Assembly: GCA_964416445.1 (NCBI GenBank) | Contig: CAYQEE010000005.1 | Span: 52,060-116,059 of the forward strand | DNA length: 64,000 nt | DNA from: an uncultured Gammaproteobacteria bacterium | Lineage (GTDB): Bacteria; Patescibacteriota; Microgenomatia; Levybacterales; UBA12049 | Reading direction: 5' to 3' | The notes under the pieces: generated by a model | What the model was told of the DNA's origin: nothing | The model's input: only the letters and a program-made list of their open reading frames with translations | Databases searched by the model: none | Position numbers and translations under genes: made by a program | In this document: in pieces, positions 1-64,000 of the stretch | How the letters are laid out: each line of letters starts with the position of its first letter | Numbering within the stretch: the first letter of the stretch is position 1

Positions 1-30
1 AAAAATTTCCAGCTCCGTGGAGAAGAATTT

Positions 31-2208
31 TTGAATATGATGCGAAAATTCTATGGTTCGCAAACATTAACCTTCAATAGTAGATTGCTTCGGTTTATGA
101 GCTTACTTTCAACAGACCCTGATGAAGTAGAAGAATTTTTAACCAGTGGCAGACGACAAAATAGAATTGGTGGTACTTTAGGAAGAGGAATGAGTGGTGC
201 ATTGCTTCTTCATTACCATCTTGACCAGCTTGGTCATCTTGGCGAAGCAGACTTAGTGCATGGCAAAAGTAACTTTATTGATGGATTAGGGGCGAATGTC
301 CATGAAAATGGAAAAATGGGAGGAAGACGAGCCTTCTTTCAGTCATTATTATACCAATCAATTGCTAAAAGCAAATATGCGTCAGCAATTATAGAAAATG
401 GACAACTAACAAATACGATGAGAAAAAAAGGTGAAGCGATATCCGAAGAACGAGATAGGCAGGGACGTCTCCTCGCAGAATTTGAAAAATTATTGAATAC
501 CTCAAAGGATTTAGACGAGCGAGGAAGAGCAAGTGAGAATAGCTATTCGCACATATTTGACAATATTAAAGCTGATCTCGCAAGAGGAGAAGAATCAGTG
601 TTAGAAAATATGATTTTTTATACTACAAAAGATCTCGCTCTTGCTCAGGATTTACTCAAGCCAATTCGCTATTTATTAGATGAAAATAATCCCGATACGA
701 GAAGAATACTCGCGGCTGAACAACAAAATCCAGGTACTGAAGAATTTGCGGTGCTTGAACAAAAACTTGCCCTTAAGATGACAGAACTGTTTTTAGGTAT
801 TACGCGGAAAGATTTAAATTTCTACAATGGACCAAAAAGTAGTAATCGATCCACCAGAAATGTTGTTCTAGAAGCAATAGAAGCTTCAGTTCAGGCACAG
901 TATAACTTAAATTATACAGATGCTCGATTTGGAGCACATTTTGTCTCGTTAATGCCATCGTTTATGGGAATTGGTGCAAAAAATGATACGAATATTGACA
1001 GTACGCAATGGTGGTCAACGGTTATGCAATTTAAAGAATATCGCATAAGAAATCCTAAAAAAGTTGATGTCGGAGATCCTGAAACGTTTAATACCGTTGA
1101 ACAATTCCTTACTTTTATGGAGGCAATTGCTATACAGGTGGGAACGGAAACCACGCCAAAAAGAGATAGTGATGGGAATCTTGTCGACAAGAACGGTAAA
1201 TTGATTACCAACGATGGCCAAGTTGAGTATGAATCAAAAGCAGTTGTTGTGCCTTTTTATCGATTTGTTGAATCGCTTCGTGATAATGTTTCCCTTATCA
1301 AAACAAAAGCGAATCCGGATCAATCTGAAAAAGGACCTGATGCGAATAAAGTAGGAGATCCCGTGATCATTGATAATGGTATGAAAAATTTCGTAGAACA
1401 ACATTTGAAAGGTATGGTTGATTTAGATGGTATTATTAAAAAACATAAATTTGACTTGATGGATGTCATGAAACAAGAAGGGGGAACAGGAAAATGGGTT
1501 GAAGATTCACAAAAAGCTGATGATAACTTTTTTAAAATGCTGGGCGCATTGCGTAATGTCATCTCAAAACCGGCATTCTCAGCATATTTAAATGATAAAA
1601 ACTATACCATTCCTGTTCGCGAATTAGTCCTTGATGAAAATGGAAAATCGACAGGTAAATATCGATTTGTTAATAAAACATTAGCAGAAATGATGTTTCA
1701 TAGGAATATTCGAAATACCTTTGTTGATCAGCTTCCTGATGAAAAAGGCAAAAATACCATAGATGCAAAAGAAACATTGGTAAAACAAATGATAAAGTTT
1801 TTAGCTACCATGAGTTATGAAAGACATAAATTCGACCTGTTTGGGGGATGGACTGAAGCTGGTAGACAAAGAGAATCCAAATGGCCAACCTGGACCATTG
1901 AACGATTCCAGGCAACAGATTATTTCCTGATGTACAATTTATTAGCAGAAGCAAGGCAATATAAGGATAAATATGGAGAAGGATTAGAGGACTTTATCGA
2001 AACTTACCATCAAACAAGAGGGTACTTTAGTAAAGCCGATATTGCAGACACGCATAAGGTTTCTCATACCGAATATTGGGGATCAGGCTTTCTTGGTCTT
2101 GGAGGAATGGAAGCGAGTTCAATGTGGACTGGTCTCCTTGGTGTTATTTGGTTAGCAATGTTCGAACAATTTTCCAAAGGACTTGGAGAAGCAACAAAAT
2201 TTAAATAA
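31..2208 (+). CDS. Large hypothetical protein (725 aa), possibly tail-anchored; the 5' end may extend beyond the window
   Basis: Uninterrupted 2.2 kb ORF. The track start is a TTG, and the frame stays open back to position 1. Charged, helix-rich composition. The C-terminal residues WTGLLGVIWLAMF form a single hydrophobic segment. No catalytic motif recognised. Confidence 0.5.
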   Translation: MNMMRKFYGSQTLTFNSRLLRFMSLLSTDPDEVEEFLTSGRRQNRIGGTLGRGMSGALLLHYHLDQLGHLGEADLVHGKSNFIDGLGANVHENGKMGGRRAFFQSLLYQSIAKSKYASAIIENGQLTNTMRKKGEAISEERDRQGRLLAEFEKLLNTSKDLDERGRASENSYSHIFDNIKADLARGEESVLENMIFYTTKDLALAQDLLKPIRYLLDENNPDTRRILAAEQQNPGTEEFAVLEQKLALKMTELFLGITRKDLNFYNGPKSSNRSTRNVVLEAIEASVQAQYNLNYTDARFGAHFVSLMPSFMGIGAKNDTNIDSTQWWSTVMQFKEYRIRNPKKVDVGDPETFNTVEQFLTFMEAIAIQVGTETTPKRDSDGNLVDKNGKLITNDGQVEYESKAVVVPFYRFVESLRDNVSLIKTKANPDQSEKGPDANKVGDPVIIDNGMKNFVEQHLKGMVDLDGIIKKHKFDLMDVMKQEGGTGKWVEDSQKADDNFFKMLGALRNVISKPAFSAYLNDKNYTIPVRELVLDENGKSTGKYRFVNKTLAEMMFHRNIRNTFVDQLPDEKGKNTIDAKETLVKQMIKFLATMSYERHKFDLFGGWTEAGRQRESKWPTWTIERFQATDYFLMYNLLAEARQYKDKYGEGLEDFIETYHQTRGYFSKADIADTHKVSHTEYWGSGFLGLGGMEASSMWTGLLGVIWLAMFEQFSKGLGEATKFK

Positions 2209-2235
2209 AGTTCAAATGTCTCTCAAGGGTAGCTT

Positions 2236-3849
2236 CTACGATCTTGGCGTTGATTCTTGTGTCATTGCATTATAGAGTCTATCTCGAGGACTACCTGCTC
2301 TCCCTAAGAGAACTCTTCTCCCAATACCACGGCTGGTTCCTTGATAAGGATTCTCTCTTTGCCATGCTTTTGCTCCAAACTTTCGTAATCCAGCTCCAGC
2401 AGCCCCTGCCCCAACAGCAAGGGATTGTCCAACTGCTGATCCTAACGCTCCTTTGGATTTCAATGCTTCTTTGACTGCATCAGGAATTTTCGGCAACATA
2501 AGAATTGCACAGAGAGCAATAATAGGTCCGACACTGATTCCCGGCACCATGGGTAAAATAAACGATGAAGTATTTGCTCCAATTTTTTGAGCAATTGCTC
2601 CTGCAATATACAAATAGCAGAGAGATATAGGGAAGATAAGCAAATTAGCCAACATATCCCTAAAGAATCCTCCTACTCCGCCACCAGGTGAACCGGGAAG
2701 ACCACCAAGGAGAATTCGAAGCGGACTTAAAATGACGTTAAACAAGATCGTAATATAGGCATTAATCAAAGACATCCAGAAGCGGAAGAGCGCGACAAGT
2801 ACTGCAACGGCAATGGCAAAGAATACAATCAGTTGAATTAATGAATCAATGCCCCATGGAAAAGGACCATTTGGGCATCCATTTCCTGAAATGGCACCAA
2901 TGAAGCAAATAATACCTGAAATGATATTCAATGGAATCAGTAAAATCAAACTGATTAACCCGGTAACAATACGTAGTGGGCCAAGAAACGGACCAACAGT
3001 TCCTGCAACTGTCTGCGCACCGGTCATGATGGATGCACCGACACCTCCCGAAGAGCTAAAGGCGAGATTTGCCGCATCAAATGGTGTTGTTGTACTAAAT
3101 AAAGAATTTGTCACATTTGTTCCTCCAACGGCAGCGGCAATAACATTTAAAAAGACAAAGGTGAGAACATAGGTAAGGTCAATGAGTAAACCTGCAATTG
3201 CGTAGGAAAAAGTGATCAAAAGAAGCCCAACGATGATTTTTGGTATTTGGTTCTGAAGTGTCATAACTGTTCGGGGATCGATCTTGATTCGAAGCATAAT
3301 ACCTAACCCAACAACAATAAAAACAACAACAATCATTAAATAGGCAATATTTCGAAACCCAATCCAAATTGACAAAATAGGATCTAACCCTTGTGCACCT
3401 ATTCCTACTTCATTTGGATTTGTCGCAGCATACGTGCGAGAGACTCCGTTAGCATGGAAATTTTGTGAAAGATAGTTAATATATGAATTCGTATGGATTG
3501 GAATTGCGTATGTTAATGCTAAGGTGTGTACCATGAATCCTAAAACGCCTCCACTTGGTTGTGTGTAAGAAATGTTGCCCGTTTTCACATCATATCCAAG
3601 GCACTGTCCGTTTGGTTTAGTTGGGTCGGTTCCTGTAAGAATACAAAGTCCTTCAGAAAGAATACTTAACAGAAGTCCATGGGTTACTGTTTGAAGATTG
3701 TGTGGTACATCAGCGTTTGTGTTTTGAAAAAGAAAATTGTTTCCAGAAGTTACTTGAGCATGTGCGGGTTGTGTAAATGATGTGAGAAGAAAAATATTTG
3801 AAGAAAAGAGAATGACAAGAAAAGTAAAAATGGACAATACTTTCTTCAT
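2236..3849 (-). CDS. Secreted polytopic membrane protein, TrbL/VirB6-like (tentative)
   Basis: The likely start is MKKVLSIFTFLVILFSS at 3849 (a signal peptide ending AHAQ), rather than the upstream Met of the track. After the signal come ~170 aa of extracytoplasmic domain, then 6 or more hydrophobic helices, then a Gly/Ala-rich C-terminal tail (GALGSAVGQSLAVGAGAAGAGL). This architecture matches VirB6/TrbL-family proteins, though no sequence motif proves it. Confidence 0.35.
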   Translation of the reverse strand: MKKVLSIFTFLVILFSSNIFLLTSFTQPAHAQVTSGNNFLFQNTNADVPHNLQTVTHGLLLSILSEGLCILTGTDPTKPNGQCLGYDVKTGNISYTQPSGGVLGFMVHTLALTYAIPIHTNSYINYLSQNFHANGVSRTYAATNPNEVGIGAQGLDPILSIWIGFRNIAYLMIVVVFIVVGLGIMLRIKIDPRTVMTLQNQIPKIIVGLLLITFSYAIAGLLIDLTYVLTFVFLNVIAAAVGGTNVTNSLFSTTTPFDAANLAFSSSGGVGASIMTGAQTVAGTVGPFLGPLRIVTGLISLILLIPLNIISGIICFIGAISGNGCPNGPFPWGIDSLIQLIVFFAIAVAVLVALFRFWMSLINAYITILFNVILSPLRILLGGLPGSPGGGVGGFFRDMLANLLIFPISLCYLYIAGAIAQKIGANTSSFILPMVPGISVGPIIALCAILMLPKIPDAVKEALKSKGALGSAVGQSLAVGAGAAGAGLRKFGAKAWQRENPYQGTSRGIGRRVLLGRAGSPRDRLYNAMTQESTPRS

Positions 3850-3937
3850 GTTAAATCTAGTGTGAAGTTTTTCTGAAAAAATGTCAAGGGCCCCAATGAA
3901 CAATACAGCAAGATGGTTACCCATAAAGAATATTTAT

Positions 3938-4936
3938 TTAAACGGCATTTTTTAGTGGAGAATGTTTCTGAAATGGAAACTGAGAAGGAGAGGGCCTTTG
4001 TGGACTGATCATATGATATTGATGCATAATTTTTTGTAATTGGCCAGATTGAGATAAAGTGACCAAAAGAGTAATAACCGAGGCAACGATAATGATTCCC
4101 ATGATCCAACCGATAGCAGATATAATATATATCCACGTCAATGATGTCTTCTCAACCATGTTTGTGGCAGCTGTTACTTGTTTATATAACAGAACAAAAT
4201 AAACTGATATAAACCAACCGAACAAAATACTGATAATAAAAGATAGAATTCCCACTATCACATGTAACCCCATTTGATCTTGAGGAATAATTCGAGGAAG
4301 AAACTGGATTGCTGTTTGCAGTAAACAAATGAGCAAAATTCTGACAAACACTTCTCCAAAGTGAGTTTTAACCATATGGTAACTATTTCGCAATGCAGTA
4401 AACCCTCGATGATTTCCCAGAATTACTTCGTAAGGGGTAAACACAAAAAAAATTGCAAAAAGGATACCTGGAAGAATCAGTAAGAAATATCCACCAAGGG
4501 TGACTAAACCAGTAAGAACATCAATGATAAAAAAGGGAAGAAGAAAAGGATAACTTTTTTTAATTGCTTCAAATACTGGTATCCTCCCCGAGGAATCAAT
4601 AACAATTATGGTAGCTATTTGTGAGATCAGTCCTATGATGATGATGGATATTGTTAACAGAATTATATCAACAATAACAAGAGGTATAAGTGCTGATATA
4701 TTATGAAACAGAAGCAGATAAATGAGTGTAAGAAGTAACAAGATGACACTAACGCACACAAAAGAAACAATACTCAAAATACTAATGACAAAAAGGGGGA
4801 GTAACGATTCTTTGCAAGTGCGGTATGTTTCTTCAAAAAGTGAACGTAATGGCGGTATTTGATGCTTTTTATATTGGCTATTATGCTCAGATTTCTTTTG
4901 CTCTTCCATATGTTCTTCCCCCCTCAAGTATTTCAA
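3938..4936 (-). CDS. Integral membrane protein, function unknown
   Basis: 332-aa ORF. Hydrophilic N-terminus, then at least 7 strongly hydrophobic helices. No recognisable motif. Confidence 0.5.
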   Translation of the reverse strand: MKYLRGEEHMEEQKKSEHNSQYKKHQIPPLRSLFEETYRTCKESLLPLFVISILSIVSFVCVSVILLLLTLIYLLLFHNISALIPLVIVDIILLTISIIIIGLISQIATIIVIDSSGRIPVFEAIKKSYPFLLPFFIIDVLTGLVTLGGYFLLILPGILFAIFFVFTPYEVILGNHRGFTALRNSYHMVKTHFGEVFVRILLICLLQTAIQFLPRIIPQDQMGLHVIVGILSFIISILFGWFISVYFVLLYKQVTAATNMVEKTSLTWIYIISAIGWIMGIIIVASVITLLVTLSQSGQLQKIMHQYHMISPQRPSPSQFPFQKHSPLKNAV

Positions 4937-4993
4937 TAAAATTACAGTAAGTCAAATGGTTCTGTGAGCAGGAATATTCTCTTCATATCTTTG

Positions 4994-5080
4994 CGGAGGG
5001 AGAGGGATTTGAACCCTCGATACCCTTGCGAGTATACAGCTTTTCCAAAGCTGCGCACTAGGCCACTATGCGACCCCTCC
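4994..5080 (-). tRNA. tRNA-Ser (anticodon GGA)
   Basis: The reverse complement folds as a class II tRNA. Acceptor GGAGGGG pairs with CCCTCC(T). Anticodon stem cagct/agctg with loop ttGGAaa. Long variable arm. T-arm gaggGTTCAAAtccctc. CCA is not encoded. Confidence 0.85.
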
Positions 5081-5102
5081 TTGTATATCATTATACCGAA
5101 CT

Positions 5103-5531
5103 TTATGTGAAAGTAGGTAAAATTGTTTTAGCTTCTTCCCAAACTTGTTTATCAGAATCAAACGTTAATCGTTTTGCAACTTCAGTCGGTGGTAACCATT
5201 CCACCTTTTCCATTTCCCAATCATGTTGAGAAATATCCCCACTTTGATAGCGCATGATAAAGTAATAGACTGTCTTTTTTCGCTTCACCCCATCCATGTG
5301 ATACCAATAGGTAACGGGATGTAAAGCGGTAAGTATTTTCCCTTTGACTCCTGTTTCTTCCTCAACTTCCCGTAACGCTGTTTCTTCTTTACTTTCACCT
5401 TTTACCTTATCTCCTATAAATCCTTTCGGGAATACCCATCCATGATGTTGCGAGTGCTGGCTAACAAGGATTTCTATTCCTTGTGCGCCAGTTTTAAAAA
5501 CTACCCCGCCTGCTGAAAATTCTTGCTTCAT
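5103..5531 (-). CDS. NUDIX hydrolase
   Basis: Nudix box GESKEETALREVEEETGV (GX5EX7REUXEEXGU) at the expected position. 142 aa. Confidence 0.85.
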   Translation of the reverse strand: MKQEFSAGGVVFKTGAQGIEILVSQHSQHHGWVFPKGFIGDKVKGESKEETALREVEEETGVKGKILTALHPVTYWYHMDGVKRKKTVYYFIMRYQSGDISQHDWEMEKVEWLPPTEVAKRLTFDSDKQVWEEAKTILPTFT

Positions 5532-5675
5532 ACGATTCTTGTTGTAAAGTTATTGTTAGCTCTCTATCAAGCATGATATTCAAATGAGAGGTACACTACT
5601 GTCGACCATTATACTGTATTTTATACCTATTTGCAGACATTCCAAAATACAGTATACTCTCAATAACAACAAGGT

Positions 5676-6017
5676 ATGGATATACAAAAGGAAATAGAGG
5701 ATATCAAGAAAGAGCTTGTTGAGCTTATTATCTCACATTTAAAAGCAAATAAGATGGAAGCACAACAAGCGCAAAAAATGGCAAACGATTTTCTTGGCAT
5801 ATTGCCAGTAAAAGATCAAAAGGATTTATTAGAAAAATTGAAAAAATTAGGGGACAGTTACCAAGAAATGCGGAGCTTGTATGTGAAAGAATTAGCTAAA
5901 TTTAATGAAGAACAACGTGAGCATGCGCTCTTAAAAATGCGAAACTCGATAGCTGAAGGAAAAATTGAAGATGCTATTAATGTTGCGAAACAATTGCAAG
6001 TGAATAGTGTAGTATAA
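5676..6017 (+). CDS. Small coiled-coil hypothetical protein
   Basis: 113-aa ORF rich in K/E heptad-like sequence. Ends 5 nt before the next ORF, so it is probably co-transcribed with 6023..8215. Confidence 0.45.
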   Translation: MDIQKEIEDIKKELVELIISHLKANKMEAQQAQKMANDFLGILPVKDQKDLLEKLKKLGDSYQEMRSLYVKELAKFNEEQREHALLKMRNSIAEGKIEDAINVAKQLQVNSVV

Positions 6018-6022
6018 AGACT

Positions 6023-8215
6023 ATGACTGAAATAAAAATAGCACCGAATGGACAAACTGTGGCAGCAAAACCTGAATTAAAAGTGGCGGCAGTCAGGATT
6101 GCTCGTGCAATTGAGCCAGATAGAAAAACGAAACCGCCAGTAAAAGATGCAAATCATCCTTATTACAAAGAAGGATTATTTGGACCAAAATCTCAAGAGG
6201 ATATTGATGCTGCATTCATTTATATAAACCGAACAAATGCACAAGCTGAGTACTATAGAGCTCGTTCGTCTTCTGATAAAGCAGCTGATATTACTCGCGC
6301 AAATGCATTAAGTCATGAGGCTGCTGATGTGGAAGATTTATTCCTTATGAAATATGATGCAGTACGAACTGATTTAGAAACAATACTTAATAGTATTACT
6401 GATCCGGACTATGACATACAATTACAAAAACGAGTTGATGCGAAAATGGAGTACTTTAAATCCCATGCTGAGGCATTAGAACAACGTGCGCAAAACCAAA
6501 GTACCCGCTTAGCCCAGGAAATGGAGTTTTTTACCGAGAGTGAGGCAAATGCTGCAATTCTTTTTTTAGAATCCGTTCCGCTTACTCCGCAGGATGTAGG
6601 CTATGATGATCCATTGAAATATGAACAAGCGTGCGTGCTTGCTGCGAAAGATTTTGCCCAATTACCTTTGGATGATCAAGGTCTTACGGACGATGCGAGA
6701 AGAGCTAAAGTTAGAACTCTTGCTGAACAAATTTACGCGAACGCCAACATAAATCATATGACACCTTTTGAAATGAGAGGAAAACAAAATGTGAATGCGC
6801 AAATAGCATCAAATAATGCTCGAATTGATGCTGTCTATTTAGCCGTCGCAAGTGAACTGAGTGCAAATCCTACAAAATATGCGGAAGCAGTACAGGAACA
6901 AAAATTTGACGTTTCTGAAGCTGAAATAGATCAAGAAATACAACGAGTTGCAGCAAGTGCTGGAGTAACCCAAGCGTCAAATTCATATGAATATCAAAAT
7001 ATCGTTAATAAAGTGTATGCCAGTCATTTGCGCGGAAAAGCAGAATCATTGTTAACTATTCCTCAAGCCTATCTTGATGCAAACGGAGATCCTGAAGCGT
7101 ATCGATTGAAATATCACGAAATGACCTCCCAAGCAACAGCACCTGTTCCTGCAGAAGCTATCATTGAAGCGGTTCATCAAGATGCTGTCGCAAAAGATCA
7201 GGAACTTATTCAAAAAGGAATTGAAAAGGCATATAACGATGTTTATATTGCTCAAGCGATACCATTACTTGACCAAGCGAAATTGATAGAAGCACTTGAT
7301 AATGGAAAGTTTGACGTGAGTGGTGCCTTTCTTCAGCAAGAAGTCTCTGATAAGCTGAATGCAGATGGGATAGATCCTGCTGATGCGGTGAAAGTTGCTA
7401 AAGTGAAACAAGGCGTCTATGCTCGTCATTTACGTGCAAAGACCGAGTCATCCTTGCACGTTCCGCAAGATGTTGATCAAAATGCGTATATATTAAAATG
7501 GAAAGATTTATATACACGGAATAAAGGTACAATTCCTTCAGAAGCTGAAGTGAGAGCGGCGTTAGGTATTGATCAAAAAGTTGCAGATGCGCTTAATAAG
7601 ACACAAGATCATGTAAAACTTACCTTTGAGGGTAAATACGCAAGCCAGTTACTTGATAATGAAGAAGTAAAAAGATATGTTGAAGCTTCAGTAAAACTGA
7701 TGGACGAAATGGCTGCAATGCATAATGATCCTGCGTATAGCGAAAATGATGATGTACTTCGGGAAAAGTTAGCTCCATTGCAACTGATGAAACAGTTATT
7801 GGAGGCAGAACAGCAAAAAAGAACTCTTACTCCTCAAGAGCAAGCTCAGTTAGATCATGCGACTAAAGAATTATCGTTAGGCAATGAGTTTCTTGCCAAA
7901 GATGATAAGGTAAAAAGAGAGGAACGAGCGCAATTGCAAACACAATTGAGACAAAAGGATTCAATTTTCCAGTCATATATTAATCATATTGGAACATTGC
8001 GAGGGATGACCCCAGAGTTTGCTCAAAAAATGAGAACTGCTATGGAGGATAAATGGTATCGGGGTAATAGTGAAAATTGGGATGAGCTGATGAGACAAAA
8101 AGAAACACAGAACTGGCTTTGGCTCTTAGGTATGTTAGGTGCAGTAATCATGAATGCTTCGGGAACTATTATGCTACAGGGTATCGGTCAAGCTGCTTCA
8201 GTCGGTCGACAATAA
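6023..8215 (+). CDS. Large hypothetical protein (730 aa) with a C-terminal transmembrane anchor
   Basis: Long, helix-rich, acidic ORF. The last ~30 residues (NWLWLLGMLGAVIMNASGTIMLQGIGQAA) form one hydrophobic helix. No recognisable enzymatic motif. Confidence 0.55.
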   Translation: MTEIKIAPNGQTVAAKPELKVAAVRIARAIEPDRKTKPPVKDANHPYYKEGLFGPKSQEDIDAAFIYINRTNAQAEYYRARSSSDKAADITRANALSHEAADVEDLFLMKYDAVRTDLETILNSITDPDYDIQLQKRVDAKMEYFKSHAEALEQRAQNQSTRLAQEMEFFTESEANAAILFLESVPLTPQDVGYDDPLKYEQACVLAAKDFAQLPLDDQGLTDDARRAKVRTLAEQIYANANINHMTPFEMRGKQNVNAQIASNNARIDAVYLAVASELSANPTKYAEAVQEQKFDVSEAEIDQEIQRVAASAGVTQASNSYEYQNIVNKVYASHLRGKAESLLTIPQAYLDANGDPEAYRLKYHEMTSQATAPVPAEAIIEAVHQDAVAKDQELIQKGIEKAYNDVYIAQAIPLLDQAKLIEALDNGKFDVSGAFLQQEVSDKLNADGIDPADAVKVAKVKQGVYARHLRAKTESSLHVPQDVDQNAYILKWKDLYTRNKGTIPSEAEVRAALGIDQKVADALNKTQDHVKLTFEGKYASQLLDNEEVKRYVEASVKLMDEMAAMHNDPAYSENDDVLREKLAPLQLMKQLLEAEQQKRTLTPQEQAQLDHATKELSLGNEFLAKDDKVKREERAQLQTQLRQKDSIFQSYINHIGTLRGMTPEFAQKMRTAMEDKWYRGNSENWDELMRQKETQNWLWLLGMLGAVIMNASGTIMLQGIGQAASVGRQ

Positions 8216-8299
8216 TTTTCTTGTAAGCTTTCTATCATCTCAATATCAAGCATAGTCAGTTGGTTTATGACATGATTCCTGCGTTAAGGAGGGATAGAT

Positions 8300-8935
8300 A
8301 TGGTAGAAGTACAGGGTCTTCCAGGAATACAACAGGTTGCTTATCACGTAGCGCGTGATGAAGTAGTTCCTCGTGCATTGGGGTCTTCTAGTGAAAACCC
8401 TTTTTCTAAAATTGAAGGCAAGGCACAATTGATGAAAGATGAACCTATCTTTTCCTCTCAAAACTTGGAGCAAAATAAAACAAATTCTTTTAATACAAAA
8501 GAGATTGATGTGCATGAACAAAATAAACAGGATACCTTGCCAAAGACTCATATTCCAAGGGATCTTGTCATCTTTAAAAAAGATCAGCAGATAAAAAACG
8601 ATCACCGAGTTGAGGAAAGAGTAAACATGAGTTCTCGTAAGAGAGATTTATCTGAATCTATGGAAAAGCGAAAGGGTTTATCAACACAGTCAGGAGTACA
8701 AGAAACACTGACAAACGTACTCCCTCAATTAGAAAAAACATTTGGAAAAAAAGTTCATACGATCACTGCTGATGCCGATTTCCTGTCGCTTCTTGTTGGT
8801 GAGACAAGAAGGGTAAATAATCAAGATGAGGAACATAATATTGTCTCATTATTTTTCAGATTACTTGTTTGGCTAATACAAATGGTATTAACGCAAGGTT
8901 TTTGGAAAGGAGAGAAGCTCGTAACACAAACGTAA
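8300..8935 (+). CDS. Hypothetical protein (low confidence ORF)
   Basis: 211-aa ORF of low-complexity charged sequence. It fills the gap between the 730-aa gene and tRNA-Arg. No motif. Confidence 0.3.
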   Translation: MVEVQGLPGIQQVAYHVARDEVVPRALGSSSENPFSKIEGKAQLMKDEPIFSSQNLEQNKTNSFNTKEIDVHEQNKQDTLPKTHIPRDLVIFKKDQQIKNDHRVEERVNMSSRKRDLSESMEKRKGLSTQSGVQETLTNVLPQLEKTFGKKVHTITADADFLSLLVGETRRVNNQDEEHNIVSLFFRLLVWLIQMVLTQGFWKGEKLVTQT

Positions 8936-8947
8936 TATTGAAATTTG

Positions 8948-9020
8948 CGCACTCGAGAGGATTCGAACCTCCAACCACAAGATCCGCAATCTTGCGCTCT
9001 ATCCATTAAGCTACGAGTGC
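8948..9020 (-). tRNA. tRNA-Arg (anticodon read as GCG)
   Basis: Reverse complement is GCACTCG...CGAGTGC-G with canonical arms. Anticodon stem caaga/tcttg with loop ttGCGga. T-loop TTCGAAT. 73 nt, no encoded CCA. Confidence 0.8.
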
Positions 9021-9053
9021 TAATATTCTGAGCGTATTGTAACTGACTTTTTC

Positions 9054-9644
9054 CTATGAAGCAACTTTGTGGACTTTTTTTACTTTTTCAACTGGTTCGA
9101 GAGGAAAATTTTTTGTCATCCAAGTACTTGCCTTATCAACAAATGTCGGTGGGATATATTCCCTGAAAGGTAGATAAGGTAACAATGCTTTTTTAATGCT
9201 TTCAATGTTAACCTCACCATTAGGAGTCAGAATAATCTCACCGGGAAAAATTGTCCGAGTTCTGACGACAATAACTTCCTGATTGTTTTGATGATCAATA
9301 AAAAAATCATATAATTCTTGCCACAATGAATAATGGTCTTCAACAAAAATACCCTCACTACTAATTCGAAATTTAAAATTATGGGGAGGAACAGCAGAGA
9401 ACGTAAATGCTAAAAATACGAAAGACAGAACGACAAGCATTTCGAGGTACATTGAAAATAAAAAAAGTATTACTTCAACGAAGAACATGATAATGAGTAC
9501 CGTTGCATAATACTCCCTTGTACGTTTTTTAAATGGTCTTCCTGGTGCTTCCCAGGTAAGAATCGTCTTTACTTCATTGAAATTCGCATGAATTTCTTGA
9601 AGATCTTTACTACCCAGTTCTTGACTTGTCTGTTGCTTGGTCAT
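9054..9644 (-). CDS. Membrane protein, function unknown
   Basis: 196 aa. Two adjacent hydrophobic helices (YYATVLIIMFFVEVILFLFSMYLEMLVVLSFVFLAF) followed by a soluble domain. Confidence 0.5.
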   Translation of the reverse strand: MTKQQTSQELGSKDLQEIHANFNEVKTILTWEAPGRPFKKRTREYYATVLIIMFFVEVILFLFSMYLEMLVVLSFVFLAFTFSAVPPHNFKFRISSEGIFVEDHYSLWQELYDFFIDHQNNQEVIVVRTRTIFPGEIILTPNGEVNIESIKKALLPYLPFREYIPPTFVDKASTWMTKNFPLEPVEKVKKVHKVAS

Positions 9645-9749
9645 AATTTTACTGTATATCAGAAAGTTATATTCGTCAAGAAAGAAAACAAGCAGTATAT
9701 TTTTGACAAAGTTTTATCAAAAACGTACAATTATAAGATATATTTTTCT

Positions 9750-10484
9750 ATGACAAAAAAGCTTATTATGCTAACAGCATACGATTATCCAACAGCCAAG
9801 ATACTTGATGAGATTGGTATTGATTATATTCTGGTCGGTGATAGTGTGGGGATGGTAGTTTATGGTTATCCAGACACAAAATCAGTTACTATGACAGATA
9901 TGGTGAGACATGTTCAAGCTGTTGCTCGAGGAGCAAAACATACACCCATTATTGCTGACTTGCCAATCAATACCTACAATACTGTTTCTGATGCGCTACT
10001 CAATGCAAAAAAACTTATCCAAGCAGGTGCATATGCGGTTAAAGTTGAAGGAAGGAAAGACGAAATAATTCGTGCCTTACAAGCAGACAAGATACCCGTC
10101 GTTGGACATGTAGGGTTATTACCACAAACGGCTCTCCATTATAAAGTTCAAGGGAGAGATGTTCAATCTGCAGAACAGATTTATGAAGATGCAAAAGTAC
10201 TTGACGGCTTCCATATGCCAGTTCTTATCCTTGAATGTATTCCTCAGGAATTGGCAAAGAAAATCACGAGAGATATTAATACACCAACGATAGGTATTGG
10301 TGCAGGGAAATATTGTGATGGGCAAGTACTTGTGCTTCATGATGTCCTTGGCCTTTCTGATTTTCAAGGGAAATTTGTTCGGCAATATTTTGATGCAAAA
10401 AAACAATTCAAACAAGCGCTGCTTAATTTTAAACATGATGTTTTTACTGAAAAGTTTCCCGAAGAGAGAGAGAGTTTTCAATGA
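9750..10484 (+). CDS. panB: 3-methyl-2-oxobutanoate hydroxymethyltransferase (ketopantoate hydroxymethyltransferase)
   Basis: MTKKLIMLTAYDYPTAKILDEIGIDYILVGDSVGMVVYGYPDTKSVTMTDMVRH..ADLPINTY..KVEG..IPVVGHVGLLPQT is the PanB signature. The in-frame ATG at 9750 was chosen over the upstream track start. Confidence 0.85.
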   Translation: MTKKLIMLTAYDYPTAKILDEIGIDYILVGDSVGMVVYGYPDTKSVTMTDMVRHVQAVARGAKHTPIIADLPINTYNTVSDALLNAKKLIQAGAYAVKVEGRKDEIIRALQADKIPVVGHVGLLPQTALHYKVQGRDVQSAEQIYEDAKVLDGFHMPVLILECIPQELAKKITRDINTPTIGIGAGKYCDGQVLVLHDVLGLSDFQGKFVRQYFDAKKQFKQALLNFKHDVFTEKFPEERESFQ

Positions 10485-11218
10485 TAGATAGTCATCATCC
10501 ACGTGCTGAATCATTACAAATCAGAGATAAAATTGTCCACGGCGTATCATTGGGTATTACATCGCTCCATGGGCTTGTTGCACAGGGAAGAGGAGAAGCG
10601 TTTGATTATCTTATCGGAGAAAAAACACAGAGCTTTGCTCAAGAATCTCTCCGTGCTGCTTCAGCACTTCTCTTGCTTGCAGAATACCCAGTATTATCAG
10701 TGAATGGGAACACTGCTGCATTATGTGCTGCGGAATATGGAAAACTAGGAAAAGTACTTGATTGCCCAATAGAGATAAATTTATTTCATCGTACACTTGC
10801 AAGAGAAAAGGCAATTCAAACATATTTATTAGAACAAGGAGCAAATAATATTGTTGGAGTGGGAGATGATGCAAGTGAAGTAATTACGGGTATTGCGAGT
10901 CCTCGAAAGTTTGTCAGTCATTATGGCATTAAGAAAGCAGATGTTATATTTGTTCCATTGGAGGATGGAGATCGCGCTCAAGCATTAATCAATCAGAATA
11001 AAAAAGTGATTACCATTGATTTAAATCCACTATCCCGCACTGCACAGCAGGCAACCATTACTATTGTTGATAATATTGTTCGTGCGCTGCCTTTGCTCAT
11101 TTCTATAACAGAACAATTACAGAGAAGTCAGAAATCTGAATTACAAAAAATCATAGATGAATATGATAATAAAAAAATACTTTCTATTGCACTCAAACAA
11201 ATGAAAGAACAAATTTAG
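10481..11218 (+). CDS. Possible archaeal-type phosphopantothenate synthetase (COG1701/DUF137-like); otherwise hypothetical
   Basis: 245 aa. Its start overlaps the panB stop (ATGA), which suggests operon coupling. Size and position beside panB fit the archaeal PoK/PPS route to CoA. I cannot confirm family membership by motif. Confidence 0.35.
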   Translation: MIDSHHPRAESLQIRDKIVHGVSLGITSLHGLVAQGRGEAFDYLIGEKTQSFAQESLRAASALLLLAEYPVLSVNGNTAALCAAEYGKLGKVLDCPIEINLFHRTLAREKAIQTYLLEQGANNIVGVGDDASEVITGIASPRKFVSHYGIKKADVIFVPLEDGDRAQALINQNKKVITIDLNPLSRTAQQATITIVDNIVRALPLLISITEQLQRSQKSELQKIIDEYDNKKILSIALKQMKEQI

Positions 11219-11390
11219 AAAGCCTCATCAGGACTTGTTACTACCCTATAGAAACAGCCATGTAATGAGAGTTATTGGTCAAAATATGGACGGGACTTAA
11301 TGTAATCTTTCGTGTCATTTCTTAAACTCTACTAATGTATCACTGTCGGTGGTAACTTAACATGAAGCTATGTATCTAAATATCCATGAG

Positions 11391-11477
11391 CGGAGAGGGC
11401 GAGATTCGAACTCGCGAAAGGCTTGCGCCCTTAATAGTTTTCAAGACTATCGCACTAAACCACTATGCGACCTCTCC
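11391..11477 (-). tRNA. tRNA-Ser (anticodon TGA)
   Basis: Class II cloverleaf. Acceptor GGAGAGG/CCTCTCC. Anticodon stem atagt/actat with loop ctTGAaa. Long variable arm. T-loop TTCGAAT. Confidence 0.85.
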
Positions 11478-11552
11478 AAGATCCTCCTATTTTATCAAAA
11501 TCACCTTTGACATGCTAGCCAAACACCTTGAAACGCATGATATAATTAGTTT

Positions 11553-12314
11553 ATGCCCGAGCCTATTACTCCTGTTGAAGTAAAAATTGGATTCAGAAAA
11601 AAAATTACCCCAGAAATGAGGTCTGTAGAAACTCTTGATTTCGCAAAACTTGATCCAAATTCTCTTCGATATCTGTTAAAAAGAAATAAAAAGCTTGAGA
11701 AAATTAATTATAAGGTTGCTAAAGAAAGAGTGCGTTTCGATGAATATGAAGAACGAAGAAGAAAACGATTCTTACAACGGGAAGCAGGAGGGATGCCAGC
11801 TATTCGACTTCGCGATCTCTGGTATAGTTGGCGGGATAAGGCTCCTTCACATCAGGTTATGAAAAATATGCTACAGGTGGCAAAAAATAGTAGCGAATTT
11901 AAAAATAAATCGGATGAAGAAATATTAAAAGCAATATCTATTGGTAAATTACCTCCAGAGGTAAAATATGCGCGAAAAGCGCTGGGTAATAACATTGGGT
12001 ATTTAGGATCGATTCCTCAGGGACTTTATAACATTACAGAAGTTCGACAAATCTTAGATGATTATTATCCTGCTAAACGGATTGCAGATGTTATTAAACA
12101 ACGAGATGCAGAGGCAAAACTGAAAAATTCTATTCGAGTTGAAGAACTCAATAAAGAATTAAAAACATTAATTAAGCCTCAGACATCTGATCGAATGAAT
12201 GCGACAATCGCTAAATTACGTCCCGTTATTGATAATCTTGCGGTAAAAGCAGGGAATTGGCAAAAAGGAATTCCGACACAAGCGCCGGCTGTCCCTTCTC
12301 CTGTCGCACCATAA
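11553..12314 (+). CDS. Hypothetical protein, basic, Pro-rich C-terminus
   Basis: 253-aa ORF, K/R-rich, ending PTQAPAVPSPVAP. No motif. Confidence 0.4.
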   Translation: MPEPITPVEVKIGFRKKITPEMRSVETLDFAKLDPNSLRYLLKRNKKLEKINYKVAKERVRFDEYEERRRKRFLQREAGGMPAIRLRDLWYSWRDKAPSHQVMKNMLQVAKNSSEFKNKSDEEILKAISIGKLPPEVKYARKALGNNIGYLGSIPQGLYNITEVRQILDDYYPAKRIADVIKQRDAEAKLKNSIRVEELNKELKTLIKPQTSDRMNATIAKLRPVIDNLAVKAGNWQKGIPTQAPAVPSPVAP

Positions 12315-12319
12315 TTACT

Positions 12320-12877
12320 TTATTGCTTTTGTAAGTATGCGAAATATTCAGTATTGCCTCCTTTACCGCCAAGTAATGGCGACTGTATAAATCCTTTTAT
12401 TTGTACCCCCATTTTTGCAATCTCTTCTACCGTTTGCTTCGCTACTTCCTCGGCAACTTGAGGTGTTAAGACCCCTTTGATTAATAATCTTTTATCTGCT
12501 TCGTAATGTGGTTTTATCAACGTAATAATTATCCCGTACTCCTGAGTATTTCGTAAAATATTAGGAAAAATATTTTTTTGTTTTGTCCAACTGGTATCGT
12601 TGGTTAATAATGTAACTTGTTCAGGTAATGTCACGTGCATTGCGTTTGTCCTCTCTAAAACAACCACTTTCGGGTTATTTCGTAACTTCCAAGCAAGTTC
12701 TCCATACCCAGTTTCAACTGCATACACTTTTTGTGCATTATTTTGCAATAAACAATCAACAAAGCCTCCCACTGAGCTGCCAAAATCTGCACATACTTTA
12801 TCGGAGACATTTATTTTGAATGTCTCAAGGGCAAATGCTAATTTGTCTCCAGCTCTACTTGCAAATGTTTTTTGCAT
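12320..12877 (-). CDS. tlyA: TlyA/FtsJ-like rRNA 2'-O-methyltransferase (short form lacking the S4 domain)
   Basis: RAGDKLAFALETF..DFGSSVGGFVDCLLQN..VYAVETG.. is the TlyA/FtsJ SAM-binding pattern. The start was moved to the internal Met (MQKTF). Confidence 0.7.
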   Translation of the reverse strand: MQKTFASRAGDKLAFALETFKINVSDKVCADFGSSVGGFVDCLLQNNAQKVYAVETGYGELAWKLRNNPKVVVLERTNAMHVTLPEQVTLLTNDTSWTKQKNIFPNILRNTQEYGIIITLIKPHYEADKRLLIKGVLTPQVAEEVAKQTVEEIAKMGVQIKGFIQSPLLGGKGGNTEYFAYLQKQ

Positions 12878-12947
12878 GACGGTATTGTAACAAAAAAGAC
12901 AATTTTTGCCCATATTAGGTACAAGGAAAAATTGTTATTATGAAAAA

Positions 12948-14186
12948 ATGCATAAGTCATTAGTTCATCTATTGCTTGTTTTTTCCCTTCTCCTCATTAT
13001 TGGGTTCTCCGTATTTGCAAATGCACTCTCCAATAGATTTGTCTATGATGATATGGTGCAAATAGTCAGATTGTCTATGGAACATTCACTTCGTAATCTG
13101 CCTCTTTTTTTCATATCATCGATCCGCAATATAGAGAAACATGGAATTTTTTTTGATTTCTATTACAAACCGATGATGTTTGTTGACTTTTCTCTGTTAT
13201 ATGCACTGGGGAAGGGTACTGCACTTCCCTTTCATTTGTTTCAAATTGGTGTTTTTGTTTGCAATTCCTTACTTGTGTACCTGATTTTAAAGAAAATTTT
13301 TCCTTTTTCACTCGCTTTGTTCTTCTCATTACTCTTTCTTTTACATCCAATTAATGCTGATAATGCGGTTTATATAGCAAATACTCAGGATGTTTTATTT
13401 TTTTTCTTTGGTATGATAGCCCTTGTTTTTGTTATCTATTTACCTGAACGAAGAAGTACAAAAATTAATATGAGTTTCTGGTTGTTTCTTTCGCTTCTTT
13501 CTAAAGAAAGCGGCATACTATTTGCCGTGATTTTATTAGGATATATAGTCCTTTTTGAAAAACAACTTCTGAAAGATTACGTTCCTTGGTTTGTTGGCGT
13601 AGGGGGTGTGTATGGAGTATTACGCATTGTTGCTTCACAATTTTATTTTATCTCTATGATTACGCCACTTGTTGCAAAAACGACGTTATCACAACGGTTA
13701 ATTTTTATTCCGCGTAGTCTCGTGTTTTATTTACAACGTTTTGTTCTTCCGAATGATTCAATCTCACAGTCCAGTAAAATACTGCCACATTTTTCTTATT
13801 TCTTTTCCTCTCTCGGTATTCTCGTTCTCTTTCTGGGGGCTGCTCTATATTTGGGAAAATATCTAATGCAAAATCGAGGCGACAAAGATATTCGTTGGTA
13901 TGGTTTCTTCTGTCTATGGTTGTCAGTTGGGTTAGTATTTCATCTTCAACTATTTCCCTTTGATGATTTTGTACAAGATCGATGGTTTTATTTTCCTTTT
14001 GTTGGGCTTGTGGGAATACTTGGATTTGGTATTGTACAGATTCGTTGGCGTGCAACGTTAGTAAAAATTGTAGGGGTAAGTATTGCTCTCGTTATTCTTA
14101 TTTTTTGCGCTCAGAAAACTGTGCAAAAAAGTTCATATTATCGAAGTCCTGCTTCTATCACTGCGCATCGAAGCATTTTTTACTAA
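12948..14186 (+). CDS. GT-C-type integral membrane glycosyltransferase-like protein
   Basis: At least 10 hydrophobic helices. A DD motif (RFVYDDMVQI) sits in the first extracytoplasmic loop after TM1, as in ArnT/PMT/PglB-type GT-C enzymes. The exact start is ambiguous (12906 or 12948). Confidence 0.45.
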   Translation: MHKSLVHLLLVFSLLLIIGFSVFANALSNRFVYDDMVQIVRLSMEHSLRNLPLFFISSIRNIEKHGIFFDFYYKPMMFVDFSLLYALGKGTALPFHLFQIGVFVCNSLLVYLILKKIFPFSLALFFSLLFLLHPINADNAVYIANTQDVLFFFFGMIALVFVIYLPERRSTKINMSFWLFLSLLSKESGILFAVILLGYIVLFEKQLLKDYVPWFVGVGGVYGVLRIVASQFYFISMITPLVAKTTLSQRLIFIPRSLVFYLQRFVLPNDSISQSSKILPHFSYFFSSLGILVLFLGAALYLGKYLMQNRGDKDIRWYGFFCLWLSVGLVFHLQLFPFDDFVQDRWFYFPFVGLVGILGFGIVQIRWRATLVKIVGVSIALVILIFCAQKTVQKSSYYRSPASITAHRSIFY

Positions 14187-14834
14187 ATTAACAAAATATT
14201 CATGAAAACGAGTATCACTGGTCAATTCAGGATGAAATGCTGTTGCAATCATAGTCTTTTGTTTTGCAGCAACGATTGTTCCATCAGAAAGCGTGGCCAA
14301 TATTTCGGTATCTGAAGAGACACTCATAATAAGAGGAGCGCGAATAAATGTGGCATGCAATGGTTTTTTCCCTAACACATGAATTTCAAGACCTGTCTCA
14401 AAGCTTGCTATCTGTCTTCCAAACGCATTTCTATTTACCGTAATGTCCATAACGCCTAGAGGAACTGGTTTATTTTGGATTAATTTTTTTGCAAGTAAAA
14501 TCATTCCTGCGCATGTTCCCCATACAGGCATACCCTTTTCAATTCTTTTTTTCAAAGGTTCTCTAAGATTAAAGACGTCAAGTAAACGAGCCATGGTAGT
14601 ACTTTCTCCTCCCGGCAAAATAATTGCATCAAGAGTATTGAGGTCTTCGGATAAACGTACTTCTTTTGTTTGTATACCTATTCGTGAGAGCGTTTGGATA
14701 TGCTCAAGAAAGTCTCCTTGGAGAGAAAGCACACCGATAATAATGTCTGATTGTTTCTTCAGAGAATTCTGATTCTTTGCTAATTCCCACGAAATGGGTG
14801 GAGGTGCAGAGACATATTTCATATAGATTACCAA
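14133..14834 (-). CDS. pdxT: Pyridoxal 5'-phosphate synthase glutaminase subunit
   Basis: [41 protein letters not shown] is the class I glutamine amidotransferase PdxT signature. It overlaps the pdxS stop by 7 nt. The N-terminal extension in the track ORF may not be real. Confidence 0.85.
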
Positions 14835-15739
14835 CCTCTCGTTGCTAGCAGTTTATCAGGAGTAAGTGTTCGAATGTCGATACTTTGCATTGCTTCACCA
14901 AGACCTTTAGACACTTCCGCGATTATTTCTGGATTCTTATAATGTGTAACTGCTGAAACGATTGCTTTTGCTCGTTTTTCTGGATTGCTTGATTTGTAAA
15001 TGCCAGAACCAACGAAGACACCATCGCTTCCAAGTTGCATCATTAGCGCTGCGTCAGCAGGTGTCGCAATGCCTCCTGCAGCAAAATTGACTACAGGTAA
15101 ACGGCCTAATTTCTTCACTTCGGAAACTAATTCTTCTGATACTCGCATATCCTTTGCTATTTGATGTAATTGTGTTGCGTTCATTTTTTGTAATGCAGCA
15201 ATTTCTTTTGTTACTGCTCGTTGATGTCTTACTGCTTCTACGACATTTCCCGTTCCAGCCTCTCCTTTAGTGCGAATCATTGCTGCGCCTTCTTGAATAC
15301 GCCGAAGAGCTTCTCCAAGATTTCGACAACCGCAAACGAAAGGTACTTTAAAGTTATGCTTTGCTACATGGTTTTCTTCATCAGCTGGGGTTAACACTTC
15401 AGATTCATCAATATAATCAATTCCCATCGACTCGAGAACTTGTGCTTCGACAAAGTGGCCAATTCGGCACTTTGCCATAACGGGAATACTGACTGCATCC
15501 ATAATTCTTTGAATCATTTCAGGATCAGACATTCTGGCGACACCGCCAGCTGCACGGATATCGGAAGGTACCCGTTCGAGGGCCATAACTGCACAAGCAC
15601 CGGCTTCTTCTGCAATTTTTGCTTGATCAGCAGTTACGACATCCATAATAACTCCACCTTTAAGCATTTGTGCTAAGCCTACTTTGACTTCCCACGTAGC
15701 GCGTACTTCAGTATGGTTAGTTTGTTGTGCCATATCCAT
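14828..15739 (-). CDS. pdxS: Pyridoxal 5'-phosphate synthase lyase subunit
   Basis: [68 protein letters not shown] is a near-canonical PdxS/SNZ sequence. Confidence 0.9.
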
Positions 15740-15797
15740 TTTCTAACATAGGCATTATACAATTTTTTGAGTGAAAAGAAAATGTTGTATGGTTGAT

Positions 15798-16502
15798 TTA
15801 TCGAGCGAGGAGAGCTCTCCTAATTCCTGTGCTTACATATTGCATGTAATGTGAACCCGTGAATCGATTACGAACACTTCTCTCAATAGGTGTATTTGCA
15901 CGCGATCTATGAGAAATTATGGGAATACTTCCTCGTGCTGTATAGTGATCTTCAAGCAGATTCGTTAGTAAAAGATTCATTTTTCCTCTCGTTAAGTGAT
16001 TAATTGTTTCTTGAACTGATTCTTTCGATTCTTCGTGAGGTTGGTCTGTCTCGTAACCAAGTATTCCCGCGAGACTAACGCCGATTGTTCTTTGTGCTGG
16101 TTTTATCTGCAAAGAATAAAATCCTCCCAAACGAGATATTCCATCATGGCCTATATTGCAGGATAACCCACTTTCCACATACAAACCTTCATCAACGACT
16201 GAGATAGTAACTCGATCAGGATGTGTCGGAATAGGTGTGCTATATTCTATCCATTCCTGTTCTCGTCTATATACTTGATCAGGAAAGATTTGTTGATCTT
16301 CTTCTGTCGTTAAACTAGGAGCTTGATTGCTTCGAAATGAGAGCAGAATATGAGCTTGTTCTGAAGTTAAAACAAGAAACCGTTCGACTTCTCCAAAGCC
16401 TCTCTGATTGTTTTTATGCAGAATGGTAAATGCACCCTCAAACATTAATGCTTGCCTTATGGCGCTCTCATCAAGTAATGATACATTTTTTTCTCGTTCC
16501 AT
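15798..16502 (-). CDS. Hypothetical protein
   Basis: About 234 aa from the internal Met (MEREKN). Soluble. No motif recognised (NIGHDGISRLGGFY is unassigned). Confidence 0.4.
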   Translation of the reverse strand: MEREKNVSLLDESAIRQALMFEGAFTILHKNNQRGFGEVERFLVLTSEQAHILLSFRSNQAPSLTTEEDQQIFPDQVYRREQEWIEYSTPIPTHPDRVTISVVDEGLYVESGLSCNIGHDGISRLGGFYSLQIKPAQRTIGVSLAGILGYETDQPHEESKESVQETINHLTRGKMNLLLTNLLEDHYTARGSIPIISHRSRANTPIERSVRNRFTGSHYMQYVSTGIRRALLAR

Positions 16503-16570
16503 GAGGCAAGTATAGCACAAGAATATCACCTGTTTTAAACATAGAAGTGAACAAAGAGAAGAATTCTGTG

Positions 16571-16660
16571 CGGAGGAGACAGGATTCGAACCTGCGTGAG
16601 TCGGTTTAAAGACTCAGGAATTTAGCAAACTCCAGCAATGGGCCACTATGCGACTCCTCC
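16571..16660 (-). tRNA. tRNA-Ser (anticodon GCT)
   Basis: Class II cloverleaf. Acceptor GGAGGAG/CTCCTCC. Anticodon stem ggagt/attcc with loop ttGCTaa. Long variable arm. T-loop TTCGAAT. Confidence 0.85.
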
Positions 16661-16730
16661 AAGTTTTTTGAGTATACCATAGAGAAAATGTAAACTAAAG
16701 CTAAGGGGGGTCGTTATTGTTAGGTGTTTT

Positions 16731-17270
16731 CTATCTTCTGTTGGGAAAAGGGTTTTGAAATGAAAAGCCCGTCCATCGTTGTTGCCCATACTGCATAAGT
16801 TTTCCTAAATATTCGGGTAAAAGCATAGGATACGATGGATCACTAATACCCGCGTGTTCAAGCAATAATCTTCTCTTATCAGTGATAGCTCCTGAATGTA
16901 CAATTGCATAGTCAGCATTAATACTACTTTTCAGTTCCATAACTTTTAATACTGAAGTTATGGTTGTAAGTGTTCCAATTCCTTGTTGTTGTACTGGGTA
17001 GCCATTGAGGGGGTAAAAGCTATACCATCGCAATAATTTATCCTTATCATATACATCAATTTCTCCTTTACCTAACGCTATCGCATCAAAGAAATAGTAA
17101 AGAGTAGCTCTTTGAAAGTCGGACTGCCCATACGTGGGTTCAAAGGTGCCTGTTGTAACAATTCTTCGTTGTAATTCGTCTTTCGGTATGTTTTTTATTT
17201 CATTTATCAAGGCATCTCTCTTTTCTAGCTCTTCAGGTCTCATATCATTGATGGATAACAAGTATATCAA
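16731..17270 (-). CDS. Hypothetical protein
   Basis: 179-aa ORF, no motif. Confidence 0.4.
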   Translation of the reverse strand: MIYLLSINDMRPEELEKRDALINEIKNIPKDELQRRIVTTGTFEPTYGQSDFQRATLYYFFDAIALGKGEIDVYDKDKLLRWYSFYPLNGYPVQQQGIGTLTTITSVLKVMELKSSINADYAIVHSGAITDKRRLLLEHAGISDPSYPMLLPEYLGKLMQYGQQRWTGFSFQNPFPNRR

Positions 17271-17333
17271 ATATTGTCAAAACGGAGATTCTAAAGATTA
17301 ACAAAAATAACCCTGAAAAAATCAGTTGAATTG

Positions 17334-17782
17334 TGGAGATGTCCGGCAATGAACCGGAGTCCAAGAAATTATTTGGAAACGTCTACAAGCATAGTTGATT
17401 TATTAATGTCGCTCTTTATAATTCCAGTCAACAGGATATAAAAAGCCTAAGGTTTATTAAAATAGCATAAGAAGCTAAACCAATTTTTCTTATGTTTTCT
17501 CAACTGGTTTATGCTCATATACTTTGTTGAGAAGTTAGGTATATGAACAGGACATCAATTAATGTAATTAATTGATATAAGCGGAAGCAAAAGATTGCTT
17601 TCGCATTGCAAAAGCACCTGCTACTAACATTCCTGCCTCAGAAAGAGGAAGGGCTGTTTTCTCAGCTGCTTTTCGCACCATGCCGAAATAATCAGCATTT
17701 AGTGTTTGATTTGTTTTACGACTACTATCAAAGTCGGCTTGCCGTTTATCAAAGTGCTCTCTTGTCGAATCAGTTCATCCCC
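17334..17782 (-). ncRNA. ssrA: tmRNA (ssrA)
   Basis: On the minus strand, immediately 3' of smpB. The 5' end GGGGATGAACTGATTCGACAAG matches the conserved tmRNA start (E. coli GGGGCUGAUUCUGGAUUCGACGGG). The 3' end is ..GGACTCCGGTTCATTGCCGGACATCTCC-A. That gives a T-arm (tccgg/ccgga with a 7-nt TTCAUUG loop) and a 7-bp acceptor stem pairing with the 5' end through a G3-U70 wobble, the alanine identity pair. The tag ORF was not resolved with confidence. One candidate is UAGUC-GUA AAA CAA AUC AAA CAC UAA. Confidence 0.8.
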
Positions 17783-18209
17783 ATGTTTCTTCATCGACTT
17801 GTCTCTGTAAATCCCTCTGCTTGATCGCTTCTTTCTTCTGGTACTGTTTTTTACCTTTGGCGAGGGCGAGTTCAAGCTTAATGAGGTTGTTATGAGTATA
17901 TAATGAAATAGGCACGATTGTCAAGTTTTGGCCATCAATTTTGGACTTTAATGCAATAATTTCTTTCTTGTGAAGGAGGAGCTTTCTCGTCCGTCGTTCA
18001 TCATACGCTTCTGGACGAGCATACTGATAAGGGTAAATCTTCGCGTTAATTAAATATGCCTCGCTCCCGACGATTCGAACATGACTACCATTAATATCAA
18101 CATTGCCCTGTTTCACTGCCTTAACTTCTGCTCCAAGTAAATTAATACCAGCTTCGAAATGTTCGAAGATTTGGTAATCATGATATGCTTGTTTATTCGG
18201 TATTTTCAT
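17775..18209 (-). CDS. smpB: SsrA-binding protein
   Basis: KQAYHDYQIFEHFEAGINLLGAEVKAVKQGNVDINGSHV..EAYLINAKIYPYQ..RKLLLHKKEI is the SmpB signature. The start was taken at the internal MKIPNK. Its last codons overlap the tmRNA 5' end. Confidence 0.85.
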   Translation of the reverse strand: MKIPNKQAYHDYQIFEHFEAGINLLGAEVKAVKQGNVDINGSHVRIVGSEAYLINAKIYPYQYARPEAYDERRTRKLLLHKKEIIALKSKIDGQNLTIVPISLYTHNNLIKLELALAKGKKQYQKKEAIKQRDLQRQVDEETWG

Positions 18210-18299
18210 GCAATTATGATACTCCAATAGAAGTGAATTGTCATGGGTGAAATTATATAGCTCTTTTTCCTACTAGTTCTTTATATTACACTACAAGAT

Positions 18300-19532
18300 A
18301 TGGGGAAACATGCGACAGAATATATCTTTATTGTCCTTTGTCTAGTGTATGGTATTTTCTCTATTGTTGTAACACAACATATTTTAGAAACGAGCTCAAC
18401 TCCTTATTACAATTTTCTCATTGATGCTTTTTTTCATAGGCGAGTTAATGTTATTCTCCCTATCCATTATGATTTGTCTTCATATCATGGGAAATGGTAT
18501 TTGAATTGGGCTCCTGCACCTATATTATTTATCCTTCCTTTTTACTTTATTAGTGGAAAGTATACAAGTGATATTGTTTATACGCTTATCGCTGGAATGC
18601 TAAATTTTTTTTTATTTTACCTCTTCCTTACACAATGCGTAAGATATTTCTCTTTAAAGATATCAACCTTTTCAAAATTATTTATTCTTATCGGGTTTGC
18701 AATTTGTTCACCTAATTTTTATTTATCACTTTCAGGACAAATATGGTCAACGGAGCAAATTATCGGTGTTATGTATTTGTTACTTGCTTATACACTTTTT
18801 TTCTATTTTTTACAGATAAAGAGCGTTTTTGCCTATCTACTGGCGATTATATTTTTCTCTTTTGCATGGTTATCTCGGTATACCATTTTTTTAAGTTTTT
18901 TTGTCTTTCTTTATCCTTTTTTCCTCTATAAAAACTATACAAAGCGACAATTATTCGTATTAGGAGGTATATTGGGAGGAGTAACAATACTGAGCGTTCT
19001 TTTTTTATTTGATTATAATTATATAAAGTTTGGGAATATCTTTGAAACAGGATTGCGTTATCATATTGCTGCTAAGCGATATGATTCTGTCGTAAAAAGT
19101 GGAAAATTCTTTTCAATCAATTATTTGCCCGGAAATTTCTTTACCTATTTTTTAGATTTTGTTACTTTATCACCGAGATTACCATTTTTGCGTATACATT
19201 CAGAAGGGAATAGCATCATGTCACTTTATCCTTCCTGGGTATTTCTTCTTTATCTTGGGAAAACAGCGAGGAATCTCTCGAACAAAATTATAATATTTTT
19301 GATGCTTGCCAGTTTACCTATTGTATTGACGTTAGGGGTATTACTTTGTTATTTTGCATCAGGATGGCAGCAATTTGGAGTGCGGTATGTGCTTGACATC
19401 GCTCCGCTTGCATATCTCTTACTGTTATTTGTTATCGAGCGCATTCCAAGGAGATTACTTATGTATATACTTATCTATGAACTTATTATTAATTTTTATG
19501 GAATTATTGTTTATTTTTACTTCCATACGTAA
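18300..19532 (+). CDS. Polytopic membrane protein (GT-C-like or unknown)
   Basis: 410 aa, 11 or more hydrophobic helices, F/Y/L-rich. No soluble domain. Confidence 0.45.
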   Translation: MGKHATEYIFIVLCLVYGIFSIVVTQHILETSSTPYYNFLIDAFFHRRVNVILPIHYDLSSYHGKWYLNWAPAPILFILPFYFISGKYTSDIVYTLIAGMLNFFLFYLFLTQCVRYFSLKISTFSKLFILIGFAICSPNFYLSLSGQIWSTEQIIGVMYLLLAYTLFFYFLQIKSVFAYLLAIIFFSFAWLSRYTIFLSFFVFLYPFFLYKNYTKRQLFVLGGILGGVTILSVLFLFDYNYIKFGNIFETGLRYHIAAKRYDSVVKSGKFFSINYLPGNFFTYFLDFVTLSPRLPFLRIHSEGNSIMSLYPSWVFLLYLGKTARNLSNKIIIFLMLASLPIVLTLGVLLCYFASGWQQFGVRYVLDIAPLAYLLLLFVIERIPRRLLMYILIYELIINFYGIIVYFYFHT

Positions 19533-19538
19533 CGATTT

Positions 19539-21035
19539 ATGAAAGAAAAAGTAGTGCGGATAAGTATTCTTCTTCTTTTTTTTCTTTTGTTTGTATACAG
19601 AGGATTAGTTTTACTCGATCCTGATTTTGGTTGGCATATCCAAATGGGTAGAATAATTCTGTCAACCGGTATTCCAAAAACCGATCCGTTTTCCTACTCA
19701 ATGCCCAGTTATCCCTTTGTTGATCATGAATGGTTGACCAATGTTTTTATGGCAATTGGATATGAAAAAATAAGTATGATTGGTCTCGCAATAATCTTTT
19801 CCTTACTTACAATTATTGCCGTAGCGACTATTACTCGGTGGTTATCTACGCCAGAAACAAAACTATTTTTTGTCTTAAGTATCACGTTACTTTTTCCGTT
19901 TGCAGGTGTACGAACACAAGTTATTACATGGTTTTTCTTTTCTCTTTTTTTAACTATCAGTTTTCAACAGCGTTGGAAGAAATATAAATATATTCTTCCA
20001 TTCCTTATGCTTCTTTGGGTGAATATGCATGGAGGATTTGCGATTGGGATTGTTTCTCTCTTTATTATTTTGATTGCCAGGAGTGTTACGGAACGCAAGG
20101 TACAAATTGCTGATGTTATGATCTTTCTTCTCTGTTGTCTTGCAACATTTTTGAATCCCTATGGCCATCGAATCTGGTGGGAGGTATGGATGCAAATGTC
20201 AGATTCCTCACTTCACTGGACAATAAGTGAATGGTTGCCCGTTTTCGTAACACCAATAGATATTGGACTCCTTTTCTTTTTTGCTTTTTCACTTGCTCAA
20301 ATGGTTATTACGGGGAAAAAATACACAATGGATGAGTTACTTCTCTATGGAGGTTTACTTATTGCCGGGTTGTCCAGTATTCGGCAAATTCCCCTTTGGA
20401 TACTTGTTGCTAATATCTTGTTACTGAAAAGTTATTCTGTACTACAACAGGAAGCAAGTCGTTATCGTTACGGAGCACAACGATTCCAGCAATTATCACG
20501 TATTCTTGGCATCATGATACTTTCTGTAACTATTTTGCAAGTTGTGTTTTCTCTTATTAATATTCAGGGTGCGCTTCAGGATACTATCTACCCGAAGAAA
20601 GCAGTGAAGCTATTACAAACAAAACTTCCGCATGGGAATATATTTTCTATATATAATTGGGGAGGCTATCTTATTTGGCAATTACCTCAGAAGAAAGACT
20701 ATATTGATGGAAGAATGCCTAGTTGGCGGTGGAATGCATCATTACCGCATGAGACAAATTATGCATTTCAAGAGTATCAAAGAATAGGAGATGGAAAAAT
20801 TCCTATACAAGCATTAGTGGCAAAATATGGAATTACGACATTTCTTTTACCTACCGAGAAGAAAACACAGAAAAGAATAAGTTATTTTGCTTCGATAGTC
20901 AATAATTTGGATCAACTTTTTTCAGCAAATAAACAGAAGCATGCATACAATTTACAAAAAACACTTCTTATGGATGGGTTTACAAAGATTTATACTGACT
21001 CAGTTGCGACCATTTATTCGACAGAAAGACAATAA
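19539..21035 (+). CDS. Polytopic membrane protein, GT-C-like (DPDF loop after TM1)
   Basis: 498 aa. An N-terminal block of about 10 helices, then a ~170-aa C-terminal soluble domain. The first loop carries LDPDFGWH. It starts 7 nt after the preceding membrane-protein gene, so it is likely in the same operon. Confidence 0.45.
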   Translation: MKEKVVRISILLLFFLLFVYRGLVLLDPDFGWHIQMGRIILSTGIPKTDPFSYSMPSYPFVDHEWLTNVFMAIGYEKISMIGLAIIFSLLTIIAVATITRWLSTPETKLFFVLSITLLFPFAGVRTQVITWFFFSLFLTISFQQRWKKYKYILPFLMLLWVNMHGGFAIGIVSLFIILIARSVTERKVQIADVMIFLLCCLATFLNPYGHRIWWEVWMQMSDSSLHWTISEWLPVFVTPIDIGLLFFFAFSLAQMVITGKKYTMDELLLYGGLLIAGLSSIRQIPLWILVANILLLKSYSVLQQEASRYRYGAQRFQQLSRILGIMILSVTILQVVFSLINIQGALQDTIYPKKAVKLLQTKLPHGNIFSIYNWGGYLIWQLPQKKDYIDGRMPSWRWNASLPHETNYAFQEYQRIGDGKIPIQALVAKYGITTFLLPTEKKTQKRISYFASIVNNLDQLFSANKQKHAYNLQKTLLMDGFTKIYTDSVATIYSTERQ

Positions 21036-21038
21036 TTA

Positions 21039-22868
21039 TTATTTGAGATCTATTTCCCACACTTTACTAGTACTCAGTACATAGACCTTCTTTTGTGGTT
21101 CAAAAACTTGAAAATCTTGTGCAGAATTAATAATTCCTGCTGGATATTGTGCAATGAAATTACCTTTTTTGTCCAATACGACAATTCGTTTATTACCGTT
21201 ATCAAGAATATATACATTGGGGCTATCTATTGATGTGTATATGCGTGTTGGATTTGAAAGGGGTTTATCAATGCCTTTTATGGTAAAGGTATCAGCAATT
21301 CCCCGGGTATACTTTGCGATGGAACCATCACTCGATATGATCCAAATAGATCCATCAATAGCAATACCATTTGCTTTGGATACGTCGGGAGCATTTCCAG
21401 GAAAATAATGAGATTTGCTAAATCCATTTCCTGTTGGTACATATTTAAGGATTCCACCACTTCTATCTAATACATAAAAATTGCCTAAATAGGTTGCTAA
21501 ACCTCCAACATCTTTCCAGTCGGAATTGTTCGTTATTATCGCTGTTGTCTTTGCGGTTGATTTATCAATAGACGTTATTCCTGTAGCATCTACAAGGTAG
21601 ATTGCCTTTGTGTCCTCAGTTGCATATTTTGCATTTGCATGCTGCATAAGTGCGGAAAGTACCGGGCTATTTGATGCATCAGTTTGTTTTGCGTCTTGAG
21701 GTGCAGTCTGTGCAATTTGCGATAATGCCGTATCTATTTTCTGCATGAGCGTTGTTGTTTCTAGGCTCTCTTTTGAATCAGCAGGAAATTTACCAACTGC
21801 GGGCGTAAGAAGATTTTTCGCGCTTTGGTAATCTTCCATAGCTAAATTTTGGTTGAGAGACATGAGGCTTTGTGCTTCATCATATTTTTTTTGAGCAGGT
21901 ACGACAGTCTGAGTAAAAAGTTTTTGATCTGCGACTTGTTTTTGTTTTCGTGTTGAAAAAAAGATACTCCCAATAAGTACAACAATTAGAATGACGACGA
22001 TGGTAATAAAAAGTTTTCTTGCATGTGAAAAATGGAATGATGAAAATTTTCTTTTCTTTGGTTCCTCAATCGTAGCATCTTCAATAGCAAGTTCAGCATT
22101 TTTTTCATTGGGTTTTATATCTTGATTTTCTGGGATAACTTCAGGTTCATTTTGTGAAACATGTGGGTGAGAATGTAGTTTCTCCTCTTTAGGTGGTTCT
22201 GGCATTGCAAAAGAATCTGACGCAATAGTTTTTTCTCCATGCTGCGTTGTTGCTACTGAATTGTCTTCAGAGTATGAAAATGCAATAGCAGCAGCACCAC
22301 CCATCTGGCTTTCATGAACAAGGGGAGATAATTTATCTGCCATTTCTGATATTTTATCTTTATGTAAATACGGAGAAATGGTGTCAACAGGTACTGTTTC
22401 AGTAAATTTCTGTGTTTCAAGAAGAATAACATCCCCATCTTCAATGAAACCAGAACCTGCAATTAAATTTTTTTGTTCTGTTTGTTCAAGCAAAACACCT
22501 ATCTTATCTTTGCGTTTCATAACAATTTTACCTGGTCCATACTGATAAAGATATAAAATATTTTCTATAATGACTGCTACTCCAAATGAGAGCAAAATAT
22601 CTTGGGGTACTTTCTCAATAGTCGTCGAGATAGCTTGTTTTATTGTGGTGAGATTTTTTGTTTCTAACGTAAAATATTCAGCTTCAAGCGTATTGATCAG
22701 ATCTTTTCCCAAAATGGGAAGAGATATTTCTGTTATTTCTTGTGTTCCGTTTTGAGAAGATTGAGTCAGAGAAATAATAGCAATTAAATTTCCTGCAGTA
22801 TAGCCTTGTGTCCATGCATGGAGAGTTGGAGTAGAAATAATTTTTGCAAATCGTAAAGGTGTTTTCAT
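21039..22868 (-). CDS. Hypothetical bitopic protein with a C-terminal beta-propeller-like (NHL/YVTN-like) domain
   Basis: 609 aa. One mid-protein TM (FITIVVILIVVLIGSIFF). The C-terminal half contains repeated motifs of the type YVLD..G, IWIISSDGSIAKY, VYILDNGNKRIVVLDKKGNFIAQY. Confidence 0.4.
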   Translation of the reverse strand: MKTPLRFAKIISTPTLHAWTQGYTAGNLIAIISLTQSSQNGTQEITEISLPILGKDLINTLEAEYFTLETKNLTTIKQAISTTIEKVPQDILLSFGVAVIIENILYLYQYGPGKIVMKRKDKIGVLLEQTEQKNLIAGSGFIEDGDVILLETQKFTETVPVDTISPYLHKDKISEMADKLSPLVHESQMGGAAAIAFSYSEDNSVATTQHGEKTIASDSFAMPEPPKEEKLHSHPHVSQNEPEVIPENQDIKPNEKNAELAIEDATIEEPKKRKFSSFHFSHARKLFITIVVILIVVLIGSIFFSTRKQKQVADQKLFTQTVVPAQKKYDEAQSLMSLNQNLAMEDYQSAKNLLTPAVGKFPADSKESLETTTLMQKIDTALSQIAQTAPQDAKQTDASNSPVLSALMQHANAKYATEDTKAIYLVDATGITSIDKSTAKTTAIITNNSDWKDVGGLATYLGNFYVLDRSGGILKYVPTGNGFSKSHYFPGNAPDVSKANGIAIDGSIWIISSDGSIAKYTRGIADTFTIKGIDKPLSNPTRIYTSIDSPNVYILDNGNKRIVVLDKKGNFIAQYPAGIINSAQDFQVFEPQKKVYVLSTSKVWEIDLK

Positions 22869-23164
22869 ATGTTTGATGTATAGACAAAAATAAAAAGGCC
22901 AATTCCAGCGGTAATAAAGAGAATTGAAATCATTCCGAGTATAGCCGAAGAGGAAGGTTGGGAAACAACTTTATCCATCGAACGTATTTGATTAAGCACC
23001 ACAAAGTGGAAGATAATAAATCCGATTATCAATAATAAGATAACCCATTTATAAAAAAAGGATGGTTGTAAGTTTTGTATAAAACTAATGACATCTTGTG
23101 GTGTGAAGTGTATTTGTGGCATATTGTTATTCTTGTATATCGTTACTCTCTTTCTTTTTACCAA
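22865..23164 (-). CDS. Small membrane protein
   Basis: 99-aa ORF with two hydrophobic helices. Overlaps both neighbours by 4 nt and 38 nt, suggesting operonic coupling. Confidence 0.35.
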   Translation of the reverse strand: MVKRKRVTIYKNNNMPQIHFTPQDVISFIQNLQPSFFYKWVILLLIIGFIIFHFVVLNQIRSMDKVVSQPSSSAILGMISILFITAGIGLFIFVYTSNI

Positions 23165-23978
23165 TCAAGCTCTCAACTATTTGAACAACCAACTCTGGAT
23201 TTGGAACGGCGTCAGCAACAAAATTTAATTCTGTACCAGCTGTTTGGATGATAACGTCTCCATAATTAAATATCGTCGGAATCGTACCTGTTTGTTTAAA
23301 GTCAACATCCTGAACTTTTGATACTTCTGTTGCTGATACCTTTTTACTAACTAGATCTTGTAAATAGATATCGAGCACATGCTTGGTCGTTATAATACTT
23401 ATATTATAATACCAATCGATGAAGTTCACAAAAGCATTTGTTAATACTAACAAATAATAGAGGATAAACACAATTTGCATGAGTCTTGTCGGTAAAAATC
23501 CAATGGAATAATTGATGGTGTTCAGGAGAATAAAGGTAAGAGGAGGCAAAATTAATAAGACTATGGTAAAGAAAATCCATGGAGAATTGGTAATAAAATG
23601 ACGCCTAAGAAATAATAAGATATGTTCATCTGGTTCTTGTGTATCGAAATAAACGCTTTTAGGATTTTCCCAAAAAGAGCTAAATAAGGGGAGTATGCCG
23701 TTCCTTCGCTCCGTTTCGTCATCTGCGATTAATGATTTTTCTTGTAATGGATTTGTGGTCTCGCTTGAATCATACGGTGGCTCTCTTGGTGGTTGAGATG
23801 ATGGAGGTGTAATTGACTGTATAGAAGGTGGTGTGGAAGAGGGTGTTTCGTTAGGTTGGGAGTTTTGCAAGGACTGAGTTACTTCTGGTTGTTGAGGTGA
23901 GGAAGGAACAACAGTATTATTAGCAGGAATTCTGCTTCGTACTGGTTTTTCATCAGGTGCGATAAAAAGATCTGGCAT
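23127..23978 (-). CDS. Membrane protein with a Pro/Ser-rich N-terminus, bacterial PH-domain (YdbS/YdbT-like) candidate
   Basis: 283 aa. An N-terminal ~90-aa P/S/T/Q-rich disordered region. Then two TM helices (WIFFTIVLLILPPLTFILL and IVFILYYLLVLTNAFVNFI). Then a ~100-aa C-terminal domain. Confidence 0.35.
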   Translation of the reverse strand: MPDLFIAPDEKPVRSRIPANNTVVPSSPQQPEVTQSLQNSQPNETPSSTPPSIQSITPPSSQPPREPPYDSSETTNPLQEKSLIADDETERRNGILPLFSSFWENPKSVYFDTQEPDEHILLFLRRHFITNSPWIFFTIVLLILPPLTFILLNTINYSIGFLPTRLMQIVFILYYLLVLTNAFVNFIDWYYNISIITTKHVLDIYLQDLVSKKVSATEVSKVQDVDFKQTGTIPTIFNYGDVIIQTAGTELNFVADAVPNPELVVQIVESLIGKKKESNDIQE

Positions 23979-23992
23979 ACGTATTCAGCTTC

Positions 23993-25744
23993 TTATTGCT
24001 GAACTATATTATACAACGGACCGACAATTTGTATATTAGCAGGTGCTCGTAAGTCAAAAAAGCTTTTAAAACTGCTTCCATCGATACTTTGTGAACCCCC
24101 ATCACCGTTAATACTTACGGAAGTAACTTTACCCGATCCTTGATCCCAGTTGACGGACATGCTGCTGACTGAGTTGTAGGCTGAGATATTTCTATTCTGT
24201 AGTTCCTGTCTCACTCTGCTTGCATCCCAGGTATCAACTCCATCGGGATTTGGTTTGTCAGGTTGAGATAAATGAGAAATTGTACTTGAATCAGCTTTTG
24301 CAAGGAGTATAACGTTAACGATATCAGCAACTTCAGAAGATTGCAGCCAAGCAGTACCATTATATTGACTTCGAGATCCCCAGTCACATTCAAACCACGG
24401 CGAATCTTTGTCATAGGCGTAGTTTGCCAAGTCAGAAAAGCTAGAAACACTTTGCGAAGTATCTTGCATACCTTTCGTGTAAGGAGTGCTATCCCACCCA
24501 ATATCGCCTGAACTAAATTCATATCCGCCGAAAGTCGAAGAAAACCATGCTTTAATTGGTTGTCCATTATTTGTCATAACAATTCCTTTCGTCGCGTTTA
24601 CTGCGTCAATCCAGGCTTGGCTATTTAATTCAGTTTTTACTTCCTGACAATGTTGGTCTGAGCAAATAGCATTCGCACCATTGTTTGTTGTAGCCATTGC
24701 ATATGATCGGGCTGCGATCGCTTGTGACTTCAGTGCTTCTGCAGGCCAATTTGTTGGCATTTCATAAATATGCTGTACATACGTTTCAAGATCCCAGTTT
24801 GTATTAAATGATTCTCCATAATCATTCGTGCCGGTAACATGGATTGTTGGGTTACCCATGGAAGTTAACTGAATGTTTTGGTAATAGGCGTTGAGAATTT
24901 GTGTATAACTTTGTCCAGCGCTTGCTCTACCTTTCGCTCCATATTGATTCATCCCAACTCTGTTAGGAACTCCGAAGGTAAAGAAACCAAACCGAGGACT
25001 AAAGCCGGGATTTTTCCCATTCGTAAGGTCGCTCGAACAGCCTCCACCAATACCTCCATATGCTGTCTGAGGAATTCCTAAACTAGCATACTTTTGTGCT
25101 AACAATTGCTGTTGTTGCGAAGTTAACGAAGCTATTTGTGAGCTCAGACTTGCTTGATAGGCTTTGGCGCCAGCTATAACTTTGTTCAGTTTTGTTGTTT
25201 GATCGTCTAGGTTTGATTGGACTGTTGCAAGTCTGTTCTTTTCGGATTCTAATGCCTGCTTTTTATTTTCTAGATCAATAACTGATAACGCTATGTTTGT
25301 AATAATTGCTTTATCTTGATCTTCTGATGCTTTTTGATATGCTAATACATTTGTTAAATCTTGCGCAGAGGAAGCTGAGAGAAGTTCGAAAATAGGACTT
25401 GAGGATGAACTTTTAATATAATAATCTCGAATTTTTGCATGAATAATTGTCTCTTTCTGTGCAATATTTTGGTAACTGTCATTAATATTTTTTGTTTTTA
25501 GTTCAATATCTTGTTTGATACCGACAATCTCATTCTTAATCTGTGCAATTTGCTGTTGCATGCTGGTTACTTCAGATTCAAGTGGCGTTGTTGCTTTAAT
25601 GGACATGTTTAAAGCAGTATTTAATGTATTAATTTGATTAGTAATATCATCGAGTTGATCGGAATATGATTTAACGGGATGAACGAGTAAATTAAGAGCA
25701 ATAAGAATAATGACAATAAAAAGAATACTCAGGAGTTTTTGCAT
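23993..25744 (-). CDS. SpoIID/LytB-domain protein with an N-terminal coiled-coil
   Basis: N-terminal TM, then a long heptad-rich region. The C-terminal part carries ..NQYGAKGRASAGQSYTQILNAYY.. and LKSQAIAARSYAMATT..CSDQHCQEV, the SpoIID/LytB signature. The start was moved to MQKLLS. Confidence 0.7.
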   Translation of the reverse strand: MQKLLSILFIVIILIALNLLVHPVKSYSDQLDDITNQINTLNTALNMSIKATTPLESEVTSMQQQIAQIKNEIVGIKQDIELKTKNINDSYQNIAQKETIIHAKIRDYYIKSSSSSPIFELLSASSAQDLTNVLAYQKASEDQDKAIITNIALSVIDLENKKQALESEKNRLATVQSNLDDQTTKLNKVIAGAKAYQASLSSQIASLTSQQQQLLAQKYASLGIPQTAYGGIGGGCSSDLTNGKNPGFSPRFGFFTFGVPNRVGMNQYGAKGRASAGQSYTQILNAYYQNIQLTSMGNPTIHVTGTNDYGESFNTNWDLETYVQHIYEMPTNWPAEALKSQAIAARSYAMATTNNGANAICSDQHCQEVKTELNSQAWIDAVNATKGIVMTNNGQPIKAWFSSTFGGYEFSSGDIGWDSTPYTKGMQDTSQSVSSFSDLANYAYDKDSPWFECDWGSRSQYNGTAWLQSSEVADIVNVILLAKADSSTISHLSQPDKPNPDGVDTWDASRVRQELQNRNISAYNSVSSMSVNWDQGSGKVTSVSINGDGGSQSIDGSSFKSFFDLRAPANIQIVGPLYNIVQQ

Positions 25745-25834
25745 AGTCATTTGATTATAACAAAGTTTTCTGAGAATGATGGAAGCCAAAGAATTGCAGT
25801 TGCTAATGGTGTCATTTTTGTTTATAGTAAAGGA

Positions 25835-26176
25835 ATGATAGAAACCGCCTTAGCAATTCTTGTTATTCTCTTTGTATTAGGATATGTTAGTATTCCAGGT
25901 GTTACCATTCCAAATTATCATATTTATACCTTCAATAATCACCAAATTACGTTCTATGAAATTCTTATTTTCTTTGTTATTTTTTGGCTTTTGAAACTAT
26001 TACCACGATATTTACGAATTGTTGCAGGAGCACTGTTAATTATTTGGATTATTTCGACTTTAGGATTTATTGCAATTAAAGGATTACCTCTTATTATCAT
26101 TGCTGCATTAATTTTGGTAACGTTATCACATCGGTCATTTCATTATTATCATCGATATCGAAGAAGATATTATTAA
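25835..26176 (+). CDS. Small membrane protein
   Basis: 113 aa from MIETALAIL. Three hydrophobic helices and a basic C-terminus (HRYRRRYY). Confidence 0.35.
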   Translation: MIETALAILVILFVLGYVSIPGVTIPNYHIYTFNNHQITFYEILIFFVIFWLLKLLPRYLRIVAGALLIIWIISTLGFIAIKGLPLIIIAALILVTLSHRSFHYYHRYRRRYY

Positions 26177-26228
26177 ATTCTTCATTTTCAGCCTTGATCA
26201 AACTGCTTTGATTGTGTAGGATAGAAAC

Positions 26229-27230
26229 ATGTTAATCGATGTTCTTGTAGTAGGAGATGCATTAATTGATTTTTTCTTAACATTAGATCCTACCAATGAA
26301 CATTGTCGACCTGAACCCGCACAATCAGAAATTTGCTTTGTAAGTGGTGCCAAAATTCCAATTGAAGATTGTGAATTTTTACTAGGAGGCAATGCGTGTA
26401 ATGTTTCTGTAGGATTGGCTCGATTAGGACTGCGCAGCGCGCTTGCAGCTGAAATTGGAGTTGATGAATTTGGGCAAAAGATCATTGCGGGGTTAAAACA
26501 AGAAAATGTCGATTTGTCATTTCTTCTTCGTGCGTTAAATCAACAAACATCTTTTGCTATCGATTTAACATTTATGAATGATCGAACAATATTTTCAAGA
26601 CACGTTAAACGTGATCATGTTATTCCTATTGAAAATGCCAATGCAAAATATATTTATCTCACCTCGTTAGGAGATGAATGGAAAAATTTGTATCGTCGAG
26701 TTCGAGATTATAGTAAGGCGAATAATATCAAACTTGCATTCAATCCGGGGAGTAAGCAACTGCAAGCCGGGCTAGAAAGCTTTCAATATATTTTGGAAAA
26801 TACGGAAATCCTCTTTATTAATAAAGAAGAAGCAGAAGATATTGTGTATGGTCATGATCAAAATATTTCTGATGCAATGCGGGAACCAACAAATTTGTTG
26901 AGAGAAGTGAAAAAAAAAGGACCGCATTTTGTCAGTATGACTGATGGAACCTTTGGTGCATATGCTATCGATGATCAAGGAAATACTTATTTTCAACCAA
27001 CTCTTCCATCACATTTTCTACAAAAAACAGGTGTTGGTGATGCTTATGCAAGTGGTTTTCTTGCAGCAAGAGTTGAAGAAAAGAGTATACAAGAAGCCAT
27101 GCTTTGGGGAGCGCTTAATAGTTCCTCTGTTGTTGAACACAAAGGTGCCCAGGGTGGGTTATTGACAAAAAATGGGTTACTCGAGAGAATGGAACAGAAC
27201 AAATCCGAGAGTAGAGATCAACGAATATGA
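26229..27230 (+). CDS. PfkB-family carbohydrate/nucleoside kinase (ribokinase-like)
   Basis: N-terminal VVGDALIDF and GGNACNVSVGLARLG. A C-terminal anion-hole motif KTGVGDAYASGFLAA (cf. DTxGAGD). Confidence 0.8.
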   Translation: MLIDVLVVGDALIDFFLTLDPTNEHCRPEPAQSEICFVSGAKIPIEDCEFLLGGNACNVSVGLARLGLRSALAAEIGVDEFGQKIIAGLKQENVDLSFLLRALNQQTSFAIDLTFMNDRTIFSRHVKRDHVIPIENANAKYIYLTSLGDEWKNLYRRVRDYSKANNIKLAFNPGSKQLQAGLESFQYILENTEILFINKEEAEDIVYGHDQNISDAMREPTNLLREVKKKGPHFVSMTDGTFGAYAIDDQGNTYFQPTLPSHFLQKTGVGDAYASGFLAARVEEKSIQEAMLWGALNSSSVVEHKGAQGGLLTKNGLLERMEQNKSESRDQRI

Positions 27231-27730
27231 AAATATATTTAGCAACCGATCATGCAGGGTACGAATTAAAAGAAAAGATAAAAAAACATTTACAGAAAAA
27301 GAACTATTCAGTTGAAGATTGCGGAGCTCATACTTTGAATAATGACGATGATTATCCTGATTTTATTTCTAAAGCAGCAAAAGCAGTCTCTCAAAATCCT
27401 CAAGATCGAGCAATTATTCTCGGTGGATCAGGACAAGGAGAAGCGATTCTTGCCAATAAGTATCCACAAGTGCGCGCCGTTGTCTTTTATGGTCCGTGTC
27501 TTCCAAAATCAGCAGTAGATAATCAAGGAAGAAAGAGTGATGATCCTTATGAAATGATCCGATTAACGCGTGAGCATAATGACGCAAATGTTCTCTCTTT
27601 AGCAGCACGATTATTAACAGAAAAAGAAGCACTAGAAGCAATCGATTTATGGCTTTCTATTTCATTTTCTGGTAATTCTCGGTATTTACGCCGAATTAAT
27701 AAGACCTTAGCAATTGAGAAAGCATTATGA
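27227..27730 (+). CDS. rpiB: Ribose-5-phosphate isomerase B (RpiB/LacAB family)
   Basis: MKIYLATDHAGYELKEKI...GGSGQGEAILANK is the RpiB pattern. Its start overlaps the kinase stop. Confidence 0.8.
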   Translation: MKIYLATDHAGYELKEKIKKHLQKKNYSVEDCGAHTLNNDDDYPDFISKAAKAVSQNPQDRAIILGGSGQGEAILANKYPQVRAVVFYGPCLPKSAVDNQGRKSDDPYEMIRLTREHNDANVLSLAARLLTEKEALEAIDLWLSISFSGNSRYLRRINKTLAIEKAL

Positions 27731-28413
27731 ATTCATTATTTCCTAATAAATTAGCACATGAAATTATTCCTGGGATTTTAGAAAAGGATTGGGATGCGAT
27801 TGAAAAAAAAATAGAGATAGTAAAACCATTTGCCAAAAAAATTCATATTGATCTTCTTGATGGTAAATTTGCGCCAAATGAGACATTCTTTGATCCTCAA
27901 CCGTTTAAAAAATATTCAAATGACATTTTTTTTGAATTACATATGATGGTTGATAATCCTATTCAATATTTACAACAATGGGCTGATGCAGGGATAAAAC
28001 GATTTATTGGACAAATTGAACGAATGCCGAGTATGGAGGAGTTTATTGCGGAAGGTCAATTGCTTGGGGAAGTAGGACTTGCGCTGGATACCCCTACCTC
28101 ACCAGATGCGATTACGGTAAATATTGATGATTTAGATTTTGTCTTTGTTATGACCGTTAAAGCCGGCTTTTCCAGGCAATCTTTTATGCCAGAAATGCTT
28201 GAAAAAGTAAAGTTGTTACGAAATCGTTCTCAATTTATTCCTCTTGAAGTTGATGGAGGGATTAATGATCAAACATTACCGCAAGCAATGGACGCTGGCG
28301 CTACACGGTTTGTCAGTACCGGCTTTATTTTTGGATCTGAACATCCTCATCTACAATATGAAACCTTGAAGGGACTTATTCATTCAGGTGCTAGTGCGTC
28401 CCTGTCAACGTAG
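27727..28413 (+). CDS. rpe: Ribulose-phosphate 3-epimerase
   Basis: IHIDLLDGKFAPNETF..ELHMMVDNP..EVDGGIN matches Rpe metal- and phosphate-binding motifs. Its start overlaps the rpiB stop. Confidence 0.8.
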   Translation: MNSLFPNKLAHEIIPGILEKDWDAIEKKIEIVKPFAKKIHIDLLDGKFAPNETFFDPQPFKKYSNDIFFELHMMVDNPIQYLQQWADAGIKRFIGQIERMPSMEEFIAEGQLLGEVGLALDTPTSPDAITVNIDDLDFVFVMTVKAGFSRQSFMPEMLEKVKLLRNRSQFIPLEVDGGINDQTLPQAMDAGATRFVSTGFIFGSEHPHLQYETLKGLIHSGASASLST

Positions 28414-30541
28414 GAGATCCTTGATAGAATGAGCAATTTGCGGTATTTTCTGTTCCACGTATAAAATATTCATCCTTCCCAAAACAAGATCGTATTATGA
28501 CATCATCAGGCATGGGGGGTTTACTATCTGGTTGATTTTGTAATAAATTAACCATAATAGTATGCCAGATCGGTGCTGCACCGGTAATTCCTGATGCCAA
28601 TGAGGGACTCATAGGAGAATTGTCATTGTTGCCTACCCATACAGTAGTAAGTAAATTATTAGTATAGCCAATAGTCCAATTGTCTCTTTTATCGTCGGAT
28701 GTTCCCGTTTTTACTGATACCGTATGACCTGGAATCACAAGAGGAGAATTTGGTCCAAACTCAAGACTTCGTGCATTATTATCTGCCAGAATATTTGAAA
28801 TGATAAATTCGATACCTGGATCAATTATTTGAGTGCTTTTGGGGGTAGTTTTTTCTTCAAGTATGGCTCCTGAGTTGTCAGTGATTTTGAGAATTGGATT
28901 GAGGTCAACTCGATTTCCTTCATTTGCTGCCACTCCATAGAGAGTTGCCATATCAAGCATGGTTGTATCCATTCCCCCCAGGGTTATCGACAAACCATAT
29001 TCTCCATTAGGGTCAAAAGTATCGATCCCCATGCGTTTTGCTAAATCGAGAAATGTGGGTACTCCTATCATATTGAGGGTTTTTACTGCAGGAATATTAA
29101 ATGAATTTGCAAATGCTATCCGAAGAGGTACTCTCCCATGAAATTTGCTATCATAATTAACTGGAGCATATACTCCTGAACCTGAAGGAAAACTAATAGG
29201 GGAATCATCAATAATTGTCGCTGCAGTCATACCATGCTGTAATGCCGCGCTATATGTTACTAATTTCATTGTGGATCCTGGTTGTCGAAGTGATGTCGTA
29301 AGATTCACATTTCCGTCTTTTGGGTCATTATAATCATGACTTCCAACCATTGCTAAAATATCCCCGTTTTGTGGGTTGGTAACGAGTACTGCACCATTGG
29401 TAAGATTTAAATACGTATCATGATTCACCTCATCTGTTACTACTGATTGAGCCATATTTTGCGTTTTTAAATCAAGCGAAGTAACGACATGAAGACCACC
29501 TTTCTCAACGATGAGTGCTCCATATTTTTTTTCTAATAAATCCTTAATATACATGACGAAATGAGGAGCGAGAATTGGTGTTTGTTGTACCTGAAAGGTT
29601 AATTGTTCTGCATCAGCTTCCTTTTTTTGCTCTTTCGTAATATATCCAAGATCTTGCATTCTTTGGAGAACTTCTTCTTGTCGCGTTTTCCATAAGTGTG
29701 GATAAAGACCGTAGGGCGAATAAGTCGTTGGAGCTTGAGGCATACCTGCTAAGAAGGCTGCCTGTGCAAGATCTATATCTTGTACATCTTTTCCAAAATA
29801 GGTTTGTGATGCAGCTTCAACTCCCCAAGCCGTACCTCCATAAGGAACGTAATTGAAATACATAGTAAGAATTTGATTTTTGGAATAGATTTGTTCTGAC
29901 CAGAAAGCAAGTACTGCTTCTTGAAGTTTTCTCATGAGACTTACCTGAGGCGTTAGTAAGGTTGACTTAATGAGCTGTTGAGTAATGGTTGAACCTCCTT
30001 GGAAATTATGGGTAGTAAAATCCGCAATTGCTGCTCGGATAATTGCTTGAATATCAAATCCTGGATTTTTATAAAAGTTTTTATCTTCGATTGCGATAGT
30101 TGCTTGTTGAAGCGTAAGTGGGATATCTGATAACGAAACGAGTGTACGGTTTTGATTTGCGTAAATTGAATAGAGAAGCGTATTATTTCTATCATAAATT
30201 TTTGTGGTTTGGGGAACAAAATTTTGTGATAGCTGGTTTAAATTAGGTAAAGATTCAACAAACACGACTGCAAGTATGGGGAAAAAAATGAAAATTGCTG
30301 AAAAAATACAACCAATAATAAAATATTTTAACTTGGTAAAGACAGAAAGTGAAAAGACAAGCAATCCTTGATTTCTTTTTTTTACTCGTTTTGTTCGTTT
30401 TTTACGAATAAAAGGTTTTTTAAATACGAAGAAAGCTTTTCGGAACAATGAGACAGATAGCGAAACGAGTAATAAGGCCGCTGTTCCAATATAACTAATT
30501 TGTATTAATATAAAAAAGAACGCTTTTTGAAGTAAGCGCAT
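28391..30541 (-). CDS. Class A penicillin-binding protein (bifunctional transglycosylase/transpeptidase, PBP1A-like)
   Basis: N-terminal TM. GT51 motifs IEDKNFYKNPGFD and GGSTITQQL. Transpeptidase motifs GSTMK (SxxK) and KTG(T). 716 aa. Confidence 0.9.
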   Translation of the reverse strand: MRLLQKAFFFILIQISYIGTAALLLVSLSVSLFRKAFFVFKKPFIRKKRTKRVKKRNQGLLVFSLSVFTKLKYFIIGCIFSAIFIFFPILAVVFVESLPNLNQLSQNFVPQTTKIYDRNNTLLYSIYANQNRTLVSLSDIPLTLQQATIAIEDKNFYKNPGFDIQAIIRAAIADFTTHNFQGGSTITQQLIKSTLLTPQVSLMRKLQEAVLAFWSEQIYSKNQILTMYFNYVPYGGTAWGVEAASQTYFGKDVQDIDLAQAAFLAGMPQAPTTYSPYGLYPHLWKTRQEEVLQRMQDLGYITKEQKKEADAEQLTFQVQQTPILAPHFVMYIKDLLEKKYGALIVEKGGLHVVTSLDLKTQNMAQSVVTDEVNHDTYLNLTNGAVLVTNPQNGDILAMVGSHDYNDPKDGNVNLTTSLRQPGSTMKLVTYSAALQHGMTAATIIDDSPISFPSGSGVYAPVNYDSKFHGRVPLRIAFANSFNIPAVKTLNMIGVPTFLDLAKRMGIDTFDPNGEYGLSITLGGMDTTMLDMATLYGVAANEGNRVDLNPILKITDNSGAILEEKTTPKSTQIIDPGIEFIISNILADNNARSLEFGPNSPLVIPGHTVSVKTGTSDDKRDNWTIGYTNNLLTTVWVGNNDNSPMSPSLASGITGAAPIWHTIMVNLLQNQPDSKPPMPDDVIIRSCFGKDEYFIRGTENTANCSFYQGSPTLTGTH

Positions 30542-30610
30542 AGTTTTTTAACGAGCAGGGAATAATTGATTGCATTATACAAAATGCTCATTTTCTTTGA
30601 AAGAGGAAGT

Positions 30611-32803
30611 TTAATGTCCCGGTGTTGAGGTAGGTGTCGGTGTTGGATGAGGGCAAGTAATACAATACCTATCTCCTGTAGGGTCTGTTACCACGTCTTC
30701 AGGTTTTTGGGAAACATTCGTTGTCTGATTTGGTTGAGCAAGATCTTGAGTCGTATTATCAATAAACACTTGTTCTTGTGGATTATCAACTTGTTTTGGT
30801 TCAGTGCCTTTTATAAAGTATTCAAATCGGGTTGGGCATTTGTTCGGAGTTCCATCAGCAGGAGGAATGAGGCCAGATGTACTGCAAACCGCTTTTTGAA
30901 TGACGTTTGTTGGTTGAACATTTGTTTCATCTGTTTTCCCACGAAGCATAAAGGACATAATATCATTCCAGATCGGCGCAGCACCCGTAATCCCTGAGGC
31001 AATTCTGCTCATTGGTGTATTATCATTATTGCCAACCCATACAGAGACAAGATATGAAGGCGTATATCCTATTGTCCAGTTATCTCGAAAATCATTGGTT
31101 GTACCTGTTTTTACTGATACCGTATGATGGGGTATAACAAGTTGTGAACTTGGTCCAAAATCCATCATACGTGCTCCATTATCAGCTAAAATATTTGAAA
31201 TAATAAAGGCGACCCCATCGGGAAGAACTTTTTTCCCAAAAATAGGGCTTTGGAAAGGCCGATATTCTTCTAATATCTTACCGGTATGATCTGTAACTTT
31301 GAGAATAGGATGTAAATCGATTCGGTATCCACCATTTGCAAAGACAGCGTAGGCAGTTGCCATATCAAGCATGGTTACCTCTCCACCTCCGAGGGTTAAT
31401 GAAAGACCGTATCGGTCAGGACTTCCAAATGTGTTGATTCCCATTGCAGATGCTGTTGCGATCATGTTTGCAACTCCGTTCAGCTTTAACATTTTTACAG
31501 CTGGGATATTTAATGAGTTTCCCAATGCATATCTCATTTGCTGAACACCATGCCAAGCGAAATCGTAGTTTTGTGGACAATATTTTTGACCTCCCTGGTC
31601 TGGAAAACAAATGGGCTGATCAATGAAAGGAGTGGCTGCAGTATACCCATTGATAAGTCCTAATGCATAGTTAATCGGTTTTATGGATGATCCAGGCTGG
31701 CGAAGCGAAGTAGTAATATTAACATTACCGTCAGTATCTGTTGTATTGAAATAATCTCGAGAACCTACCATAGCGAGAATTTCTCCAGTGCCAGGTTCAG
31801 TAATAAGAGCCGCTCCGTTGGTTACATGATAGGCTGGTCCAAGTTGTGAAAGCTCTGAAGCAACCGATGCTTGTGCAGTATTTTGTATATTAAGGTCAAG
31901 ACTGGTGACTACTTTTAGTCCACCTTCTTCAACCATTTTCTCTCCATACTCTTTCACTAATACATCTTTAATATAGAGTGAAAAATGAGGAGCCAGAATA
32001 TTATTTGCAACTTTTTGATAATGTAATGCTTCGTTGATCGCCTGTTCTTCTTGTGATTTTGTAATATATCCTTGTTGTTGCATTGCCTGTAAGACGAGTG
32101 TTTGTCTTTGTTTTGCCAGTTCAGGATGAGCACCAAACGGAGAATATGTCGTAGGAGATTGGGGAAGACCCGCAAGAAGTGCACTCTGGGCAAGATCTAA
32201 TTGATTCGCATGCACTCCAAAATAGGTTTGTGATGCTGCCTCTATCCCATATGCTGTTCCTCCGTAGGGGATTTCATTCAAATATAATTCGAGAATTCGA
32301 GGCTTTGAATAGAGTAATTCTGTAGCGAATGCAAGGATAGCTTCACGAATCTTTCGGGTAAACGTTTGTTCTGAGGTGAGGAGAGAATTTTTTACTAATT
32401 GCTGAGTGATTGTCGAACCGCCTTCAATTTGTTTATGGAAAAGAATTGAAAAAGTAGCTCGAAGTATCCCTTTAATATCAATAGGACCATGATTGTAAAA
32501 ATTTTGATCTTCGATTGCGATAGTTGCTTGTTGCAATTTAGTTGGAATTGAATTAAGAGAAACAAAACTTTGATTTCTATTATTATAGATAGTGTAAAGG
32601 AGAACTCCATTCCGATCAAAAATTTGCGTTGATTGTGGGATATTGGTATTGGAGAGAATAGTTGGTGAAGGTAAGTCTCGGAGGATATACCAATAAAAAA
32701 GGGCACCTAAGATAAACAACGGAACAAGGAATTTCCAGGATTTTTTTATGAATTGAGAACCGAAGAAGGTCGACTTCTGTTTTTTACTCACAGTATTCAT
32801 CAT
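30611..32803 (-). CDS. Class A penicillin-binding protein, second paralogue
   Basis: IEDQNFYNHGPID, GGSTITQQL, PGSSIKP, KTGTT. 730 aa. The C-terminus ends in a Cys/TPTPT tail (CITCPHPTPTPTSTPGH). Confidence 0.9.
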   Translation of the reverse strand: MMNTVSKKQKSTFFGSQFIKKSWKFLVPLFILGALFYWYILRDLPSPTILSNTNIPQSTQIFDRNGVLLYTIYNNRNQSFVSLNSIPTKLQQATIAIEDQNFYNHGPIDIKGILRATFSILFHKQIEGGSTITQQLVKNSLLTSEQTFTRKIREAILAFATELLYSKPRILELYLNEIPYGGTAYGIEAASQTYFGVHANQLDLAQSALLAGLPQSPTTYSPFGAHPELAKQRQTLVLQAMQQQGYITKSQEEQAINEALHYQKVANNILAPHFSLYIKDVLVKEYGEKMVEEGGLKVVTSLDLNIQNTAQASVASELSQLGPAYHVTNGAALITEPGTGEILAMVGSRDYFNTTDTDGNVNITTSLRQPGSSIKPINYALGLINGYTAATPFIDQPICFPDQGGQKYCPQNYDFAWHGVQQMRYALGNSLNIPAVKMLKLNGVANMIATASAMGINTFGSPDRYGLSLTLGGGEVTMLDMATAYAVFANGGYRIDLHPILKVTDHTGKILEEYRPFQSPIFGKKVLPDGVAFIISNILADNGARMMDFGPSSQLVIPHHTVSVKTGTTNDFRDNWTIGYTPSYLVSVWVGNNDNTPMSRIASGITGAAPIWNDIMSFMLRGKTDETNVQPTNVIQKAVCSTSGLIPPADGTPNKCPTRFEYFIKGTEPKQVDNPQEQVFIDNTTQDLAQPNQTTNVSQKPEDVVTDPTGDRYCITCPHPTPTPTSTPGH

Positions 32804-32964
32804 ATCATGAGATCTCTCTTTTTCGCAATAATTTTCTGTTTTTTTGTAAGCAAATTATTTTTTGATAGAAACAATCCTATTTATATTTGAATAGCTTTTA
32901 TATTCAATTTATTCTTTTGCCGATTCTCTGGAAAATACACAAAAAATGAAATGTTCCTGCTACA

Positions 32965-33978
32965 ATGAGTACCATGATAGCGTTTATTACGTATTTTTTA
33001 ATTCAGTTTAACTGGATCGATTGGGTTATTATCCTCGTGTCGATGTTTTACGTGATTGAAGGTTATGCAGTCGGAGCAATATCAGGTCTTTTTGATATTG
33101 CCAGCTTTTTGCTTTCTTTTGCTGCTGGGTTAAAAATGTATAAATTCTTTGGTGACTTTATTCACAATACAACACATCTTCCCTTAGGATTTTCTCATAT
33201 TAGCGCATTTGTCTTTGCTGCGGTTGTTACAGAAATGGTTTTACGGTTAGCGCAAGGGAAACTCACCGACCAAATACGAAAGTTTTCTTGGCTGAATGAT
33301 TCAATAGCTGCAAAAATTAACCGATTTCTTGGTATTATTCCCGGATTTTTTTCAGGATTAATTTTACTTGCATTTTTTCTGACAGTCTTGATTGTTTTGC
33401 CTGTATCGACATCCATAAAACAAGCAATTAATGCATCAAAACTCGGAAGTGTTCTTGTTGGACAAACACAGACGTACGAACGAAATTTAGCAGGTATTTT
33501 TGGTGGACGTCCTGATGATTTGTTGACGTTCTTTACTGTTGAGCCAGATACAAATGGAACAATTATACTTGATTTTAAAGTTGCTGATGGGATTATTGAT
33601 CAAGATGCAGAACAACAAATGCTTTATCTTGTTAATGCTGAGCGAGCAAAACAAAATTTACCGCAACTTGTCATGGATAACCAGTTGCGTATACTTGCCC
33701 GTTCACATAGCCAAGATATGTTAGCGAGAGGATATTTTTCTCATTATACCCCAGAGGGAAAGTCGCCATTTGATCGTATGAATGCTGCCGGAATTACATA
33801 CAATTATGCAGGAGAAAATTTAGCATTTGCCCAAAATGTTAATCTTGCGATGCAAGGACTTATGCAAAGTCCAGGACATCGAGCAAATATCCTTTCACCA
33901 AATTTTAAAAAAATTGGGATAGGTGTCATTAATGCAGGAGTTTATGGCGAAATGTTTAGTCAAGAATTTACTGACTAA
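32965..33978 (+). CDS. CvpA-like membrane domain fused to a CAP/SCP (PR-1-like) domain
   Basis: The N-terminal ~190 aa contain 4 TM helices resembling CvpA. The C-terminus carries YFSHYTPEG..AGENLAF..MQSPGHRANIL, typical of bacterial CAP/SCP (COG2340) domains. Confidence 0.6.
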   Translation: MSTMIAFITYFLIQFNWIDWVIILVSMFYVIEGYAVGAISGLFDIASFLLSFAAGLKMYKFFGDFIHNTTHLPLGFSHISAFVFAAVVTEMVLRLAQGKLTDQIRKFSWLNDSIAAKINRFLGIIPGFFSGLILLAFFLTVLIVLPVSTSIKQAINASKLGSVLVGQTQTYERNLAGIFGGRPDDLLTFFTVEPDTNGTIILDFKVADGIIDQDAEQQMLYLVNAERAKQNLPQLVMDNQLRILARSHSQDMLARGYFSHYTPEGKSPFDRMNAAGITYNYAGENLAFAQNVNLAMQGLMQSPGHRANILSPNFKKIGIGVINAGVYGEMFSQEFTD

Positions 33979-33998
33979 TATGCTATAATTCAGCCATA

Positions 33999-34154
33999 AT
34001 GTTTCAATTTGATCCAAAGATTCTTGTCGCAGCTGTTATCCTTATTGTCGTTGTCTTTTTAGCATTTTTTGGAGAATTCCTTTTGCCTTTAGCAATTATT
34101 CTTATCCCTGTCGTGATTGTGTTTGCAGTAGCACAGTTAAAGAAAAAAGCGTAA
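33999..34154 (+). CDS. Possible 51-aa hydrophobic micro-protein (not in ORF track)
   Basis: ATG 11 nt downstream of a TATAAT box (33983-33988), so nearly leaderless. Encodes MFQFDPKILVAAVILIVVVFLAFFGEFLLPLAIILIPVVIVFAVAQLKKKA, two TM segments. No RBS. Confidence 0.25.
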   Translation: MFQFDPKILVAAVILIVVVFLAFFGEFLLPLAIILIPVVIVFAVAQLKKKA

Positions 34155-34208
34155 TAGGTAAATAGTTATTGCTGATTGAAAAATATTTGTGTATACTAAA
34201 AATCACTT

Positions 34209-35261
34209 ATGGTGCGCGTAGCAATCAATGGGTATGGCCGAATTGGAAGAGTAGCTCACCGTATCATTCTTCAAAAACATCCTCAGGAAGTTGAAGTTGT
34301 TGCCATTAATGCAGGAACATCGACAGATTTAAAAGGTTGGATGTATCTTCTGCAATATGATAGTAATTATGGAGTGTTGCCAGGATTTCAGATTTCTGTT
34401 GAAGCAAATACAGATGCCACGAATCAAAGTTTGCTGGGATATTTGCATATTAACGAGAAAAAAATTCCTGTTTATTCTCAAAAGGATCCTGCACTCCTTC
34501 CTTGGAAACAAATTGGCGTGGATGTTGTCATTGATTGTACAGGAAAATTATTAACAAAAGAAAAAGCACAACCACATATTACTTCTGGTGCAAAGGCTGT
34601 TGTTATGTCTGCTCCTGCAAAAGATGATACGCCTACCTATGTTATGTCAATTAACTCTGATCAATATGCAGGTGAGGCGATTGTCAATAATGCTTCGTGC
34701 ACCACAAACTGTATTGCTCCTGTTGCTAAAATTATTGACGAAGCGTTTGGTGTGCAAAAAGCAATGATGACTACAATTCATGCATATACTTCAGACCAAG
34801 AACTTCTTGATGGGGGTCATAAAGATTATCGTCGAGCTCGAGCTGCAGCAAAAAATATTGTTCCAACTTCTACAGGTGCAACTCAAGCTGCAGCAAAAGT
34901 AGTTCCTTCATTACAAGGACTATTTAGTGGTTTGTCCGTTCGTGTTCCTGTTTCCGTTGGTTCTCTCTCAGACTTTACATTTCTTTTAAAGAGAGATGTT
35001 ACGAAAGATGAAGTGAATACTTTATTGAAACAAGCTGCACAGAAAGAAGTTTTCCAAGGAATTATGCGAGTTACTGAAGATCCAATTGTATCAGGTGATA
35101 TTGTTGGCGATTCTCATTCCTCAATCGTTGATCTTTCACTTACCCAAGTTGTTGGAGGGAACATGGTAAAAGTAGTTGCTTGGTATGATAATGAATGGGG
35201 CTATACCAATAGACTAATTGATGAAGTAATTCTTGTTGGACAAAAAATGACTCCTGCCTAA
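34209..35261 (+). CDS. gap: Glyceraldehyde-3-phosphate dehydrogenase
   Basis: VAINGYGRIGR (NAD fold), active-site SCTTNC, overall GAPDH-length protein (350 aa). Confidence 0.9.
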   Translation: MVRVAINGYGRIGRVAHRIILQKHPQEVEVVAINAGTSTDLKGWMYLLQYDSNYGVLPGFQISVEANTDATNQSLLGYLHINEKKIPVYSQKDPALLPWKQIGVDVVIDCTGKLLTKEKAQPHITSGAKAVVMSAPAKDDTPTYVMSINSDQYAGEAIVNNASCTTNCIAPVAKIIDEAFGVQKAMMTTIHAYTSDQELLDGGHKDYRRARAAAKNIVPTSTGATQAAAKVVPSLQGLFSGLSVRVPVSVGSLSDFTFLLKRDVTKDEVNTLLKQAAQKEVFQGIMRVTEDPIVSGDIVGDSHSSIVDLSLTQVVGGNMVKVVAWYDNEWGYTNRLIDEVILVGQKMTPA

Positions 35262-35269
35262 GCTTCTGT

Positions 35270-35860
35270 ATGGAGAGACACGAATTGCCAGGTACACGCA
35301 TTATTACAGTTTCAGGTCGCATTGCCTCAGGGTCAACGACGCTTGCTCGTGGATTAGCTCATGCGCTTGGTTGGAGGCATATTGAAGGAGGAGAAATTTT
35401 TTGGGAAGCTATTCGTACGAAACTTGGCCTTTCGGAAAAAGATACAAACTTGCGTCCAGATAAAGAGGATGAAGCTTTTGATGAATCTCTTAAAAAAGTT
35501 TTGCTAAAGGGAAAAGATATTATTTTAGAAACAAAGCTTGCAGGATTTAATGCGCAAAATGTTCCAGGGATATTTAAAATTCTTGTCCTCTGTGTTGATG
35601 CTAAAGGAGAAGACCAAACGCAAATTCGTATAGATCGATTAGTTAACAGAGAACACATGTCGATTCAAGAAGCTAAAGAAGAAGTCCTTGTTCGTGAAAA
35701 AAATGATATCGAAAAATGGCGACGATTATATGCTCCTGATGATCCTGACTGGACATATTGGAATCCCAAGTATTATGATCTAGTTATTAATACCTACTCT
35801 CATGATCAAGAGGGTGTGCTATCGTTAGCATTATCAACAATAGGAGTAGAAAAAAAATGA
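35270..35860 (+). CDS. Cytidylate-kinase-like family P-loop protein
   Basis: IITVSGRIASGSTTLARGLAHALGWRHIEGGEIF resembles the Cytidylate_kin2 (archaeal-type CMP kinase-like) N-terminus. 196 aa. Confidence 0.5.
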   Translation: MERHELPGTRIITVSGRIASGSTTLARGLAHALGWRHIEGGEIFWEAIRTKLGLSEKDTNLRPDKEDEAFDESLKKVLLKGKDIILETKLAGFNAQNVPGIFKILVLCVDAKGEDQTQIRIDRLVNREHMSIQEAKEEVLVREKNDIEKWRRLYAPDDPDWTYWNPKYYDLVINTYSHDQEGVLSLALSTIGVEKK

Positions 35861-36438
35861 AACAAACTATTATTTTTCTTATTATTATGGGGATTTTTAC
35901 TATCCCTTTTTATCAGGTCTTTGCTGAAACTTCTGTCATTCATATCAGTACTGATTCTTCAGCCCAGGCCCCTCTCTTGGTAACTCCAATCCCGGTTGAT
36001 TACCAGCTACCGTATCCCGGTTTATTACCTGATAATGTCCTCTATAAATTGAAAACGTTGCGAGATAAGATTATTGAATTTCTGATATCCGATCCTCTCA
36101 AAAAAGCTGAATTTGATATCTTACAGGGAGATAAACGATATAACGCGAGTTTATTTCTCTATCGTCAAAGCCCTCAGCAAGAAGGTTTAATTGTCTCAAC
36201 AATATCAAAAGCAGATAATTATATGACTGATGCGATCAGTCAGTTAACTCTGGCAAAAAAACAAGGGGAGAACATTAATGATATGTATACGAAATTTCTC
36301 TTAAGTAACCAAAAACATCTTGAAGTAACCCAGGAGATTGAAAATACAGCCTCAAATAGTCTGAAGACACAACTCATGCGAGAAGATCAACGACTCGCTC
36401 AATTGAATAGAACAGTAGTGCAGATAGGACATAAATAA
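35857..36438 (+). CDS. Secreted hypothetical protein
   Basis: Signal peptide MKQTIIFLIIMGIFTIPFYQVFA, then a hydrophilic domain. Confidence 0.45.
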   Translation: MKQTIIFLIIMGIFTIPFYQVFAETSVIHISTDSSAQAPLLVTPIPVDYQLPYPGLLPDNVLYKLKTLRDKIIEFLISDPLKKAEFDILQGDKRYNASLFLYRQSPQQEGLIVSTISKADNYMTDAISQLTLAKKQGENINDMYTKFLLSNQKHLEVTQEIENTASNSLKTQLMREDQRLAQLNRTVVQIGHK

Positions 36439-36553
36439 TAGCTAGTTGATTTCAAGTATCATTTTTTTCGATATATTTGTTCTTAAGATATTCTTACGAA
36501 TAGTTTTGAAGCTAATAGAAGCCCGGGAAGCGTTTTGATACAGAAATTTCTAG

Positions 36554-36606
36554 TTGACACCACACAAATAGTGCTTTAGTATAGATTTTGACACTACATA
36601 TAGTTT
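36554..36606 (+). promoter_or_regulatory. Putative sigma70 promoter (TTGACA-17-TAGTAT) with two NrdR-box-like palindromes upstream of nrdR-nrdJ
   Basis: TTGACA at 36554-36559, a 17-nt spacer, TAGTAT at 36577-36582. Box 1 (caccacacaaatagtgc) overlaps the spacer. Box 2 (acactacatatagttt, 36591-36606) matches about 14 of 16 positions of the NrdR consensus acaCwAtATaTwGtgt. Confidence 0.45.
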
Positions 36607-36641
36607 GAGCTATAATTATAAGAAGGCAGGTAATTATAGAT

Positions 36642-37091
36642 ATGAAATGCCCATATTGCGGTAATAATCAAACTGAAGTAGTTGAAACACGAGATAATCA
36701 GGATTTAGGGATAATTCGTAGAAGACGATCATGCCTAAATTGTGCTAAACGGTTTACGACGTATGAACGAATAGAAAATGTTAATTTATACGTTATAAAG
36801 AAAGACGGAAGAAGAGAGCAATTTGATCGGGATAAAGTAAGAAAAGGATTGCTCACTGCTTGTGAAAAAACCAGAGTATCAGTCGATACCGTTGAGAAAA
36901 TTGTAACAGATCTAGAAAGAGATCTACGTAATCGAGATACGGTAGAAGTGAGAAGTAAAGATATTGGGGACATGATTGCAAAACGATTAAAGAAATTAGA
37001 TAAAGTAGCATATATTCGTTTTGCGAGTGTATTTAAGCGATTTGTGGATGTTGAAGATTTTGAAAAAGAAGTAAATAGGTTAATAAAATAA
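36642..37091 (+). CDS. nrdR: Transcriptional repressor NrdR
   Basis: MKCPYCGNNQTEVVETRDNQDLGIIRRRRSCLNCAKRFTTYERIE is the canonical NrdR zinc ribbon, followed by an ATP-cone. Confidence 0.95.
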   Translation: MKCPYCGNNQTEVVETRDNQDLGIIRRRRSCLNCAKRFTTYERIENVNLYVIKKDGRREQFDRDKVRKGLLTACEKTRVSVDTVEKIVTDLERDLRNRDTVEVRSKDIGDMIAKRLKKLDKVAYIRFASVFKRFVDVEDFEKEVNRLIK

Positions 37092-37094
37092 CAT

Positions 37095-39548
37095 ATGACA
37101 CAAGTAATACAAACAAAGCAAACCAACTTTGCAGGTACCTTACGAGAGAAAGTATTTTTAGATAGATATGCTTTAAAAGGTAAAGATGGTGAATTATTAG
37201 AACATACTCCTGAAGAAATGTGGGCTCGTGTTGCAAGAGGGATAGCAAAGAACGAAAAACTTGCGGTTCGCAATAAATGGGAAAAAGAATTTTATCGCGT
37301 TATGGAAGATTTCAAGTTTGTTCCTGGAGGAAGAATTAACTCGGGAGCAGGTACTGGATATCAAGTAACCTATTTTAATTGTTTTGTCATACCCTCACCA
37401 AAAGATTCTCGAGAAGGTATTCTTGAATCACTGAAGCAGTTAGTAGAAATTCAATCACGTTCGGGAGGAGTTGGATTAAACTTATCATCCCTTCGTCCTC
37501 GAGGTGCTCGCGTACGTAAAGTAAATGGAACGTCATCAGGTCCAGTAACCTGGGCTGGATTATTCTCATATGCAACACATGATGTGGTGCAACAAGGCGG
37601 TACGCGGAGAGGTGCAACTATGTTAATGCTTTGGGATTGGCATCCTGATATCGAAGAATTTATTACCGTAAAACAAGATTTGTCAAAAATTAATGGTGCT
37701 AACCTTTCGGTTTGTATTTCTGATGCCTTTATGGAAGCAGTAAAAAAAGATGCAGACTGGGATTTAGTTTATCCCGATTTGGACGATCCTCACTATGATG
37801 AAAAATGGAGTGGAGAAATTGATCAATGGAGAGCGATGGGTGGTAAAGTAAAAGTATATAAAACAATCAAAGCACGTGAATTGTGGGATTTGATTTGTAC
37901 AGCAGCGTGGAGATCAGCAGAACCTGGTCTTCATTTCTTGGAACGATCGAATAAACGTTCTAATACATGGTATTTTGAGCGTCTTGTCGCGACAAACCCT
38001 TGTGGTGAACAGCCGTTGGGGCCATGGGCAGTATGTAATTTAGGTGCAATGAACTTGTCAGCATATGTCAAAGATGCAGATCTTGCAAAAGGACAAGCTG
38101 GTTGGTTTGATTATGATTCTTTTGGAAAAGATGTTCGGGTCGCAATGCGTTTTCTTGATAATGTTATTGATCAAACATATTATTTCTTTAAAGAAAATGA
38201 AAAATGTGCAAAAGAAATTCGAAGAACCGGTCTTGGTATCATGGGACTTGGCGATACCCTCATTAAAATGCACTTGAAGTATGGAGGAGAAGATTCTGTG
38301 CCTGTCCTTGAAAAGATCTTTAAAACGCTTCGAGATAATGCCTATGAAGCCTCTTCTGATTTGGCAAAAGAAAAAGGAGCTTTCCCACAATTTGATAAAG
38401 AGAAATATTTGGAAGGATATCATATTAAGGCACTTTCTCCACAGCTTCGCAAAAAAATTATAACAAATGGCATTCGCAATGCAGTTCTCTTAACTATTGC
38501 TCCTACGGGAACGACCTCATTGGTATCAGGAGTGACATCAGGTATTGAACCTGTCTATGAATTTACCTTTATTCGGCGAGATCGGACAGGTGAGCATACG
38601 ATTTATCATCCATTATATGAACAATGGGAAGCTGCACATCCTGAAGAGGATCGACCAGAGTATTTTGTAAGTGCCAATGATTTAACACCACTCGAACATG
38701 CTCGTGTGCAAGCAGTAGCTCAGGAATATATTGATTCTTCTATTTCAAAAACGGTCAATGGGCCGAACAAGGACTCCATTGATGATGTGAAGAACTTATA
38801 CATGATGGCGTATGATATGGGATTAAAGGGAGTTACCTATATGCGTGATGGGTCTCGTCAAGGTGTATTAGAGCGGGTTGAGGAAAAGAAAGAGAAAAAA
38901 GAAGAAGTTCCAGCCATTCAACATCAGCCAGCTCTTCCAATTATGCCAATTATTTCTCGTCCACAACGTATAGAAGGTGCAACGTATGAAGCGAAAACTC
39001 CTGTTGGAGATACGTTTATCACTATTAACCATACTGATAATAAAGAACCATTTGAAGTATTTATTACGATCGGAAAATCCGGCTCAGACGTTGGTGCTAT
39101 GGCTGAAGCAATTGGTAGACTTATTTCTCTTAATTTACGTTCCAATAGTATGCTTCCACCTCGAGAGCGAGTAAGACAAATTGTTGCACAATTAACGGGG
39201 ATTGGTGGTGCACGAAGTGTTGGATTTGGGCCAAACAGAGTTCGATCTCTTCCTGATGCAATTGCAAAGGTGCTTTCACAACATTTTGATTTCTCTGTCA
39301 ACGGGAAAGTCGTTGATAAGACTGTGCTTCAACAATTTAACAATACCAATGGACATGCGGCGTCAGATAATGGTAGTAAGGCTTCATCTCATTCAGAAAA
39401 TGCAAAACAACTGCTTTTAGAAGGTGGACAAGAAACACTTCACGCGAGTACCAATATGTTTGATATTTGTCCAGAATGTGGTGTGAATAGCTTTGCTTAT
39501 GAAGAAGGTTGCAAAAAATGTTATAGTTGCGGTTATTCAGAGTGCTAG
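37095..39548 (+). CDS. nrdJ: Ribonucleotide reductase, class II (adenosylcobalamin-dependent)
   Basis: Active-site region VATNPCGEQPLGPWAVCNLGAMNL. The length and order fit monomeric class II RNR. A C-terminal Zn-ribbon CPECG...CKKCYSCGYSEC is present. Confidence 0.85.
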   Translation: MTQVIQTKQTNFAGTLREKVFLDRYALKGKDGELLEHTPEEMWARVARGIAKNEKLAVRNKWEKEFYRVMEDFKFVPGGRINSGAGTGYQVTYFNCFVIPSPKDSREGILESLKQLVEIQSRSGGVGLNLSSLRPRGARVRKVNGTSSGPVTWAGLFSYATHDVVQQGGTRRGATMLMLWDWHPDIEEFITVKQDLSKINGANLSVCISDAFMEAVKKDADWDLVYPDLDDPHYDEKWSGEIDQWRAMGGKVKVYKTIKARELWDLICTAAWRSAEPGLHFLERSNKRSNTWYFERLVATNPCGEQPLGPWAVCNLGAMNLSAYVKDADLAKGQAGWFDYDSFGKDVRVAMRFLDNVIDQTYYFFKENEKCAKEIRRTGLGIMGLGDTLIKMHLKYGGEDSVPVLEKIFKTLRDNAYEASSDLAKEKGAFPQFDKEKYLEGYHIKALSPQLRKKIITNGIRNAVLLTIAPTGTTSLVSGVTSGIEPVYEFTFIRRDRTGEHTIYHPLYEQWEAAHPEEDRPEYFVSANDLTPLEHARVQAVAQEYIDSSISKTVNGPNKDSIDDVKNLYMMAYDMGLKGVTYMRDGSRQGVLERVEEKKEKKEEVPAIQHQPALPIMPIISRPQRIEGATYEAKTPVGDTFITINHTDNKEPFEVFITIGKSGSDVGAMAEAIGRLISLNLRSNSMLPPRERVRQIVAQLTGIGGARSVGFGPNRVRSLPDAIAKVLSQHFDFSVNGKVVDKTVLQQFNNTNGHAASDNGSKASSHSENAKQLLLEGGQETLHASTNMFDICPECGVNSFAYEEGCKKCYSCGYSEC

Positions 39549-39577
39549 GATACAGTAGGCTGCCTCGTTGAACTTGT

Positions 39578-39964
39578 ATGCAACTTATTAAACATCATCG
39601 GATAGTTTTTTCTAGTGCAATCATCTTTCTTATTATTCTTGGTGTGTTTTCATTTGCTGTAGTAAAGCATGCAGCTTATACGGATGAGTCAATAACTTCT
39701 TTCTCAACAAGGAGTGTACAACAGACAAATATACTTACCTATAAAGGAAAAAATGGTATCGATGCACTAACTCTTTTAAAACAAACGGCCTCGATTACAC
39801 AAAATCAATCAGGATTCGTAATAGCTATTAATAATCGAGTTGCTAACGCATCACACCGCGAGTATTGGGAATTTTTTATTAATGGAAAATTAGCTACTGT
39901 TGGTCCAGCAAGTTATTTGACAAAAAATAATGATATACTTTCCTGGAAACTTGCTCGCTATTAA
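39578..39964 (+). CDS. Secreted DUF4430-like protein (possible cobalamin-binding/uptake accessory)
   Basis: Signal anchor, then GIDALTLLK...GFVIAINNRVANASHREYWEFFINGKLATVGPASYLTKNNDILSWKL. This matches the DUF4430 pattern as I remember it (…G.V.sInG……yW.yyvNG..a.vGas.y.lkdGD.I.w). Confidence 0.5.
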   Translation: MQLIKHHRIVFSSAIIFLIILGVFSFAVVKHAAYTDESITSFSTRSVQQTNILTYKGKNGIDALTLLKQTASITQNQSGFVIAINNRVANASHREYWEFFINGKLATVGPASYLTKNNDILSWKLARY

Positions 39965-39967
39965 CGT

Positions 39968-40531
39968 ATGAAAATTTACACGAAAACAGGTGATAAAGGG
40001 CAAACATCTCTTTTTGATGGAACAAGAGTTCCAAAAGATAACATACGAGTTGAAACCTATGGCACAATCGATGAGTTGAATAGTTCGATTGGAGTAGCCC
40101 TTGCACAATTACCAAAGTTAGCAACGCTCAATAAAATGAGAATAGTACTTAAAAATATTCAGCATGATCTTTTCGAAATTGGTGCAGTATTAGCAAATCC
40201 TCAGGAAGAACCATCTCCTCACATAAAGCAAGCGCTCTTAAAACATATTAGTAGTTTTGAAAACTTCATTGATGAGATGACCAATGAACTTCCTGAACTT
40301 ATGAATTTTATTCTTCCTGGGGGAAGTGTTTCTGGTGCAAATTTGCAACTTACTCGAGCAGTAAGTCGGCGAGTTGAACGAAACGTTATTGCTCTTTCAA
40401 AACAAGAGCGAGTTGAGCGAGAAATCATTATGTATTGTAACCGGCTATCAGATTTATTATTTACGATGAGTAGGTTTTGCAACTTTAAAGAAGGAAAGAA
40501 AGAAACCCCCTGGGAAAAACAGCTTGGGTAA
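39968..40531 (+). CDS. ATP:cob(I)alamin adenosyltransferase, PduO/MMAB type
   Basis: MKIYTKTGDKGQTSLFDGTRVPKDNIRVETYGTIDELNSSIG is the PduO-type N-terminal signature. Confidence 0.85.
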   Translation: MKIYTKTGDKGQTSLFDGTRVPKDNIRVETYGTIDELNSSIGVALAQLPKLATLNKMRIVLKNIQHDLFEIGAVLANPQEEPSPHIKQALLKHISSFENFIDEMTNELPELMNFILPGGSVSGANLQLTRAVSRRVERNVIALSKQERVEREIIMYCNRLSDLLFTMSRFCNFKEGKKETPWEKQLG

Positions 40532-40642
40532 AGCTATTTATCTCGTGTCACTACATAATAAAAGTTTTCTTATTCATTTGCAAAAGGAAAGAAAAGATGT
40601 ATGATAGGAAAACGAACTTTTCATTTATTTTTCTTCACTGCC

Positions 40643-43279
40643 ATGCAAGAATTTACTACTCCCATGATGAAGCAATACCAGGAGATAAAGAAGCAATATA
40701 AAGATTGTTTATTATTTTATCGAATGGGTGATTTTTATGAATTGTTTATGGATGATGCCTATATTGGTGCACAAGTGCTGAACATTACATTAACAGGGAG
40801 ACCAAAAGGCAAAGATGGACGAATACCAATGGCAGGAGTTCCTTATCACGCTGTTGATAGCTATCTTGCGAAGTTAGTTAAAGCAGGGTATAAAGTCGCA
40901 ATTTGCGAACAAGTCAGTCTTCCGAATAAGTATGGAATTATCGATCGCGAGGTAATTCGTATTGTTACACCAGGAACAGTTCTTGATGAAAAAGCTCTTG
41001 ATAAAAAGGATAATAACTACATAATCAGTCTCTTGGTTGAAAATGACATGATTGCAATCAGTACTGCTGATATTTCAACAGGATATTTCTCCTCAATACA
41101 AATGCATACTCGCAATGTTGAACAAACAATAAAAGATGAACTTTCTCGATTACATCCATCAGAATGTATCTTGTCTGAACAACTTTATAATACTCCTGAA
41201 ATTTTGCGATATTTAAAAACTGAAAATACAATGAGCATCTGTTGTTTTAAAGATTGGGAGAACTATGCAACATCAGCAAAGCAAATATTAAAGAAACATT
41301 TTGGTGTCTCAACATTAGCAAGTTTTGGTATTGAAGATAAGCCGCTACTGTTGCAAACAGCAGCTACTCTTTTGGGATATCTCCAAATGACTCAAAAAAC
41401 AACCGTTGGACATATTAAGAAAATTGTTGTTCATCATGCTGAAGATAGTATGATTTTAGATAAATCAACCGTGATTAATCTTGAATTATTTTCAACAATT
41501 CGTGAACATACGCTACAAGGAACATTACTTCATATTTTAGATCAAACAATCACCCCTATGGGTGGACGATTGTTAAAACAATGGATGAAAAAACCACTTA
41601 TTCATCGTGATGAAATTATCCAACGATATGAAGCTGTTGATGAATTTCTACAATACTCTCAAGAAAGATTTATGGTGCGAGAATCGTTGCAAGCAGTTAT
41701 TGATATTGAGCGCATCCTTTCTCGACTGTCTGTCAATATTGGAAATGCAAGAGATTTAATCAATTTAAAAACCTCATTGAAAACAATCTTACATGTGAAA
41801 AAGCTGCTACAAAATAGGGAAGCGAATCTGATTAAAAACGTAGCAGCAGGTATTTCGAATGACGTTACTACCGTTATTCAAGTTATTGAAAAAATGATTC
41901 TTGATGAACCCAAAATTGAATTGCGGGAAGGTGGACTGATGAAAAATGGTATTAACGCTGATCTGGATAAATTGAGGAAAATTGTTAAAGGGAGTAAAGA
42001 TTGGATAGTTAATTTAGAACGGAAAGAACGAGAAAGAACAGGTATTGCTTCTTTAAAAGTACGATTTAATCAAGTATTTGGTTTTTATATCGAAGTGAGT
42101 AAAGCAAATCTTCATAATATTCCTGAAAATTATATTCGCAAACAAACATTGGTAAACGGAGAACGATATATTACTCCAGAATTAAAAGAGCAAGAAGAGA
42201 TTATTTTAACTGCTGAAGAAAAAATTAATCAATTAGAATATGCACTATATCAAGACGTTTTACATTCCGTATTATCCTATACAGTTAGTTTACAAAAAGC
42301 AGCAGAAAGTATTGCTATTCTTGATTGTCTCTCAACGTTTTCAGAACTGGCAGAAAAAAATAGTTATATACGGCCAAATCTTGTATCAACAGGTGAGTTA
42401 ACGATTATTGGAGGACGACATCCTGTTGTTGAAAAGCTTTTGGAAGAGAATGAATTTGTTCCCAATGATGTAGCAGTTGACTCAATTAATCAACAATTGC
42501 TTCTTATTACTGGACCAAATATGGCAGGAAAATCGGTATTTATACGACAAGTTGCTTTAATAGTTTTTATGAGTCAGATCGGTTGTTTTGTTCCTGCAAA
42601 AGAAGCGACGATTAGTATTGCAGATCGTATTTTCGTTCGCAGTGGTGCATCCGATGTGATTACATCTGGTCTCTCTACATTTATGGTCGAAATGGTTGAA
42701 ACGGCGCATATCCTTCATCATGCGACAAAAAATAGTCTTATTATTATGGATGAAATTGGAAGAGGAACGAGTACGTATGATGGAATTAGTATTGCGTGGG
42801 CAGTCGCTGAGTATCTAGTTATAACAGAAGATATAGCTGCAAAAACTCTTTTTGCAACTCATTATCACGAACTACAATCGTTAGAAAAAGAATATCCAGG
42901 CAAGATAAAAAATTTTCATATGGCTGTTGCAGATGAGAAAGGGGAACCAATATTTCTCCATACCCTTGTTTCTGGAGGAGCATCTCACAGTTTTGGTGTC
43001 GCTGTTGCAAAACTTGCTGGTGTTCCTGATCCAGTAATCCAAAAAGCAACGGAAATATTACATATTCTTGAAAAAAGGCATATGGAAAATACCACAGAAC
43101 CTGAGACAATGGAACAATCGAGTACAGTCCATCTAGTGGACAAATTGTTACATAAAGAATTAGAAGATATTGATATTCATCAGACAACCCCTCTTGAAGC
43201 ATTAAATAAGTTAGCAGCGCTCAAAGAAAAACTCAAAGTATTTAAAGGAACACAAAGTAAATTTTTAGAGGTAGATTAA
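40643..43279 (+). CDS. mutS: DNA mismatch repair protein MutS
   Basis: TPMMKQYQEIKKQY..LFYRMGDFYELF (mismatch-binding domain). Walker A GPNMAGKS. Full MutS length. The start was taken at MQEF rather than the upstream track Met. Confidence 0.9.
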   Translation: MQEFTTPMMKQYQEIKKQYKDCLLFYRMGDFYELFMDDAYIGAQVLNITLTGRPKGKDGRIPMAGVPYHAVDSYLAKLVKAGYKVAICEQVSLPNKYGIIDREVIRIVTPGTVLDEKALDKKDNNYIISLLVENDMIAISTADISTGYFSSIQMHTRNVEQTIKDELSRLHPSECILSEQLYNTPEILRYLKTENTMSICCFKDWENYATSAKQILKKHFGVSTLASFGIEDKPLLLQTAATLLGYLQMTQKTTVGHIKKIVVHHAEDSMILDKSTVINLELFSTIREHTLQGTLLHILDQTITPMGGRLLKQWMKKPLIHRDEIIQRYEAVDEFLQYSQERFMVRESLQAVIDIERILSRLSVNIGNARDLINLKTSLKTILHVKKLLQNREANLIKNVAAGISNDVTTVIQVIEKMILDEPKIELREGGLMKNGINADLDKLRKIVKGSKDWIVNLERKERERTGIASLKVRFNQVFGFYIEVSKANLHNIPENYIRKQTLVNGERYITPELKEQEEIILTAEEKINQLEYALYQDVLHSVLSYTVSLQKAAESIAILDCLSTFSELAEKNSYIRPNLVSTGELTIIGGRHPVVEKLLEENEFVPNDVAVDSINQQLLLITGPNMAGKSVFIRQVALIVFMSQIGCFVPAKEATISIADRIFVRSGASDVITSGLSTFMVEMVETAHILHHATKNSLIIMDEIGRGTSTYDGISIAWAVAEYLVITEDIAAKTLFATHYHELQSLEKEYPGKIKNFHMAVADEKGEPIFLHTLVSGGASHSFGVAVAKLAGVPDPVIQKATEILHILEKRHMENTTEPETMEQSSTVHLVDKLLHKELEDIDIHQTTPLEALNKLAALKEKLKVFKGTQSKFLEVD

Positions 43280-43284
43280 TTTGT

Positions 43285-43737
43285 TTGTTTCTTGCTATTC
43301 AGGTAAATATTTTTTACAATTTTGATATGGTAGATCCACTCCAACCGAATACATCTTCCTTACAACAACCGACAGAACCTACCCCACCTGTTGCTCCACC
43401 AGCGTCTCATCCAAATCTTATCGTATTAATCATCTTTGCTATTATTCTTTTCGTTTTTTGTGGTGTAGGGTACATTTTATTACAAACACGCAAACCTTTT
43501 CCCCAAGCTGCTCAAACAGTTAATTCGCAATCTTCACCAACTCAGCCAATAATTGTTACACCCACTCCAGAGATTGTAGATACCGCACCTGGATTGCCAG
43601 CAAAGCAGAAGGCACAAGTTCAAATTCATCATTCTGACAGTACGTTTAGTACCTATCTTGTACCATTAACTAGTGTCTCCGCATATATTCACACATTACC
43701 CAAAGGTGATTCTGTTGTCAAAGTTGTAAACCCGTAA
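43285..43737 (+). CDS. Hypothetical Pro-rich membrane protein
   Basis: Pro/Thr-rich N-terminus, one TM (LIVLIIFAIILFVFCGVGYILL), then a short C-terminal domain. Start uncertain. Confidence 0.35.
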   Translation: MFLAIQVNIFYNFDMVDPLQPNTSSLQQPTEPTPPVAPPASHPNLIVLIIFAIILFVFCGVGYILLQTRKPFPQAAQTVNSQSSPTQPIIVTPTPEIVDTAPGLPAKQKAQVQIHHSDSTFSTYLVPLTSVSAYIHTLPKGDSVVKVVNP

Positions 43738-43794
43738 CAGCTTCTTAATTTCGTTGCATTTTTTATTTCGTGTATATTATGATGGAGCATACGT

Positions 43795-45498
43795 ATGAAA
43801 AAAATTCATCAGCTGTCTTTACCAGTTATTGCAAAAATAGCAGCAGGGGAAGTTATTGAACGTCCTGCATATGCAGTTAAAGAGCTTATTGAAAATGCAA
43901 TAGATGCGCATGCTAATTATATTACGATTCAAATTGAAGAAGCTGGACTGAAAAAGATTGTTGTAACTGATAATGGGGAAGGGATGGAAAAGGAAGATAT
44001 TCAAGAATGTTTTAAACCTCATACGACAAGTAAACTGAGCTCAGAAGAAGATTTGTTAGCAATTTCTTCACTCGGGTTCCGAGGGGAAGCACTTGCGAGT
44101 ATTGCAGCGATAAGTACGTTAACAATTAAAAGTAAATCTCTCAACGCAGTTGCAGGGACAATGATAAGAATTCATAATGGGAAGGTTTTGGAGGTGTTAC
44201 CAGTTGGTATGCCATCAGGAACAAGTATCCGAATTGATAACTTATTTTCTTCAGTTCCTGGAAGAAAGAAATTTTTAAAAAGCATCCGAACTGAATTTCG
44301 ACATATTGTTGATGTCGTAATGCATTATACTCTTGCTTACCCCACTATTCGATTTTTTCTCACGCATGATAAACGAATTATTTTAGATGCTCCCCCAAAT
44401 CAATCGATAGGAGAACGCATATCCTTAATACTCGGCAAACAAATATTTAATCAACTGATACCATTTTCTTATTCTGAAGAAAATATTACTCTTTCTGGTT
44501 TTATCTCACATCCACAACTGACGACGCAATCAACGCAAAAACAATATCTTTTTGTGAATAAACGGAGCGTCGTTGATCGACATATTAGTTCAATAATTAA
44601 AGAAGTGTATGGGAATCGTCTTGCTGCGACAACTTATCCTATCTATATCATTTTTTTGTCGATTCCTTTTGAGATGGTTGATGTCAATGTGCATCCTCGA
44701 AAAGAATATGTATTATTTGTTAATAGTGGCGTTGTTTCAGAACATATTGTAACTGCAATGAATCGTGCGCTTAATACTGTTCATGCTATTTTTTCGGCAC
44801 AATATAAAAATAGTGAACTTGTTCTGGGAGATAGTTTCCGTTCGGGGAACACCACTTCTTTTGCGGGAAGAACATTGAAAGAAGTTACGTCTCCTTGGCA
44901 ATTAAAAAGAGAGCTTCTCGATAGTACGTTAATCATGCAACTTCATAATGTTTATCTTGTTGTATCTACAAAATATGGCATGCTTTTGGTTGATCAACAT
45001 GCTGCTCATGAACGAATCCTGTATGAACAATATCAAAGAGCTTTTATTAAACAAAAGCAAAGCAAAAAAATCTTTACGTATTTAGAACCTATCCAATTTG
45101 AGGTTTCTCTGTCAGATGCAGAACTTGTTCAGGAACATAGAGCTCTTTTTACTACACTAGGATTTAATCTTGAACATTTCCACGATACAACATTTCTCTT
45201 GCGGAGTGTACCTTATCTTTTTCAAGATAGAGATTGTACGCAATTACTATTAGATGTTATTGACACTATTCGACAGGAAAAATCCACTGATGATATTGAT
45301 AAACAAACAAAACGAATGATTGCGTATCTTGCTTGTCGGAGTGCAGTGAAAGCAGGAGATAAACTTACTAGGGATGAGTCAAAAAACCTGATTGAACAGT
45401 TGGAAAAAACAGAAAATAATGCGACTTGTCCCCATGGAAGACCGACAAGAATCGAAATGCGACTTGAAGAACTACATAAAATTTTTAAGAGAAAATAG
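43795..45498 (+). CDS. mutL: DNA mismatch repair protein MutL
   Basis: IAAGEVIERPAYAVKELIENAIDA (GHKL ATPase). The C-terminal endonuclease region includes ACR..GDKL and CPHGRP. Confidence 0.9.
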   Translation: MKKIHQLSLPVIAKIAAGEVIERPAYAVKELIENAIDAHANYITIQIEEAGLKKIVVTDNGEGMEKEDIQECFKPHTTSKLSSEEDLLAISSLGFRGEALASIAAISTLTIKSKSLNAVAGTMIRIHNGKVLEVLPVGMPSGTSIRIDNLFSSVPGRKKFLKSIRTEFRHIVDVVMHYTLAYPTIRFFLTHDKRIILDAPPNQSIGERISLILGKQIFNQLIPFSYSEENITLSGFISHPQLTTQSTQKQYLFVNKRSVVDRHISSIIKEVYGNRLAATTYPIYIIFLSIPFEMVDVNVHPRKEYVLFVNSGVVSEHIVTAMNRALNTVHAIFSAQYKNSELVLGDSFRSGNTTSFAGRTLKEVTSPWQLKRELLDSTLIMQLHNVYLVVSTKYGMLLVDQHAAHERILYEQYQRAFIKQKQSKKIFTYLEPIQFEVSLSDAELVQEHRALFTTLGFNLEHFHDTTFLLRSVPYLFQDRDCTQLLLDVIDTIRQEKSTDDIDKQTKRMIAYLACRSAVKAGDKLTRDESKNLIEQLEKTENNATCPHGRPTRIEMRLEELHKIFKRK

Positions 45499-45534
45499 TA
45501 GTAGCGTATTTAGCAATAATTCACACTACCAGTA

Positions 45535-45711
45535 TTGTTCTCTTTGCAAAAATACGTTATAATTTTTTTATCAGAATTCCGAAGTCTGTGAAACTCAGAC
45601 GCTGTACCGCAACCGTTATAGTCGGGTCGCAGATTTTGGTGGGTATCACACGATCCTCGAGTTAAGGATGCGTCAAGAAAGGAACCTTCTCGATTAGGAG
45701 AAGGTTTTTTT
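45535..45711 (+). promoter_or_regulatory. Promoter plus ~140-nt structured leader ending in an intrinsic terminator (candidate attenuator or riboswitch)
   Basis: TTGTTC (45535-40), a 17-nt spacer, TATAAT (45558-63). The transcript should start near 45570. The terminator is CCTTCTC-gattag-GAGAAGG (45685-45704) followed by TTTTTTT (45705-11). The downstream ATG (45722) lies 11 nt after the T-run, with no room for another promoter. Confidence 0.55.
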
Positions 45712-45721
45712 GTGGAAAATT

Positions 45722-47617
45722 ATGTTTAATGAATCACCCAGGAGACAACAAACAGCAACACTTACTCGAAATGCCCAGATGATTGGTCTTTATCTTAATC
45801 TTTATAGAGTTCCTCTCAACAGGCCAGGTATAGCTCTTCCCAGATCACAAGAGGCAAGGCAGGATTTAATAGATGGTGGATTTACACCCGAACAGCAACA
45901 AATATTACAAAGACAACGATTACAATTTCGCGAAAACTATTTGACGATCGATGGCTCTCATGATCAATTGCCCCTACCATCTCATTCGCCGTTATTCACT
46001 GATGGACAATGGCAGCATTATGAGAAAATGCGAGAACAATATAGGTATGGATTATATGATACGGTACAAACTGCTTCTCCGACAGACACCTCGCAATTTA
46101 CCCAAGAACAATTAGAAAAGTTAGTAGAGCTACGAAATCAAATACGAAGAAGTACTCGTAATGAATTTGCGGGTGATATTTCACAAATTAAACAGTTACG
46201 AAAACAATGTGAAGCTGCAGGTATTACCTTTATTAAAAAAAATGAAGATGGAACAAATCAAAAAATAGCGTATGATCCTATCTTAGATGTCTTTAATTTA
46301 TTTAAAATACAGGCAGAAAATCCCAGTGCATTGAAAGATTTTCGTCGGGAAATCATCAAAAATTCAATTACAAATTTATTAGAACGGTATCGTTCAGATA
46401 GAAGTGTGCATCGATTTCAATTAAAAGAGGGAAAATTATTTTCAGAATATTTTCAAAACGAACCTTTTACAAAAATTATCGCTCGAGGAATTAGCCATCT
46501 TCAAGAAGAAGGATCATTAACACAAATACGCGAGAGAAGAGAATTAGAAGGATTTGAATGGAAGGAAAGATATCTTCAAGCCGCACCGATTGGAGCGATG
46601 GTGCTGTTTCTTTCTCCACCATACTTGGAGCGATATCCCGAAAAATTTGTTGATATCTCGATAAAAAAACAAGATCATCTCACCGGAGAAACATATATTG
46701 AAGAAATTCGGTTTAAATATGATAGCTTAACAGCTCATGATTATTGGAATATTGCCACAAGGCTTGATCCACGGTATTTTGATGGATTTATACCACCTTC
46801 TCTTGATGCAAATCCTAATGAGGTCATGACGCTTGATGCATGGTGCGTTGGAAAAGGAATTCCCATTGTGGGAGAATCTCCAGATGCAGTATTTAAATCA
46901 TTAATTGGATCAATTGATCCAGAAAAAGAAGCAAAGATAGATTTTATTTTAAAATGTTCAGAACATCCAATATTTGATTTCTATCTTCCAAGTTTGTTAG
47001 AATCACGATTTACAGCGAAGCAAGATTGGATACGATTAGGCAAAGCTTTTCAATCAATATTAACTTTCTCTCAAAATGCAAGAGATTTATATGATACTTA
47101 TGGTAATAATCATACAGTCTTGGATAGAATGGATTTTGAGACTGCAAAAAAACATGTCTATGCATATATTCAGAGTCAAAAGCATAAATCAGTAAGTAAT
47201 CTTGCTCTTCCGAATACAGTGGACATTTCTTATGAAAGGTATCTTCAACAGAAATTACCTCCAACACAGTTTCAAATGGATACGTTAAGCAAATTACAAG
47301 CAGAGGAGCTTGCTATTGGATGTGGAAGATCTGGGAATGTCCTTATTAATGAAGGTACTAATACTGTTTCTCAAGAAATGGAATCTCGAGCAATGGGTAG
47401 CCTTAATAGATTAAATAAATATAACACTTCGAAAGTGGTAAACAAAGAAAAGTCAGGAAGTAAAGAATCTGAATTATTCCAGTGTCCAGAATGTAATCAA
47501 TATTTTGTTCCTCCTGTTGGGGAATCATGTCCACCAAATAAATTGTCTATCGAAGGTTTCCTTGGATGTGGATATAGTAAAAAAGAAGCTATCGCTCAAG
47601 GAGCGGCTGTTTGTTAA
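45722..47617 (+). CDS. Large hypothetical protein (632 aa from ATG 45722) with a C-terminal Cys-cluster (zinc-ribbon-like)
   Basis: Long ORF (the track uses a TTG at 45710). The C-terminus carries FQCPECNQYF...SCPPNKLSIEGFLGCGYS. No recognisable enzymatic motif. Confidence 0.55.
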   Translation: MFNESPRRQQTATLTRNAQMIGLYLNLYRVPLNRPGIALPRSQEARQDLIDGGFTPEQQQILQRQRLQFRENYLTIDGSHDQLPLPSHSPLFTDGQWQHYEKMREQYRYGLYDTVQTASPTDTSQFTQEQLEKLVELRNQIRRSTRNEFAGDISQIKQLRKQCEAAGITFIKKNEDGTNQKIAYDPILDVFNLFKIQAENPSALKDFRREIIKNSITNLLERYRSDRSVHRFQLKEGKLFSEYFQNEPFTKIIARGISHLQEEGSLTQIRERRELEGFEWKERYLQAAPIGAMVLFLSPPYLERYPEKFVDISIKKQDHLTGETYIEEIRFKYDSLTAHDYWNIATRLDPRYFDGFIPPSLDANPNEVMTLDAWCVGKGIPIVGESPDAVFKSLIGSIDPEKEAKIDFILKCSEHPIFDFYLPSLLESRFTAKQDWIRLGKAFQSILTFSQNARDLYDTYGNNHTVLDRMDFETAKKHVYAYIQSQKHKSVSNLALPNTVDISYERYLQQKLPPTQFQMDTLSKLQAEELAIGCGRSGNVLINEGTNTVSQEMESRAMGSLNRLNKYNTSKVVNKEKSGSKESELFQCPECNQYFVPPVGESCPPNKLSIEGFLGCGYSKKEAIAQGAAVC

Positions 47618-47626
47618 AATATACAT

Positions 47627-47791
47627 ATGGAAACAAAAATTGCTTGTCATGATTGTTTTCAAATTATATGTAAGCAGTGTGGCTGGATTGCCACACCGGA
47701 AGATGTTATAATGATTCAACAAGGAAAGGTGACTGCTTGTCCTCTCTGTGGATGGAAACCACAACCATCACAAGAAAAGCGTACATTATAA
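47627..47791 (+). CDS. 54-aa triple-CxxC zinc-ribbon mini-protein (not in ORF track)
   Basis: METKIACHDCFQIICKQCGWIATPEDVIMIQQGKVTACPLCGWKPQPSQEKRTL. It has CHDC, CKQC and CPLC motifs. It starts 10 nt after the upstream stop. Confidence 0.45.
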   Translation: METKIACHDCFQIICKQCGWIATPEDVIMIQQGKVTACPLCGWKPQPSQEKRTL

Positions 47792-47840
47792 ACATTTTGT
47801 AAGGATTATTTCATTGTCATAGATTCTGCAAGATGGTATC

Positions 47841-48431
47841 ATGAATCATATGGGTACAACAACAAACCAGCAAGATCAATCGAATCAAACATCGCAAGGG
47901 AATACTATTGTTGAATTTCCTGATTTCAATACTGTTGCTAAAACACCAACGACACATCCCCTTGGACCAATGCCAGTAGTAAAAACTCCAACTCCAACTC
48001 CAACTCCAACTCCAACTCCAACTCCAACTCCAACTCCAACTAGTCAACCTACGAGCAGTTCAATTCAGAAGGAACTCGAACCAATGCCATCATTGATAGC
48101 AAAACCTGACATAATACACGAAACTGAACATGTTGTTGAGCTTGTTCCAGAAGTGAAAGCAGCAGGAGTGGAAGCTGTTTCAACTATTCCACAGTTAACA
48201 TTAGAAGAAAAAAAGATTGGTGTAGAATTAGCAAAGGAAGCAGCATTAGAGGAAAAGAAATTAGAGCCTGATTTAAAAGCACCAATATCAAAAATGGAGG
48301 CAGAAAAAATAACGAAAGGACAATTACTCTTTAAGGATACTTCAAATCCCATGTTGTGGCTAGCGATGCTTCTTTTGAGACAGATTCAAATTTTAACTAG
48401 ACAAAAACAGTCTAAAGAGAAAAAAATATGA
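47841..48431 (+). CDS. (TP)n-repeat protein with a charged helical middle and hydrophobic C-terminal segment
   Basis: 196 aa. [21 protein letters not shown] is encoded by a perfect (ACTCCA)n array. Then an E/K-rich region. Then a C-terminal LWLAMLLLRQIQIL. Its stop overlaps the next start (ATATGA). Confidence 0.55.
   Translation: MNHMGTTTNQQDQSNQTSQGNTIVEFPDFNTVAKTPTTHPLGPMPVVKTPTPTPTPTPTPTPTPTPTSQPTSSSIQKELEPMPSLIAKPDIIHETEHVVELVPEVKAAGVEAVSTIPQLTLEEKKIGVELAKEAALEEKKLEPDLKAPISKMEAEKITKGQLLFKDTSNPMLWLAMLLLRQIQILTRQKQSKEKKI
47985..48035 (+). repeat. Hexanucleotide microsatellite (ACTCCA)x8.5 encoding (TP)n
   Basis: A perfect tandem array read directly from the sequence. In-frame repeat length changes would alter the linker length without a frameshift. 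Confidence 0.9.
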
Positions 48432-50806
48432 TACCTGATCAATTATTTACCCCACAGGGGATGATAACCCTTTTTACTATTTTATCCGTCATTATTCTTA
48501 GTACTGTAGGAATTGGATTTTTGCTAATTTTTGGAGGATATTTACTCTTCTTGTATTATAAATATCGAGATCGAGAAAAAATCTCATTAGAGTCGACGCT
48601 CCTGTTAGTTGCGTTACCTCGAGATAATGAAATTAAAATAGATGCCGCAGAGCAAATGTTTGCTGGATTTGCTTCTATTCGTAAAAGCGGCAGGTTTGCA
48701 TTTCTTAATCCGCAACCACATATTTCCTTTGAAATCGTAGGGACACCTGGTGACATTCGGTTCTATGTTCATACGCCAAATAAATTACGTGATTTAGTAG
48801 AAAAGCAAATTAACGGAACGTATCCTGAAGCTGATATCCGTGTAGTTACTGCCGATGATCCGAAACAAAAAAATATCATTGGCAATGAATATAACTTCTT
48901 TAATGAAAACGGTAAAGTCGCATTTGCTCCTCTTAAATTAAAAGGTGCTTCGTATTCTCCGATTCGAATCTTTAAAGATTTGCCGGTAGATGGGTTATCC
49001 CTTATCACTTCAGTACTTGCAAAAATGGGTGAGGGAGAAGGCGCTGCCATCCAGATTCTTGTAAGTCCAGCAGATCCGAAATGGAAGAAATTAGGGCGAA
49101 AGTTTATTGCACGAACAAAAAAAGCAGAGTCAAATCCCGAAACAGCAAAATATGCAACAGATCCAAAAGAATTAGAGGGAATTGAAAATAAAATTAGTAA
49201 ACCAGGATTTAATGTTACCATTCGTGTTGTTGTTTGCTCTCCTAATAAAGAAATGGCTGATGCTCATTTAAGCAACATCCTGAGTGCTTATGGACAATTT
49301 AATGCAGCAAACTCATTTAAAAAAATGAAACCATTGTTAAAGAATTTGCTTGTCAAAGATTTTGTCTATCGTTTCTGGCCAATGCGCGGACAAACGTCTA
49401 TTATGACCAGTGAAGAGCTAGCAACAATTTTTCATTTCCCCAATAAAAGTATTACCACTCCTCAAATTTTTTGGTTAACTTCAAAGAGAGCACCTGCTCC
49501 TGCACAGATCTCAACTACTGGACTATATATTGGGAAAAGTATTTTTAGAGGTATTACAAAACCTGTTCATATTGGTCTGGATGATCGACGTCGGCATATG
49601 TATATTATCGGAAAAACAGGTACTGGAAAATCCGAGTTTTTGAAAGATATGATCCTGCAGGATATCCAAAATGGGGAGGGAGTTTGTGTAATTGATCCTC
49701 ACGGTGATTTAGTTGAAGGAATTCTTCCTCGAGTTCCTGCAAAGCGCGCTGAAGATGTTATTATTTTTGACCCTTCTGATACTTCTCGTCCAATGGGGTT
49801 AAATATTATGGAGGCTGATACTGAAGAACAACGACATTATGTCGTATCGTCCATTATTGGGCTATTTTATAAGTTATATGATCCAAACAATACTGGTATT
49901 GTTGGTCCTCGTTTAGAGCATGGTATTCGAAATGCAATGTTAACATGTATGTGTGAACCTGGTTCTACTTTTATTGAGGTCCAACGCGCATTGACAGATT
50001 CTGCTTTTGTACAAGAGATTCTCCCGAAGGTCACGGATCCAATTATCCGTAGATATTGGACAGATCAAATAGCGCAAACAAGCGACTTCCACAAATCGGA
50101 GGTACTTGACTATATTGTCTCTAAATTCGGTCGTTTTGTTACCAATAAGTTGATGCGTAATATTATTGGTCAATCGAAAAGTGCTTTTCAGTTCAGAGAG
50201 ATTATGGATCAACAAAAAATACTATTAGTTAATTTATCAAAAGGAAAAGTTGGAGAGGAAAACTCTAACTTTCTTGGATTGATTCTCGTTCCAAAGATTC
50301 TTGTTGCTGCAATGAGTAGACAAGATATTCCGCAAGATCAACGTAAAGACTTTTTCCTCTATGTTGATGAATTTCAGAATTTTGCAACACCTGATTTTGC
50401 CGTTATTCTTTCAGAAGCTCGTAAATATCGATTAAATCTTATTGTTGCAAATCAGTTTACTGGACAGATGCAGGAAGAAGTTAAAAATGCTGTTTTTGGT
50501 AACGTTGGATCCATTGTCTCCTTCCGTGTCGGTGTTCAGGATGCAAACTATTTACAACACGAGTTTCAACCCACCTTTAATGAGGGAGATTTAATTAACA
50601 TAGATAGATATAACGCGTATATGCGAACTCTTGTCAATGGAGAACCAGTGAGTCCTTTCTCTGTCGATATGACGCGAGATATGACAAAAGAAAAAGCATT
50701 GGAAAATCCTCGAATCGCAGAATTAATCAAAGAGCTCTCTCGATTGAAATACGCGAAAGACGTTAAACAAGTTGAGGTTGAAATTTCCACTCGTGCAAAA
50801 CTTTAA
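48428..50806 (+). CDS. Membrane-anchored FtsK/HerA/TraG-superfamily P-loop ATPase, most similar in layout to type IV coupling proteins (VirD4/TraG/TrwB-like)
   Basis: A 33-aa N-terminal hydrophobic hairpin, then a ~330-aa domain. Walker A IIGKTGTGKSEFL is followed by VCVIDPHGDL and FDPSD..GLNIME. Walker B LYVDEFQNF lies about 250 aa later. That long spacing fits T4CP with an all-alpha insertion, not the FtsK motor. Start coupled to the upstream gene. Confidence 0.6.
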   Translation: MIPDQLFTPQGMITLFTILSVIILSTVGIGFLLIFGGYLLFLYYKYRDREKISLESTLLLVALPRDNEIKIDAAEQMFAGFASIRKSGRFAFLNPQPHISFEIVGTPGDIRFYVHTPNKLRDLVEKQINGTYPEADIRVVTADDPKQKNIIGNEYNFFNENGKVAFAPLKLKGASYSPIRIFKDLPVDGLSLITSVLAKMGEGEGAAIQILVSPADPKWKKLGRKFIARTKKAESNPETAKYATDPKELEGIENKISKPGFNVTIRVVVCSPNKEMADAHLSNILSAYGQFNAANSFKKMKPLLKNLLVKDFVYRFWPMRGQTSIMTSEELATIFHFPNKSITTPQIFWLTSKRAPAPAQISTTGLYIGKSIFRGITKPVHIGLDDRRRHMYIIGKTGTGKSEFLKDMILQDIQNGEGVCVIDPHGDLVEGILPRVPAKRAEDVIIFDPSDTSRPMGLNIMEADTEEQRHYVVSSIIGLFYKLYDPNNTGIVGPRLEHGIRNAMLTCMCEPGSTFIEVQRALTDSAFVQEILPKVTDPIIRRYWTDQIAQTSDFHKSEVLDYIVSKFGRFVTNKLMRNIIGQSKSAFQFREIMDQQKILLVNLSKGKVGEENSNFLGLILVPKILVAAMSRQDIPQDQRKDFFLYVDEFQNFATPDFAVILSEARKYRLNLIVANQFTGQMQEEVKNAVFGNVGSIVSFRVGVQDANYLQHEFQPTFNEGDLINIDRYNAYMRTLVNGEPVSPFSVDMTRDMTKEKALENPRIAELIKELSRLKYAKDVKQVEVEISTRAKL

Positions 50807-50849
50807 CTTTTCTTTCGTATTCGCTTTTGCTACAATGCAGATTACTTGA

Positions 50850-50922
50850 GGGCCAGTAGTTCAGCGGCTAGAACATCTATCTTATACATAGAATGTCGAA
50901 GGTTCGAGTCCTCCCTGGCCCA
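50850..50922 (+). tRNA. tRNA-Ile with anticodon UAU (reads AUA)
   Basis: Acceptor GGGCCAG/CTGGCCC-A. D-stem gttc/gaac. Anticodon stem tctat/ataga with loop cTTATAc (U33, A37). T-loop TTCGAGT. 73 nt. A TACAAT -10-like box lies upstream. Confidence 0.8.
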
Positions 50923-50988
50923 CATGTCAAATTATTTTATTGCAATTATTGAGAAATATATCTGCTCATTTTGTTATACTAATTACCA

Positions 50989-51360
50989 ATGATCACTGAT
51001 ATTTCCTCTGTTATTATCTGGTCAGAAGATTATAAAAAACTTGCAGCATGGTATAAAGAGAAGCTTGCATTACCAATGGGAATGGAATTAACTCATCCGC
51101 AAGATACAGCAATACAGTTTCAAGTTGGAAAAACACGATTATGGATTGGGCAACATTCACAAGTAAAAGGGAAAAACAGAGATAGTCATCGTATTATGAT
51201 TAATTTTGTTGTTGATTCAGTAAGTAAAACGTACCAGTCTTTATCCCAAAAAGGTGTTGTATTCGTAGCGACACCGTTTAAAGCACCAACGCTTGAGAAG
51301 TATTTTGCAACTTTTTATGATTTAGATAAGAATATTTTGCAGATTGTCGGGGGAGAATAG
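50989..51360 (+). CDS. Glyoxalase/bleomycin-resistance (VOC) family protein
   Basis: 123 aa. The N-terminal VIIWSEDYKKLAAWYKEKL and overall size fit VOC-fold proteins. Weak motif evidence. Confidence 0.45.
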   Translation: MITDISSVIIWSEDYKKLAAWYKEKLALPMGMELTHPQDTAIQFQVGKTRLWIGQHSQVKGKNRDSHRIMINFVVDSVSKTYQSLSQKGVVFVATPFKAPTLEKYFATFYDLDKNILQIVGGE

Positions 51361-51574
51361 AAGAATGATCATGAATGAAGAAATGCACGATAAGAAAGGC
51401 TTACAACAAAATGCAAAATCTGTACGTTTCTATTCATGGCTTGAAATGATATCAATTGGTCTTGGAGTTTTAGGGATTGGTCTGCTTATTGCAATTCTTG
51501 GCTATGTGCTGGTAACATTCCGCACGAGTCCTTCGTCCTCAGTAACGCATCCTTCGCCAACTATACAGAGATAA
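51344..51574 (+). CDS. Small membrane protein
   Basis: 76-aa ORF with one TM (ISIGLGVLGIGLLIAILGYVLV). Confidence 0.3.
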   Translation: MSGENRRMIMNEEMHDKKGLQQNAKSVRFYSWLEMISIGLGVLGIGLLIAILGYVLVTFRTSPSSSVTHPSPTIQR

Positions 51575-51621
51575 TCATATTATCCGTTTGTTACTGCACT
51601 AAAATTCGCTATAATAACCAA

Positions 51622-52308
51622 ATGAGTAAATTAGTGTCTGAACGCTCGTATCGACATATCGATACAATCACAGGGCTTTTTGTTGCTGTTCTCCTTATTG
51701 CAAATATTATATCAAGTAAAATTATTCATATTGGTATTTTCCCCTTTACCGGAGGAATTGTTATTTTCCCACTGAGTTATATCTTTGGTGATATTCTTAC
51801 TGAAGTATATGGGTATAAAAGATCAAGAAAAGTAATTTGGCTTGGTTTTGCATGCAATATTCTTATGGCAATTGTTCTCATTATTGTCGGTGTGTTACCA
51901 TCTGCTCCTCAATGGCATGATCAAACTTCCTACGAAAGGATTCTTGGGCAAACTCCTCGAATTGTTCTCGCTTCTCTTCTTGGATATTTTGCAGGTGAAT
52001 TTAGTAATTCTTTTGTTTTGGCAAAAATGAAAATAATGACGAATGGAAAATGGCTATGGAGTAGAACGATAGGATCAACAATTATTGGAGAACTTCTTGA
52101 TACGATAATTTTTATTTGTGTTGCTTTCTGGGGAATACTTCCTCTAAGTTTGTTAGTGATGGTAATTGTGTCAAATTATATTGTAAAGACACTCATTGAA
52201 GTTATTCTTACTCCTATTACGTATGCAATTGTTTATTGGTTGAAGAAAATTGAACAAGAAGATTACTTTGATACAAATACAGATTTCAATCCTTTTCTTT
52301 TGAAATAA
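51622..52308 (+). CDS. yhhQ: Queuosine-precursor transporter, YhhQ/VUT family
   Basis: FPFTGGIVIFPLSYIFGDILTEVYGYKRSRKVIW is the hallmark of PF02592 (YhhQ/QueT-like preQ0/preQ1 salvage transporters). 6 TMs. Confidence 0.8.
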   Translation: MSKLVSERSYRHIDTITGLFVAVLLIANIISSKIIHIGIFPFTGGIVIFPLSYIFGDILTEVYGYKRSRKVIWLGFACNILMAIVLIIVGVLPSAPQWHDQTSYERILGQTPRIVLASLLGYFAGEFSNSFVLAKMKIMTNGKWLWSRTIGSTIIGELLDTIIFICVAFWGILPLSLLVMVIVSNYIVKTLIEVILTPITYAIVYWLKKIEQEDYFDTNTDFNPFLLK

Positions 52309-52717
52309 GGTAAGTGTTATGATTTTTATCCCAATGATATTTCGCATCTATGGCAATACCGCCACGAACATTAAAGTGAACAGTAACATCAACTGCTAAG
52401 GGTTTTACAAACGTTATAAAATCTTGTGCTATATCAATAGCGAGATGCTCATGAAAGACTCCTTCATTCCGATAGGTTTCTAAGTATAATTTGAATGATT
52501 TTGATTCAACAATGTAGCCGTCAGGAACATAAATGATATCTATTGTTGCATAATCTGGTTGTTTTGTCATAGGACAGAGGCACGTAAACTCTTTACAGAA
52601 AAGGGTAACGGTGAGGCTCCCAGGTGCATGGTTTGGAAATACCTCAAGTGTCCGTGAAGGAATTGCTGGCTTTCCTAATTTTTTTAATGTTTCTAAGTCC
52701 TTTTTTGTTGTTGGCAT
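52286..52717 (-). CDS. queF: NADPH-dependent 7-cyano-7-deazaguanine reductase (type I QueF)
   Basis: EFTCLCPMTKQPDYATIDIIYVPDGYIVESKSFKLYLETYRNEGVFHEH matches the QueF catalytic Cys and the E(S/L)K(S/A)hK(L/Y)(Y/F/W) motif. The start was taken at MPTTKK. Confidence 0.8.
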   Translation of the reverse strand: MPTTKKDLETLKKLGKPAIPSRTLEVFPNHAPGSLTVTLFCKEFTCLCPMTKQPDYATIDIIYVPDGYIVESKSFKLYLETYRNEGVFHEHLAIDIAQDFITFVKPLAVDVTVHFNVRGGIAIDAKYHWDKNHNTYLISKEKD

Positions 52718-52826
52718 TGTGGTATTATACCATAGGAATATGCATGTACTGGATTGCATACTAATGACTTGTCATTTCTTTACAATCCCAAAAAATTGAT
52801 TTATACTGCGATTCACAGAAGATAAT

Positions 52827-53549
52827 TTGCTAAGAATATCTATGGATAAACGAATTATACTTGGAATTGGGGCTCATCCTGATGATATTGATTTTACGGC
52901 AGCAGGTTCAATAGCAAAATGGGTGAAGGAAGGTGCAAAAGCATATTATCTTATTGCCACTGATGGAAGTAGAGGCTCTGAGGATCCTCATATGACTCAC
53001 GAAGCACTCATTTCTCTCCGCAGGAAAGAACAAGAAGACGCTGCAAAGATTATCGGAGTGAGCGATATCTTCTTTTTATCGCATACAGATACGCAGCTAG
53101 AAGCAAATGCGGTGCTACAAGAAGAAATCGTGCGGTATATTCGCAAACTAAAACCAACCACTGTCATAACAATGAATCCCACATTCTTTTTTAAAGCAGA
53201 TCGAGAACCTGGATTTATTAACCACACTGATCATCGTGCCATAGGTCTTGCAACAATGGATTCAGTATTTCCCTTAGCTCGTGATCGGTTAACTTTCCAT
53301 CACCATGAAAAAGAAGGACTTAAACCACATAAAGTAAAAGAATTACTTTTTATGAACTTAGATAAACCGGAATATGTTGTTGATATTACTCCAACCTTTG
53401 CTATAAAAATCGCTGCCTTAAAAGCGCATGCAAGCCAATTTCCTGATTTTGTTTTAGTAAAAAAAAGGATTGCGGAGCGTGCCCAATTTTATGGGAAAAC
53501 GAAAGGCTTTACTTATGGAGAAAATTTTACTCGTATTATCTTAGCTTGA
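52827..53549 (+). CDS. PIG-L/LmbE-family N-acetylglucosaminyl deacetylase
   Basis: ILGIGAHPDDIDFTAAGSIAKW..ATDGSRG..HTDHRAIG is the LmbE-like zinc-binding pattern (HPDDE…HxDH). Confidence 0.75.
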   Translation: MLRISMDKRIILGIGAHPDDIDFTAAGSIAKWVKEGAKAYYLIATDGSRGSEDPHMTHEALISLRRKEQEDAAKIIGVSDIFFLSHTDTQLEANAVLQEEIVRYIRKLKPTTVITMNPTFFFKADREPGFINHTDHRAIGLATMDSVFPLARDRLTFHHHEKEGLKPHKVKELLFMNLDKPEYVVDITPTFAIKIAALKAHASQFPDFVLVKKRIAERAQFYGKTKGFTYGENFTRIILA

Positions 53550-53551
53550 AC

Positions 53552-54412
53552 TTATAGTTCTGTAAGATGGGTTGTTTCTTTTCCTCGTTCTTTTACGTAT
53601 TCTAAGTATCGTTCTGTTGTAGAAAGTCGTTTATGGCCGACTACTTTAGAGAGTAAAATGAGAGATACCCCATGTTTTAAATGATGAGCAATAAAGGTAT
53701 GGCGAAGATCGTTTACTTTGGCATTTTTAATTTCTGCTAACCGGAAATAACGTTCTACTGCAGTTCGAATATTTCGAATAAGGAATGGTCTTCCTGATTT
53801 TGTGACAAAAACATGATCATCTTGTACTTGTGGACGAATTTTAAGATATCGTTCCAATGCTTCCTTTGCTGATGCATTGAGAGGGACGATTCTTTCTTCA
53901 TGTTTTTCCATTGGACGAATTCGAATTCCTTCAGGAAGAAGGTCGTCTAATCGAAGTTCAGCTAATTCTCCAATACGAATGCCTGTTTGAAGCAATAATT
54001 GAATAACGGCATACATACGGGCATCTTTGCGACTTGCATCTCGAAGTGCTCGATATTCTGTTGGAGTAAGGATTCTCGGTGCTCCTAGTTGATATTGTGG
54101 ATGAGAAATAAGTAACGATGGATCGTCGGTAACGAATTCATTTACCTTTAAGAAGCGATAGAAGGTACGAGTAGAGTTGATTTTTCGGGATATTGATTTT
54201 GGTGTATAACCATCTTTTGTCATTTTTGCTAAAAATGATTCGATATCATCTTTGGTGATATCATGGACATTTTCTTTTCGAAGTTCTTCAAGGAAATTGA
54301 TGAGTTGGGCAATATCTTTCCCGTATGCTACAATGGTTGCATTCGAGCGACTTTTTGTTTTTAAATAGTTTTTAAACTGCTCGTGGGCATCTCTGAGCTT
54401 AACTGTGTTCAT
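53552..54412 (-). CDS. Tyrosine recombinase (XerC/XerD-like or integrase)
   Basis: N-terminal SAM-like domain (YLKTKSRSNATIVAYGKDI). Catalytic residues R..HxxR..Y (GIRIGELAEL…LRHTFIAHHL…LGHKRLSTTERYLEY). 286 aa. Confidence 0.85.
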   Translation of the reverse strand: MNTVKLRDAHEQFKNYLKTKSRSNATIVAYGKDIAQLINFLEELRKENVHDITKDDIESFLAKMTKDGYTPKSISRKINSTRTFYRFLKVNEFVTDDPSLLISHPQYQLGAPRILTPTEYRALRDASRKDARMYAVIQLLLQTGIRIGELAELRLDDLLPEGIRIRPMEKHEERIVPLNASAKEALERYLKIRPQVQDDHVFVTKSGRPFLIRNIRTAVERYFRLAEIKNAKVNDLRHTFIAHHLKHGVSLILLSKVVGHKRLSTTERYLEYVKERGKETTHLTEL

Positions 54413-54454
54413 AAACTGTGATCCTATAATACCACAAATTGAGGGTAAGAGTCA

Positions 54455-54796
54455 ATGAAAAGAATTATTTTCGCATTTATCATCCTTTTTGCCTTAGCTT
54501 CTATTGTAAGCTCAGTAAGTTCAATCTACCAACTTCTCCATAAACGAGATCTCCTAATAGCTGCTCAGCAAGCCTTGGAGAGAGTACAGAAACAGAATGT
54601 TGGACTTAAAAATAGGCTCAAAATTGTGTCTGGACCAGGCTTTATTGAAGAAGAAGCTCGGAATAAGCTCTACTTTGTAAAACCTGGGGAAAGTACTGTA
54701 TATATCGCGAAAAACCTTGTTGTCCCGAAGATTGTGAAAGTACAAAAACCCCAAGAAAAAACCAATTGGCAGCAATGGATAGACCTCTTTTTATAG
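54455..54796 (+). CDS. Septum formation initiator family protein (FtsB/DivIC-like)
   Basis: N-terminal TM, a coiled-coil (QNVGLKNRLK), and the conserved motif EEEARNKLYFVKPGESTVYI. Confidence 0.65.
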   Translation: MKRIIFAFIILFALASIVSSVSSIYQLLHKRDLLIAAQQALERVQKQNVGLKNRLKIVSGPGFIEEEARNKLYFVKPGESTVYIAKNLVVPKIVKVQKPQEKTNWQQWIDLFL

Positions 54797-54826
54797 TAAA
54801 AATGTCAGATATTTTAGTGGAAAAAG

Positions 54827-55444
54827 CTATTTTTGCAGGAGTTTTTGGTAATAGGCATCCTGATAAGGAAAATAGGAAAAGGTATTTTGAGTTGTACCCA
54901 AATAGCCTAGATAATGGTTGGCAACAAAGACATAATTTTCTGCATTCCACATCTGCATATCGGTATCGGTGCCAAGCGTGACTCGTTGACGGTCAAGGGT
55001 ATAGGCGTGCGAATTATCATAAAAATTGATGGTACATGGCTTTTTACAAAGGTTTTTCTTTAAATAGAGGGCAGTTTTCTGCAGGGTAGATTGTGAAGTG
55101 TCAGCGGAGGTATAAAGGTAATAATAGTTCTCTAATTGTTGGAATTCTTCGTGCTCTAATTGACGAAACTGCTCATTTTTGTTGGGTAACGTGTTTGGGT
55201 ATGCTGATGCAATCTGTTCATCCTGAACAAGCATATCATTTGGTTGAGGGAGAATATGTTGATGAATAAACACAAGCAGAAACCCATAAAAGATGCCCGT
55301 CATGAGCGAAAAAATAAGTCGAGAGAGGTTACTTCTGGGAGGGAGTTGTAAATACGCATTCAGCTGTTTTTTGTGCTTATAACTATAATAGATGCCAAAT
55401 TGAAGAACCGTAAGCATACAAATTGTTAAAAGTACGTATAGCAT
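54827..55444 (-). CDS. Membrane-anchored hypothetical protein
   Basis: 205 aa, two N-terminal TMs, and a Tyr-rich C-terminal domain. Confidence 0.35.
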   Translation of the reverse strand: MLYVLLTICMLTVLQFGIYYSYKHKKQLNAYLQLPPRSNLSRLIFSLMTGIFYGFLLVFIHQHILPQPNDMLVQDEQIASAYPNTLPNKNEQFRQLEHEEFQQLENYYYLYTSADTSQSTLQKTALYLKKNLCKKPCTINFYDNSHAYTLDRQRVTLGTDTDMQMWNAENYVFVANHYLGYLGTTQNTFSYFPYQDAYYQKLLQK

Positions 55445-55464
55445 AGAATTTATTATATTGTTAA

Positions 55465-57573
55465 TTATCCTTCAGGTACAATTTCTGAAATTTGAATATA
55501 CTCCTTTCCATTAGCATCGACTGCCTTTACCCCTTTTACCTGAGCAAACCCCTCTTTTAGTGTTGTTCCTTGATATATTCCAAGCAAATGGTCATTATCA
55601 TCGATAAGTGTTACTTGCATAGAATTGTTTGTTTGATCAACGACACCCGGCTTTATATAACATTCTTTATCGAAACTTGTATCGGTATTTACCGCAGGGA
55701 CTGTCGCTGACTGTCTTCGAGTTTGCTGTGCTTGATCTATTGGAGATGATTGTGGAGTTTCTTTTTTCCCTTTCCCAAATACTTTTTGAAATAATTTACT
55801 TCGAATAATGCCAAAGATAATTACTAAGCAAAAGATAATAAATATAAGCAGATCAAGTATTTTACTTAATCCAACAGCATTATTACTCATTGCTGCAATA
55901 AATGTTTTATAGAGAGGTTGTTGACTCTGGGAAGGAGTTGGTGATAACTGTTTTTGGACTATCTTTGTTGGAGAAGGTGGTGTTGTTGGTGTGACAACAA
56001 GAACATTTGTTGGGGAAATTGTTGGGACTGTTGTAGATATGGTTGTTGGAGTGGGTACTGATGTCGGAGTTGGAGTAGCAGAAGGTGTTGCTGTAGGTGT
56101 AGGTGTAGGTGTAGGAAGGATATTATTGATAGTATCGTATTGCTTGAGGCCAATGAGGAATAAGTTGTAATCAATACCATCTATGCTCCCATTGTCATTT
56201 AAATCAGCTCCACTTTTATTGGTACATGATGATGAAGTAATTTTACTTCCAAAACAATTAATGATGTCATTATAGTCATTAACATTAATAACATCGTCAC
56301 CATTTGGTGTGGGGTTAATATCCCCAGGGATAAGATTGAGTGGAGGAAGCTGTGTTGGTTGGCCATTGGAAAGAGTAAATATTGAAGTATTATCCATAGG
56401 ATTAATTGCTTCTTGACGTAAATATTGGTTGAGCTTCACAACAAACTGATATTGTCCTGCAGGAACATTTCCTAAATTAAAGTTTGGATTGACAAAGTTT
56501 CTTGAAACAGGATCGTACGTTACCATATCCGTTGCAACTGAAACTGCTGAAACAGATGCGCTAAACGGATTATCAGTTGGCTGATACATTGCAATACTTG
56601 CCGAACGTGTTGGATGAAGTGGCTGTGGGTTTCCACCGTCGCTAATTCCAGGCAAAACAAGAGAAAGGCTAATAGTAAGAATACTTGGATTTTGAGCACT
56701 TACTGATGTGGTTATTGTTGGTGTTGGTATCGTATTACTCGGTGTTGGTGAAAGAGTTTGGGTAACTTTAGGTGAAGGATTACCTAAGGTTTGTGTAGAA
56801 GAAATGTTACTTGCAAGGAGTGAACTTGTGGGAGTTGAAATAGTCGTTGGGGTTGCTGTGGTGGAGTTAACAGTTGGTGCCTGTGTCTTTACTGTTGGGG
56901 TAGGCGTTGGTTTTTGTATTGTTGGGATTGGTGTTGCTGTTGGATTTTGATGAATAATAATTGAGCTTACTTGGGGAGTTGTTGGGCTCGGAAAGGACCT
57001 TGCTTGGGTTGGTATTGTGGTTGGAACTAACGTAGGTACTGTAGTAGGTACTGAAGTTGGTATTGCTGTCGGAATTGCCGTGGGTACATTTGTAGGAGTT
57101 GGTGTAGGGGTTGGTTTGGGAGATGGAGTAGGGGTTGGGAGAGGTGTTGGTGTTGGTGTTGGTGTTGGTGTTGGTGTTGGTGTTGGTGTTGGAGAAGGGT
57201 TTGCTGAACAAATATTTGCGATATAAAAAGGAGAACTTTGTAAAAGTCTGCCATCTGTTTGATGATTACCTGGCATAACAGAGGTCACATCAGTACCACA
57301 TTGATGCCCCATATGCAGATTGGATCGGGAGGCACCTGGAGGAAGATACACCTGATTGTTCCAAATATAGAGACATCGACTATCAGCCTTTACTTGTGCA
57401 GTAGTCATACAGGTACTACTTGCCGCAACATAAAAATGGAATACGTATGCTATTGCAATGTTGACAAAAAACAAAAGTAAAAGAATATGAAATCCATATT
57501 CTAAAACAAAGGACGTGTAAAGTGCTTGTTTTCGTTTCGTTTTTTTCATATTATGATTTTGCATGGAATCCAA
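55465..57573 (-). CDS. Surface protein with PT-repeat linkers, a Cys/His-containing N-terminal module and a dockerin-type double Ca-binding repeat
   Basis: Signal-anchor, then a C..H..C..H..C module, then (PT)n. A long T/P/S-rich region follows. Then [22 protein letters not shown] and [20 protein letters not shown]. The second repeat strongly matches the dockerin type I consensus DxNxDGxIDxxDyxll. Then another TPTPT linker and a C-terminal TM. Confidence 0.6.
57144..57192. repeat. Hexanucleotide microsatellite (GTGTTG)x8 encoding (PT)n on the minus strand
   Basis: Perfect tandem array. Flanked by degenerate GTnGGn repeats (57017-57140). A second short array (GTGTAG)x4 sits near 56093-56115. 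Confidence 0.9.
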
Positions 57574-57636
57574 TAAAAATAATAATAAAAAAGATTATCC
57601 AAAAAACGATAATTGAATAAAAAACAAGTTTTTTAA

Positions 57637-58938
57637 TCATAGAATTGAAAATTCTTCTGTGTGAATATTCTTTTTCGGAACATGCAGAAGAAGTAATTGT
57701 TTTTTGAGACTTTGCATCATAGGTGGAGGGCCACAAATAAAAATATCTTTTCCAGATAACTCACCACTTATTTTTTGAATGCTTTCAGCAGTCAATCTCC
57801 CTTGACTTTTTGAGAAGCAAGGAGTAATTCTGAAATTAGTATGCGTCGTTGCTATTTGTTGTAATTCTTGAAGGTAAACAGCTTCAGCTTCTGATCGTAC
57901 CGAATAAAAACAATCAATATGGAAGTCATCACCAAGTGTTTTTGCCATACTCAAAAAAGGGGTTATTCCAATTCCTCCGGCAATCCAAATTTGCTTTTTT
58001 CCATGAGAATGTTGATAGGAAAATCTACCAAACGCTCCTTCAAGAGATGCTTTCATACCGGGTTTGAGATTTTTTAGTTTTGAGGTAAAGTCACCTTCAG
58101 CTTTTACGGATATTTGTAGTTGGTTTTGTGTATTTGCAGAGCTGACCGAAAACGGATGTGTCTCATTTGTTATTCCTTCACCATGAAAGCTAAGAAAAAC
58201 AAATTGCCCAGGCGTAAATTTCATTTGCTTATTTTCAGGTGTAAGAGTGATTTCAATAACGTTATCTTGAAGAGGTTTTACATCTGAAACGGCGTAATGA
58301 TATTGAGGAATTAAAAACCTTCCAAAAACTGTTTTATATAAAAATGCACCCAAGCCTATACTGAAAATAAGTAACATATAATTTCTCATTAAAGGGTAAG
58401 AAGAAATATCACTCGTTACGAAAAAACCATGAATTGTAGCAAGGAAAAAAACTAGTCCTAAAAACTTATGAGTAAATCTCCAAAATTCATAGGGAAGCGA
58501 GACAAAAAAAGTAAGAATCATGAGAGCCATAAAAAAGAGAAATGCAGCAATGCCTAAGTTTATTGTCCAATCAACTCCAGGTAACATATAAACAGATGCG
58601 GCTTTCCATGAATACGTCGCAACATCAAATGTGAGGAGAAGAGGATGAATAAGTAAAACAATGAGTGCAGTTCCACCAAGAATATGATGCGCTATGTATA
58701 CACGATTCATTCCTCCAAAATAATCTTCAAAAAGCTTTAATCGGACACTCAGTATAAGATTTAGACAAAACATTGTTGCGCCAACAAGGCCAAAAATTTC
58801 TCCAAGACTCCGAAATATGTTATAGTTAGTCGCAAAACGTAAACTTAGTGGTTGTACGGCTAACATCCATGGAAGAAGTGGTGATAAAGATAAGCAAATC
58901 AACATAGGCCATCCTAATTGATATTTTTTAAGAAGCAT
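57637..58938 (-). CDS. NOX/ferric-reductase-family flavocytochrome (6-TM heme domain + FAD/NAD(P)H dehydrogenase domain)
   Basis: N-terminal 6 TMs with spaced His (HHILGG…HPLLLT; ATIHGFF). The C-terminal domain carries HPFSVSS (FAD-binding, cf. HPFT) and IWIAGGIGITPFLSM (NAD(P)H-binding). 433 aa, the size of SpNOX-type bacterial NOX. Confidence 0.7.
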   Translation of the reverse strand: MLLKKYQLGWPMLICLSLSPLLPWMLAVQPLSLRFATNYNIFRSLGEIFGLVGATMFCLNLILSVRLKLFEDYFGGMNRVYIAHHILGGTALIVLLIHPLLLTFDVATYSWKAASVYMLPGVDWTINLGIAAFLFFMALMILTFFVSLPYEFWRFTHKFLGLVFFLATIHGFFVTSDISSYPLMRNYMLLIFSIGLGAFLYKTVFGRFLIPQYHYAVSDVKPLQDNVIEITLTPENKQMKFTPGQFVFLSFHGEGITNETHPFSVSSANTQNQLQISVKAEGDFTSKLKNLKPGMKASLEGAFGRFSYQHSHGKKQIWIAGGIGITPFLSMAKTLGDDFHIDCFYSVRSEAEAVYLQELQQIATTHTNFRITPCFSKSQGRLTAESIQKISGELSGKDIFICGPPPMMQSLKKQLLLLHVPKKNIHTEEFSIL

Positions 58939-59013
58939 ATACTTATTGTAGTAAAAAAAGGGAGAGGCAGCTATAGACAGAAAAAACGAAGCGTACTATA
59001 CTAGGCAAATTCT

Positions 59014-59712
59014 ATGAAGGGAAAAACAAAAAGCAAGATACTTCTTAAAGAATTACCCGTTAACGATCGTCCACGAGAAAAATTATTCCGTAAAGGTTCT
59101 GAAAATCTTACCGATTCAGAATTACTTGCGATCATTTTAGGAACAGGGGCAATGAAAAAAGATGCATTGCAACTTTCTGAAATATTTTTACAAAAATTTC
59201 CTTTATCGAAGCTTGCTCAAATAACTTGTGAGCAAGTACCTCACATTTATGGAATTGGGAAAGGAAAACGTGCAAGAATTTTTGCAATGCTTGAATTAGG
59301 AAAAAGAATGTATGCTGCACCGTCTTTATTGAAGACAACGTTAAAATCACAAAAAGAAATAATACAGGAATGTAAAGATATAGCTAATAAGAAACAAGAA
59401 TATTTGCTTGCGTTGTATCTTAATGCGCGGAAAGAATTAATTCAAAAGGAAATTATTGCTATTGGAAATGTGAATACAATGGGAATAGAACCAAAAGAAA
59501 TTTTTATTCCTGCAATAGTTACTCCTTGTTCAGAAATTATCTTGGCTCATAATCATCCTTCTGGCAATGTCATGCCTTCAACTGATGATATTTATTTTAC
59601 CAAAAGAGTTCAAGAAGCAGGAAATGTTATGGGGATTCAATTACAGGATCATATTATCGTGGCAGCAGCGCATTATTATTCTTTTCGGGATAATAAAATG
59701 TATTCGCCATAA
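59014..59712 (+). CDS. radC: RadC-like JAB/MPN-domain protein
   Basis: N-terminal HhH (SELLAIILGTG). C-terminal JAMM motif ILAHNHPSGNVMPSTDD. Confidence 0.85.
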   Translation: MKGKTKSKILLKELPVNDRPREKLFRKGSENLTDSELLAIILGTGAMKKDALQLSEIFLQKFPLSKLAQITCEQVPHIYGIGKGKRARIFAMLELGKRMYAAPSLLKTTLKSQKEIIQECKDIANKKQEYLLALYLNARKELIQKEIIAIGNVNTMGIEPKEIFIPAIVTPCSEIILAHNHPSGNVMPSTDDIYFTKRVQEAGNVMGIQLQDHIIVAAAHYYSFRDNKMYSP

Positions 59713-59757
59713 TTGAAAGCTTAGTGATGAGGTATGAGAAGAAGAAGAAAGCTATGT

Positions 59758-59823
59758 TGCGGGGTCGGTATCGAAACCGAACTATGAGATTATGAGCCTC
59801 ATGTGCGCCTTACACTACCCCGC
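59758..59823 (-). other. Compressed tRNA-like element with a canonical CAU anticodon loop (possible degenerate tRNA-Met/Ile2 or tRNA-derived remnant)
   Basis: Minus-strand reading: GCGGGGT-ag-tgt-aaggcgc-aca-tgagg-CTCATAA-tctca-tagt-(t)cggt-ttcgat-accg(a)-ACCCCGC-a. It has a 7-bp acceptor stem and a perfect anticodon stem with loop CUCAUAA. The D-stem is only 3 bp and the T-loop only 6 nt, for 66 nt in total. Confidence 0.35.
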
Positions 59824-59879
59824 GCGTGTAGGCATAGTATCAAAAATAGACAGATTAAGTCAACCTATAGAGTCCTTTC

Positions 59880-60194
59880 ATGAACTCTTACATTCCTATT
59901 ACTGCTTTTTGCGAACCCATTTATGCTAGCTACTTATGGTGTCTGTATATGACTTCGTTGGATGTCTTGTATTATGCTTTAGCTATTGGTTTTCTTTCTG
60001 TTGCTGGAGCGATATGGTATTTAACCGTTTCAATTGTTGAATTAGTACAACAATTAAAACCGATATTCCATAATATTGAGCTCCTTACTGCTGATATTGA
60101 AGCAGTGGGAAGTGCAGTAAAGAATGCACAAAGAGGGATAGTAGGTAAATTAATTGGTATAACAAGATTTTTTCATAGAACGGAGGTGAAGTAA
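59880..60194 (+). CDS. Small membrane protein
   Basis: 104-aa ORF with one or two TMs. Confidence 0.3.
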   Translation: MNSYIPITAFCEPIYASYLWCLYMTSLDVLYYALAIGFLSVAGAIWYLTVSIVELVQQLKPIFHNIELLTADIEAVGSAVKNAQRGIVGKLIGITRFFHRTEVK

Positions 60195-60195
60195 A

Positions 60196-60393
60196 ATGGC
60201 TACCATAGTAAATAATCCACAGCCAGCCAGTAGTGATAATGGTGTGGGATTTCTTCTCGGAGTACTTGTGTTGATTGTTTTTGTTATGCTTTTTCTAGTA
60301 TATGGTGTACCATATCTTATGAGTTATTTGCGTGGTCCTCAAATCAATATTCCAAGTAGAGTTAATGTGAATGTCCATACATCGGGGAAATAA
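60196..60393 (+). CDS. Small membrane protein
   Basis: 65-aa ORF with one TM (GFLLGVLVLIVFVMLFLVYGV). It begins 2 nt after the previous ORF. Confidence 0.3.
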   Translation: MATIVNNPQPASSDNGVGFLLGVLVLIVFVMLFLVYGVPYLMSYLRGPQINIPSRVNVNVHTSGK

Positions 60394-60408
60394 AAAGATC
60401 GTAATGGA

Positions 60409-60963
60409 TTGTGTATGAATAAGCAGAAAGAACTTGAAAGAATAGCATTCGAAATTGAACAATGTATCATTTGTCAGCAAGGGAAAATAGGAAAAGCAGT
60501 CCCAGGTGAAGGAAATCCTGATGCACAGATTGTATTTATTGGAGAAGCACCCGGAAAACAAGAGTCTTTAACCGGAAAACCCTTTATTGGTCGATCAGGT
60601 AAATTATTACGATCAGCGATACAAGATATTGGATTGTCAGAAAAGGATATCTATATTACGAGTCCGGTGAAATATTTACCAAAGCGAGGAACACCAAGTC
60701 AAAAAGATATTGAACATGGAAAAATTCATTTAGACAAACAACTTGCTATTATAGATCCACAAATAATTGTTCTCCTTGGTTCTGTTGCTTGTAAGGGAGT
60801 TCTTGGACAAGCAATACCTGTTCTTGAGAAACATGGTACAGTTATAAAAAAAGATTCAAGAACTTATTTTATTACTGTGCATCCTGCTGCAGCTTTACGG
60901 TTTCCTCCTTTGCGAAAAACGTTTCTTGAAGATTTTCAGAAGCTGAAAAAACTTATTACGTAA
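60409..60963 (+). CDS. Uracil-DNA glycosylase, family 4
   Basis: CIICQQ, then GEGNPDAQIVFIGEAPGKQESLTGKPFIGRSGKLL, the family-4 UDG motif A (GEAPG..E) region. 184 aa. Confidence 0.8.
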   Translation: MCMNKQKELERIAFEIEQCIICQQGKIGKAVPGEGNPDAQIVFIGEAPGKQESLTGKPFIGRSGKLLRSAIQDIGLSEKDIYITSPVKYLPKRGTPSQKDIEHGKIHLDKQLAIIDPQIIVLLGSVACKGVLGQAIPVLEKHGTVIKKDSRTYFITVHPAAALRFPPLRKTFLEDFQKLKKLIT

Positions 60964-61163
60964 AATTCAGCAAATATTAAGCATATTCTTTCATAATTCT
61001 TACTTGGCTATTAAGCGAATATAGTTTCTTCTTGGTATGTTCAATAATAAACTCGGAGAAGAATAAATGAGAGTATTTCTTTCTACAATCTTACTTTTCT
61101 TTCTCTTTGGTTTTACCAACCGAGTATACGCTAAATAAATAGATTGAAAGGAGGTGAATGAAT

Positions 61164-61391
61164 ATGGCAACAAAAAAAGGACGAGGATGGCACGGAGATC
61201 CAGATGGACATAAAAAAGCAGGCCAAAAAGGAGGTCAATCAACTGCTCGAACACACGGACAAGATTTTTATAGTACCATCGGACGAAAAGGTGGTAGTGT
61301 GAGTGGAGGAAATTTTGCAAAAGACCCACAAAGAGCACGTGATGCTGGACGAAAAGGTGGTCATGCTCGAAAATCACATCAAAATCGATAA
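61164..61391 (+). CDS. KGG-repeat stress-induced protein (YciG/Con-10-like)
   Basis: Repeated (R)KGG(Q/S/H) motifs (QKGGQS, RKGGSV, RKGGHA). A perfect SD (AAAGGAGGTGA) lies 7 nt upstream of the ATG at 61164. Confidence 0.7.
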   Translation: MATKKGRGWHGDPDGHKKAGQKGGQSTARTHGQDFYSTIGRKGGSVSGGNFAKDPQRARDAGRKGGHARKSHQNR

Positions 61392-61397
61392 AACGAT

Positions 61398-61946
61398 TTA
61401 CACTACTTCAACAGATGGTGCAAATGCCATCTGTTGGTAGTAGCGTGAGGTTGATTTGTAGGAGAATATTGATTTATTCTGTATATGATAGGGATCATAT
61501 ACAAGAATTTTTTCCAATAAGAGTATTGCCTTATTGAGTGCATGAGGAAGGATGTTAAGGTCAGTAAGACCAATATTAATGGTTATGTGAAAAACGCCAT
61601 AAGGATCTTTAATCCAATTCCATGCGGTTTCACCTTTAATTATAATTCGATAGTTATTTTGCTCTACTTTTAATTGATAAAGATATTCTAAAAGGATATG
61701 TTCAAATAAATGTCCTATCTCTGTTCTTTTCACTTCTTTGGAAAATGGTAATCCTTTGTCATTAAAACATTTTGAAGTATGAATACTGGGCAGTAATTGC
61801 GTTAATATTTCATAGGTTTCGGGAATTGCAGAAGTATTAACTGTTTGAGAGAATACCTGCATTTTTAAATATGTTTTATAAGGCTTGGGGTGAATAGTAA
61901 GAGAAAAATATTTATTACTTATTGATGGGTAAGAAAATAAAACCAT
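61398..61946 (-). CDS. Hypothetical protein
   Basis: 182-aa ORF, soluble, no motif recognised. Confidence 0.35.
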   Translation of the reverse strand: MVLFSYPSISNKYFSLTIHPKPYKTYLKMQVFSQTVNTSAIPETYEILTQLLPSIHTSKCFNDKGLPFSKEVKRTEIGHLFEHILLEYLYQLKVEQNNYRIIIKGETAWNWIKDPYGVFHITINIGLTDLNILPHALNKAILLLEKILVYDPYHIQNKSIFSYKSTSRYYQQMAFAPSVEVV

Positions 61947-62258
61947 AAAATAAATGCTTCTTACGAGTCTATTACAGATCTATTACTAATAATAGTAAAG
62001 AATTTTACTTAGGTTGTCAAATAAGGCTAAGCTAGCAATTTAGCCTTAAATTCTCAGCAAATTCTCAGCATTTTCATACAAAAATCATACAGTTCATCTG
62101 AGCTATTTTTATACCTGATAATGAGAAAAACAGAGCATTATTTTCTTATATTATTTGTAATATAGTAACATATAAAATGCTTGTTAAGAAAAGCATCAAA
62201 TGTAACCTTCTCAAAAAATGGTTTTCTCTATATACTGAATAGAGCTACTTTATTATTT

Positions 62259-64000
62259 ATGGATCAACTAAGACTACCCCCAAAGCATCATCTGAAGTTG
62301 AATCAATGGTTTGCCACAGCAATTTGTGGGAATGATATCTTAAGTTCTACCTTTTATGTTTCAGGAATTGCTATAATTTTTGCCGGTATCTATGCCCCTC
62401 TCGTTCTCACCATTATCGTTCTAGTGCTATTTTTTTATAAATCAGTATATATTGAAGTTGTCGAAGCACTCCCAACGAATGGTGGAGCATACAATTGTCT
62501 GTTAAATGCTACTTCAAAATCCATGGCTGCTGTCGCAGGTACAATTACAATTCTTTCCTATATTGCGACATCTGTGATATCGGGAAAAGAGGCAATTGCT
62601 TATCTTCAAACTGTCATTACAAAACTTCCTATTATTCCTTTGACGATTGTTCTCTTAGTATTTTTTGCCTTGTTAGTTATTGCAGGCATTAAAGATTCTG
62701 CGAAAGTCGCATTTGGTATTTTCGCATTTCATATCTTGGTACTTGTATGGTTTCTTATTTTAGGAATTGCATATATCTTTTATGGTCATTCATATTTTTT
62801 GCAAAATATCACGTATACGCAGTTACTCATACCAAAATGGGGTGGACTTATGTGGGCACTTTTTTTTGGATTCTCAGCATCGCTACTTGGAGTTTCCGGA
62901 TTTGAAACGTCAGCAAACTTTGTAGAAGAGCAGCATAAGGGGGTTTTTCGTAAAACACTCCGTAATATGTTGATTGGTGTTGCTGTTTTTAATCCTTTAA
63001 TAACACTTATTGCATTGAATGCGCTGTCATTTCCGACTATTATTAAGGCACAAGATTTTCTTCTTTCAAATACAGCTCAGGTGATAGGGGGGAGTGTTTT
63101 TAAATATATTGTTGTTGGTGATGCTTTTCTTGTTTTAGCAGGAGCAGTATTAACTGCATTTGTTGGAGTCAGTGGACTGATCTATCGCATGACGTCAGAT
63201 GGTTGTTTTCCCAATATTTTAACAACTGAGAATAAAAAAGGATCTTATCCATATATTGTTATTACATTTTTTCTCTTATGCTTATCCATTTTGCTCATCA
63301 CAAAGGGTGACTTACTTTCTCTTGCAGGAGTCTATACCATTGCTTTTTTAAGTGTGATGAGTCTTTTTGCATTTGGCAATCTTTTAATGCGTGAAACGCG
63401 TCGTGAACTCAAACGAACATATCATGCTCCACTACTCTTCGTGATATTTGCACTTTCTGCGACTTTACTTGGAATTGCAGGAAATATACGAATTGATACA
63501 AGTAACTTACGTTATTTTCTTATCTATTTTATTCCTTCCATAACAATTGTTTTCATACTTCTCAAGTTTGATGTTATTCTACGATTGCTTCTTCGGACTT
63601 CACGGAAAGTTCCAGTAGTTCATCGGTTTCTCTATAACCGTTTTCAACACTTAACCGATGGTACGTTTGTTGTATTTGTGCATCATATCAATCGACTTTT
63701 CCAAGTCTTTGAATATATTGACCGTAATGAAACAGGAAGAAATATCTATCTCGTTTATTGTGGTGTGCATCACGATAAAGAAATTGATCGGACCTATGAA
63801 CAACTAAAAACGACGCTTCCTGCGTTAGAGCATGCGGGAGCGTTCCCTGATTTTAATGTTCATATTCTCTATAAAAATGGTACGTTTGGAGCTGACATGA
63901 TTGACAAAGTAGCAAAAGAACTCAAGGTGAATAAAAATAGAATTCTTATTGGATCTATTCATGATGAACATGAATTTGACTATGAAGATCTCGGTGGGGT
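62259..64000 (+). CDS. APC-superfamily amino-acid/polyamine permease with a C-terminal cytoplasmic domain (3' partial, continues past the window end)
   Basis: The ORF is open from ATG 62259 to the window end, which is why it is absent from the track. It has 12 TM-like helices and GAYNCLLNATSKSMAAVAGTITILSYIATSVISG typical of APC transporters. The last ~150 aa are hydrophilic. Confidence 0.6.
   Translation, partial: MDQLRLPPKHHLKLNQWFATAICGNDILSSTFYVSGIAIIFAGIYAPLVLTIIVLVLFFYKSVYIEVVEALPTNGGAYNCLLNATSKSMAAVAGTITILSYIATSVISGKEAIAYLQTVITKLPIIPLTIVLLVFFALLVIAGIKDSAKVAFGIFAFHILVLVWFLILGIAYIFYGHSYFLQNITYTQLLIPKWGGLMWALFFGFSASLLGVSGFETSANFVEEQHKGVFRKTLRNMLIGVAVFNPLITLIALNALSFPTIIKAQDFLLSNTAQVIGGSVFKYIVVGDAFLVLAGAVLTAFVGVSGLIYRMTSDGCFPNILTTENKKGSYPYIVITFFLLCLSILLITKGDLLSLAGVYTIAFLSVMSLFAFGNLLMRETRRELKRTYHAPLLFVIFALSATLLGIAGNIRIDTSNLRYFLIYFIPSITIVFILLKFDVILRLLLRTSRKVPVVHRFLYNRFQHLTDGTFVVFVHHINRLFQVFEYIDRNETGRNIYLVYCGVHHDKEIDRTYEQLKTTLPALEHAGAFPDFNVHILYKNGTFGADMIDKVAKELKVNKNRILIGSIHDEHEFDYEDLGG

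Follow-up and report, generated by a model that had tools for sequence, protein, structure and literature searches.

A probable T4SS locus flank of a Levybacteria-related bacterium and its two hypervariable proteins with C-terminal hydrophobic segments

At one end of the 64,000-nucleotide stretch of DNA analysed here (the window), two large genes lie on either side of a gene for a polytopic membrane protein. What do these genes belong to? The initial annotation had seen two similar tail-anchored proteins of about 730 residues placed symmetrically around a TrbL-like protein and forming a dispersed apparatus together with a TraG-like ATPase encoded far away. Our comparison points to another arrangement, in which window positions 1-9644 are very probably the right-hand flank of a chromosomal Patescibacteria-type T4SS locus (monoderm, MPF_FATA-like). 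The organism carrying it is an ultrasmall, Levybacteria-related CPR bacterium. Patescibacteria T4SS are already known; by our best reading, the undescribed part is two predicted tail-anchored proteins linked to the T4SS, here named A and B. The complete interpretation, with a T4SS flank, a diverged VirB6 and A and B as cognate T4SS partners, is plausible as a whole and falls just short of probable.

Gene order at the window edge

We compared 80 related loci from one clade, in which shared ancestry alone may keep gene order. The order in the relatives is o9054, NUDIX, the VirB6-like gene, A, a regulator, four to six pilins, in some loci a B-type gene and its partner s, and then PrgI, a TrsD-like gene and VirB4. 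A, s and the B-type genes are on the strand opposite to the core operon. The VirB6-like gene adjoins T4SS pilins, PrgI and VirB4 in about 60 of the 80 loci, and the downstream neighbours in Levybacterial relatives are T4SS_pilin (PF18895, four to six copies), PrgI (PF12666) and a VirB4-like ATPase. A and the regulator/pilin genes are divergently transcribed from a shared region of 130 bp.

Because the window ends inside A, the regulator, pilins, PrgI and VirB4 should fall just beyond base 1. For this genome, we infer their position directly left of base 1 from 3.4 kb of extra sequence and, for the rest, from synteny. The contig L086, which comes from the same genome and is 100% identical to window positions 1-300, shows A (1294 aa) followed by a Trans_reg_C regulator and next, where the pilins are expected, by an ORF with a signal peptide. 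The earlier idea of a dispersed secretion apparatus is thus half retained: the region does appear to belong to a secretion apparatus, but the core of that apparatus is contiguous to the left of base 1, as judged partly by synteny.

The TraG-like ATPase that had been reported some 45 kb away is present. It is a VirD4/TraG-like coupling-protein ATPase (48428-50806, plus strand; TrwB_AAD_bind at 32.6 bits against a GA of 20.5, with DUF87 and TraG-D_C), with an N-terminal TM region and the Walker A motif GKTGTGKS at residue 395. Its gene lies about 45 kb from the T4SS cluster, which fits the published Patescibacteria pattern, where T4CP genes usually lie at a distance from virB4 (PMC12102498).

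The closest described counterpart that we considered is SEML1_0006-0019 of Southlakia epibionticum (Wang et al. 2023, PMC10633639; Quinonero-Coronel et al. 2025, PMC12102498). That cluster is likewise chromosomal and of monoderm type, and it includes PrgI/VirB3, VirB4, a TrsD-like gene and an array of VirB2-like pilins. Further likenesses to the Southlakia and Patescibacteria T4SS are the coupling protein encoded far off, the lack of a relaxase nearby and the large uncharacterised proteins within the cluster. Unlike that of Southlakia, the Levybacterial cluster includes a wHTH regulator, its VirB6-like protein is short (about 560 aa) and very diverged whereas the Southlakia protein is 'extended' (about 1090 aa), and it carries the hypervariable C-tail-anchored classes A and s+B, which are undescribed in PMC10633639 and PMC12102498.

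The VirB6-like protein and its neighbours

The polytopic membrane protein (2236-3924, minus strand) is VirB6/TrbL-like by family, model and synteny. Its translation probably starts at the ATG at 3849 (MKKVLSIF...), since the family consensus begins with MK. The signal-like N-terminus and Gly-rich tail noted initially are borne out, and we found at least six hydrophobic helices and a tail that is Gly/Ala-rich and basic. The family has more than 640 homologues; its GTDB species loci number at least 580 and are mostly from Levybacteria.

The VirB6/TrbL assignment was less direct. The initial annotation had staked it on a TrbL/VirB6 HMM hit, and searches of Pfam, TrbL included, and NCBIfam gave no direct TrbL/VirB6 match for the window protein; taken to the letter, this counts against the claim. 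Support came by other routes, synteny among them. One family member, P0122, shares 34% identity with the window protein (E 9e-69) and scores above the Pfam TrbL (PF04610) threshold, at 31.1 bits against a GA of 25.9 over profile positions 55-209; it is the single match in 37 aligned members and in the roughly 120 members listed. The AF2 model of the polytopic protein (pLDDT 72.6) had TrwI/VirB6 chains as its top five PDB matches in Foldseek, at non-significant E-values of 0.8-2.4, and aligning the family with single sequences of TrwI or PrgH by hhalign gave nothing significant either. VirB6 has been described as 'scarce' in Microgenomatia, 'suggesting extreme sequence divergence' (PMC12102498). 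We regard the product of 2236-3924(-) as probably a strongly diverged VirB6/TrbL-type T4SS channel subunit of this lineage. Like VirB6/TrbL proteins (PF04610) such as TrwI of R388 (PDB 7O3V, 8RT9, 8RTD) and F TraG, it is a polytopic helical inner-membrane protein of a T4SS cluster. In contrast to them, our best reading adds to the TM part (at least six segments) an N-terminal signal peptide, a Cys-containing extracytoplasmic domain of about 120 aa and a Gly-rich basic cytoplasmic tail.

The three smaller genes noted initially between the VirB6-like gene and B are confirmed. The second multi-TM protein (3938-4936, minus strand; called start 4909) is weakly UPF0259/YciC-like, with an NCBIfam YciC match at E 8e-6, below the cut-off, and a precomputed PF06790 match. 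None of the 80 related loci holds a homologue of it, and its gene is a lineage-specific insertion outside the conserved cluster. It is followed by a tRNA-Ser (GGA; 4993-5080, minus strand; ARAGORN) and a NUDIX hydrolase gene (5103-5531, minus strand; PF00293, E 1e-19), whose homologues adjoin the VirB6-like gene in about 45 loci. Beyond B, o9054 (9054-9644, minus strand) encodes a 196-aa two-TM protein (TM region 43-88) that is weakly DUF5673-like; it is a conserved neighbour at the cluster edge, with 41 homologues at E<=1e-59 on the same flank of related loci. Housekeeping genes are also seen in synteny with the cluster, namely NUDIX, o9054 and, in some loci, ribonucleotide reductase.

Genes A, s and B

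The window holds the 3' part of A (1-2208, plus strand; codons 560-1294). ORF 31-2208 remains open as far as window base 1, and the full protein of 1294 aa is encoded on the Logan contigs (L003/L086:2811-6695, minus strand), the window carrying its last 735 residues (560-1294). The similar lengths of 725 and 730 aa that had been reported for the two large proteins are hence an artefact of the window edge. A has no Pfam, NCBIfam, PHROG or PDB match, and its family is hypervariable. Its position is constant: an ORF of 770-1730 aa is convergent with the VirB6-like gene (tail-to-tail), often with overlapping stops, in 80 of 80 loci, and the 37 members of an iterated HMM of A all occupy this place. 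Of the 81 positional equivalents, 79 are joined into a single component by phmmer links. Where a genome has two VirB6-like genes, it also has two VirB6-like/A pairs (L004/L005, L046/L057). The N-terminal 35 aa of A are conserved (hhalign prob 90%, E 1.6e-6), and the C-terminal 60 aa or so align weakly across subfamilies (E 1.4e-4, prob 52%).

Gene B (6023-8215, plus strand) encodes a hypervariable, predicted tail-anchored protein of 730 aa and is a sequence orphan. It matches only itself in protein sets of 5.8 billion and 1.84 billion and has no Pfam or PDB match. A tandem duplication inside B (6875-7639; aa 285-404 and 420-539) was detected by BLASTP of its halves (33% identity, E 2e-15). The large proteins had been described as helix-rich; for B this holds in an all-helix single-sequence AF2 model, which is of low confidence (pLDDT 40). 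Positional equivalents of B were found in 21-24 loci and are mostly mutual singletons. Immediately upstream lies its partner s (5676-6017, plus strand), a conserved, all-helical, charged protein of 113 aa whose stop is 5 nt upstream of the B ATG. It has no Pfam match and just a weak TPR-like C-terminal motif. Nearly all 28 matches of the s family are followed by a same-strand protein of 300-730 aa, most of which have a C-terminal hydrophobic segment. The s+B-type pair has two sites, one next to the VirB6-like gene and the other after the pilin array and before PrgI, and B-type modules occur in only about 25-30 of the 80 loci, with 10-kb flanks scanned.

The C-terminal segments were tested on the Kyte-Doolittle scale with a 19-residue window (KD19), with the usual TM threshold of 1.6 and a relaxed one of 1.2. 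A ends in the Gly-rich helix FLGLGGMEASSMWTGLLGVIWLAMFEQF and the basic tail SKGLGEATKFK (2089-2205), and B in NWLWLLGMLGAVIMNASGTIML and its tail (8111-8212). The single C-terminal hydrophobic segment claimed for each is thus real in both proteins but weak: B reaches 1.61 at residues 699-718, barely above the usual threshold, and A has a maximum of 1.25-1.49. Scanning the whole of B gave no second hydrophobic segment and no signal peptide. As the A helix is below threshold and partly amphipathic in the A subfamily, its membrane insertion is not assured. A similar segment closes nearly all A positional equivalents, and A- and B-type proteins in general have no signal peptide; most of them finish with a single moderately hydrophobic helix and a basic tail. 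Among the proteins at the A and B positions in related loci, 56-62% (KD>=1.6) or 81-82% (KD>=1.2) have a hydrophobic segment at the C-terminus only; for the remaining ORFs of 300 aa or more the share is 1-2%, which places the segment far beyond chance.

A and B do not form the matched pair that had been proposed, since they show no similarity (BLASTP best E 0.56; no cross matches between the A and B families). The flanking arrangement is not conserved either, and in relatives the s+B module frequently lies on the far side of the cluster. Two similar proteins of about 730 aa placed symmetrically around a TrbL-like protein, in a dispersed apparatus with the TraG-like ATPase, are very improbable: A is really 1294 aa long, the two sequences are unrelated and the apparatus core lies in one block directly beyond the window edge, which refutes the symmetry and the dispersal. 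What does agree with such a scheme is that the middle protein looks VirB6-like, that a VirD4-like ATPase is encoded 45 kb off and that both large proteins end in a hydrophobic segment. Common to A and B is their turnover. The median pairwise bit-score ratio is 0.00 for A and 0.016 for the B-type proteins, compared with 0.27 for the VirB6-like protein, 0.38 for PrgI, 0.48 for the regulator and 0.61 for NUDIX.

Possible roles of A and B

We consider it reasonably likely that A and B are functionally tied to the T4SS. A link by gene order alone would make them membrane-tethered cytoplasmic proteins unrelated to secretion (e.g. cytoskeletal, division or envelope scaffolds), with a T4SS proximity simply inherited in Levybacteria. 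All loci come from a single clade, so the conserved order is not independent evidence, NUDIX, o9054 and some ribonucleotide reductase genes keep the same company, and neither A nor B nor s has a recognised T4SS-related domain. This explanation is nonetheless quite improbable to us: the s+B-type module uses two alternative sites, each of them within the T4SS cluster or at its edge, one being between pilins and PrgI; A stays with the VirB6-like gene, often with overlapping stops and with joint duplication, though other flanks differ; and A diverges from the regulator and pilins across the 130-bp region.

In the mechanism that we propose for a T4SS-linked role, A and B would be made in the cytoplasm and would reach the membrane at the T4SS post-translationally, by means of their C-terminal helix. 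A may be the cognate, trans-encoded partner of the VirB6-like subunit, contacting it at the cytoplasmic face. It could have a function like that of the large hydrophilic domains that are fused to VirB6 in the 'extended' class described in PMC12857230; an example is Southlakia SEML1_0013, with 1088 aa, a TrbL/VirB6 structural match and an ARM-repeat domain (Wang 2023 Table S2, PMC10633639). In contrast to extended VirB6 (e.g. F TraG), the hydrophilic partner A is encoded separately and convergently and is not fused. The s+B pair might be a second machine-associated module. That A and B are resident accessory partners rather than cargo is a tentative preference, possible and still short of probable. 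Such extreme turnover is unusual for a cytoplasmic machine subunit and suits cargo or host-facing proteins better, and the A/B-type genes are on the strand opposite to the core operon.

A and B could instead be T4SS cargo of the 'transmembrane effector' or translocator type, exported onto or into the membrane of the host bacterium, which we judge rather unlikely. They would then be recognised through the C-terminal hydrophobic helix and basic tail, possibly via an inner-membrane intermediate, and the 113-aa protein would act as a dedicated chaperone or adaptor shielding the hydrophobic tail of B. Both proteins are more variable than every neighbour, like the pilin arrays thought to be host-adapting (PMC12102498), and the termini of A are conserved around a variable body. 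With no Sec signal and one moderately hydrophobic segment near the C-terminus followed by a basic tail, they share features of T4SS transmembrane effectors, which have a C-terminal signal, moderate hydrophobicity and 1-2 TMS, the more hydrophobic ones using an inner-membrane intermediate (PMC12981334). C-terminal targeting information, rapid evolution and encoding beside the machine are likewise known from T4SS effectors and large variable substrates. Helicobacter CagA with CagF exemplifies a large variable dedicated T4SS substrate with its chaperone. The small, conserved, helical s with its weak TPR-like motif, immediately upstream of the variable client B, resembles this arrangement. The CPR T4SS, essential and without relaxases, has been proposed to export proteins, and the opposite strand of the A/B genes also suits cargo. 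On the other side, the universal fixed position of A and its co-duplication with the VirB6-like gene are more typical of a machine component, the conserved N-terminal motif is not among known T4SS signals, searches of A and B revealed neither an effector nor a toxin domain, and the T4CP homologue is non-essential in Southlakia (PMC12102498). A and B would also differ from known T4SS effectors in that their host would be another prokaryote.

The 113-aa protein s is possibly an adaptor or chaperone. The overall build of A and B recalls the E. coli TAMPs (PMC6794478), which have one hydrophobic segment at the extreme C-terminus with a short tail, a bulk predicted to be cytoplasmic and no signal peptide. 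The A/B-type proteins differ from the E. coli TAMPs in their hypervariability and their much greater size (730-1700 aa), and the A segment is partly amphipathic and below the usual TM hydrophobicity threshold.

Gene order of a probable T4SS locus at the left end of the window

In the 80 related loci fetched with 10-kb flanks, ORFs were called and then labelled by phmmer and HMMs. The canonical gene order starts with a two-TM protein, a NUDIX gene and the forward VirB6-like gene, followed by a reverse-strand large ORF (the A-type gene) and a forward wHTH regulator. After the regulator come four to six T4SS pilins (PF18895), PrgI (VirB3-like), a 220-aa protein and a VirB4-like ATPase, all in the forward direction. 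The regulator and pilins were found in about 60 of the 80 loci, PrgI in 30 and VirB4 in 13, and the decrease from pilins to VirB4 is due to the 10-kb limit of the flanks. Regulator, pilins, PrgI and VirB4 are all absent from the 64-kb window, because the window, which is read in the opposite orientation, begins inside gene A (1-2208, plus strand).

The initial annotation had taken the ORF at 31-2208 as a 725-aa protein. Its frame is free of stop codons back to base 1, and the protein has 1294 residues on two Logan contigs, with residues 560-1294 inside the window. One of these contigs, L086, is 100% identical to window positions 1-300 and runs 3.4 kb further left. It carries the remainder of A, then 130 bp of intergenic sequence between divergent genes and a 448-aa Trans_reg_C regulator. 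After the regulator, an ORF opening with a signal peptide occupies the position of the first gene of the pilin array. These 3.4 kb are this genome's own sequence to the left of the window, and they cover only the regulator and this first ORF at the pilin position. The gene order in L086 and the synteny of the relatives indicate a T4SS locus whose genes lie together just left of base 1, with the window starting in its flank, rather than the dispersed apparatus proposed initially. Synteny thus shows the left end of the window to be a predicted T4SS flank.

The ORF positions, the tRNA-Ser(GGA) gene (4993-5080, minus strand) and the NUDIX gene (5103-5531, minus strand) were confirmed as originally placed. 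The NUDIX gene and the two-TM protein (9054-9644, minus strand; weakly DUF5673-like) are kept at the border of the T4SS cluster in about 40-48 related loci, with a bit-score ratio of about 0.6. In other Levybacteria the NUDIX and VirB6-like genes directly adjoin; this lineage alone has a UPF0259/YciC-like multi-TM gene and the tRNA-Ser(GGA) (together 3938-5080) between them.

Recurrent ORFs of ~800 aa upstream of the VirB6-like gene were considered as coupling proteins and rejected, as they are class II ribonucleotide reductases (RNRs). In some Levybacteria (L013, L031, L040, L042-L044, L048, L050-L052, L066 and L077) such an RNR recurs upstream of the VirB6-like gene, at a distance of about 2-8 kb. 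The RNR of the window (37095-39548) is 33 kb away from the T4SS cluster.

The polytopic VirB6-like protein

The polytopic protein encoded at 2236-3924 (minus strand) had been described as TrbL/VirB6-like from its architecture. A direct comparison with TrbL (PF04610) did not bear this out: the protein has no match in Pfam or NCBIfam, even at E≤1, and none among PHROGs or PDB sequences. It has more than 640 homologues, and GTDB species representatives encode the family at 580 loci, nearly every one of which bears the label Levybacteria/Levyibacteriota or 'Patescibacteria group'. Typical Levybacteria T4SS loci (L011, L013, L014, L016-L019 and others) are found in many GTDB representative MAGs from binchicken/SRP co-assemblies whose titles read 'uncultured Gammaproteobacteria bacterium', and these record titles are evidently wrong.

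One family member, P0122, shares 34% identity with the window protein along 90% of the query (E 9e-69) and scores 31.1 bits against TrbL PF04610 (GA 25.9), with its residues 302-464 aligned to positions 55-209 of the 215-position profile. P0122 is the only one of 37 aligned members that passes this gathering threshold; the other 36 fail. Through P0122, the window protein is a putative TrbL/VirB6 homologue by transitive homology. Hydropathy segments at residues 182-484 give at least five hydrophobic helices, and an AF2 model from the 37-sequence alignment (pLDDT 72.6) has long helices through residues 181-495. The five best PDB matches of the model in Foldseek are all TrwI/VirB6 of the R388 T4SS (8rtd_L, 8rt9_F and 7o3v_H/J/G), at non-significant values (E 0.8-2.4, prob≤0.6, TM 0.16-0.40). 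The hhalign comparisons of the family with single sequences of TrwI (R388) or PrgH (pCF10) were also not significant (E 0.3-0.4), and tblastn found no match to the protein among 72,556 plasmids.

Gene context provides the strongest evidence for the putative VirB6/TrbL assignment, and context and transitive homology together show the window protein to be a predicted member of a VirB6-like family. VirB6 homologues were reported to be 'scarce' in Microgenomatia, 'suggesting extreme sequence divergence' (PMC12102498). The polytopic family, which occurs in more than 580 species, fits this gap, and it is strongly suggested as the diverged VirB6 that had been missing. Although Patescibacteria T4SSs are already described (PMC10633639, PMC12102498, PMC12857230), the literature searched gave no report that identifies the Levybacterial VirB6-like family with the diverged VirB6 of Microgenomatia. 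The same search gave no description of the universal convergent A-type gene, nor of the module that contains protein B.

The database gene call starts at 3924 (562 aa), whereas the signal peptide and the family consensus start at the ATG at 3849 (MKKVLSIF...). Because the family consensus opens at MKK, the true start is probably 3849, as the initial annotation had assumed, and the first 25 codons of the gene call are probably untranslated.

The large hypervariable proteins A and B

A convergent ORF of 770-1730 aa follows the VirB6-like gene in all 80 loci. The gap between the two genes is 27 nt in the window. In relatives the genes lie within a few bases of each other or, in many cases (L006, L007, L024, L032, L043, L047, L052, L055, L056, L065, L069 and L071), share a few bases at their stop codons. 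The transcripts of convergent genes with overlapping stop codons must overlap as antisense RNAs. No terminator-like hairpin was found between the two genes at 2206-2238. Genomes with two VirB6-like genes carry two pairs of VirB6-like and A-type genes (L004/L005, L046/L057).

An iterated HMM seeded by the 1294-aa protein recognises 37 of the A-type ORFs. The remaining ORFs are tied in by 13 pairwise phmmer matches (E 1e-16 to 1e-7), and one component holds 79 of 81. The full-length hhalign between the A family and the other positional subfamily is weak (prob 9%). The first ~35 residues, with the motif MKE..LT....FM.E, align between subfamilies at 90% probability (E 1.6e-6), and the last ~60 residues align at E 1.4e-4; fixed 130-residue windows just inside these terminal segments do not align. 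The terminal segments and the 13 phmmer links are thus what supports a putative single A-type superfamily. A-type members have no Pfam domain and no PDB sequence relative, and A has no tblastn match among the 72,556 plasmids. A word-indexed protein search with the 725-aa fragment of A returned nothing, which is not evidence of orphan status. Homologues of A exist in the fetched loci (phmmer, E 1e-83), and Logan contigs carry a gene call for its full 1294-aa form, so with long queries of ordinary composition a 'no homologues' result from that search cannot be relied on.

The initial annotation had described A and B (730 aa; 6023-8215, plus strand) as similar in length. The similar length is an artefact, since the window edge cuts A. 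Paralogy of A and B was rejected, with a best BLASTP E of 0.56 and no cross matches between the two positional families. A, B, the 113-aa protein preceding B and their relatives gave nothing significant in Pfam, NCBIfam or PHROGs. Searches against PDB, by sequence or profile, gave coiled-coil or designed-helix noise only.

B matches itself alone among 5.8 billion clustered proteins and 1.84 billion representatives, and its AF2 model without an alignment has a pLDDT of 40. Within B, residues 285-404 and 420-539 (window 6875-7234 and 7280-7639) are tandem copies of one ~120-aa segment (33% identity, E 2e-15), and this internal duplication suggests growth of B by repeat expansion of a helical module. 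The 113-aa protein (5676-6017, plus strand) is conserved, with 28 matches, and its stop codon is 5 nt upstream of B. Members of its family are almost always followed by a same-strand protein of 300-730 aa, and most of these downstream proteins end in a C-terminal hydrophobic segment, with sequences mostly unrelated to each other. The two-gene module has two alternative sites. One is the flank with the two-TM and NUDIX genes beside the VirB6-like gene, which it occupies in the window; the other separates the pilin array from PrgI. B is the local version of a module embedded in putative T4SS loci, which combines a conserved small protein with a hypervariable, predicted tail-anchored protein. Directly 3' of B, a 211-aa orphan ORF (8300-8935), which is also called as a gene on Logan contigs, has no homologues in the 80 loci; its one hydrophobic segment (residues 179-199, KD 1.8) is close to the C-terminus.

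Both A-type and B-type proteins have a single hydrophobic stretch ~10-35 residues from the C-terminus, which is charge-depleted and flanked by basic residues, with no N-terminal signal or internal hydrophobic segment. A tail-anchored protein would have a single TM within the C-terminal ~65-70 aa, no other TM and no signal peptide; the segments here were scored by a hydropathy scale alone. A hydrophobic segment at the C-terminus only is present in 56-62% (KD≥1.6) or 81-82% (KD≥1.2) of the B-type set and the A-type set outside the A subfamily, against 1-2% of other ORFs of at least 300 aa in the same loci. The tail-anchored style assigned initially to both proteins is enriched in the class. B reaches 1.61 over a 19-residue Kyte-Doolittle window (KD19) at residues 699-718 of 730 and has no other segment on this scale. 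The A subfamily proper has a less hydrophobic helix, with a median of 1.0 and a value of only 1.25-1.49 for A itself, that is Gly-rich and more amphipathic.

Median pairwise bit-score ratios place the A-type (0.00) and B-type (0.016) proteins below the 113-aa protein (0.13), the VirB6-like protein (0.27), PrgI (0.38), the regulator (0.48) and NUDIX (0.61). These ratios show the two predicted classes to be hypervariable. Gene order, in turn, shows a strict genomic coupling of A to the putative VirB6-like gene and of the two-gene module to the predicted cluster. It is improbable that this arrangement is inherited synteny without functional linkage.

A and B would be synthesised in the cytoplasm, and the C-terminal helix would bring them to the membrane post-translationally, at or near the T4SS. 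We lean slightly, and tentatively, toward A as a resident cognate partner of the VirB6-like subunit at the cytoplasmic face, because A occurs in every locus at a fixed position and is duplicated along with the VirB6-like gene, and because its termini are conserved and docking-like. A further reason comes from Saccharibacteria, whose VirB6-like protein is a ~1090-aa 'extended' form with a large helical (ARM-like) domain (PMC10633639). Extended VirB6 is a described class (PMC12857230), whereas the Levybacterial protein is short and has no such large helical domain.

The extreme sequence turnover of A and B, and their location on the opposite strand, would also suit cargo, and the main alternative is that both are substrates resembling transmembrane effectors, with the 113-aa protein as a chaperone. 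By its size, its charge and its conserved place beside variable, predicted tail-anchored proteins, the 113-aa protein is a candidate secretion chaperone or adaptor; it matches no family, and its one motif, TPR-like and C-terminal, is weak. The moderate tail hydrophobicity and basic tail are as in T4SS transmembrane effectors (PMC12981334), and the moderately hydrophobic C-terminal helix, basic tail and conserved termini are compatible with predicted T4SS substrates. Such cargo would also give the relaxase-less, essential Patescibacteria T4SS proteins to export. Set against the universal, fixed and co-duplicated position of A, we regard the cargo explanation as somewhat unlikely. Its fullest form is more doubtful, namely that this T4SS has A-type proteins and chaperoned B-type proteins as its long-sought protein cargo, which the epibiont would inject into the host envelope. 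If it were true, these would be hypervariable, C-terminally targeted transmembrane proteins, for example forming or anchoring a feeding conduit, and the rapid divergence of A and B would track host range.

The Patescibacteria T4SS is essential for epibiotic growth in the one genetically tractable species, and the present results bear on its cargo and its construction. Each of the related loci has a very large hypervariable protein tail-to-tail with the VirB6-like gene, and many add a module of the 113-aa and B type. A- and B-type proteins are candidate T4SS cargo or candidate new subunits of the machine, and both ideas can be tested, with the conserved N-terminal motif and the C-terminal helix as experimental handles. 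The interest is moderate as it stands and would be high if the cargo explanation were true.

The coupling protein and the wider window

The protein encoded at 48428-50806 has a TM region at residues 6-45, a Walker A motif (GKTGTGKS) at residue 395 and a TrwB_AAD_bind domain (PF10412, 32.6 bits, threshold 20.5), with a weak PF12696 match. With its TM anchor, P-loop and TrwB/TraG domain, it is a predicted VirD4/TraG coupling protein. Its gene lies far from the T4SS cluster, a location described as the norm in Patescibacteria (PMC12102498). A tRNA-Ile gene with anticodon UAU (50850-50923) lies immediately 3' of this VirD4-like gene.

Promoter and terminator scans gave site numbers not above those of shuffled sequence. 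The wider window is an ordinary low-GC (about 36%) chromosome of a Patescibacteria-like organism, and it also encodes two class A PBPs, NrdR, the class II RNR, MutS/MutL, SmpB and panB. Among its tRNA genes are three for tRNA-Ser and one for a short tRNA-Met of 69 nt. Next to panB, this bacterial genome encodes an archaeal-type phosphopantothenate synthetase (10481-11218; PPS_PS, E 2.5e-67). A NOX/ferric-reductase-like ORF (57637-58938), with Ferric_reduct and FAD- and NAD-binding domains, lies beside a 702-aa protein with a dockerin-like motif (55465-57573); in Southlakia, the essential envelope proteins include some with dockerin domains.

Follow-up and report, generated by a model that had tools for sequence, protein, structure and literature searches.

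A class-II cobalamin riboswitch and an uncharacterised protein of the B12 regulon beside a conserved ATPase pair in a Microgenomates genome

In this study, a 64,000-nucleotide stretch of DNA (the window) was found to carry a leader that comparison assigns to the class-II cobalamin riboswitches, followed by the gene of a protein, X, that belongs to the B12 regulon. The region is probably best described as two units lying side by side, a riboswitch-X unit and a Y-ATPase unit. The first unit (45535-47617, perhaps reaching 47791) would place X under the control of the cobalamin riboswitch, and the second (47841-50806) would represent a pair, protein Y and the ATPase, that is conserved in Patescibacteria. 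The novel lead is X, which represents a family of B12-regulated, uncharacterised proteins. A preliminary description of this DNA had joined five elements into a single new ATPase module; all five, with their motifs, were present where it had placed them. The features considered here were as follows.

36642-40531, plus strand: context block of nrdR, nrdJ, a membrane-anchored DUF4430 protein and the pduO adenosyltransferase
40601-45498: mutS-mutL, inserted in the window between the pduO block and riboswitch-X
45535-45563, plus strand: putative promoter (TTGTTC, 17-nt spacer, TATAAT), read from the sequence
45566-45640, plus strand: cobalamin riboswitch aptamer, class II (AdoCbl-II, RF01689), compact variant, by Rfam match
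45653-45669, plus strand: conserved hairpin AUCCU-CGAGUUA-AGGAU, from alignments A2 and A3; covarying stem, conserved CGAG loop
45680-45711, plus strand: intrinsic terminator with T-run; hairpin 45683-45706, with a 14-bp stem in the minimum-energy fold
45710-47617, plus strand: X; the open reading frame 45722-47617 gives 631 aa from ATG, or 635 aa from TTG at 45710
47627-47791, plus strand: p54 (54 aa), an open reading frame with three CxxC pairs
47841-48431, plus strand: Y, TP-repeat protein (196 aa), an open reading frame containing (TP)9
48428-50806, plus strand: ATPase (792 aa), an open reading frame; membrane-anchored, DUF8128, type IV coupling-protein-like (VirD4/TrwB/DotL)
50850-50923, plus strand: tRNA-Ile(UAU), a neighbour outside the system
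53552-54412, minus strand: Xer-type recombinase

The riboswitch leader

The leader at 45566-45711 consisted of a class-II cobalamin riboswitch aptamer and then an intrinsic terminator. It scored 39.3 bits against Rfam RF01689 (E = 7.6e-6 over the whole window), the gathering score of which is 36.5 bits, and the copies of relatives scored 39-53.8 bits, several of them reaching the gathering score. A model (R1) built from an alignment (A3) of the window leader and 19 relatives (20 sequences) gave the window leader 70 bits and found a single copy in the window. The same model found 68 copies in 87 sources, counting the 20 sequences from which it was built. In A3, the helices P3, P4 and P5 were 100 % paired across the 20 sequences, with compensatory changes. 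Pairing in the leader reached 97.5 % of cells, the corresponding values being 75 % for shuffles and 35-48 % when the partners were slid; compensatory double changes occurred in 10 of the 14 leader pairs, and none of 500 shuffles reached the observed score. Moreover, P1 covariation was seen among the four closest leaders, and the aptamer core CUGUGCCGCAAC / AGUC was invariant and present in the window copy. The minimum-energy fold was rejected as the leader structure, as it gave the terminator only and missed the covariation-supported aptamer, and the comparative structure was used for this reason.

The structural prototype of class-II cobalamin riboswitches is the env8 hydroxocobalamin riboswitch. 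Like other members of this class (RF01689 AdoCbl-II, or 'AdoCbl variant'), the window copy has P3, P4 and P5 and a downstream hairpin that resembles the docking hairpin, and the copies found here precede genes of B12 uptake and salvage. Unlike RF01689, the copies of the window, L040, L034 and L017 show neither the inner GAGG/ACUC helix nor the GCCAC box in the Rfam alignment and carry GGUCGCAG instead; for the window copy, this alignment has deletions at the 5-bp inner helix and at the GCCAC box (the 3' B12-box strand). Most leaders of relatives carry GAG/CUC at the inner-helix position. A 3-bp CGA/UCG pairing is possible in the window leader, and it is invariant, hence without covariation signal. 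The hairpin at 45653-45669, the counterpart of the CCC-GAGCA-GGA hairpin in relatives, probably serves the expression platform as its loop-loop docking hairpin. By identity and structure, as judged from sequence comparison, the leader is a genuine class-II cobalamin riboswitch, for which ligand binding is predicted.

The riboswitch-like, regulated leader of the preliminary description was thus borne out, with a score above the Rfam gathering threshold and homologues with compensatory changes in dozens of related genomes. Its interpretation as a sign of a secretion or competence system was not: the leader is predicted to sense cobalamin and is therefore linked to the nrdJ/pduO island. The sigma70-like promoter proposed earlier retained a perfect -10 element (TATAAT, 45558-45563), but its -35 element (TTGTTC) is weak, matching at 3 of 6 positions, and the promoter scan did not list the putative promoter at 45535-45563. 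Its placement agrees with transcription beginning at the aptamer's 5' end. The strong intrinsic terminator that had been described as closing the leader was confirmed as a hairpin at 45683-45706 followed by a T-run, and it was conserved in L040, L034 and L017. In this respect the window riboswitch differs from those of most relatives, which end in a ribosome-binding-site hairpin. The 3' arm of the terminator (GGAGAAGG) also contains the likely ribosome-binding site of X. Binding of a corrinoid by the aptamer would allow the terminator at 45680-45711 to form, and the formed terminator would also hide this ribosome-binding site; because translation of X would be blocked in the bound state, we infer an OFF switch in which X is made only under B12 scarcity.

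Protein X and the B12 regulon

In relatives, the nrdR-nrdJ-DUF4430-pduO block directly precedes the riboswitch and X. The nrdJ product matched TIGR02504 at 578 bits (cutoff 400), which identifies an adenosylcobalamin-dependent reductase; the adenosyltransferase of the island is of the PduO type, and NrdJ was the sole B12-dependent enzyme identified within the window. The first gene after the riboswitch was X2 in 19 of 66 copies, DUF4430 in 13, PduO in 12, X in 10, X3 in 3, X4 in 3 and another gene in 6. Thus, 25 of the 66 copies lie directly before DUF4430 or pduO, and 35 lie before X-type genes of the same island beside nrdJ. Furthermore, all evaluable X-family genes sit behind a riboswitch, either directly or in the order riboswitch-pduO-X. 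These data show that X belongs to the B12 regulon. Under B12 limitation, X would share this regulon with the DUF4430 and DUF6580 uptake proteins and PduO, and the regulon would supply adenosylcobalamin to NrdJ; DUF6580 was not found in the window itself.

The arrangement resembles the B12 regulons of corrinoid salvagers (btu-type uptake, PduO/CobA), in which uptake proteins and an adenosyltransferase serve a B12-dependent enzyme and are repressed through a riboswitch. Here, the uptake proteins are a DUF4430 binder and a DUF6580 membrane protein. Unlike those regulons, the present one includes large soluble proteins (X1/X4 and X2/X3) without known family or fold, many of them with a riboswitch of their own. 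The literature searched yielded nothing on a cobalamin riboswitch in Patescibacteria or on DUF6580. Patescibacteria are ultra-small, are thought to be host-dependent and cannot make most cofactors or nucleotides. The supply of their one B12-dependent ribonucleotide reductase is for this reason central to host dependence, and the locus reveals a compact Microgenomates B12 regulon of riboswitch, DUF4430 binder, DUF6580 membrane protein and PduO. To this regulon are added the large soluble proteins, which are predicted to be switched on under B12 shortage and are candidates for the missing steps of corrinoid handling.

X has no hydrophobic segment. Its structure model was confident in the core, with pLDDT above 90 for residues 150-470, and the invariant residues of the family were mostly charged. 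The earlier statement that X lacks a recognisable fold held after structure prediction and fold search, which returned just weak PAS-like structural matches. No family match was obtained in Pfam, NCBIfam, PDB sequence or fold searches, including ribonucleotide reductase, kinase and nuclease families. Word-index searches, with the single sequence or with a 60-sequence alignment, retrieved X alone, and the family was found by exhaustive HMMER search only. The X profile matched PDB sequences solely at generic zinc ribbons of ribosomal proteins, and PADLOC and PHROGs gave no match for X or p54. As modelled, X is a soluble, presumably cytoplasmic protein of 631-635 aa that has a PAS-like core and a zinc ribbon at its C-terminus; its family is uncharacterised. 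A C-terminal CPEC...GCGY had prompted the idea of a divergent NrdD, which was rejected: no family match was found, the fold is not a barrel, and the combination typical of NrdD (glycyl-radical barrel, C-terminal zinc ribbon and RVxGY motif) was not seen in X.

Between the window and L022, X showed no BLAST similarity, while the ATPases were 83 % identical. A metabolic enzyme would not usually diverge to this extent. In profile-profile comparison, X1 was related to X4 (probability 97.6) and not to X2/X3. The best guess is a role for X in binding or processing scavenged corrinoid before this reaches PduO and NrdJ, with a PAS-like pocket the lining of which would consist of invariant Arg, Glu, Asp and Tyr residues.

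An alternative is that X provides a B12-independent bypass, for example a deoxynucleotide salvage enzyme, that is induced when NrdJ fails. In other bacteria, metE or nrdAB/nrdDG stand behind B12 riboswitches. The adjacency of nrdJ is in agreement with such a bypass, the invariant acidic and basic residues of X could make a catalytic site, and X has its own riboswitch even where pduO has one (L017, L023, L074 and L078). However, the searches described above gave no similarity to ribonucleotide reductase, kinase or nuclease families, X diverges far faster than expected of a housekeeping enzyme, and it is often co-operonic with pduO and transporter genes. It is also missing in close relatives that retain nrdJ. 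A bypass is thus considered quite improbable, and a role in corrinoid handling is preferred.

The 54-aa triple-CxxC peptide noted previously was confirmed as the open reading frame 47627-47791. It is a small zinc-ribbon protein with the motif CxxC-x6-CxxCxW...CPxCGWxP, and 9 of 80 loci have homologues, the position of which varies.

Protein Y and the ATPase

The stop codon of Y overlaps the ATPase start codon as ATGA, and in 72 of 80 loci (species) Y immediately precedes the ATPase. The coupling of the TP-repeat protein to the ATPase, as first described, is therefore well founded, and Y is a genuine coupled partner. Y has a disordered T/P/Q-rich N-terminus that includes the (TP)9 repeat, short conserved motifs and a C-terminal amphipathic helix; its one marginal PHROGs match, of unknown function, was to a low-complexity region. 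It may act as a disordered partner that is translationally coupled to the ATPase.

The ATPase carries GKTGTGKS at residues 395-402, IDPHGD, FDPSD and VDEFQNF at 646-652. These Walker A and B motifs, with the coupling-protein-like spacing of ~250 residues, were read directly in the translation, in accord with the preliminary description. A hydrophobic N-terminal anchor was likewise found, but in place of the hairpin proposed before it is one stretch (residues 6-45), modelled as a single long helix, which may cross the membrane once or twice. The precomputed Pfam annotation placed PF26449 (DUF8128) on this exact protein (P0002) and on all listed relatives. In the Pfam scan, TrwB_AAD_bind was above its cutoff, TraG-D_C was below (19.0 against 22), and T4SS-DNA_transf was represented by a faint precomputed match in relatives only. 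The ATPase therefore belongs to a family that combines DUF8128 with a type IV coupling-protein-like motor. With TrwB (R388), VirD4/Cag-beta and DotL it shares the N-terminal membrane anchor, the P-loop motor and an inserted helical domain, the last corresponding to residues 466-594 between Walker A and Walker B, which were modelled as helices only with moderate confidence (pLDDT 64). Its best PDB sequence matches were TrwB and DotL, both of which were also among the three best fold matches, and the fold scores of DndH-C and HerA almost equalled those of the coupling proteins. By analogy with TrwB, the ATPase is probably hexameric. Unlike type IV coupling proteins, it has an extra domain of ~300 residues (DUF8128) between anchor and motor, one hydrophobic segment in place of a clear two-helix anchor, and no relaxase, VirB4 or channel gene nearby. 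Neither VirB4, relaxase nor FtsK domains were detected among the scanned large open reading frames of the window, and no relaxase, VirB4 or channel genes were present in the annotated 20-kb neighbourhoods of relatives, so that the earlier remark on the lack of an adjacent relaxase or VirB4 was correct for both annotated and scanned window genes.

The homology search scored >7000 hits, with 531 genome-collection matches. The ATPase was 62-85 % identical in the listed relatives across Microgenomates. This conservation, the DUF8128 assignment and the orphan homologues already published (PMC12102498) contradict the lineage-specific novelty that had been claimed for it. Quinonero-Coronel et al. 2025 (PMC12102498) report 5,713 orphan VirD4-type homologues in 2,918 Patescibacteria genomes; virB4 is close to just 148 of these homologues, and Southlakia does not need its copy for epibiotic growth. 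The present ATPase resembles these proteins in being chromosomal, far from virB4 and encoded by a Patescibacteria genome. A coupled partner such as Y, or a recurrent site behind the nrdJ/B12 island, was not found described in the accessible text of that paper (PMC12102498). The widespread orphan coupling-type ATPase of these bacteria gains a conserved partner, Y, as a handle on its function. A phage origin, raised by a match to phrog_5156, was ruled out because no relatives of the ATPase were found in viral contigs.

The ATPase might instead stand in for FtsK, as a membrane-anchored DNA pump that serves segregation or dimer resolution with Xer and DivIC and not as a secretion coupling protein. 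Like FtsK/SpoIIIE, it belongs to the ASCE P-loop superfamily, is membrane-anchored and has a Xer recombinase gene downstream. Genes for xer and divIC follow it in the window (xer at ~2.7 kb, where it had been reported together with the tRNA-Ile(UAU) at 50850) as well as in L086-L089, and 31 of 80 loci have xer within reach. Conservation as high as that of this ATPase suggests housekeeping, and the scarcity of homologues near virB4 and the dispensable Southlakia copy, as reported in PMC12102498, point in the same direction. However, FtsK_SpoIIIE scored 17.9 against a Pfam cutoff of 24, no gamma domain was found, the fold score was lower, and both the long Walker A-B spacing and the inserted helical domain resemble those of TrwB, in agreement with the earlier opinion that the protein is not of the cell-division FtsK type. 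In addition, a separate ftsK is annotated in TM7x, and the synteny belongs to a backbone common to many unrelated genes. Replacement of FtsK therefore has a low probability, and the assignment to the coupling-protein-like motors is retained.

Relation between the two units

The shared gene order is GAPDH...nrdR-nrdJ-pduO-X-Y-ATPase-xer-divIC-mur, and the Y-ATPase pair adjoins the B12 island because Microgenomates have this order in common as a chromosomal backbone. The five elements do not co-occur throughout. X and p54 are absent from the close relatives L004 and L006, in which Y and the ATPase come immediately after pduO. The earlier reading of all five as a single new ATPase module is thus supported in part only. 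After rearrangement, X mostly remains with pduO and other B12 genes (L022, L005, L030, L032, L086 and the P0192-bearing contig); in the window, it stayed with Y and the ATPase and was split from pduO. Some loci have the order riboswitch-DUF4430-DUF6580-Y-ATPase without X. The second unit is probably driven by its own promoter at 47814-47842 and would be independent of the riboswitch.

The riboswitch, X, p54, Y and the ATPase could also form one conditionally expressed translocation device, in which X or the non-homologous X2/X3 are cargo or adaptors that Y and the ATPase, when B12 is limiting, pass to a secretion channel, for instance for the extraction of host corrinoids or deoxynucleotides. 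The four genes X, p54, Y and ATPase are co-directional and separated by 9, 49 and -4 nt, the last being the Y-ATPase overlap, and as no strong terminator separates them, transcription from the riboswitch promoter could read through to the ATPase. An X-type protein stands directly before Y in 39 of 68 loci; the median gap between Y and its upstream gene in co-directional loci is 21-28 nt, and the gaps from X2/X3 to Y are 4-24 nt. The layout of riboswitch, variable protein, Y and ATPase is therefore recurrent. Moreover, the proteins that occupy this slot are non-homologous, each having a separate riboswitch copy, and they evolve fast and lack a signal peptide, resembling secretion substrates. 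X2 and X3 share a conserved C-terminal segment (hhalign probability 98.7), which is strongly basic in the two sequences inspected. Against a common device stand L004 and L006, the loci without X, the retention of X with pduO in most rearrangements and the lack of VirB4 or channel genes nearby. The ribosome-binding-site hairpin of most relatives, furthermore, affects the first gene only, and unrelated genes are equally tightly packed in this genome, as with pduO-mutS and mutS-136 aa-mutL in the same window. A joint device is thus unlikely. More doubtful still is the wider proposal that the interchangeable, fast-evolving X1/X4 and X2/X3 are clients of Y and the ATPase in a vitamin-gated translocation that exports effectors or imports material; if true, the client proteins and the Y-ATPase pair would be used when cobalamin is short and NrdJ stalls, so as to gain corrinoids or deoxynucleotides from the host. 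The description as two adjacent units is preferred. The tRNA gene that follows the ATPase in the window also follows it in L017 and L086.

The leader RNA

In this study, the positions assigned in a preliminary description to four plus-strand reading frames, a tRNA and a recombinase were all recovered. The underlying observation was confirmed, and its interpretation, in which leader and four genes form one novel five-part module, was borne out in part. The four genes are as follows:

45722-47617, plus strand: X, the large protein behind the leader, 631 aa counted from ATG
47627-47791, plus strand: p54, the 54-aa zinc-ribbon protein
47841-48431, plus strand: Y, the TP-repeat protein
48428-50806, plus strand: the coupling-type ATPase

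An alternative start of X, TTG at 45710, lies nine bases past GGAG and gives a product of 635 aa. A 14-bp hairpin and a T-run close the leader; the promoter proposed for it has a perfect -10 element, but its -35 element is poor and it is absent from the promoter scan list.

The Rfam search returned a single riboswitch match across the 64 kb, RF01689 (AdoCbl-II) at 45569-45635, which at 39.3 bits exceeds the gathering score of 36.5. Taken alone, this match was borderline because the inner 5-bp helix and the GCCAC box were deleted in the alignment, and the leaders of relatives were therefore examined. With the ATPase as anchor, 80 species-level loci were collected from Microgenomates (Levybacteria, Gottesmanbacteria and others). 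Near-full-length homologues of the window leader in three of them (L040, L034, L017) carried compensatory changes in helices P1, P3 and P5 and the same terminator. Searches with a profile and, after it, with a covariance model trained on 20 of the copies brought the number to 68 across 87 sources; this total counts the 20 training copies and includes one in the window. Pairing was seen in 97.5 % of cells of the alignment of these 20, compared with 75 % after shuffling and 35-48 % when partners were slid, and 10 of 14 base pairs showed double changes. Moreover, several relatives' copies reached the Rfam gathering score independently. The leader RNA was thus shown to belong to the class-II cobalamin riboswitches, a known class to which it is a new addition.

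In the majority of relatives, the leader ends in a CCC-GAGCA-GGAGG hairpin containing the ribosome-binding site. The window-type leader retains this hairpin (45653-45669) and adds the terminator, whose 3' arm likely holds the ribosome-binding site of X. Corrinoid binding would favour terminator formation, so that X would be made under B12 shortage. The window subtype (45566-45711; GGUCGCAG plus terminator) agrees with L040, L034 and L017 and is unlike the copy preceding X in the close relative L022 (L022:4215-4330), which suggests that leaders were exchanged between genes or lineages.

The B12 island and protein X

Upstream of the leader lies the following block, seen in both source contig and window:

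36642-40531: nrdR, nrdJ, a membrane-anchored DUF4430 protein and a PduO-type adenosyltransferase

The window reductase matched TIGR02504, the adenosylcobalamin-dependent equivalog, at 578 bits (cutoff 400). About 50 of the 80 relatives share the order nrdR, nrdJ, (DUF4430, DUF6580), pduO, riboswitch, variable protein, Y and ATPase. The first gene 3' of 66 riboswitch copies encoded X2 (19), DUF4430 (13), pduO (12), X (10), X3 (3), X4 (3) or another protein (6), where X4 is a family related to X and X2 and X3 are non-homologous proteins. DUF6580 is an integral membrane family and DUF4430 the transcobalamin-like B12-binding domain, which a paper on vertebrate B12 binders reportedly mentions. The DUF4430, DUF6580 and PduO genes are a standard uptake-and-adenosylation regulon supplying NrdJ.

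Between pduO and the riboswitch, the window carries an insertion of mutS, a small membrane protein (136 aa, Pro-rich, single-pass) and mutL (40601-45498), found in the window genome only; in relatives, the riboswitch with X, or Y, directly follows pduO. Four loci (L017, L023, L074, L078) have two riboswitch copies per gene string (e.g. L074:6732-6832 and 7782-7883), the first 5' of DUF4430-DUF6580 or pduO and the second directly 5' of an X-type gene. Minus-strand copies (L005:4050-4165, L022:8955-9070, L088:8254-8360) precede a DUF4430-like gene and then a protein of 451-646 aa, which in L088 has weak squalene-cyclase/prenyltransferase-like matches; the two genes may together represent a transcobalamin-like B12 binder whose two domains have been separated.

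Word-based searches with X returned nothing beyond X itself; an exhaustive search gave a family of 125 cluster representatives (259-648 aa, ~30-35 % identity) with a conserved core at residues 150-460, and none of 60 members matched Pfam. The near-invariant residues are mostly charged (E221, R222, R255, R270, E271, E274, D311, R330, D372), and conservation extends to a GCG motif and to a four-cysteine ribbon at the C-terminus. Four distant homologues lie in the context pduO-X or DUF4430-DUF6580-pduO-X, and cobalamin-riboswitch matches occurred in the gap 5' of X in all three distant homologues whose DNA was examined. Furthermore, with the covariance model, every evaluable X or X4 gene stood behind a riboswitch, directly or as riboswitch-pduO-X. 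X was thereby shown to belong to the riboswitch-controlled B12 island. It may bind a small anionic ligand in a putative PAS-like pocket and act between uptake and PduO/NrdJ.

X evolves much more quickly than the genes around it: in comparisons with a common set of relatives, identity was 54-80 % for NrdJ, 69-83 % for the ATPase and 69-87 % for Xer, whereas X reached at most ~30 % over one third of its length or was undetectable. In Gottesmanbacteria, its slot is occupied by the unrelated X2 and X3 proteins (500-760 aa), which have in common a conserved segment at the C-terminus (basic in two inspected sequences) and lack profile similarity to X. X and the analogous X2 and X3 are a useful new lead as uncharacterised B12-regulated Microgenomates proteins, and Y, the partner of an orphan coupling-type ATPase, is part of it.

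Y, the ATPase and the extent of the unit

In 72 of 80 loci, a Y profile placed a Y-type partner whose end lies no more than a few bases from where the ATPase begins; in the window, the Y stop and the ATPase ATG overlap as ATGA. The N-terminus of Y is of low complexity and is locally expanded into the (TP)9 run; short motifs are conserved, and an amphipathic helix lies at the C-terminus. Y was thus shown to be a conserved partner of the ATPase, and may serve as its adaptor.

The ATPase translation contains Walker A, IDPHGD, FDPSD and Walker B and one hydrophobic segment (residues 6-45); X, p54 and Y were searched for such a segment and have none. Precomputed Pfam domains were DUF8128, TrwB_AAD_bind and DUF87. 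In a local scan, TrwB_AAD_bind and DUF87 were above cutoffs and FtsK_SpoIIIE and TraG-D_C below, and the best PDB sequence matches were TrwB and DotL, aligned significantly over the Walker A region and non-significantly over the Walker B stretch. These results uphold its classification as a coupling-type and not an FtsK-type protein. By analogy with TrwB, the protein may form a membrane-anchored hexamer. Its identity was 70-85 % among the 120 matches listed of more than 7000 and 62-83 % in the 80 genome loci kept out of 531 matches; a search of the viral contig collection gave no close relatives. The ATPase also matched phrog_5156 (unknown function; residues 252-787, E 6e-84) and the PADLOC model mad8 (E 5e-18).

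The novelty first claimed for the ATPase was not upheld, and its family is already known. A survey of 2,918 Patescibacteria genomes counted 5,713 VirD4-type homologues, of which no more than 148 were near virB4; its authors remark that the Southlakia copy is dispensable for epibiotic growth and may have been exapted (Quinonero-Coronel et al. 2025, PMC12102498).

The riboswitch, X, Y and ATPase might be coupled as a single module. All genes face the same way at close spacing, an X-type protein lies immediately 5' of Y in 39 of 68 loci (median gap 5' of Y 21-28 nt in co-directional loci), and X of the window moved together with Y and the ATPase. However, X and p54 are dispensable, both being missing in the close relatives L004 and L006; X-less loci of the form riboswitch-DUF4430-DUF6580-Y-ATPase exist; and rearranged blocks keep X or X2 by pduO and the riboswitch (L022, L005, L030, L032, L086). 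Moreover, the order GAPDH...nrdR-nrdJ-pduO-X-Y-ATPase-xer-divIC-mur extends over a long collinear backbone and mixes unrelated functions, spacing in the window genome is equally tight between genes with no relation to each other (pduO and mutS, for example), and immediately 5' of Y lies a site resembling a promoter, with an extended -10 (47814-47842). On balance we lean towards two units, with the single module still a contender.

Other genes in the window and relatives

In L086, a Diphthami_syn_2-type ATP-binding protein and an aldo-keto reductase (L086:2897-4653) lie between X and Y-ATPase and share the gene string behind the riboswitch. Window 50989-54796, 3' of the tRNA, encodes a glyoxalase-fold protein, a Vut_1 vitamin/queuosine-precursor-type transporter, QueF, a PIG-L deacetylase, Xer and DivIC; the last two likewise lie downstream of the ATPase in L086-L089. 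The tmRNA gene (17331-17782, minus strand, 100.8 bits) has an ~80-nt insertion relative to the Rfam model right past the tag-coding region. The minus strand also encodes a SpoIID-domain protein (23993-25789), two tandem class A penicillin-binding proteins with transglycosylase and transpeptidase (28391-32803) and a ferric-reductase-like membrane flavoprotein with Ferric_reduct, FAD and NAD binding domains (57637-58938), which seemed surprising in a genome so reduced. Six reading frames of 498-730 aa had no Pfam match at E <= 1e-5:

31-2208
2236-3924, minus strand
6023-8215
19539-21035
21039-22868, minus strand
55465-57573, minus strand

Finally, a related Patescibacteria contig carries a group I intron (L017:17610-17811, minus strand, 72.9 bits).

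Follow-up and report, generated by a model that had tools for sequence, protein, structure and literature searches.

The window (the entire 64-kb stretch of DNA analysed here) carries a structured leader immediately ahead of a large open reading frame, hereafter gene X, with genes of vitamin B12-dependent metabolism located 5–8 kb upstream (NrdJ and PduO) and two further genes located downstream. The genes and the elements of the leader are as follows.

36642–37091, + strand: NrdR (NCBIfam TIGR00244)
37095–39548, + strand: NrdJ, AdoCbl-dependent ribonucleotide reductase (TIGR02504, 578 bits, cut-off 400)
39968–40531, + strand: PduO-type adenosyltransferase (TIGR00636, 191 bits, cut-off 108)
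45535–45563, + strand: putative sigma-70-type promoter, TTGTTC (45535–45540), 17-nt spacer, TATAAT (45558–45563)
45569–45578, + strand: 5' strand of the P1/P3 closing helix, UAUCAGAAUU, pairing with 45632–45641
45579–45583, + strand: junction J3/4, CCGAA, invariant in the subtype alignments (G/U-GAA in canonical relatives)
45584–45600, + strand: P4 (GUCUG/CAGAC) with a T-loop-type L4 (UGAAACU; Rfam consensus GUGAAAxUC), four of the five pairs covarying
45603–45611, + strand: P5/L5, with L5 bases A45606, C45607, C45608 and G45609 engaged in the kissing loop
45613–45625, + strand: P6 (CCG/CGG) with L6 (UUAUAGU) and the conserved AGUC core, by the Rfam alignment
45626–45631, + strand: junction J6/3, GUCGCA, 6 nt as against 3–4 nt in canonical relatives
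45632–45641, + strand: 3' strand of the P1/P3 closing helix, GAUUUUGGUG, pairing with 45569–45578
45642–45652, + strand: linker, in which relatives may form a small hairpin that overlaps P1 at its end and P13 at its start
45653–45669, + strand: P13 hairpin, AUCCU/AGGAU, with loop L13 CGAGUUA (45658–45664), three of the five stem pairs covarying
45658–45667, + strand: candidate antiterminator strand, CGAG-UU-AAGG, complementary to the terminator 5' arm CCUUCUCG (45685–45692)
45683–45711, + strand: intrinsic terminator, 9-bp stem AACCUUCUC (45683–45691) / GAGAAGGUU (45698–45706), loop GAUUAG, U7 (45705–45711)
45710–47617, + strand: gene X, the ORF that the leader would regulate, 635 aa from UUG 45710 or 631 aa from ATG 45722 (the start given by gene callers)
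45712–45729, + strand: five-codon ORF, GUG GAA AAU UAU GUU UAA, out of frame with gene X and overlapping ATG 45722
47841–48431, + strand: 196-aa protein downstream of gene X, possibly co-transcribed
48428–50806, + strand: 792-aa DUF8128/DUF87 VirD4-like ATPase, possibly co-transcribed

A 128-aa ORF on the same strand separates the NrdJ and PduO genes, and an insertion of mutS, a 150-aa ORF and mutL separates PduO from the leader. A terminator scan of the gap that follows gene X (47618–47840) found none, the nearest one (47592–47606) being located inside the 3' end of gene X. Elsewhere in the window, on the minus strand, a tmRNA (17331–17782) measures 452 nt against a 374-position model and, thus, contains a large insertion, as does, similarly, the tmRNA of a related locus (L005).

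The putative promoter combines a perfect −10 box with a −35 box that matches TTGACA at three of six positions, and this partial match is the reason for its absence from a consensus-scan listing. Its boxes are those named in the original prediction, and it predicts, from the letters of the boxes and their spacing, a transcript start at approximately 45569–45570 (the prediction named 45570), where P1 begins. A similar arrangement (TTGTTG-17-TATGAT) is found at an equal distance from the structure in L003, the most closely related leader, and a comparison among the remaining relatives gave no convincing conservation of the promoter. The predicted transcript does begin with a structured leader that ends in a hairpin and U7 directly before the ORF: the fold of the whole leader (45569–45711) has z = −2.68 relative to shuffled sequences, with 2 of 200 shuffles being equally good. 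The 7-bp stem originally described is the core of this terminator (four of its pairs being G-C), the full stem having 9 bp. The spacing of 11 nt to the start codon holds for ATG 45722, whereas the in-frame UUG 45710 falls inside the U-tract and relatives start 0–2 nt after it. The location of a terminator so close to the ORF supports the view that expression of gene X depends on read-through. A terminator scan listed solely the minus-strand mirror of this hairpin, and the plus-strand one was probably missed because the extension of the stem consumes the U-run. A Shine-Dalgarno-like sequence, GGAGAAGG (45697–45704, with GGAG at 45697–45700), is contained within the terminator loop and 3' arm.

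The start of gene X is uncertain. Most directly comparable in the relatives is an AUG, GUG or UUG followed by GAA, 0–2 nt after the U-tract; its counterpart in the window, GUG 45712, is out of frame, and UUG 45710 and ATG 45722 are the in-frame candidates. The five-codon ORF opened by this GUG could represent translational coupling or an old frameshift.

The leader had been described as an unassigned riboswitch or attenuator candidate, by reference to a list of classes that omitted cobalamin. The Rfam scan does assign it: positions 45569–45635 match RF01689 (AdoCbl-II) at 39.3 bits (gathering threshold 36.5 bits, E = 7.6e-6 for the 64 kb), a margin of just 2.8 bits. In this alignment, the P4/L4, P5 and P6/L6 core is matched well, P1 is poor and P3 is deleted. 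The idea of a riboswitch thus survives and its novelty is lost, since related genomes retain the leader and the assigned family is a known cis-regulator, not a housekeeping small RNA unrelated to the downstream gene. The riboswitch reading is also borne out by the hallmarks of the cobalamin family, which are present and covarying, and by a gene context that fits cobalamin. Altogether, we regard the leader as, with high probability, a cobalamin (vitamin B12) riboswitch of class II that turns the following gene off, with corrinoid binding, the direction of switching and the antiterminator being what we infer. The element probably derives from a genome of Patescibacteria. The window contains no second copy of this element over its 64 kb.

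The aptamer (45569–45641, 73 nt) is a four-way junction of P3, P4, P5 and P6 with a short P5. Bases U45569–U45578 are continuously paired with G45632–G45641 over 10 bp, so that P1 and P3 form one 10-bp helix without a J1/3 internal loop; this continuous helix, read from the sequence and borne out by comparison across leaders, supersedes the P1 and the deleted P3 of the Rfam alignment. Compensatory changes are found in eight of its ten pairs among 29 leaders and in seven of ten in a smaller set of 10 sequences. The hairpin GUCUG-UGAAACU-CAGAC noted earlier is real (45584–45600) and constitutes P4 with L4, whereas the second hairpin then proposed, GGGUCGCAGAUUUUGGUGGG, is composed of junction J6/3 and the 3' strand of the closing helix and forms no hairpin of its own. 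P5 is invariant across leaders and hence uninformative for covariation; in P6, one of three pairs is compensatory, the middle pair switching between C-G and G-C. The L4 sequence UGUGAAACUCA and the L6 sequence UAUAGUC align to the RF01689 consensus elements GUGAAAxUC and AGUC, respectively, and a docking of L4 with L6 is putative. A competing minimum-energy fold, in which a 13-bp helix (45579–45591 with 45627–45639) destroys P4, was rejected as the functional fold: over 10 leaders it is 79% paired, the same as shuffles (430/500), without real covariation. It may be a misfold adopted in the absence of ligand, or just a by-product of the conserved sequence.

Downstream of the aptamer, almost every related leader has CGAG at the start of L13. 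One base of L5 varies (X in CUGU-X-CCGCAAC) and covaries with the base that follows this CGAG, which establishes the pairing of XCCG in L5 with CG(A)GY in L13. In the window, the kissing pairs are C45658-G45609, G45659-C45608, G45661-C45607 and U45662-A45606, with A45660 bulged out. In a broad set, the variable pair is G-C in 52 leaders, C-G in 17, A-U in 7, G-U in 3 and some other combination in 6, i.e., pairing-compatible in 79 of 85 informative leaders; among 29 subtype leaders it is G-C in 15, A-U in 13 (as for A45606-U45662 in the window), G-U in one and unpaired in none. Cobalamin-dependent regulation through an L5–L13 switch has been described (PMC6158498), and every cobalamin class has the junction and the kissing loop (PMC7367189). 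For the linker hairpin of relatives, folds of transcription intermediates predict a weak equivalent in the window (G45632–U45635 with G45652–C45655).

These comparisons used 29–34 related leaders overall, including a set of 10 aptamers and a set of 29 leaders with P13 appended. The four-helix structure is paired in 98.1% of cells over the 10 aptamers and has 11 compensatory pairs; none of 500 shuffles was as good, and slid controls reached at most 51% paired. Over the 29 leaders, the structure with P13 and the kissing loop is paired in 98.6% of cells and shows 17 compensatory pairs, as against no more than 55% pairing in slid controls, in an alignment that concatenates the aptamer with a P13 hairpin chosen by a script to maximise flanking complementarity. 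The invariance of P5, P6 and the junctions is by construction, since the retrieval patterns fix many core bases, and the positions left free to vary are those of P1/P3, P4, P13 and one kissing pair only. Covariation among orthologous leaders, the check proposed with the original prediction, nevertheless yields compensatory changes in P1/P3, P4, P6, P13 and the kissing pair, and the secondary structure is established accordingly.

Searching species-representative genomes with a degenerate pattern of the aptamer core yielded 120 loci, mostly of Patescibacteria with some Actinomycetota, Chloroflexota and Bacteriovoracaceae. The peculiarities of the window (a CC before GAA, a J6/3 of the form GUCGMA and a continuous closing helix) are common to 10 leaders, and a subtype-specific pattern added 28 metagenome stretches (24 unique). 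With a covariance model trained on the 10 aptamers, independent metagenome members score 78–99 bits and ordinary class-II aptamers of Patescibacteria no more than 61 bits, a gap by which the subtype is discrete under this model. Only 6 of 20 subtype members reach the Rfam gathering score of any model, and two of the relatives (L129 and L072) score best with RF01482. In L003, the leader is nearly identical to that of the window, with a closing helix changed in compensatory fashion. Within the library searched, no relevant paper was found on cobalamin riboswitches from either Patescibacteria or the candidate phyla radiation. As a separate observation, several metagenome-assembled genomes labelled "uncultured Gammaproteobacteria" (TPA_asm; L011, L032, L083, L093, L094 and others) carry a Patescibacteria-type leader, gene X-like proteins and the ATPase, and this label looks wrong for them.

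The related leaders are consistently found in a B12 gene context, preceding PduO, DUF4430, DUF6580 or BtuF-like (Peripla_BP_2) genes, or homologues of gene X, which themselves adjoin PduO. Within the subtype, the leaders of L072, L101 and several metagenome loci are located directly before PduO (Cob_adeno_trans) genes, and that of L099 precedes an operon of a prenyltransferase-like protein, a DUF6580 protein and a BtuF-like binding protein (Peripla_BP_2). Two cobalamin riboswitches within 1–2 kb, one before uptake/PduO genes and the other before gene X, occur in many Patescibacteria loci (e.g., L129, L139, L156 and L157); further pairs are located at 410–487 and 1186–1264 in L005 and at 836–914 and 2858–2934 in L006. 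A literature search on DUF4430 and DUF6580 returned nothing relevant.

Downstream of the riboswitch, the order of the 196-aa protein and the ATPase is kept in 15 of 16 loci. Five additional loci (L155–L159) were retrieved via the 792-aa ATPase alone, independently of the riboswitch, and all five share with the window (36642–50922) an island with the order NrdR (where the locus reaches that far), NrdJ, optional DUF4430/DUF6580, PduO and optional gene X, continuing with a 140–196-aa protein, the ~790-aa DUF8128/DUF87 ATPase and a tRNA and, further downstream, an integrase and DivIC. In L156 and L157, riboswitches precede the uptake/PduO genes and, separately, gene X. In L155 and L159 no riboswitch was detected, and the sole riboswitch of L158 is on the strand opposite the ATPase; as the ATPase thus occurs in three loci without a riboswitch able to govern it, we do not claim it as B12-regulated. 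The ATPase is very strongly conserved: identity is 70% or higher among the 120 top-scoring clusters, from a total exceeding 7,000 with E ≤ 1e-30. Source annotations label it as a DNA-binding protein of type IV secretion or as a DUF87 protein, and its fixed position beside B12 genes is unexplained.

Gene X had appeared to be an orphan in a word-indexed search, which matched only the protein itself; this was set aside upon an exhaustive HMMER search, which returned 125 distant relatives. The contigs of four of these relatives were checked, and a cobalamin-clan riboswitch is located directly upstream in all four. The family is fast-evolving, and the homologue behind the nearly identical leader of L003 has only 34% identity to the window protein. 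Gene X and its relatives gave no match in Pfam or NCBIfam. The AlphaFold2 model has a core (residues 150–460) with pLDDT above 90. A Foldseek search of the PDB with this model found no significant match, with E-values of 0.1 or worse and query-normalised TM-scores of at most 0.14. The protein has conserved SPPG and GCG motifs as well as CxxC motifs near the C-terminus. We offer only tentatively, and with more doubt than confidence, the broader interpretation that a discrete, Patescibacteria-restricted class-II subtype (no J1/3, CCGAA in J3/4, a 6-nt J6/3), mostly missed by Rfam and maybe with a corrinoid selectivity of its own, controls an island-inserted gene X that is an unrecognised corrinoid-handling or acquisition protein of host-dependent bacteria.

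With regard to the mechanism, the B12-bound state is the off state in the usual logic of cobalamin riboswitches. In the proposed scheme, a bound corrinoid would let L5 (ACCG) kiss L13 (CG-A-GU), holding P13 closed; the terminator would then form and transcription would stop at U7, and in any mRNA that reads through in the presence of ligand the ribosome-binding site would be buried in the hairpin. Without ligand, L13 and the 3' arm of P13 would pair with the terminator 5' arm CCUUCUCG, the terminator would be blocked and the gene would be transcribed and translated. The anti-terminator pairing sought in the original prediction can indeed be found (45658–45667 with 45685–45692), with modest support in the window. 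There, it comprises 8 bp with a 2-nt bulge and a duplex energy of −8.0 vs. −5.1 kcal/mol for shuffles, 11.7% of which are as good, the terminator being far more stable at a predicted −13.2 kcal/mol. Across the family, the duplex averages −9.4 vs. −5.7 kcal/mol for shuffles, with p ≤ 0.05 in 14 of 32 leaders, and some leaders have a contiguous 10-bp helix; this support was obtained once the terminator loop was included in the pairing target, the 5' arm alone having failed to outperform shuffles (mean z = −0.37). When the transcript is folded as an intermediate, before the terminator 3' arm emerges, the antiterminator pairing is part of the minimum-energy structure in ~6 of 9 leaders, the window included.

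The position of GGAGAAGG in the loop and 3' arm, together with the starts of relatives 0–2 nt after the U-tract, implies that the hairpin should also hide the ribosome-binding site. That the hairpin chiefly sequesters this site, with termination at U7 minor or absent, is an alternative to which we assign a limited though appreciable chance. The GGAG of the window (45697–45700) is within the hairpin, the start codon is located 0–2 nt past the U-tract in ~26 of 32 related leaders, and the class-IIa prototype env8 controls translation via L13 (PMC6158498). Nevertheless, a stem of 9 bp with U7 behind it makes a canonical intrinsic terminator, of a design kept across the subtype, and a dual mechanism would be compatible with the main explanation, i.e., a terminating OFF switch. 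Salvage and uptake genes are normally B12-repressed, and the regulated neighbours in relatives are genes of this type. Since, in addition, a P13 and kissing loop stabilised by ligand would exclude the antiterminator and not the terminator, an ON switch in which B12 binding promotes read-through is very unlikely, even with an activating corrinoid riboswitch on record (PMC10327014).

The remaining two alternatives dispute what is being sensed. A change of ligand, to a non-corrinoid, might be read into the lack of J1/3, which is a key determinant of class-II selectivity (PMC6158498), into the longer J6/3, and into the discrete cluster of scores with just 6 of 20 subtype leaders reaching the gathering score. 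It is, however, very unlikely in view of the retained core junction, L4, L6 and L5–L13 features, of subtype leaders located directly before cobalamin adenosyltransferase genes and DUF6580/BtuF-like operons, and of a paired J1/3 being already known in the AdoCbl-binding class IIb (PMC7367189). The marginal Rfam score and the tiny ORF overlapping the start region could likewise suggest a ligand-independent attenuator, operated by a protein or a ribosome (e.g., on the five-codon ORF at 45712–45729), with a fortuitous Rfam match. The ORF is positioned downstream of the terminator and, therefore, cannot control it, whereas all variable helices and the kissing loop covary and the linkage to B12 genes is consistent over dozens of loci, which leaves this reading scarcely credible and the cobalamin OFF switch as the preferred one.

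As an RNA, this leader adds little, being one more cobalamin riboswitch detectable by a standard Rfam scan. Its value is rather in the biology to which it leads. Patescibacteria are unable to synthesise B12, yet an AdoCbl-dependent ribonucleotide reductase is encoded in the window and in all five ATPase-anchored relatives (L155–L159). Corrinoid acquisition and processing in Patescibacteria are poorly known, and the riboswitch flags the uncharacterised and rapidly diverging gene X family as probably B12-regulated in bacteria that rely on other organisms for B12. This family sits in a conserved island beside a PduO adenosyltransferase and a near-universal VirD4-like ATPase. Misalignment of the subtype by the Rfam model, and the failure of that model to detect most members, matter for the annotation of Patescibacteria genomes.

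Among known systems, the leader belongs to the cobalamin clan CL00101 and, having neither a P2 arm nor a P6 extension, to class II. Class I (RF00174/RF01482; Thermoanaerobacter tengcongensis and, as a variant, Bacillus subtilis yvrC) shares with it the clan, the core junction and the kissing loop, whereas the P2 arm and the P7–P11 extension of P6 that characterise class I are absent from the leader and would not fit in a 73-nt aptamer. Many class-I cobalamin riboswitches in Gram-positive bacteria use transcription terminators.

The matched family, RF01689 AdoCbl-II (formerly AdoCbl-variant), represents class IIa with env8 as its prototype (PDB 4FRN/4FRG). The P3–P6 four-way junction, the GUGAAAxUC of L4 and the AGUC of L6 are common to both, as are the lack of a P6 extension and a P2 arm and the use of an L5–L13 kissing loop as the regulatory switch (PMC6158498). 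In contrast to class IIa, P1 and P3 are continuous in the window and the J1/3 internal T-loop, which contacts J6/3 in class IIa, is absent both here and in all 29 subtype leaders; J3/4 is CCGAA, J6/3 has 6 nt (GUCGCA) and L5 has 3 nt. The output differs as well, consisting of an intrinsic terminator whose 3' arm holds the ribosome-binding site, whereas in class IIa this site is inside P13. Because of the uninterrupted 10-bp P1/P3 helix, the leader should not be filed as class IIa. The AdoCbl-selective class IIb, compared here by its description, has a paired or mismatched J1/3 that resembles the continuous helix of the window (PMC7367189), and a short P6 hairpin extension, in contrast to the P6 of the window, which has 3 bp and a 7-nt loop as in class IIa. 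The AdoCbl metabolism genes of the locus (PduO and NrdJ) would agree with sensing of AdoCbl.
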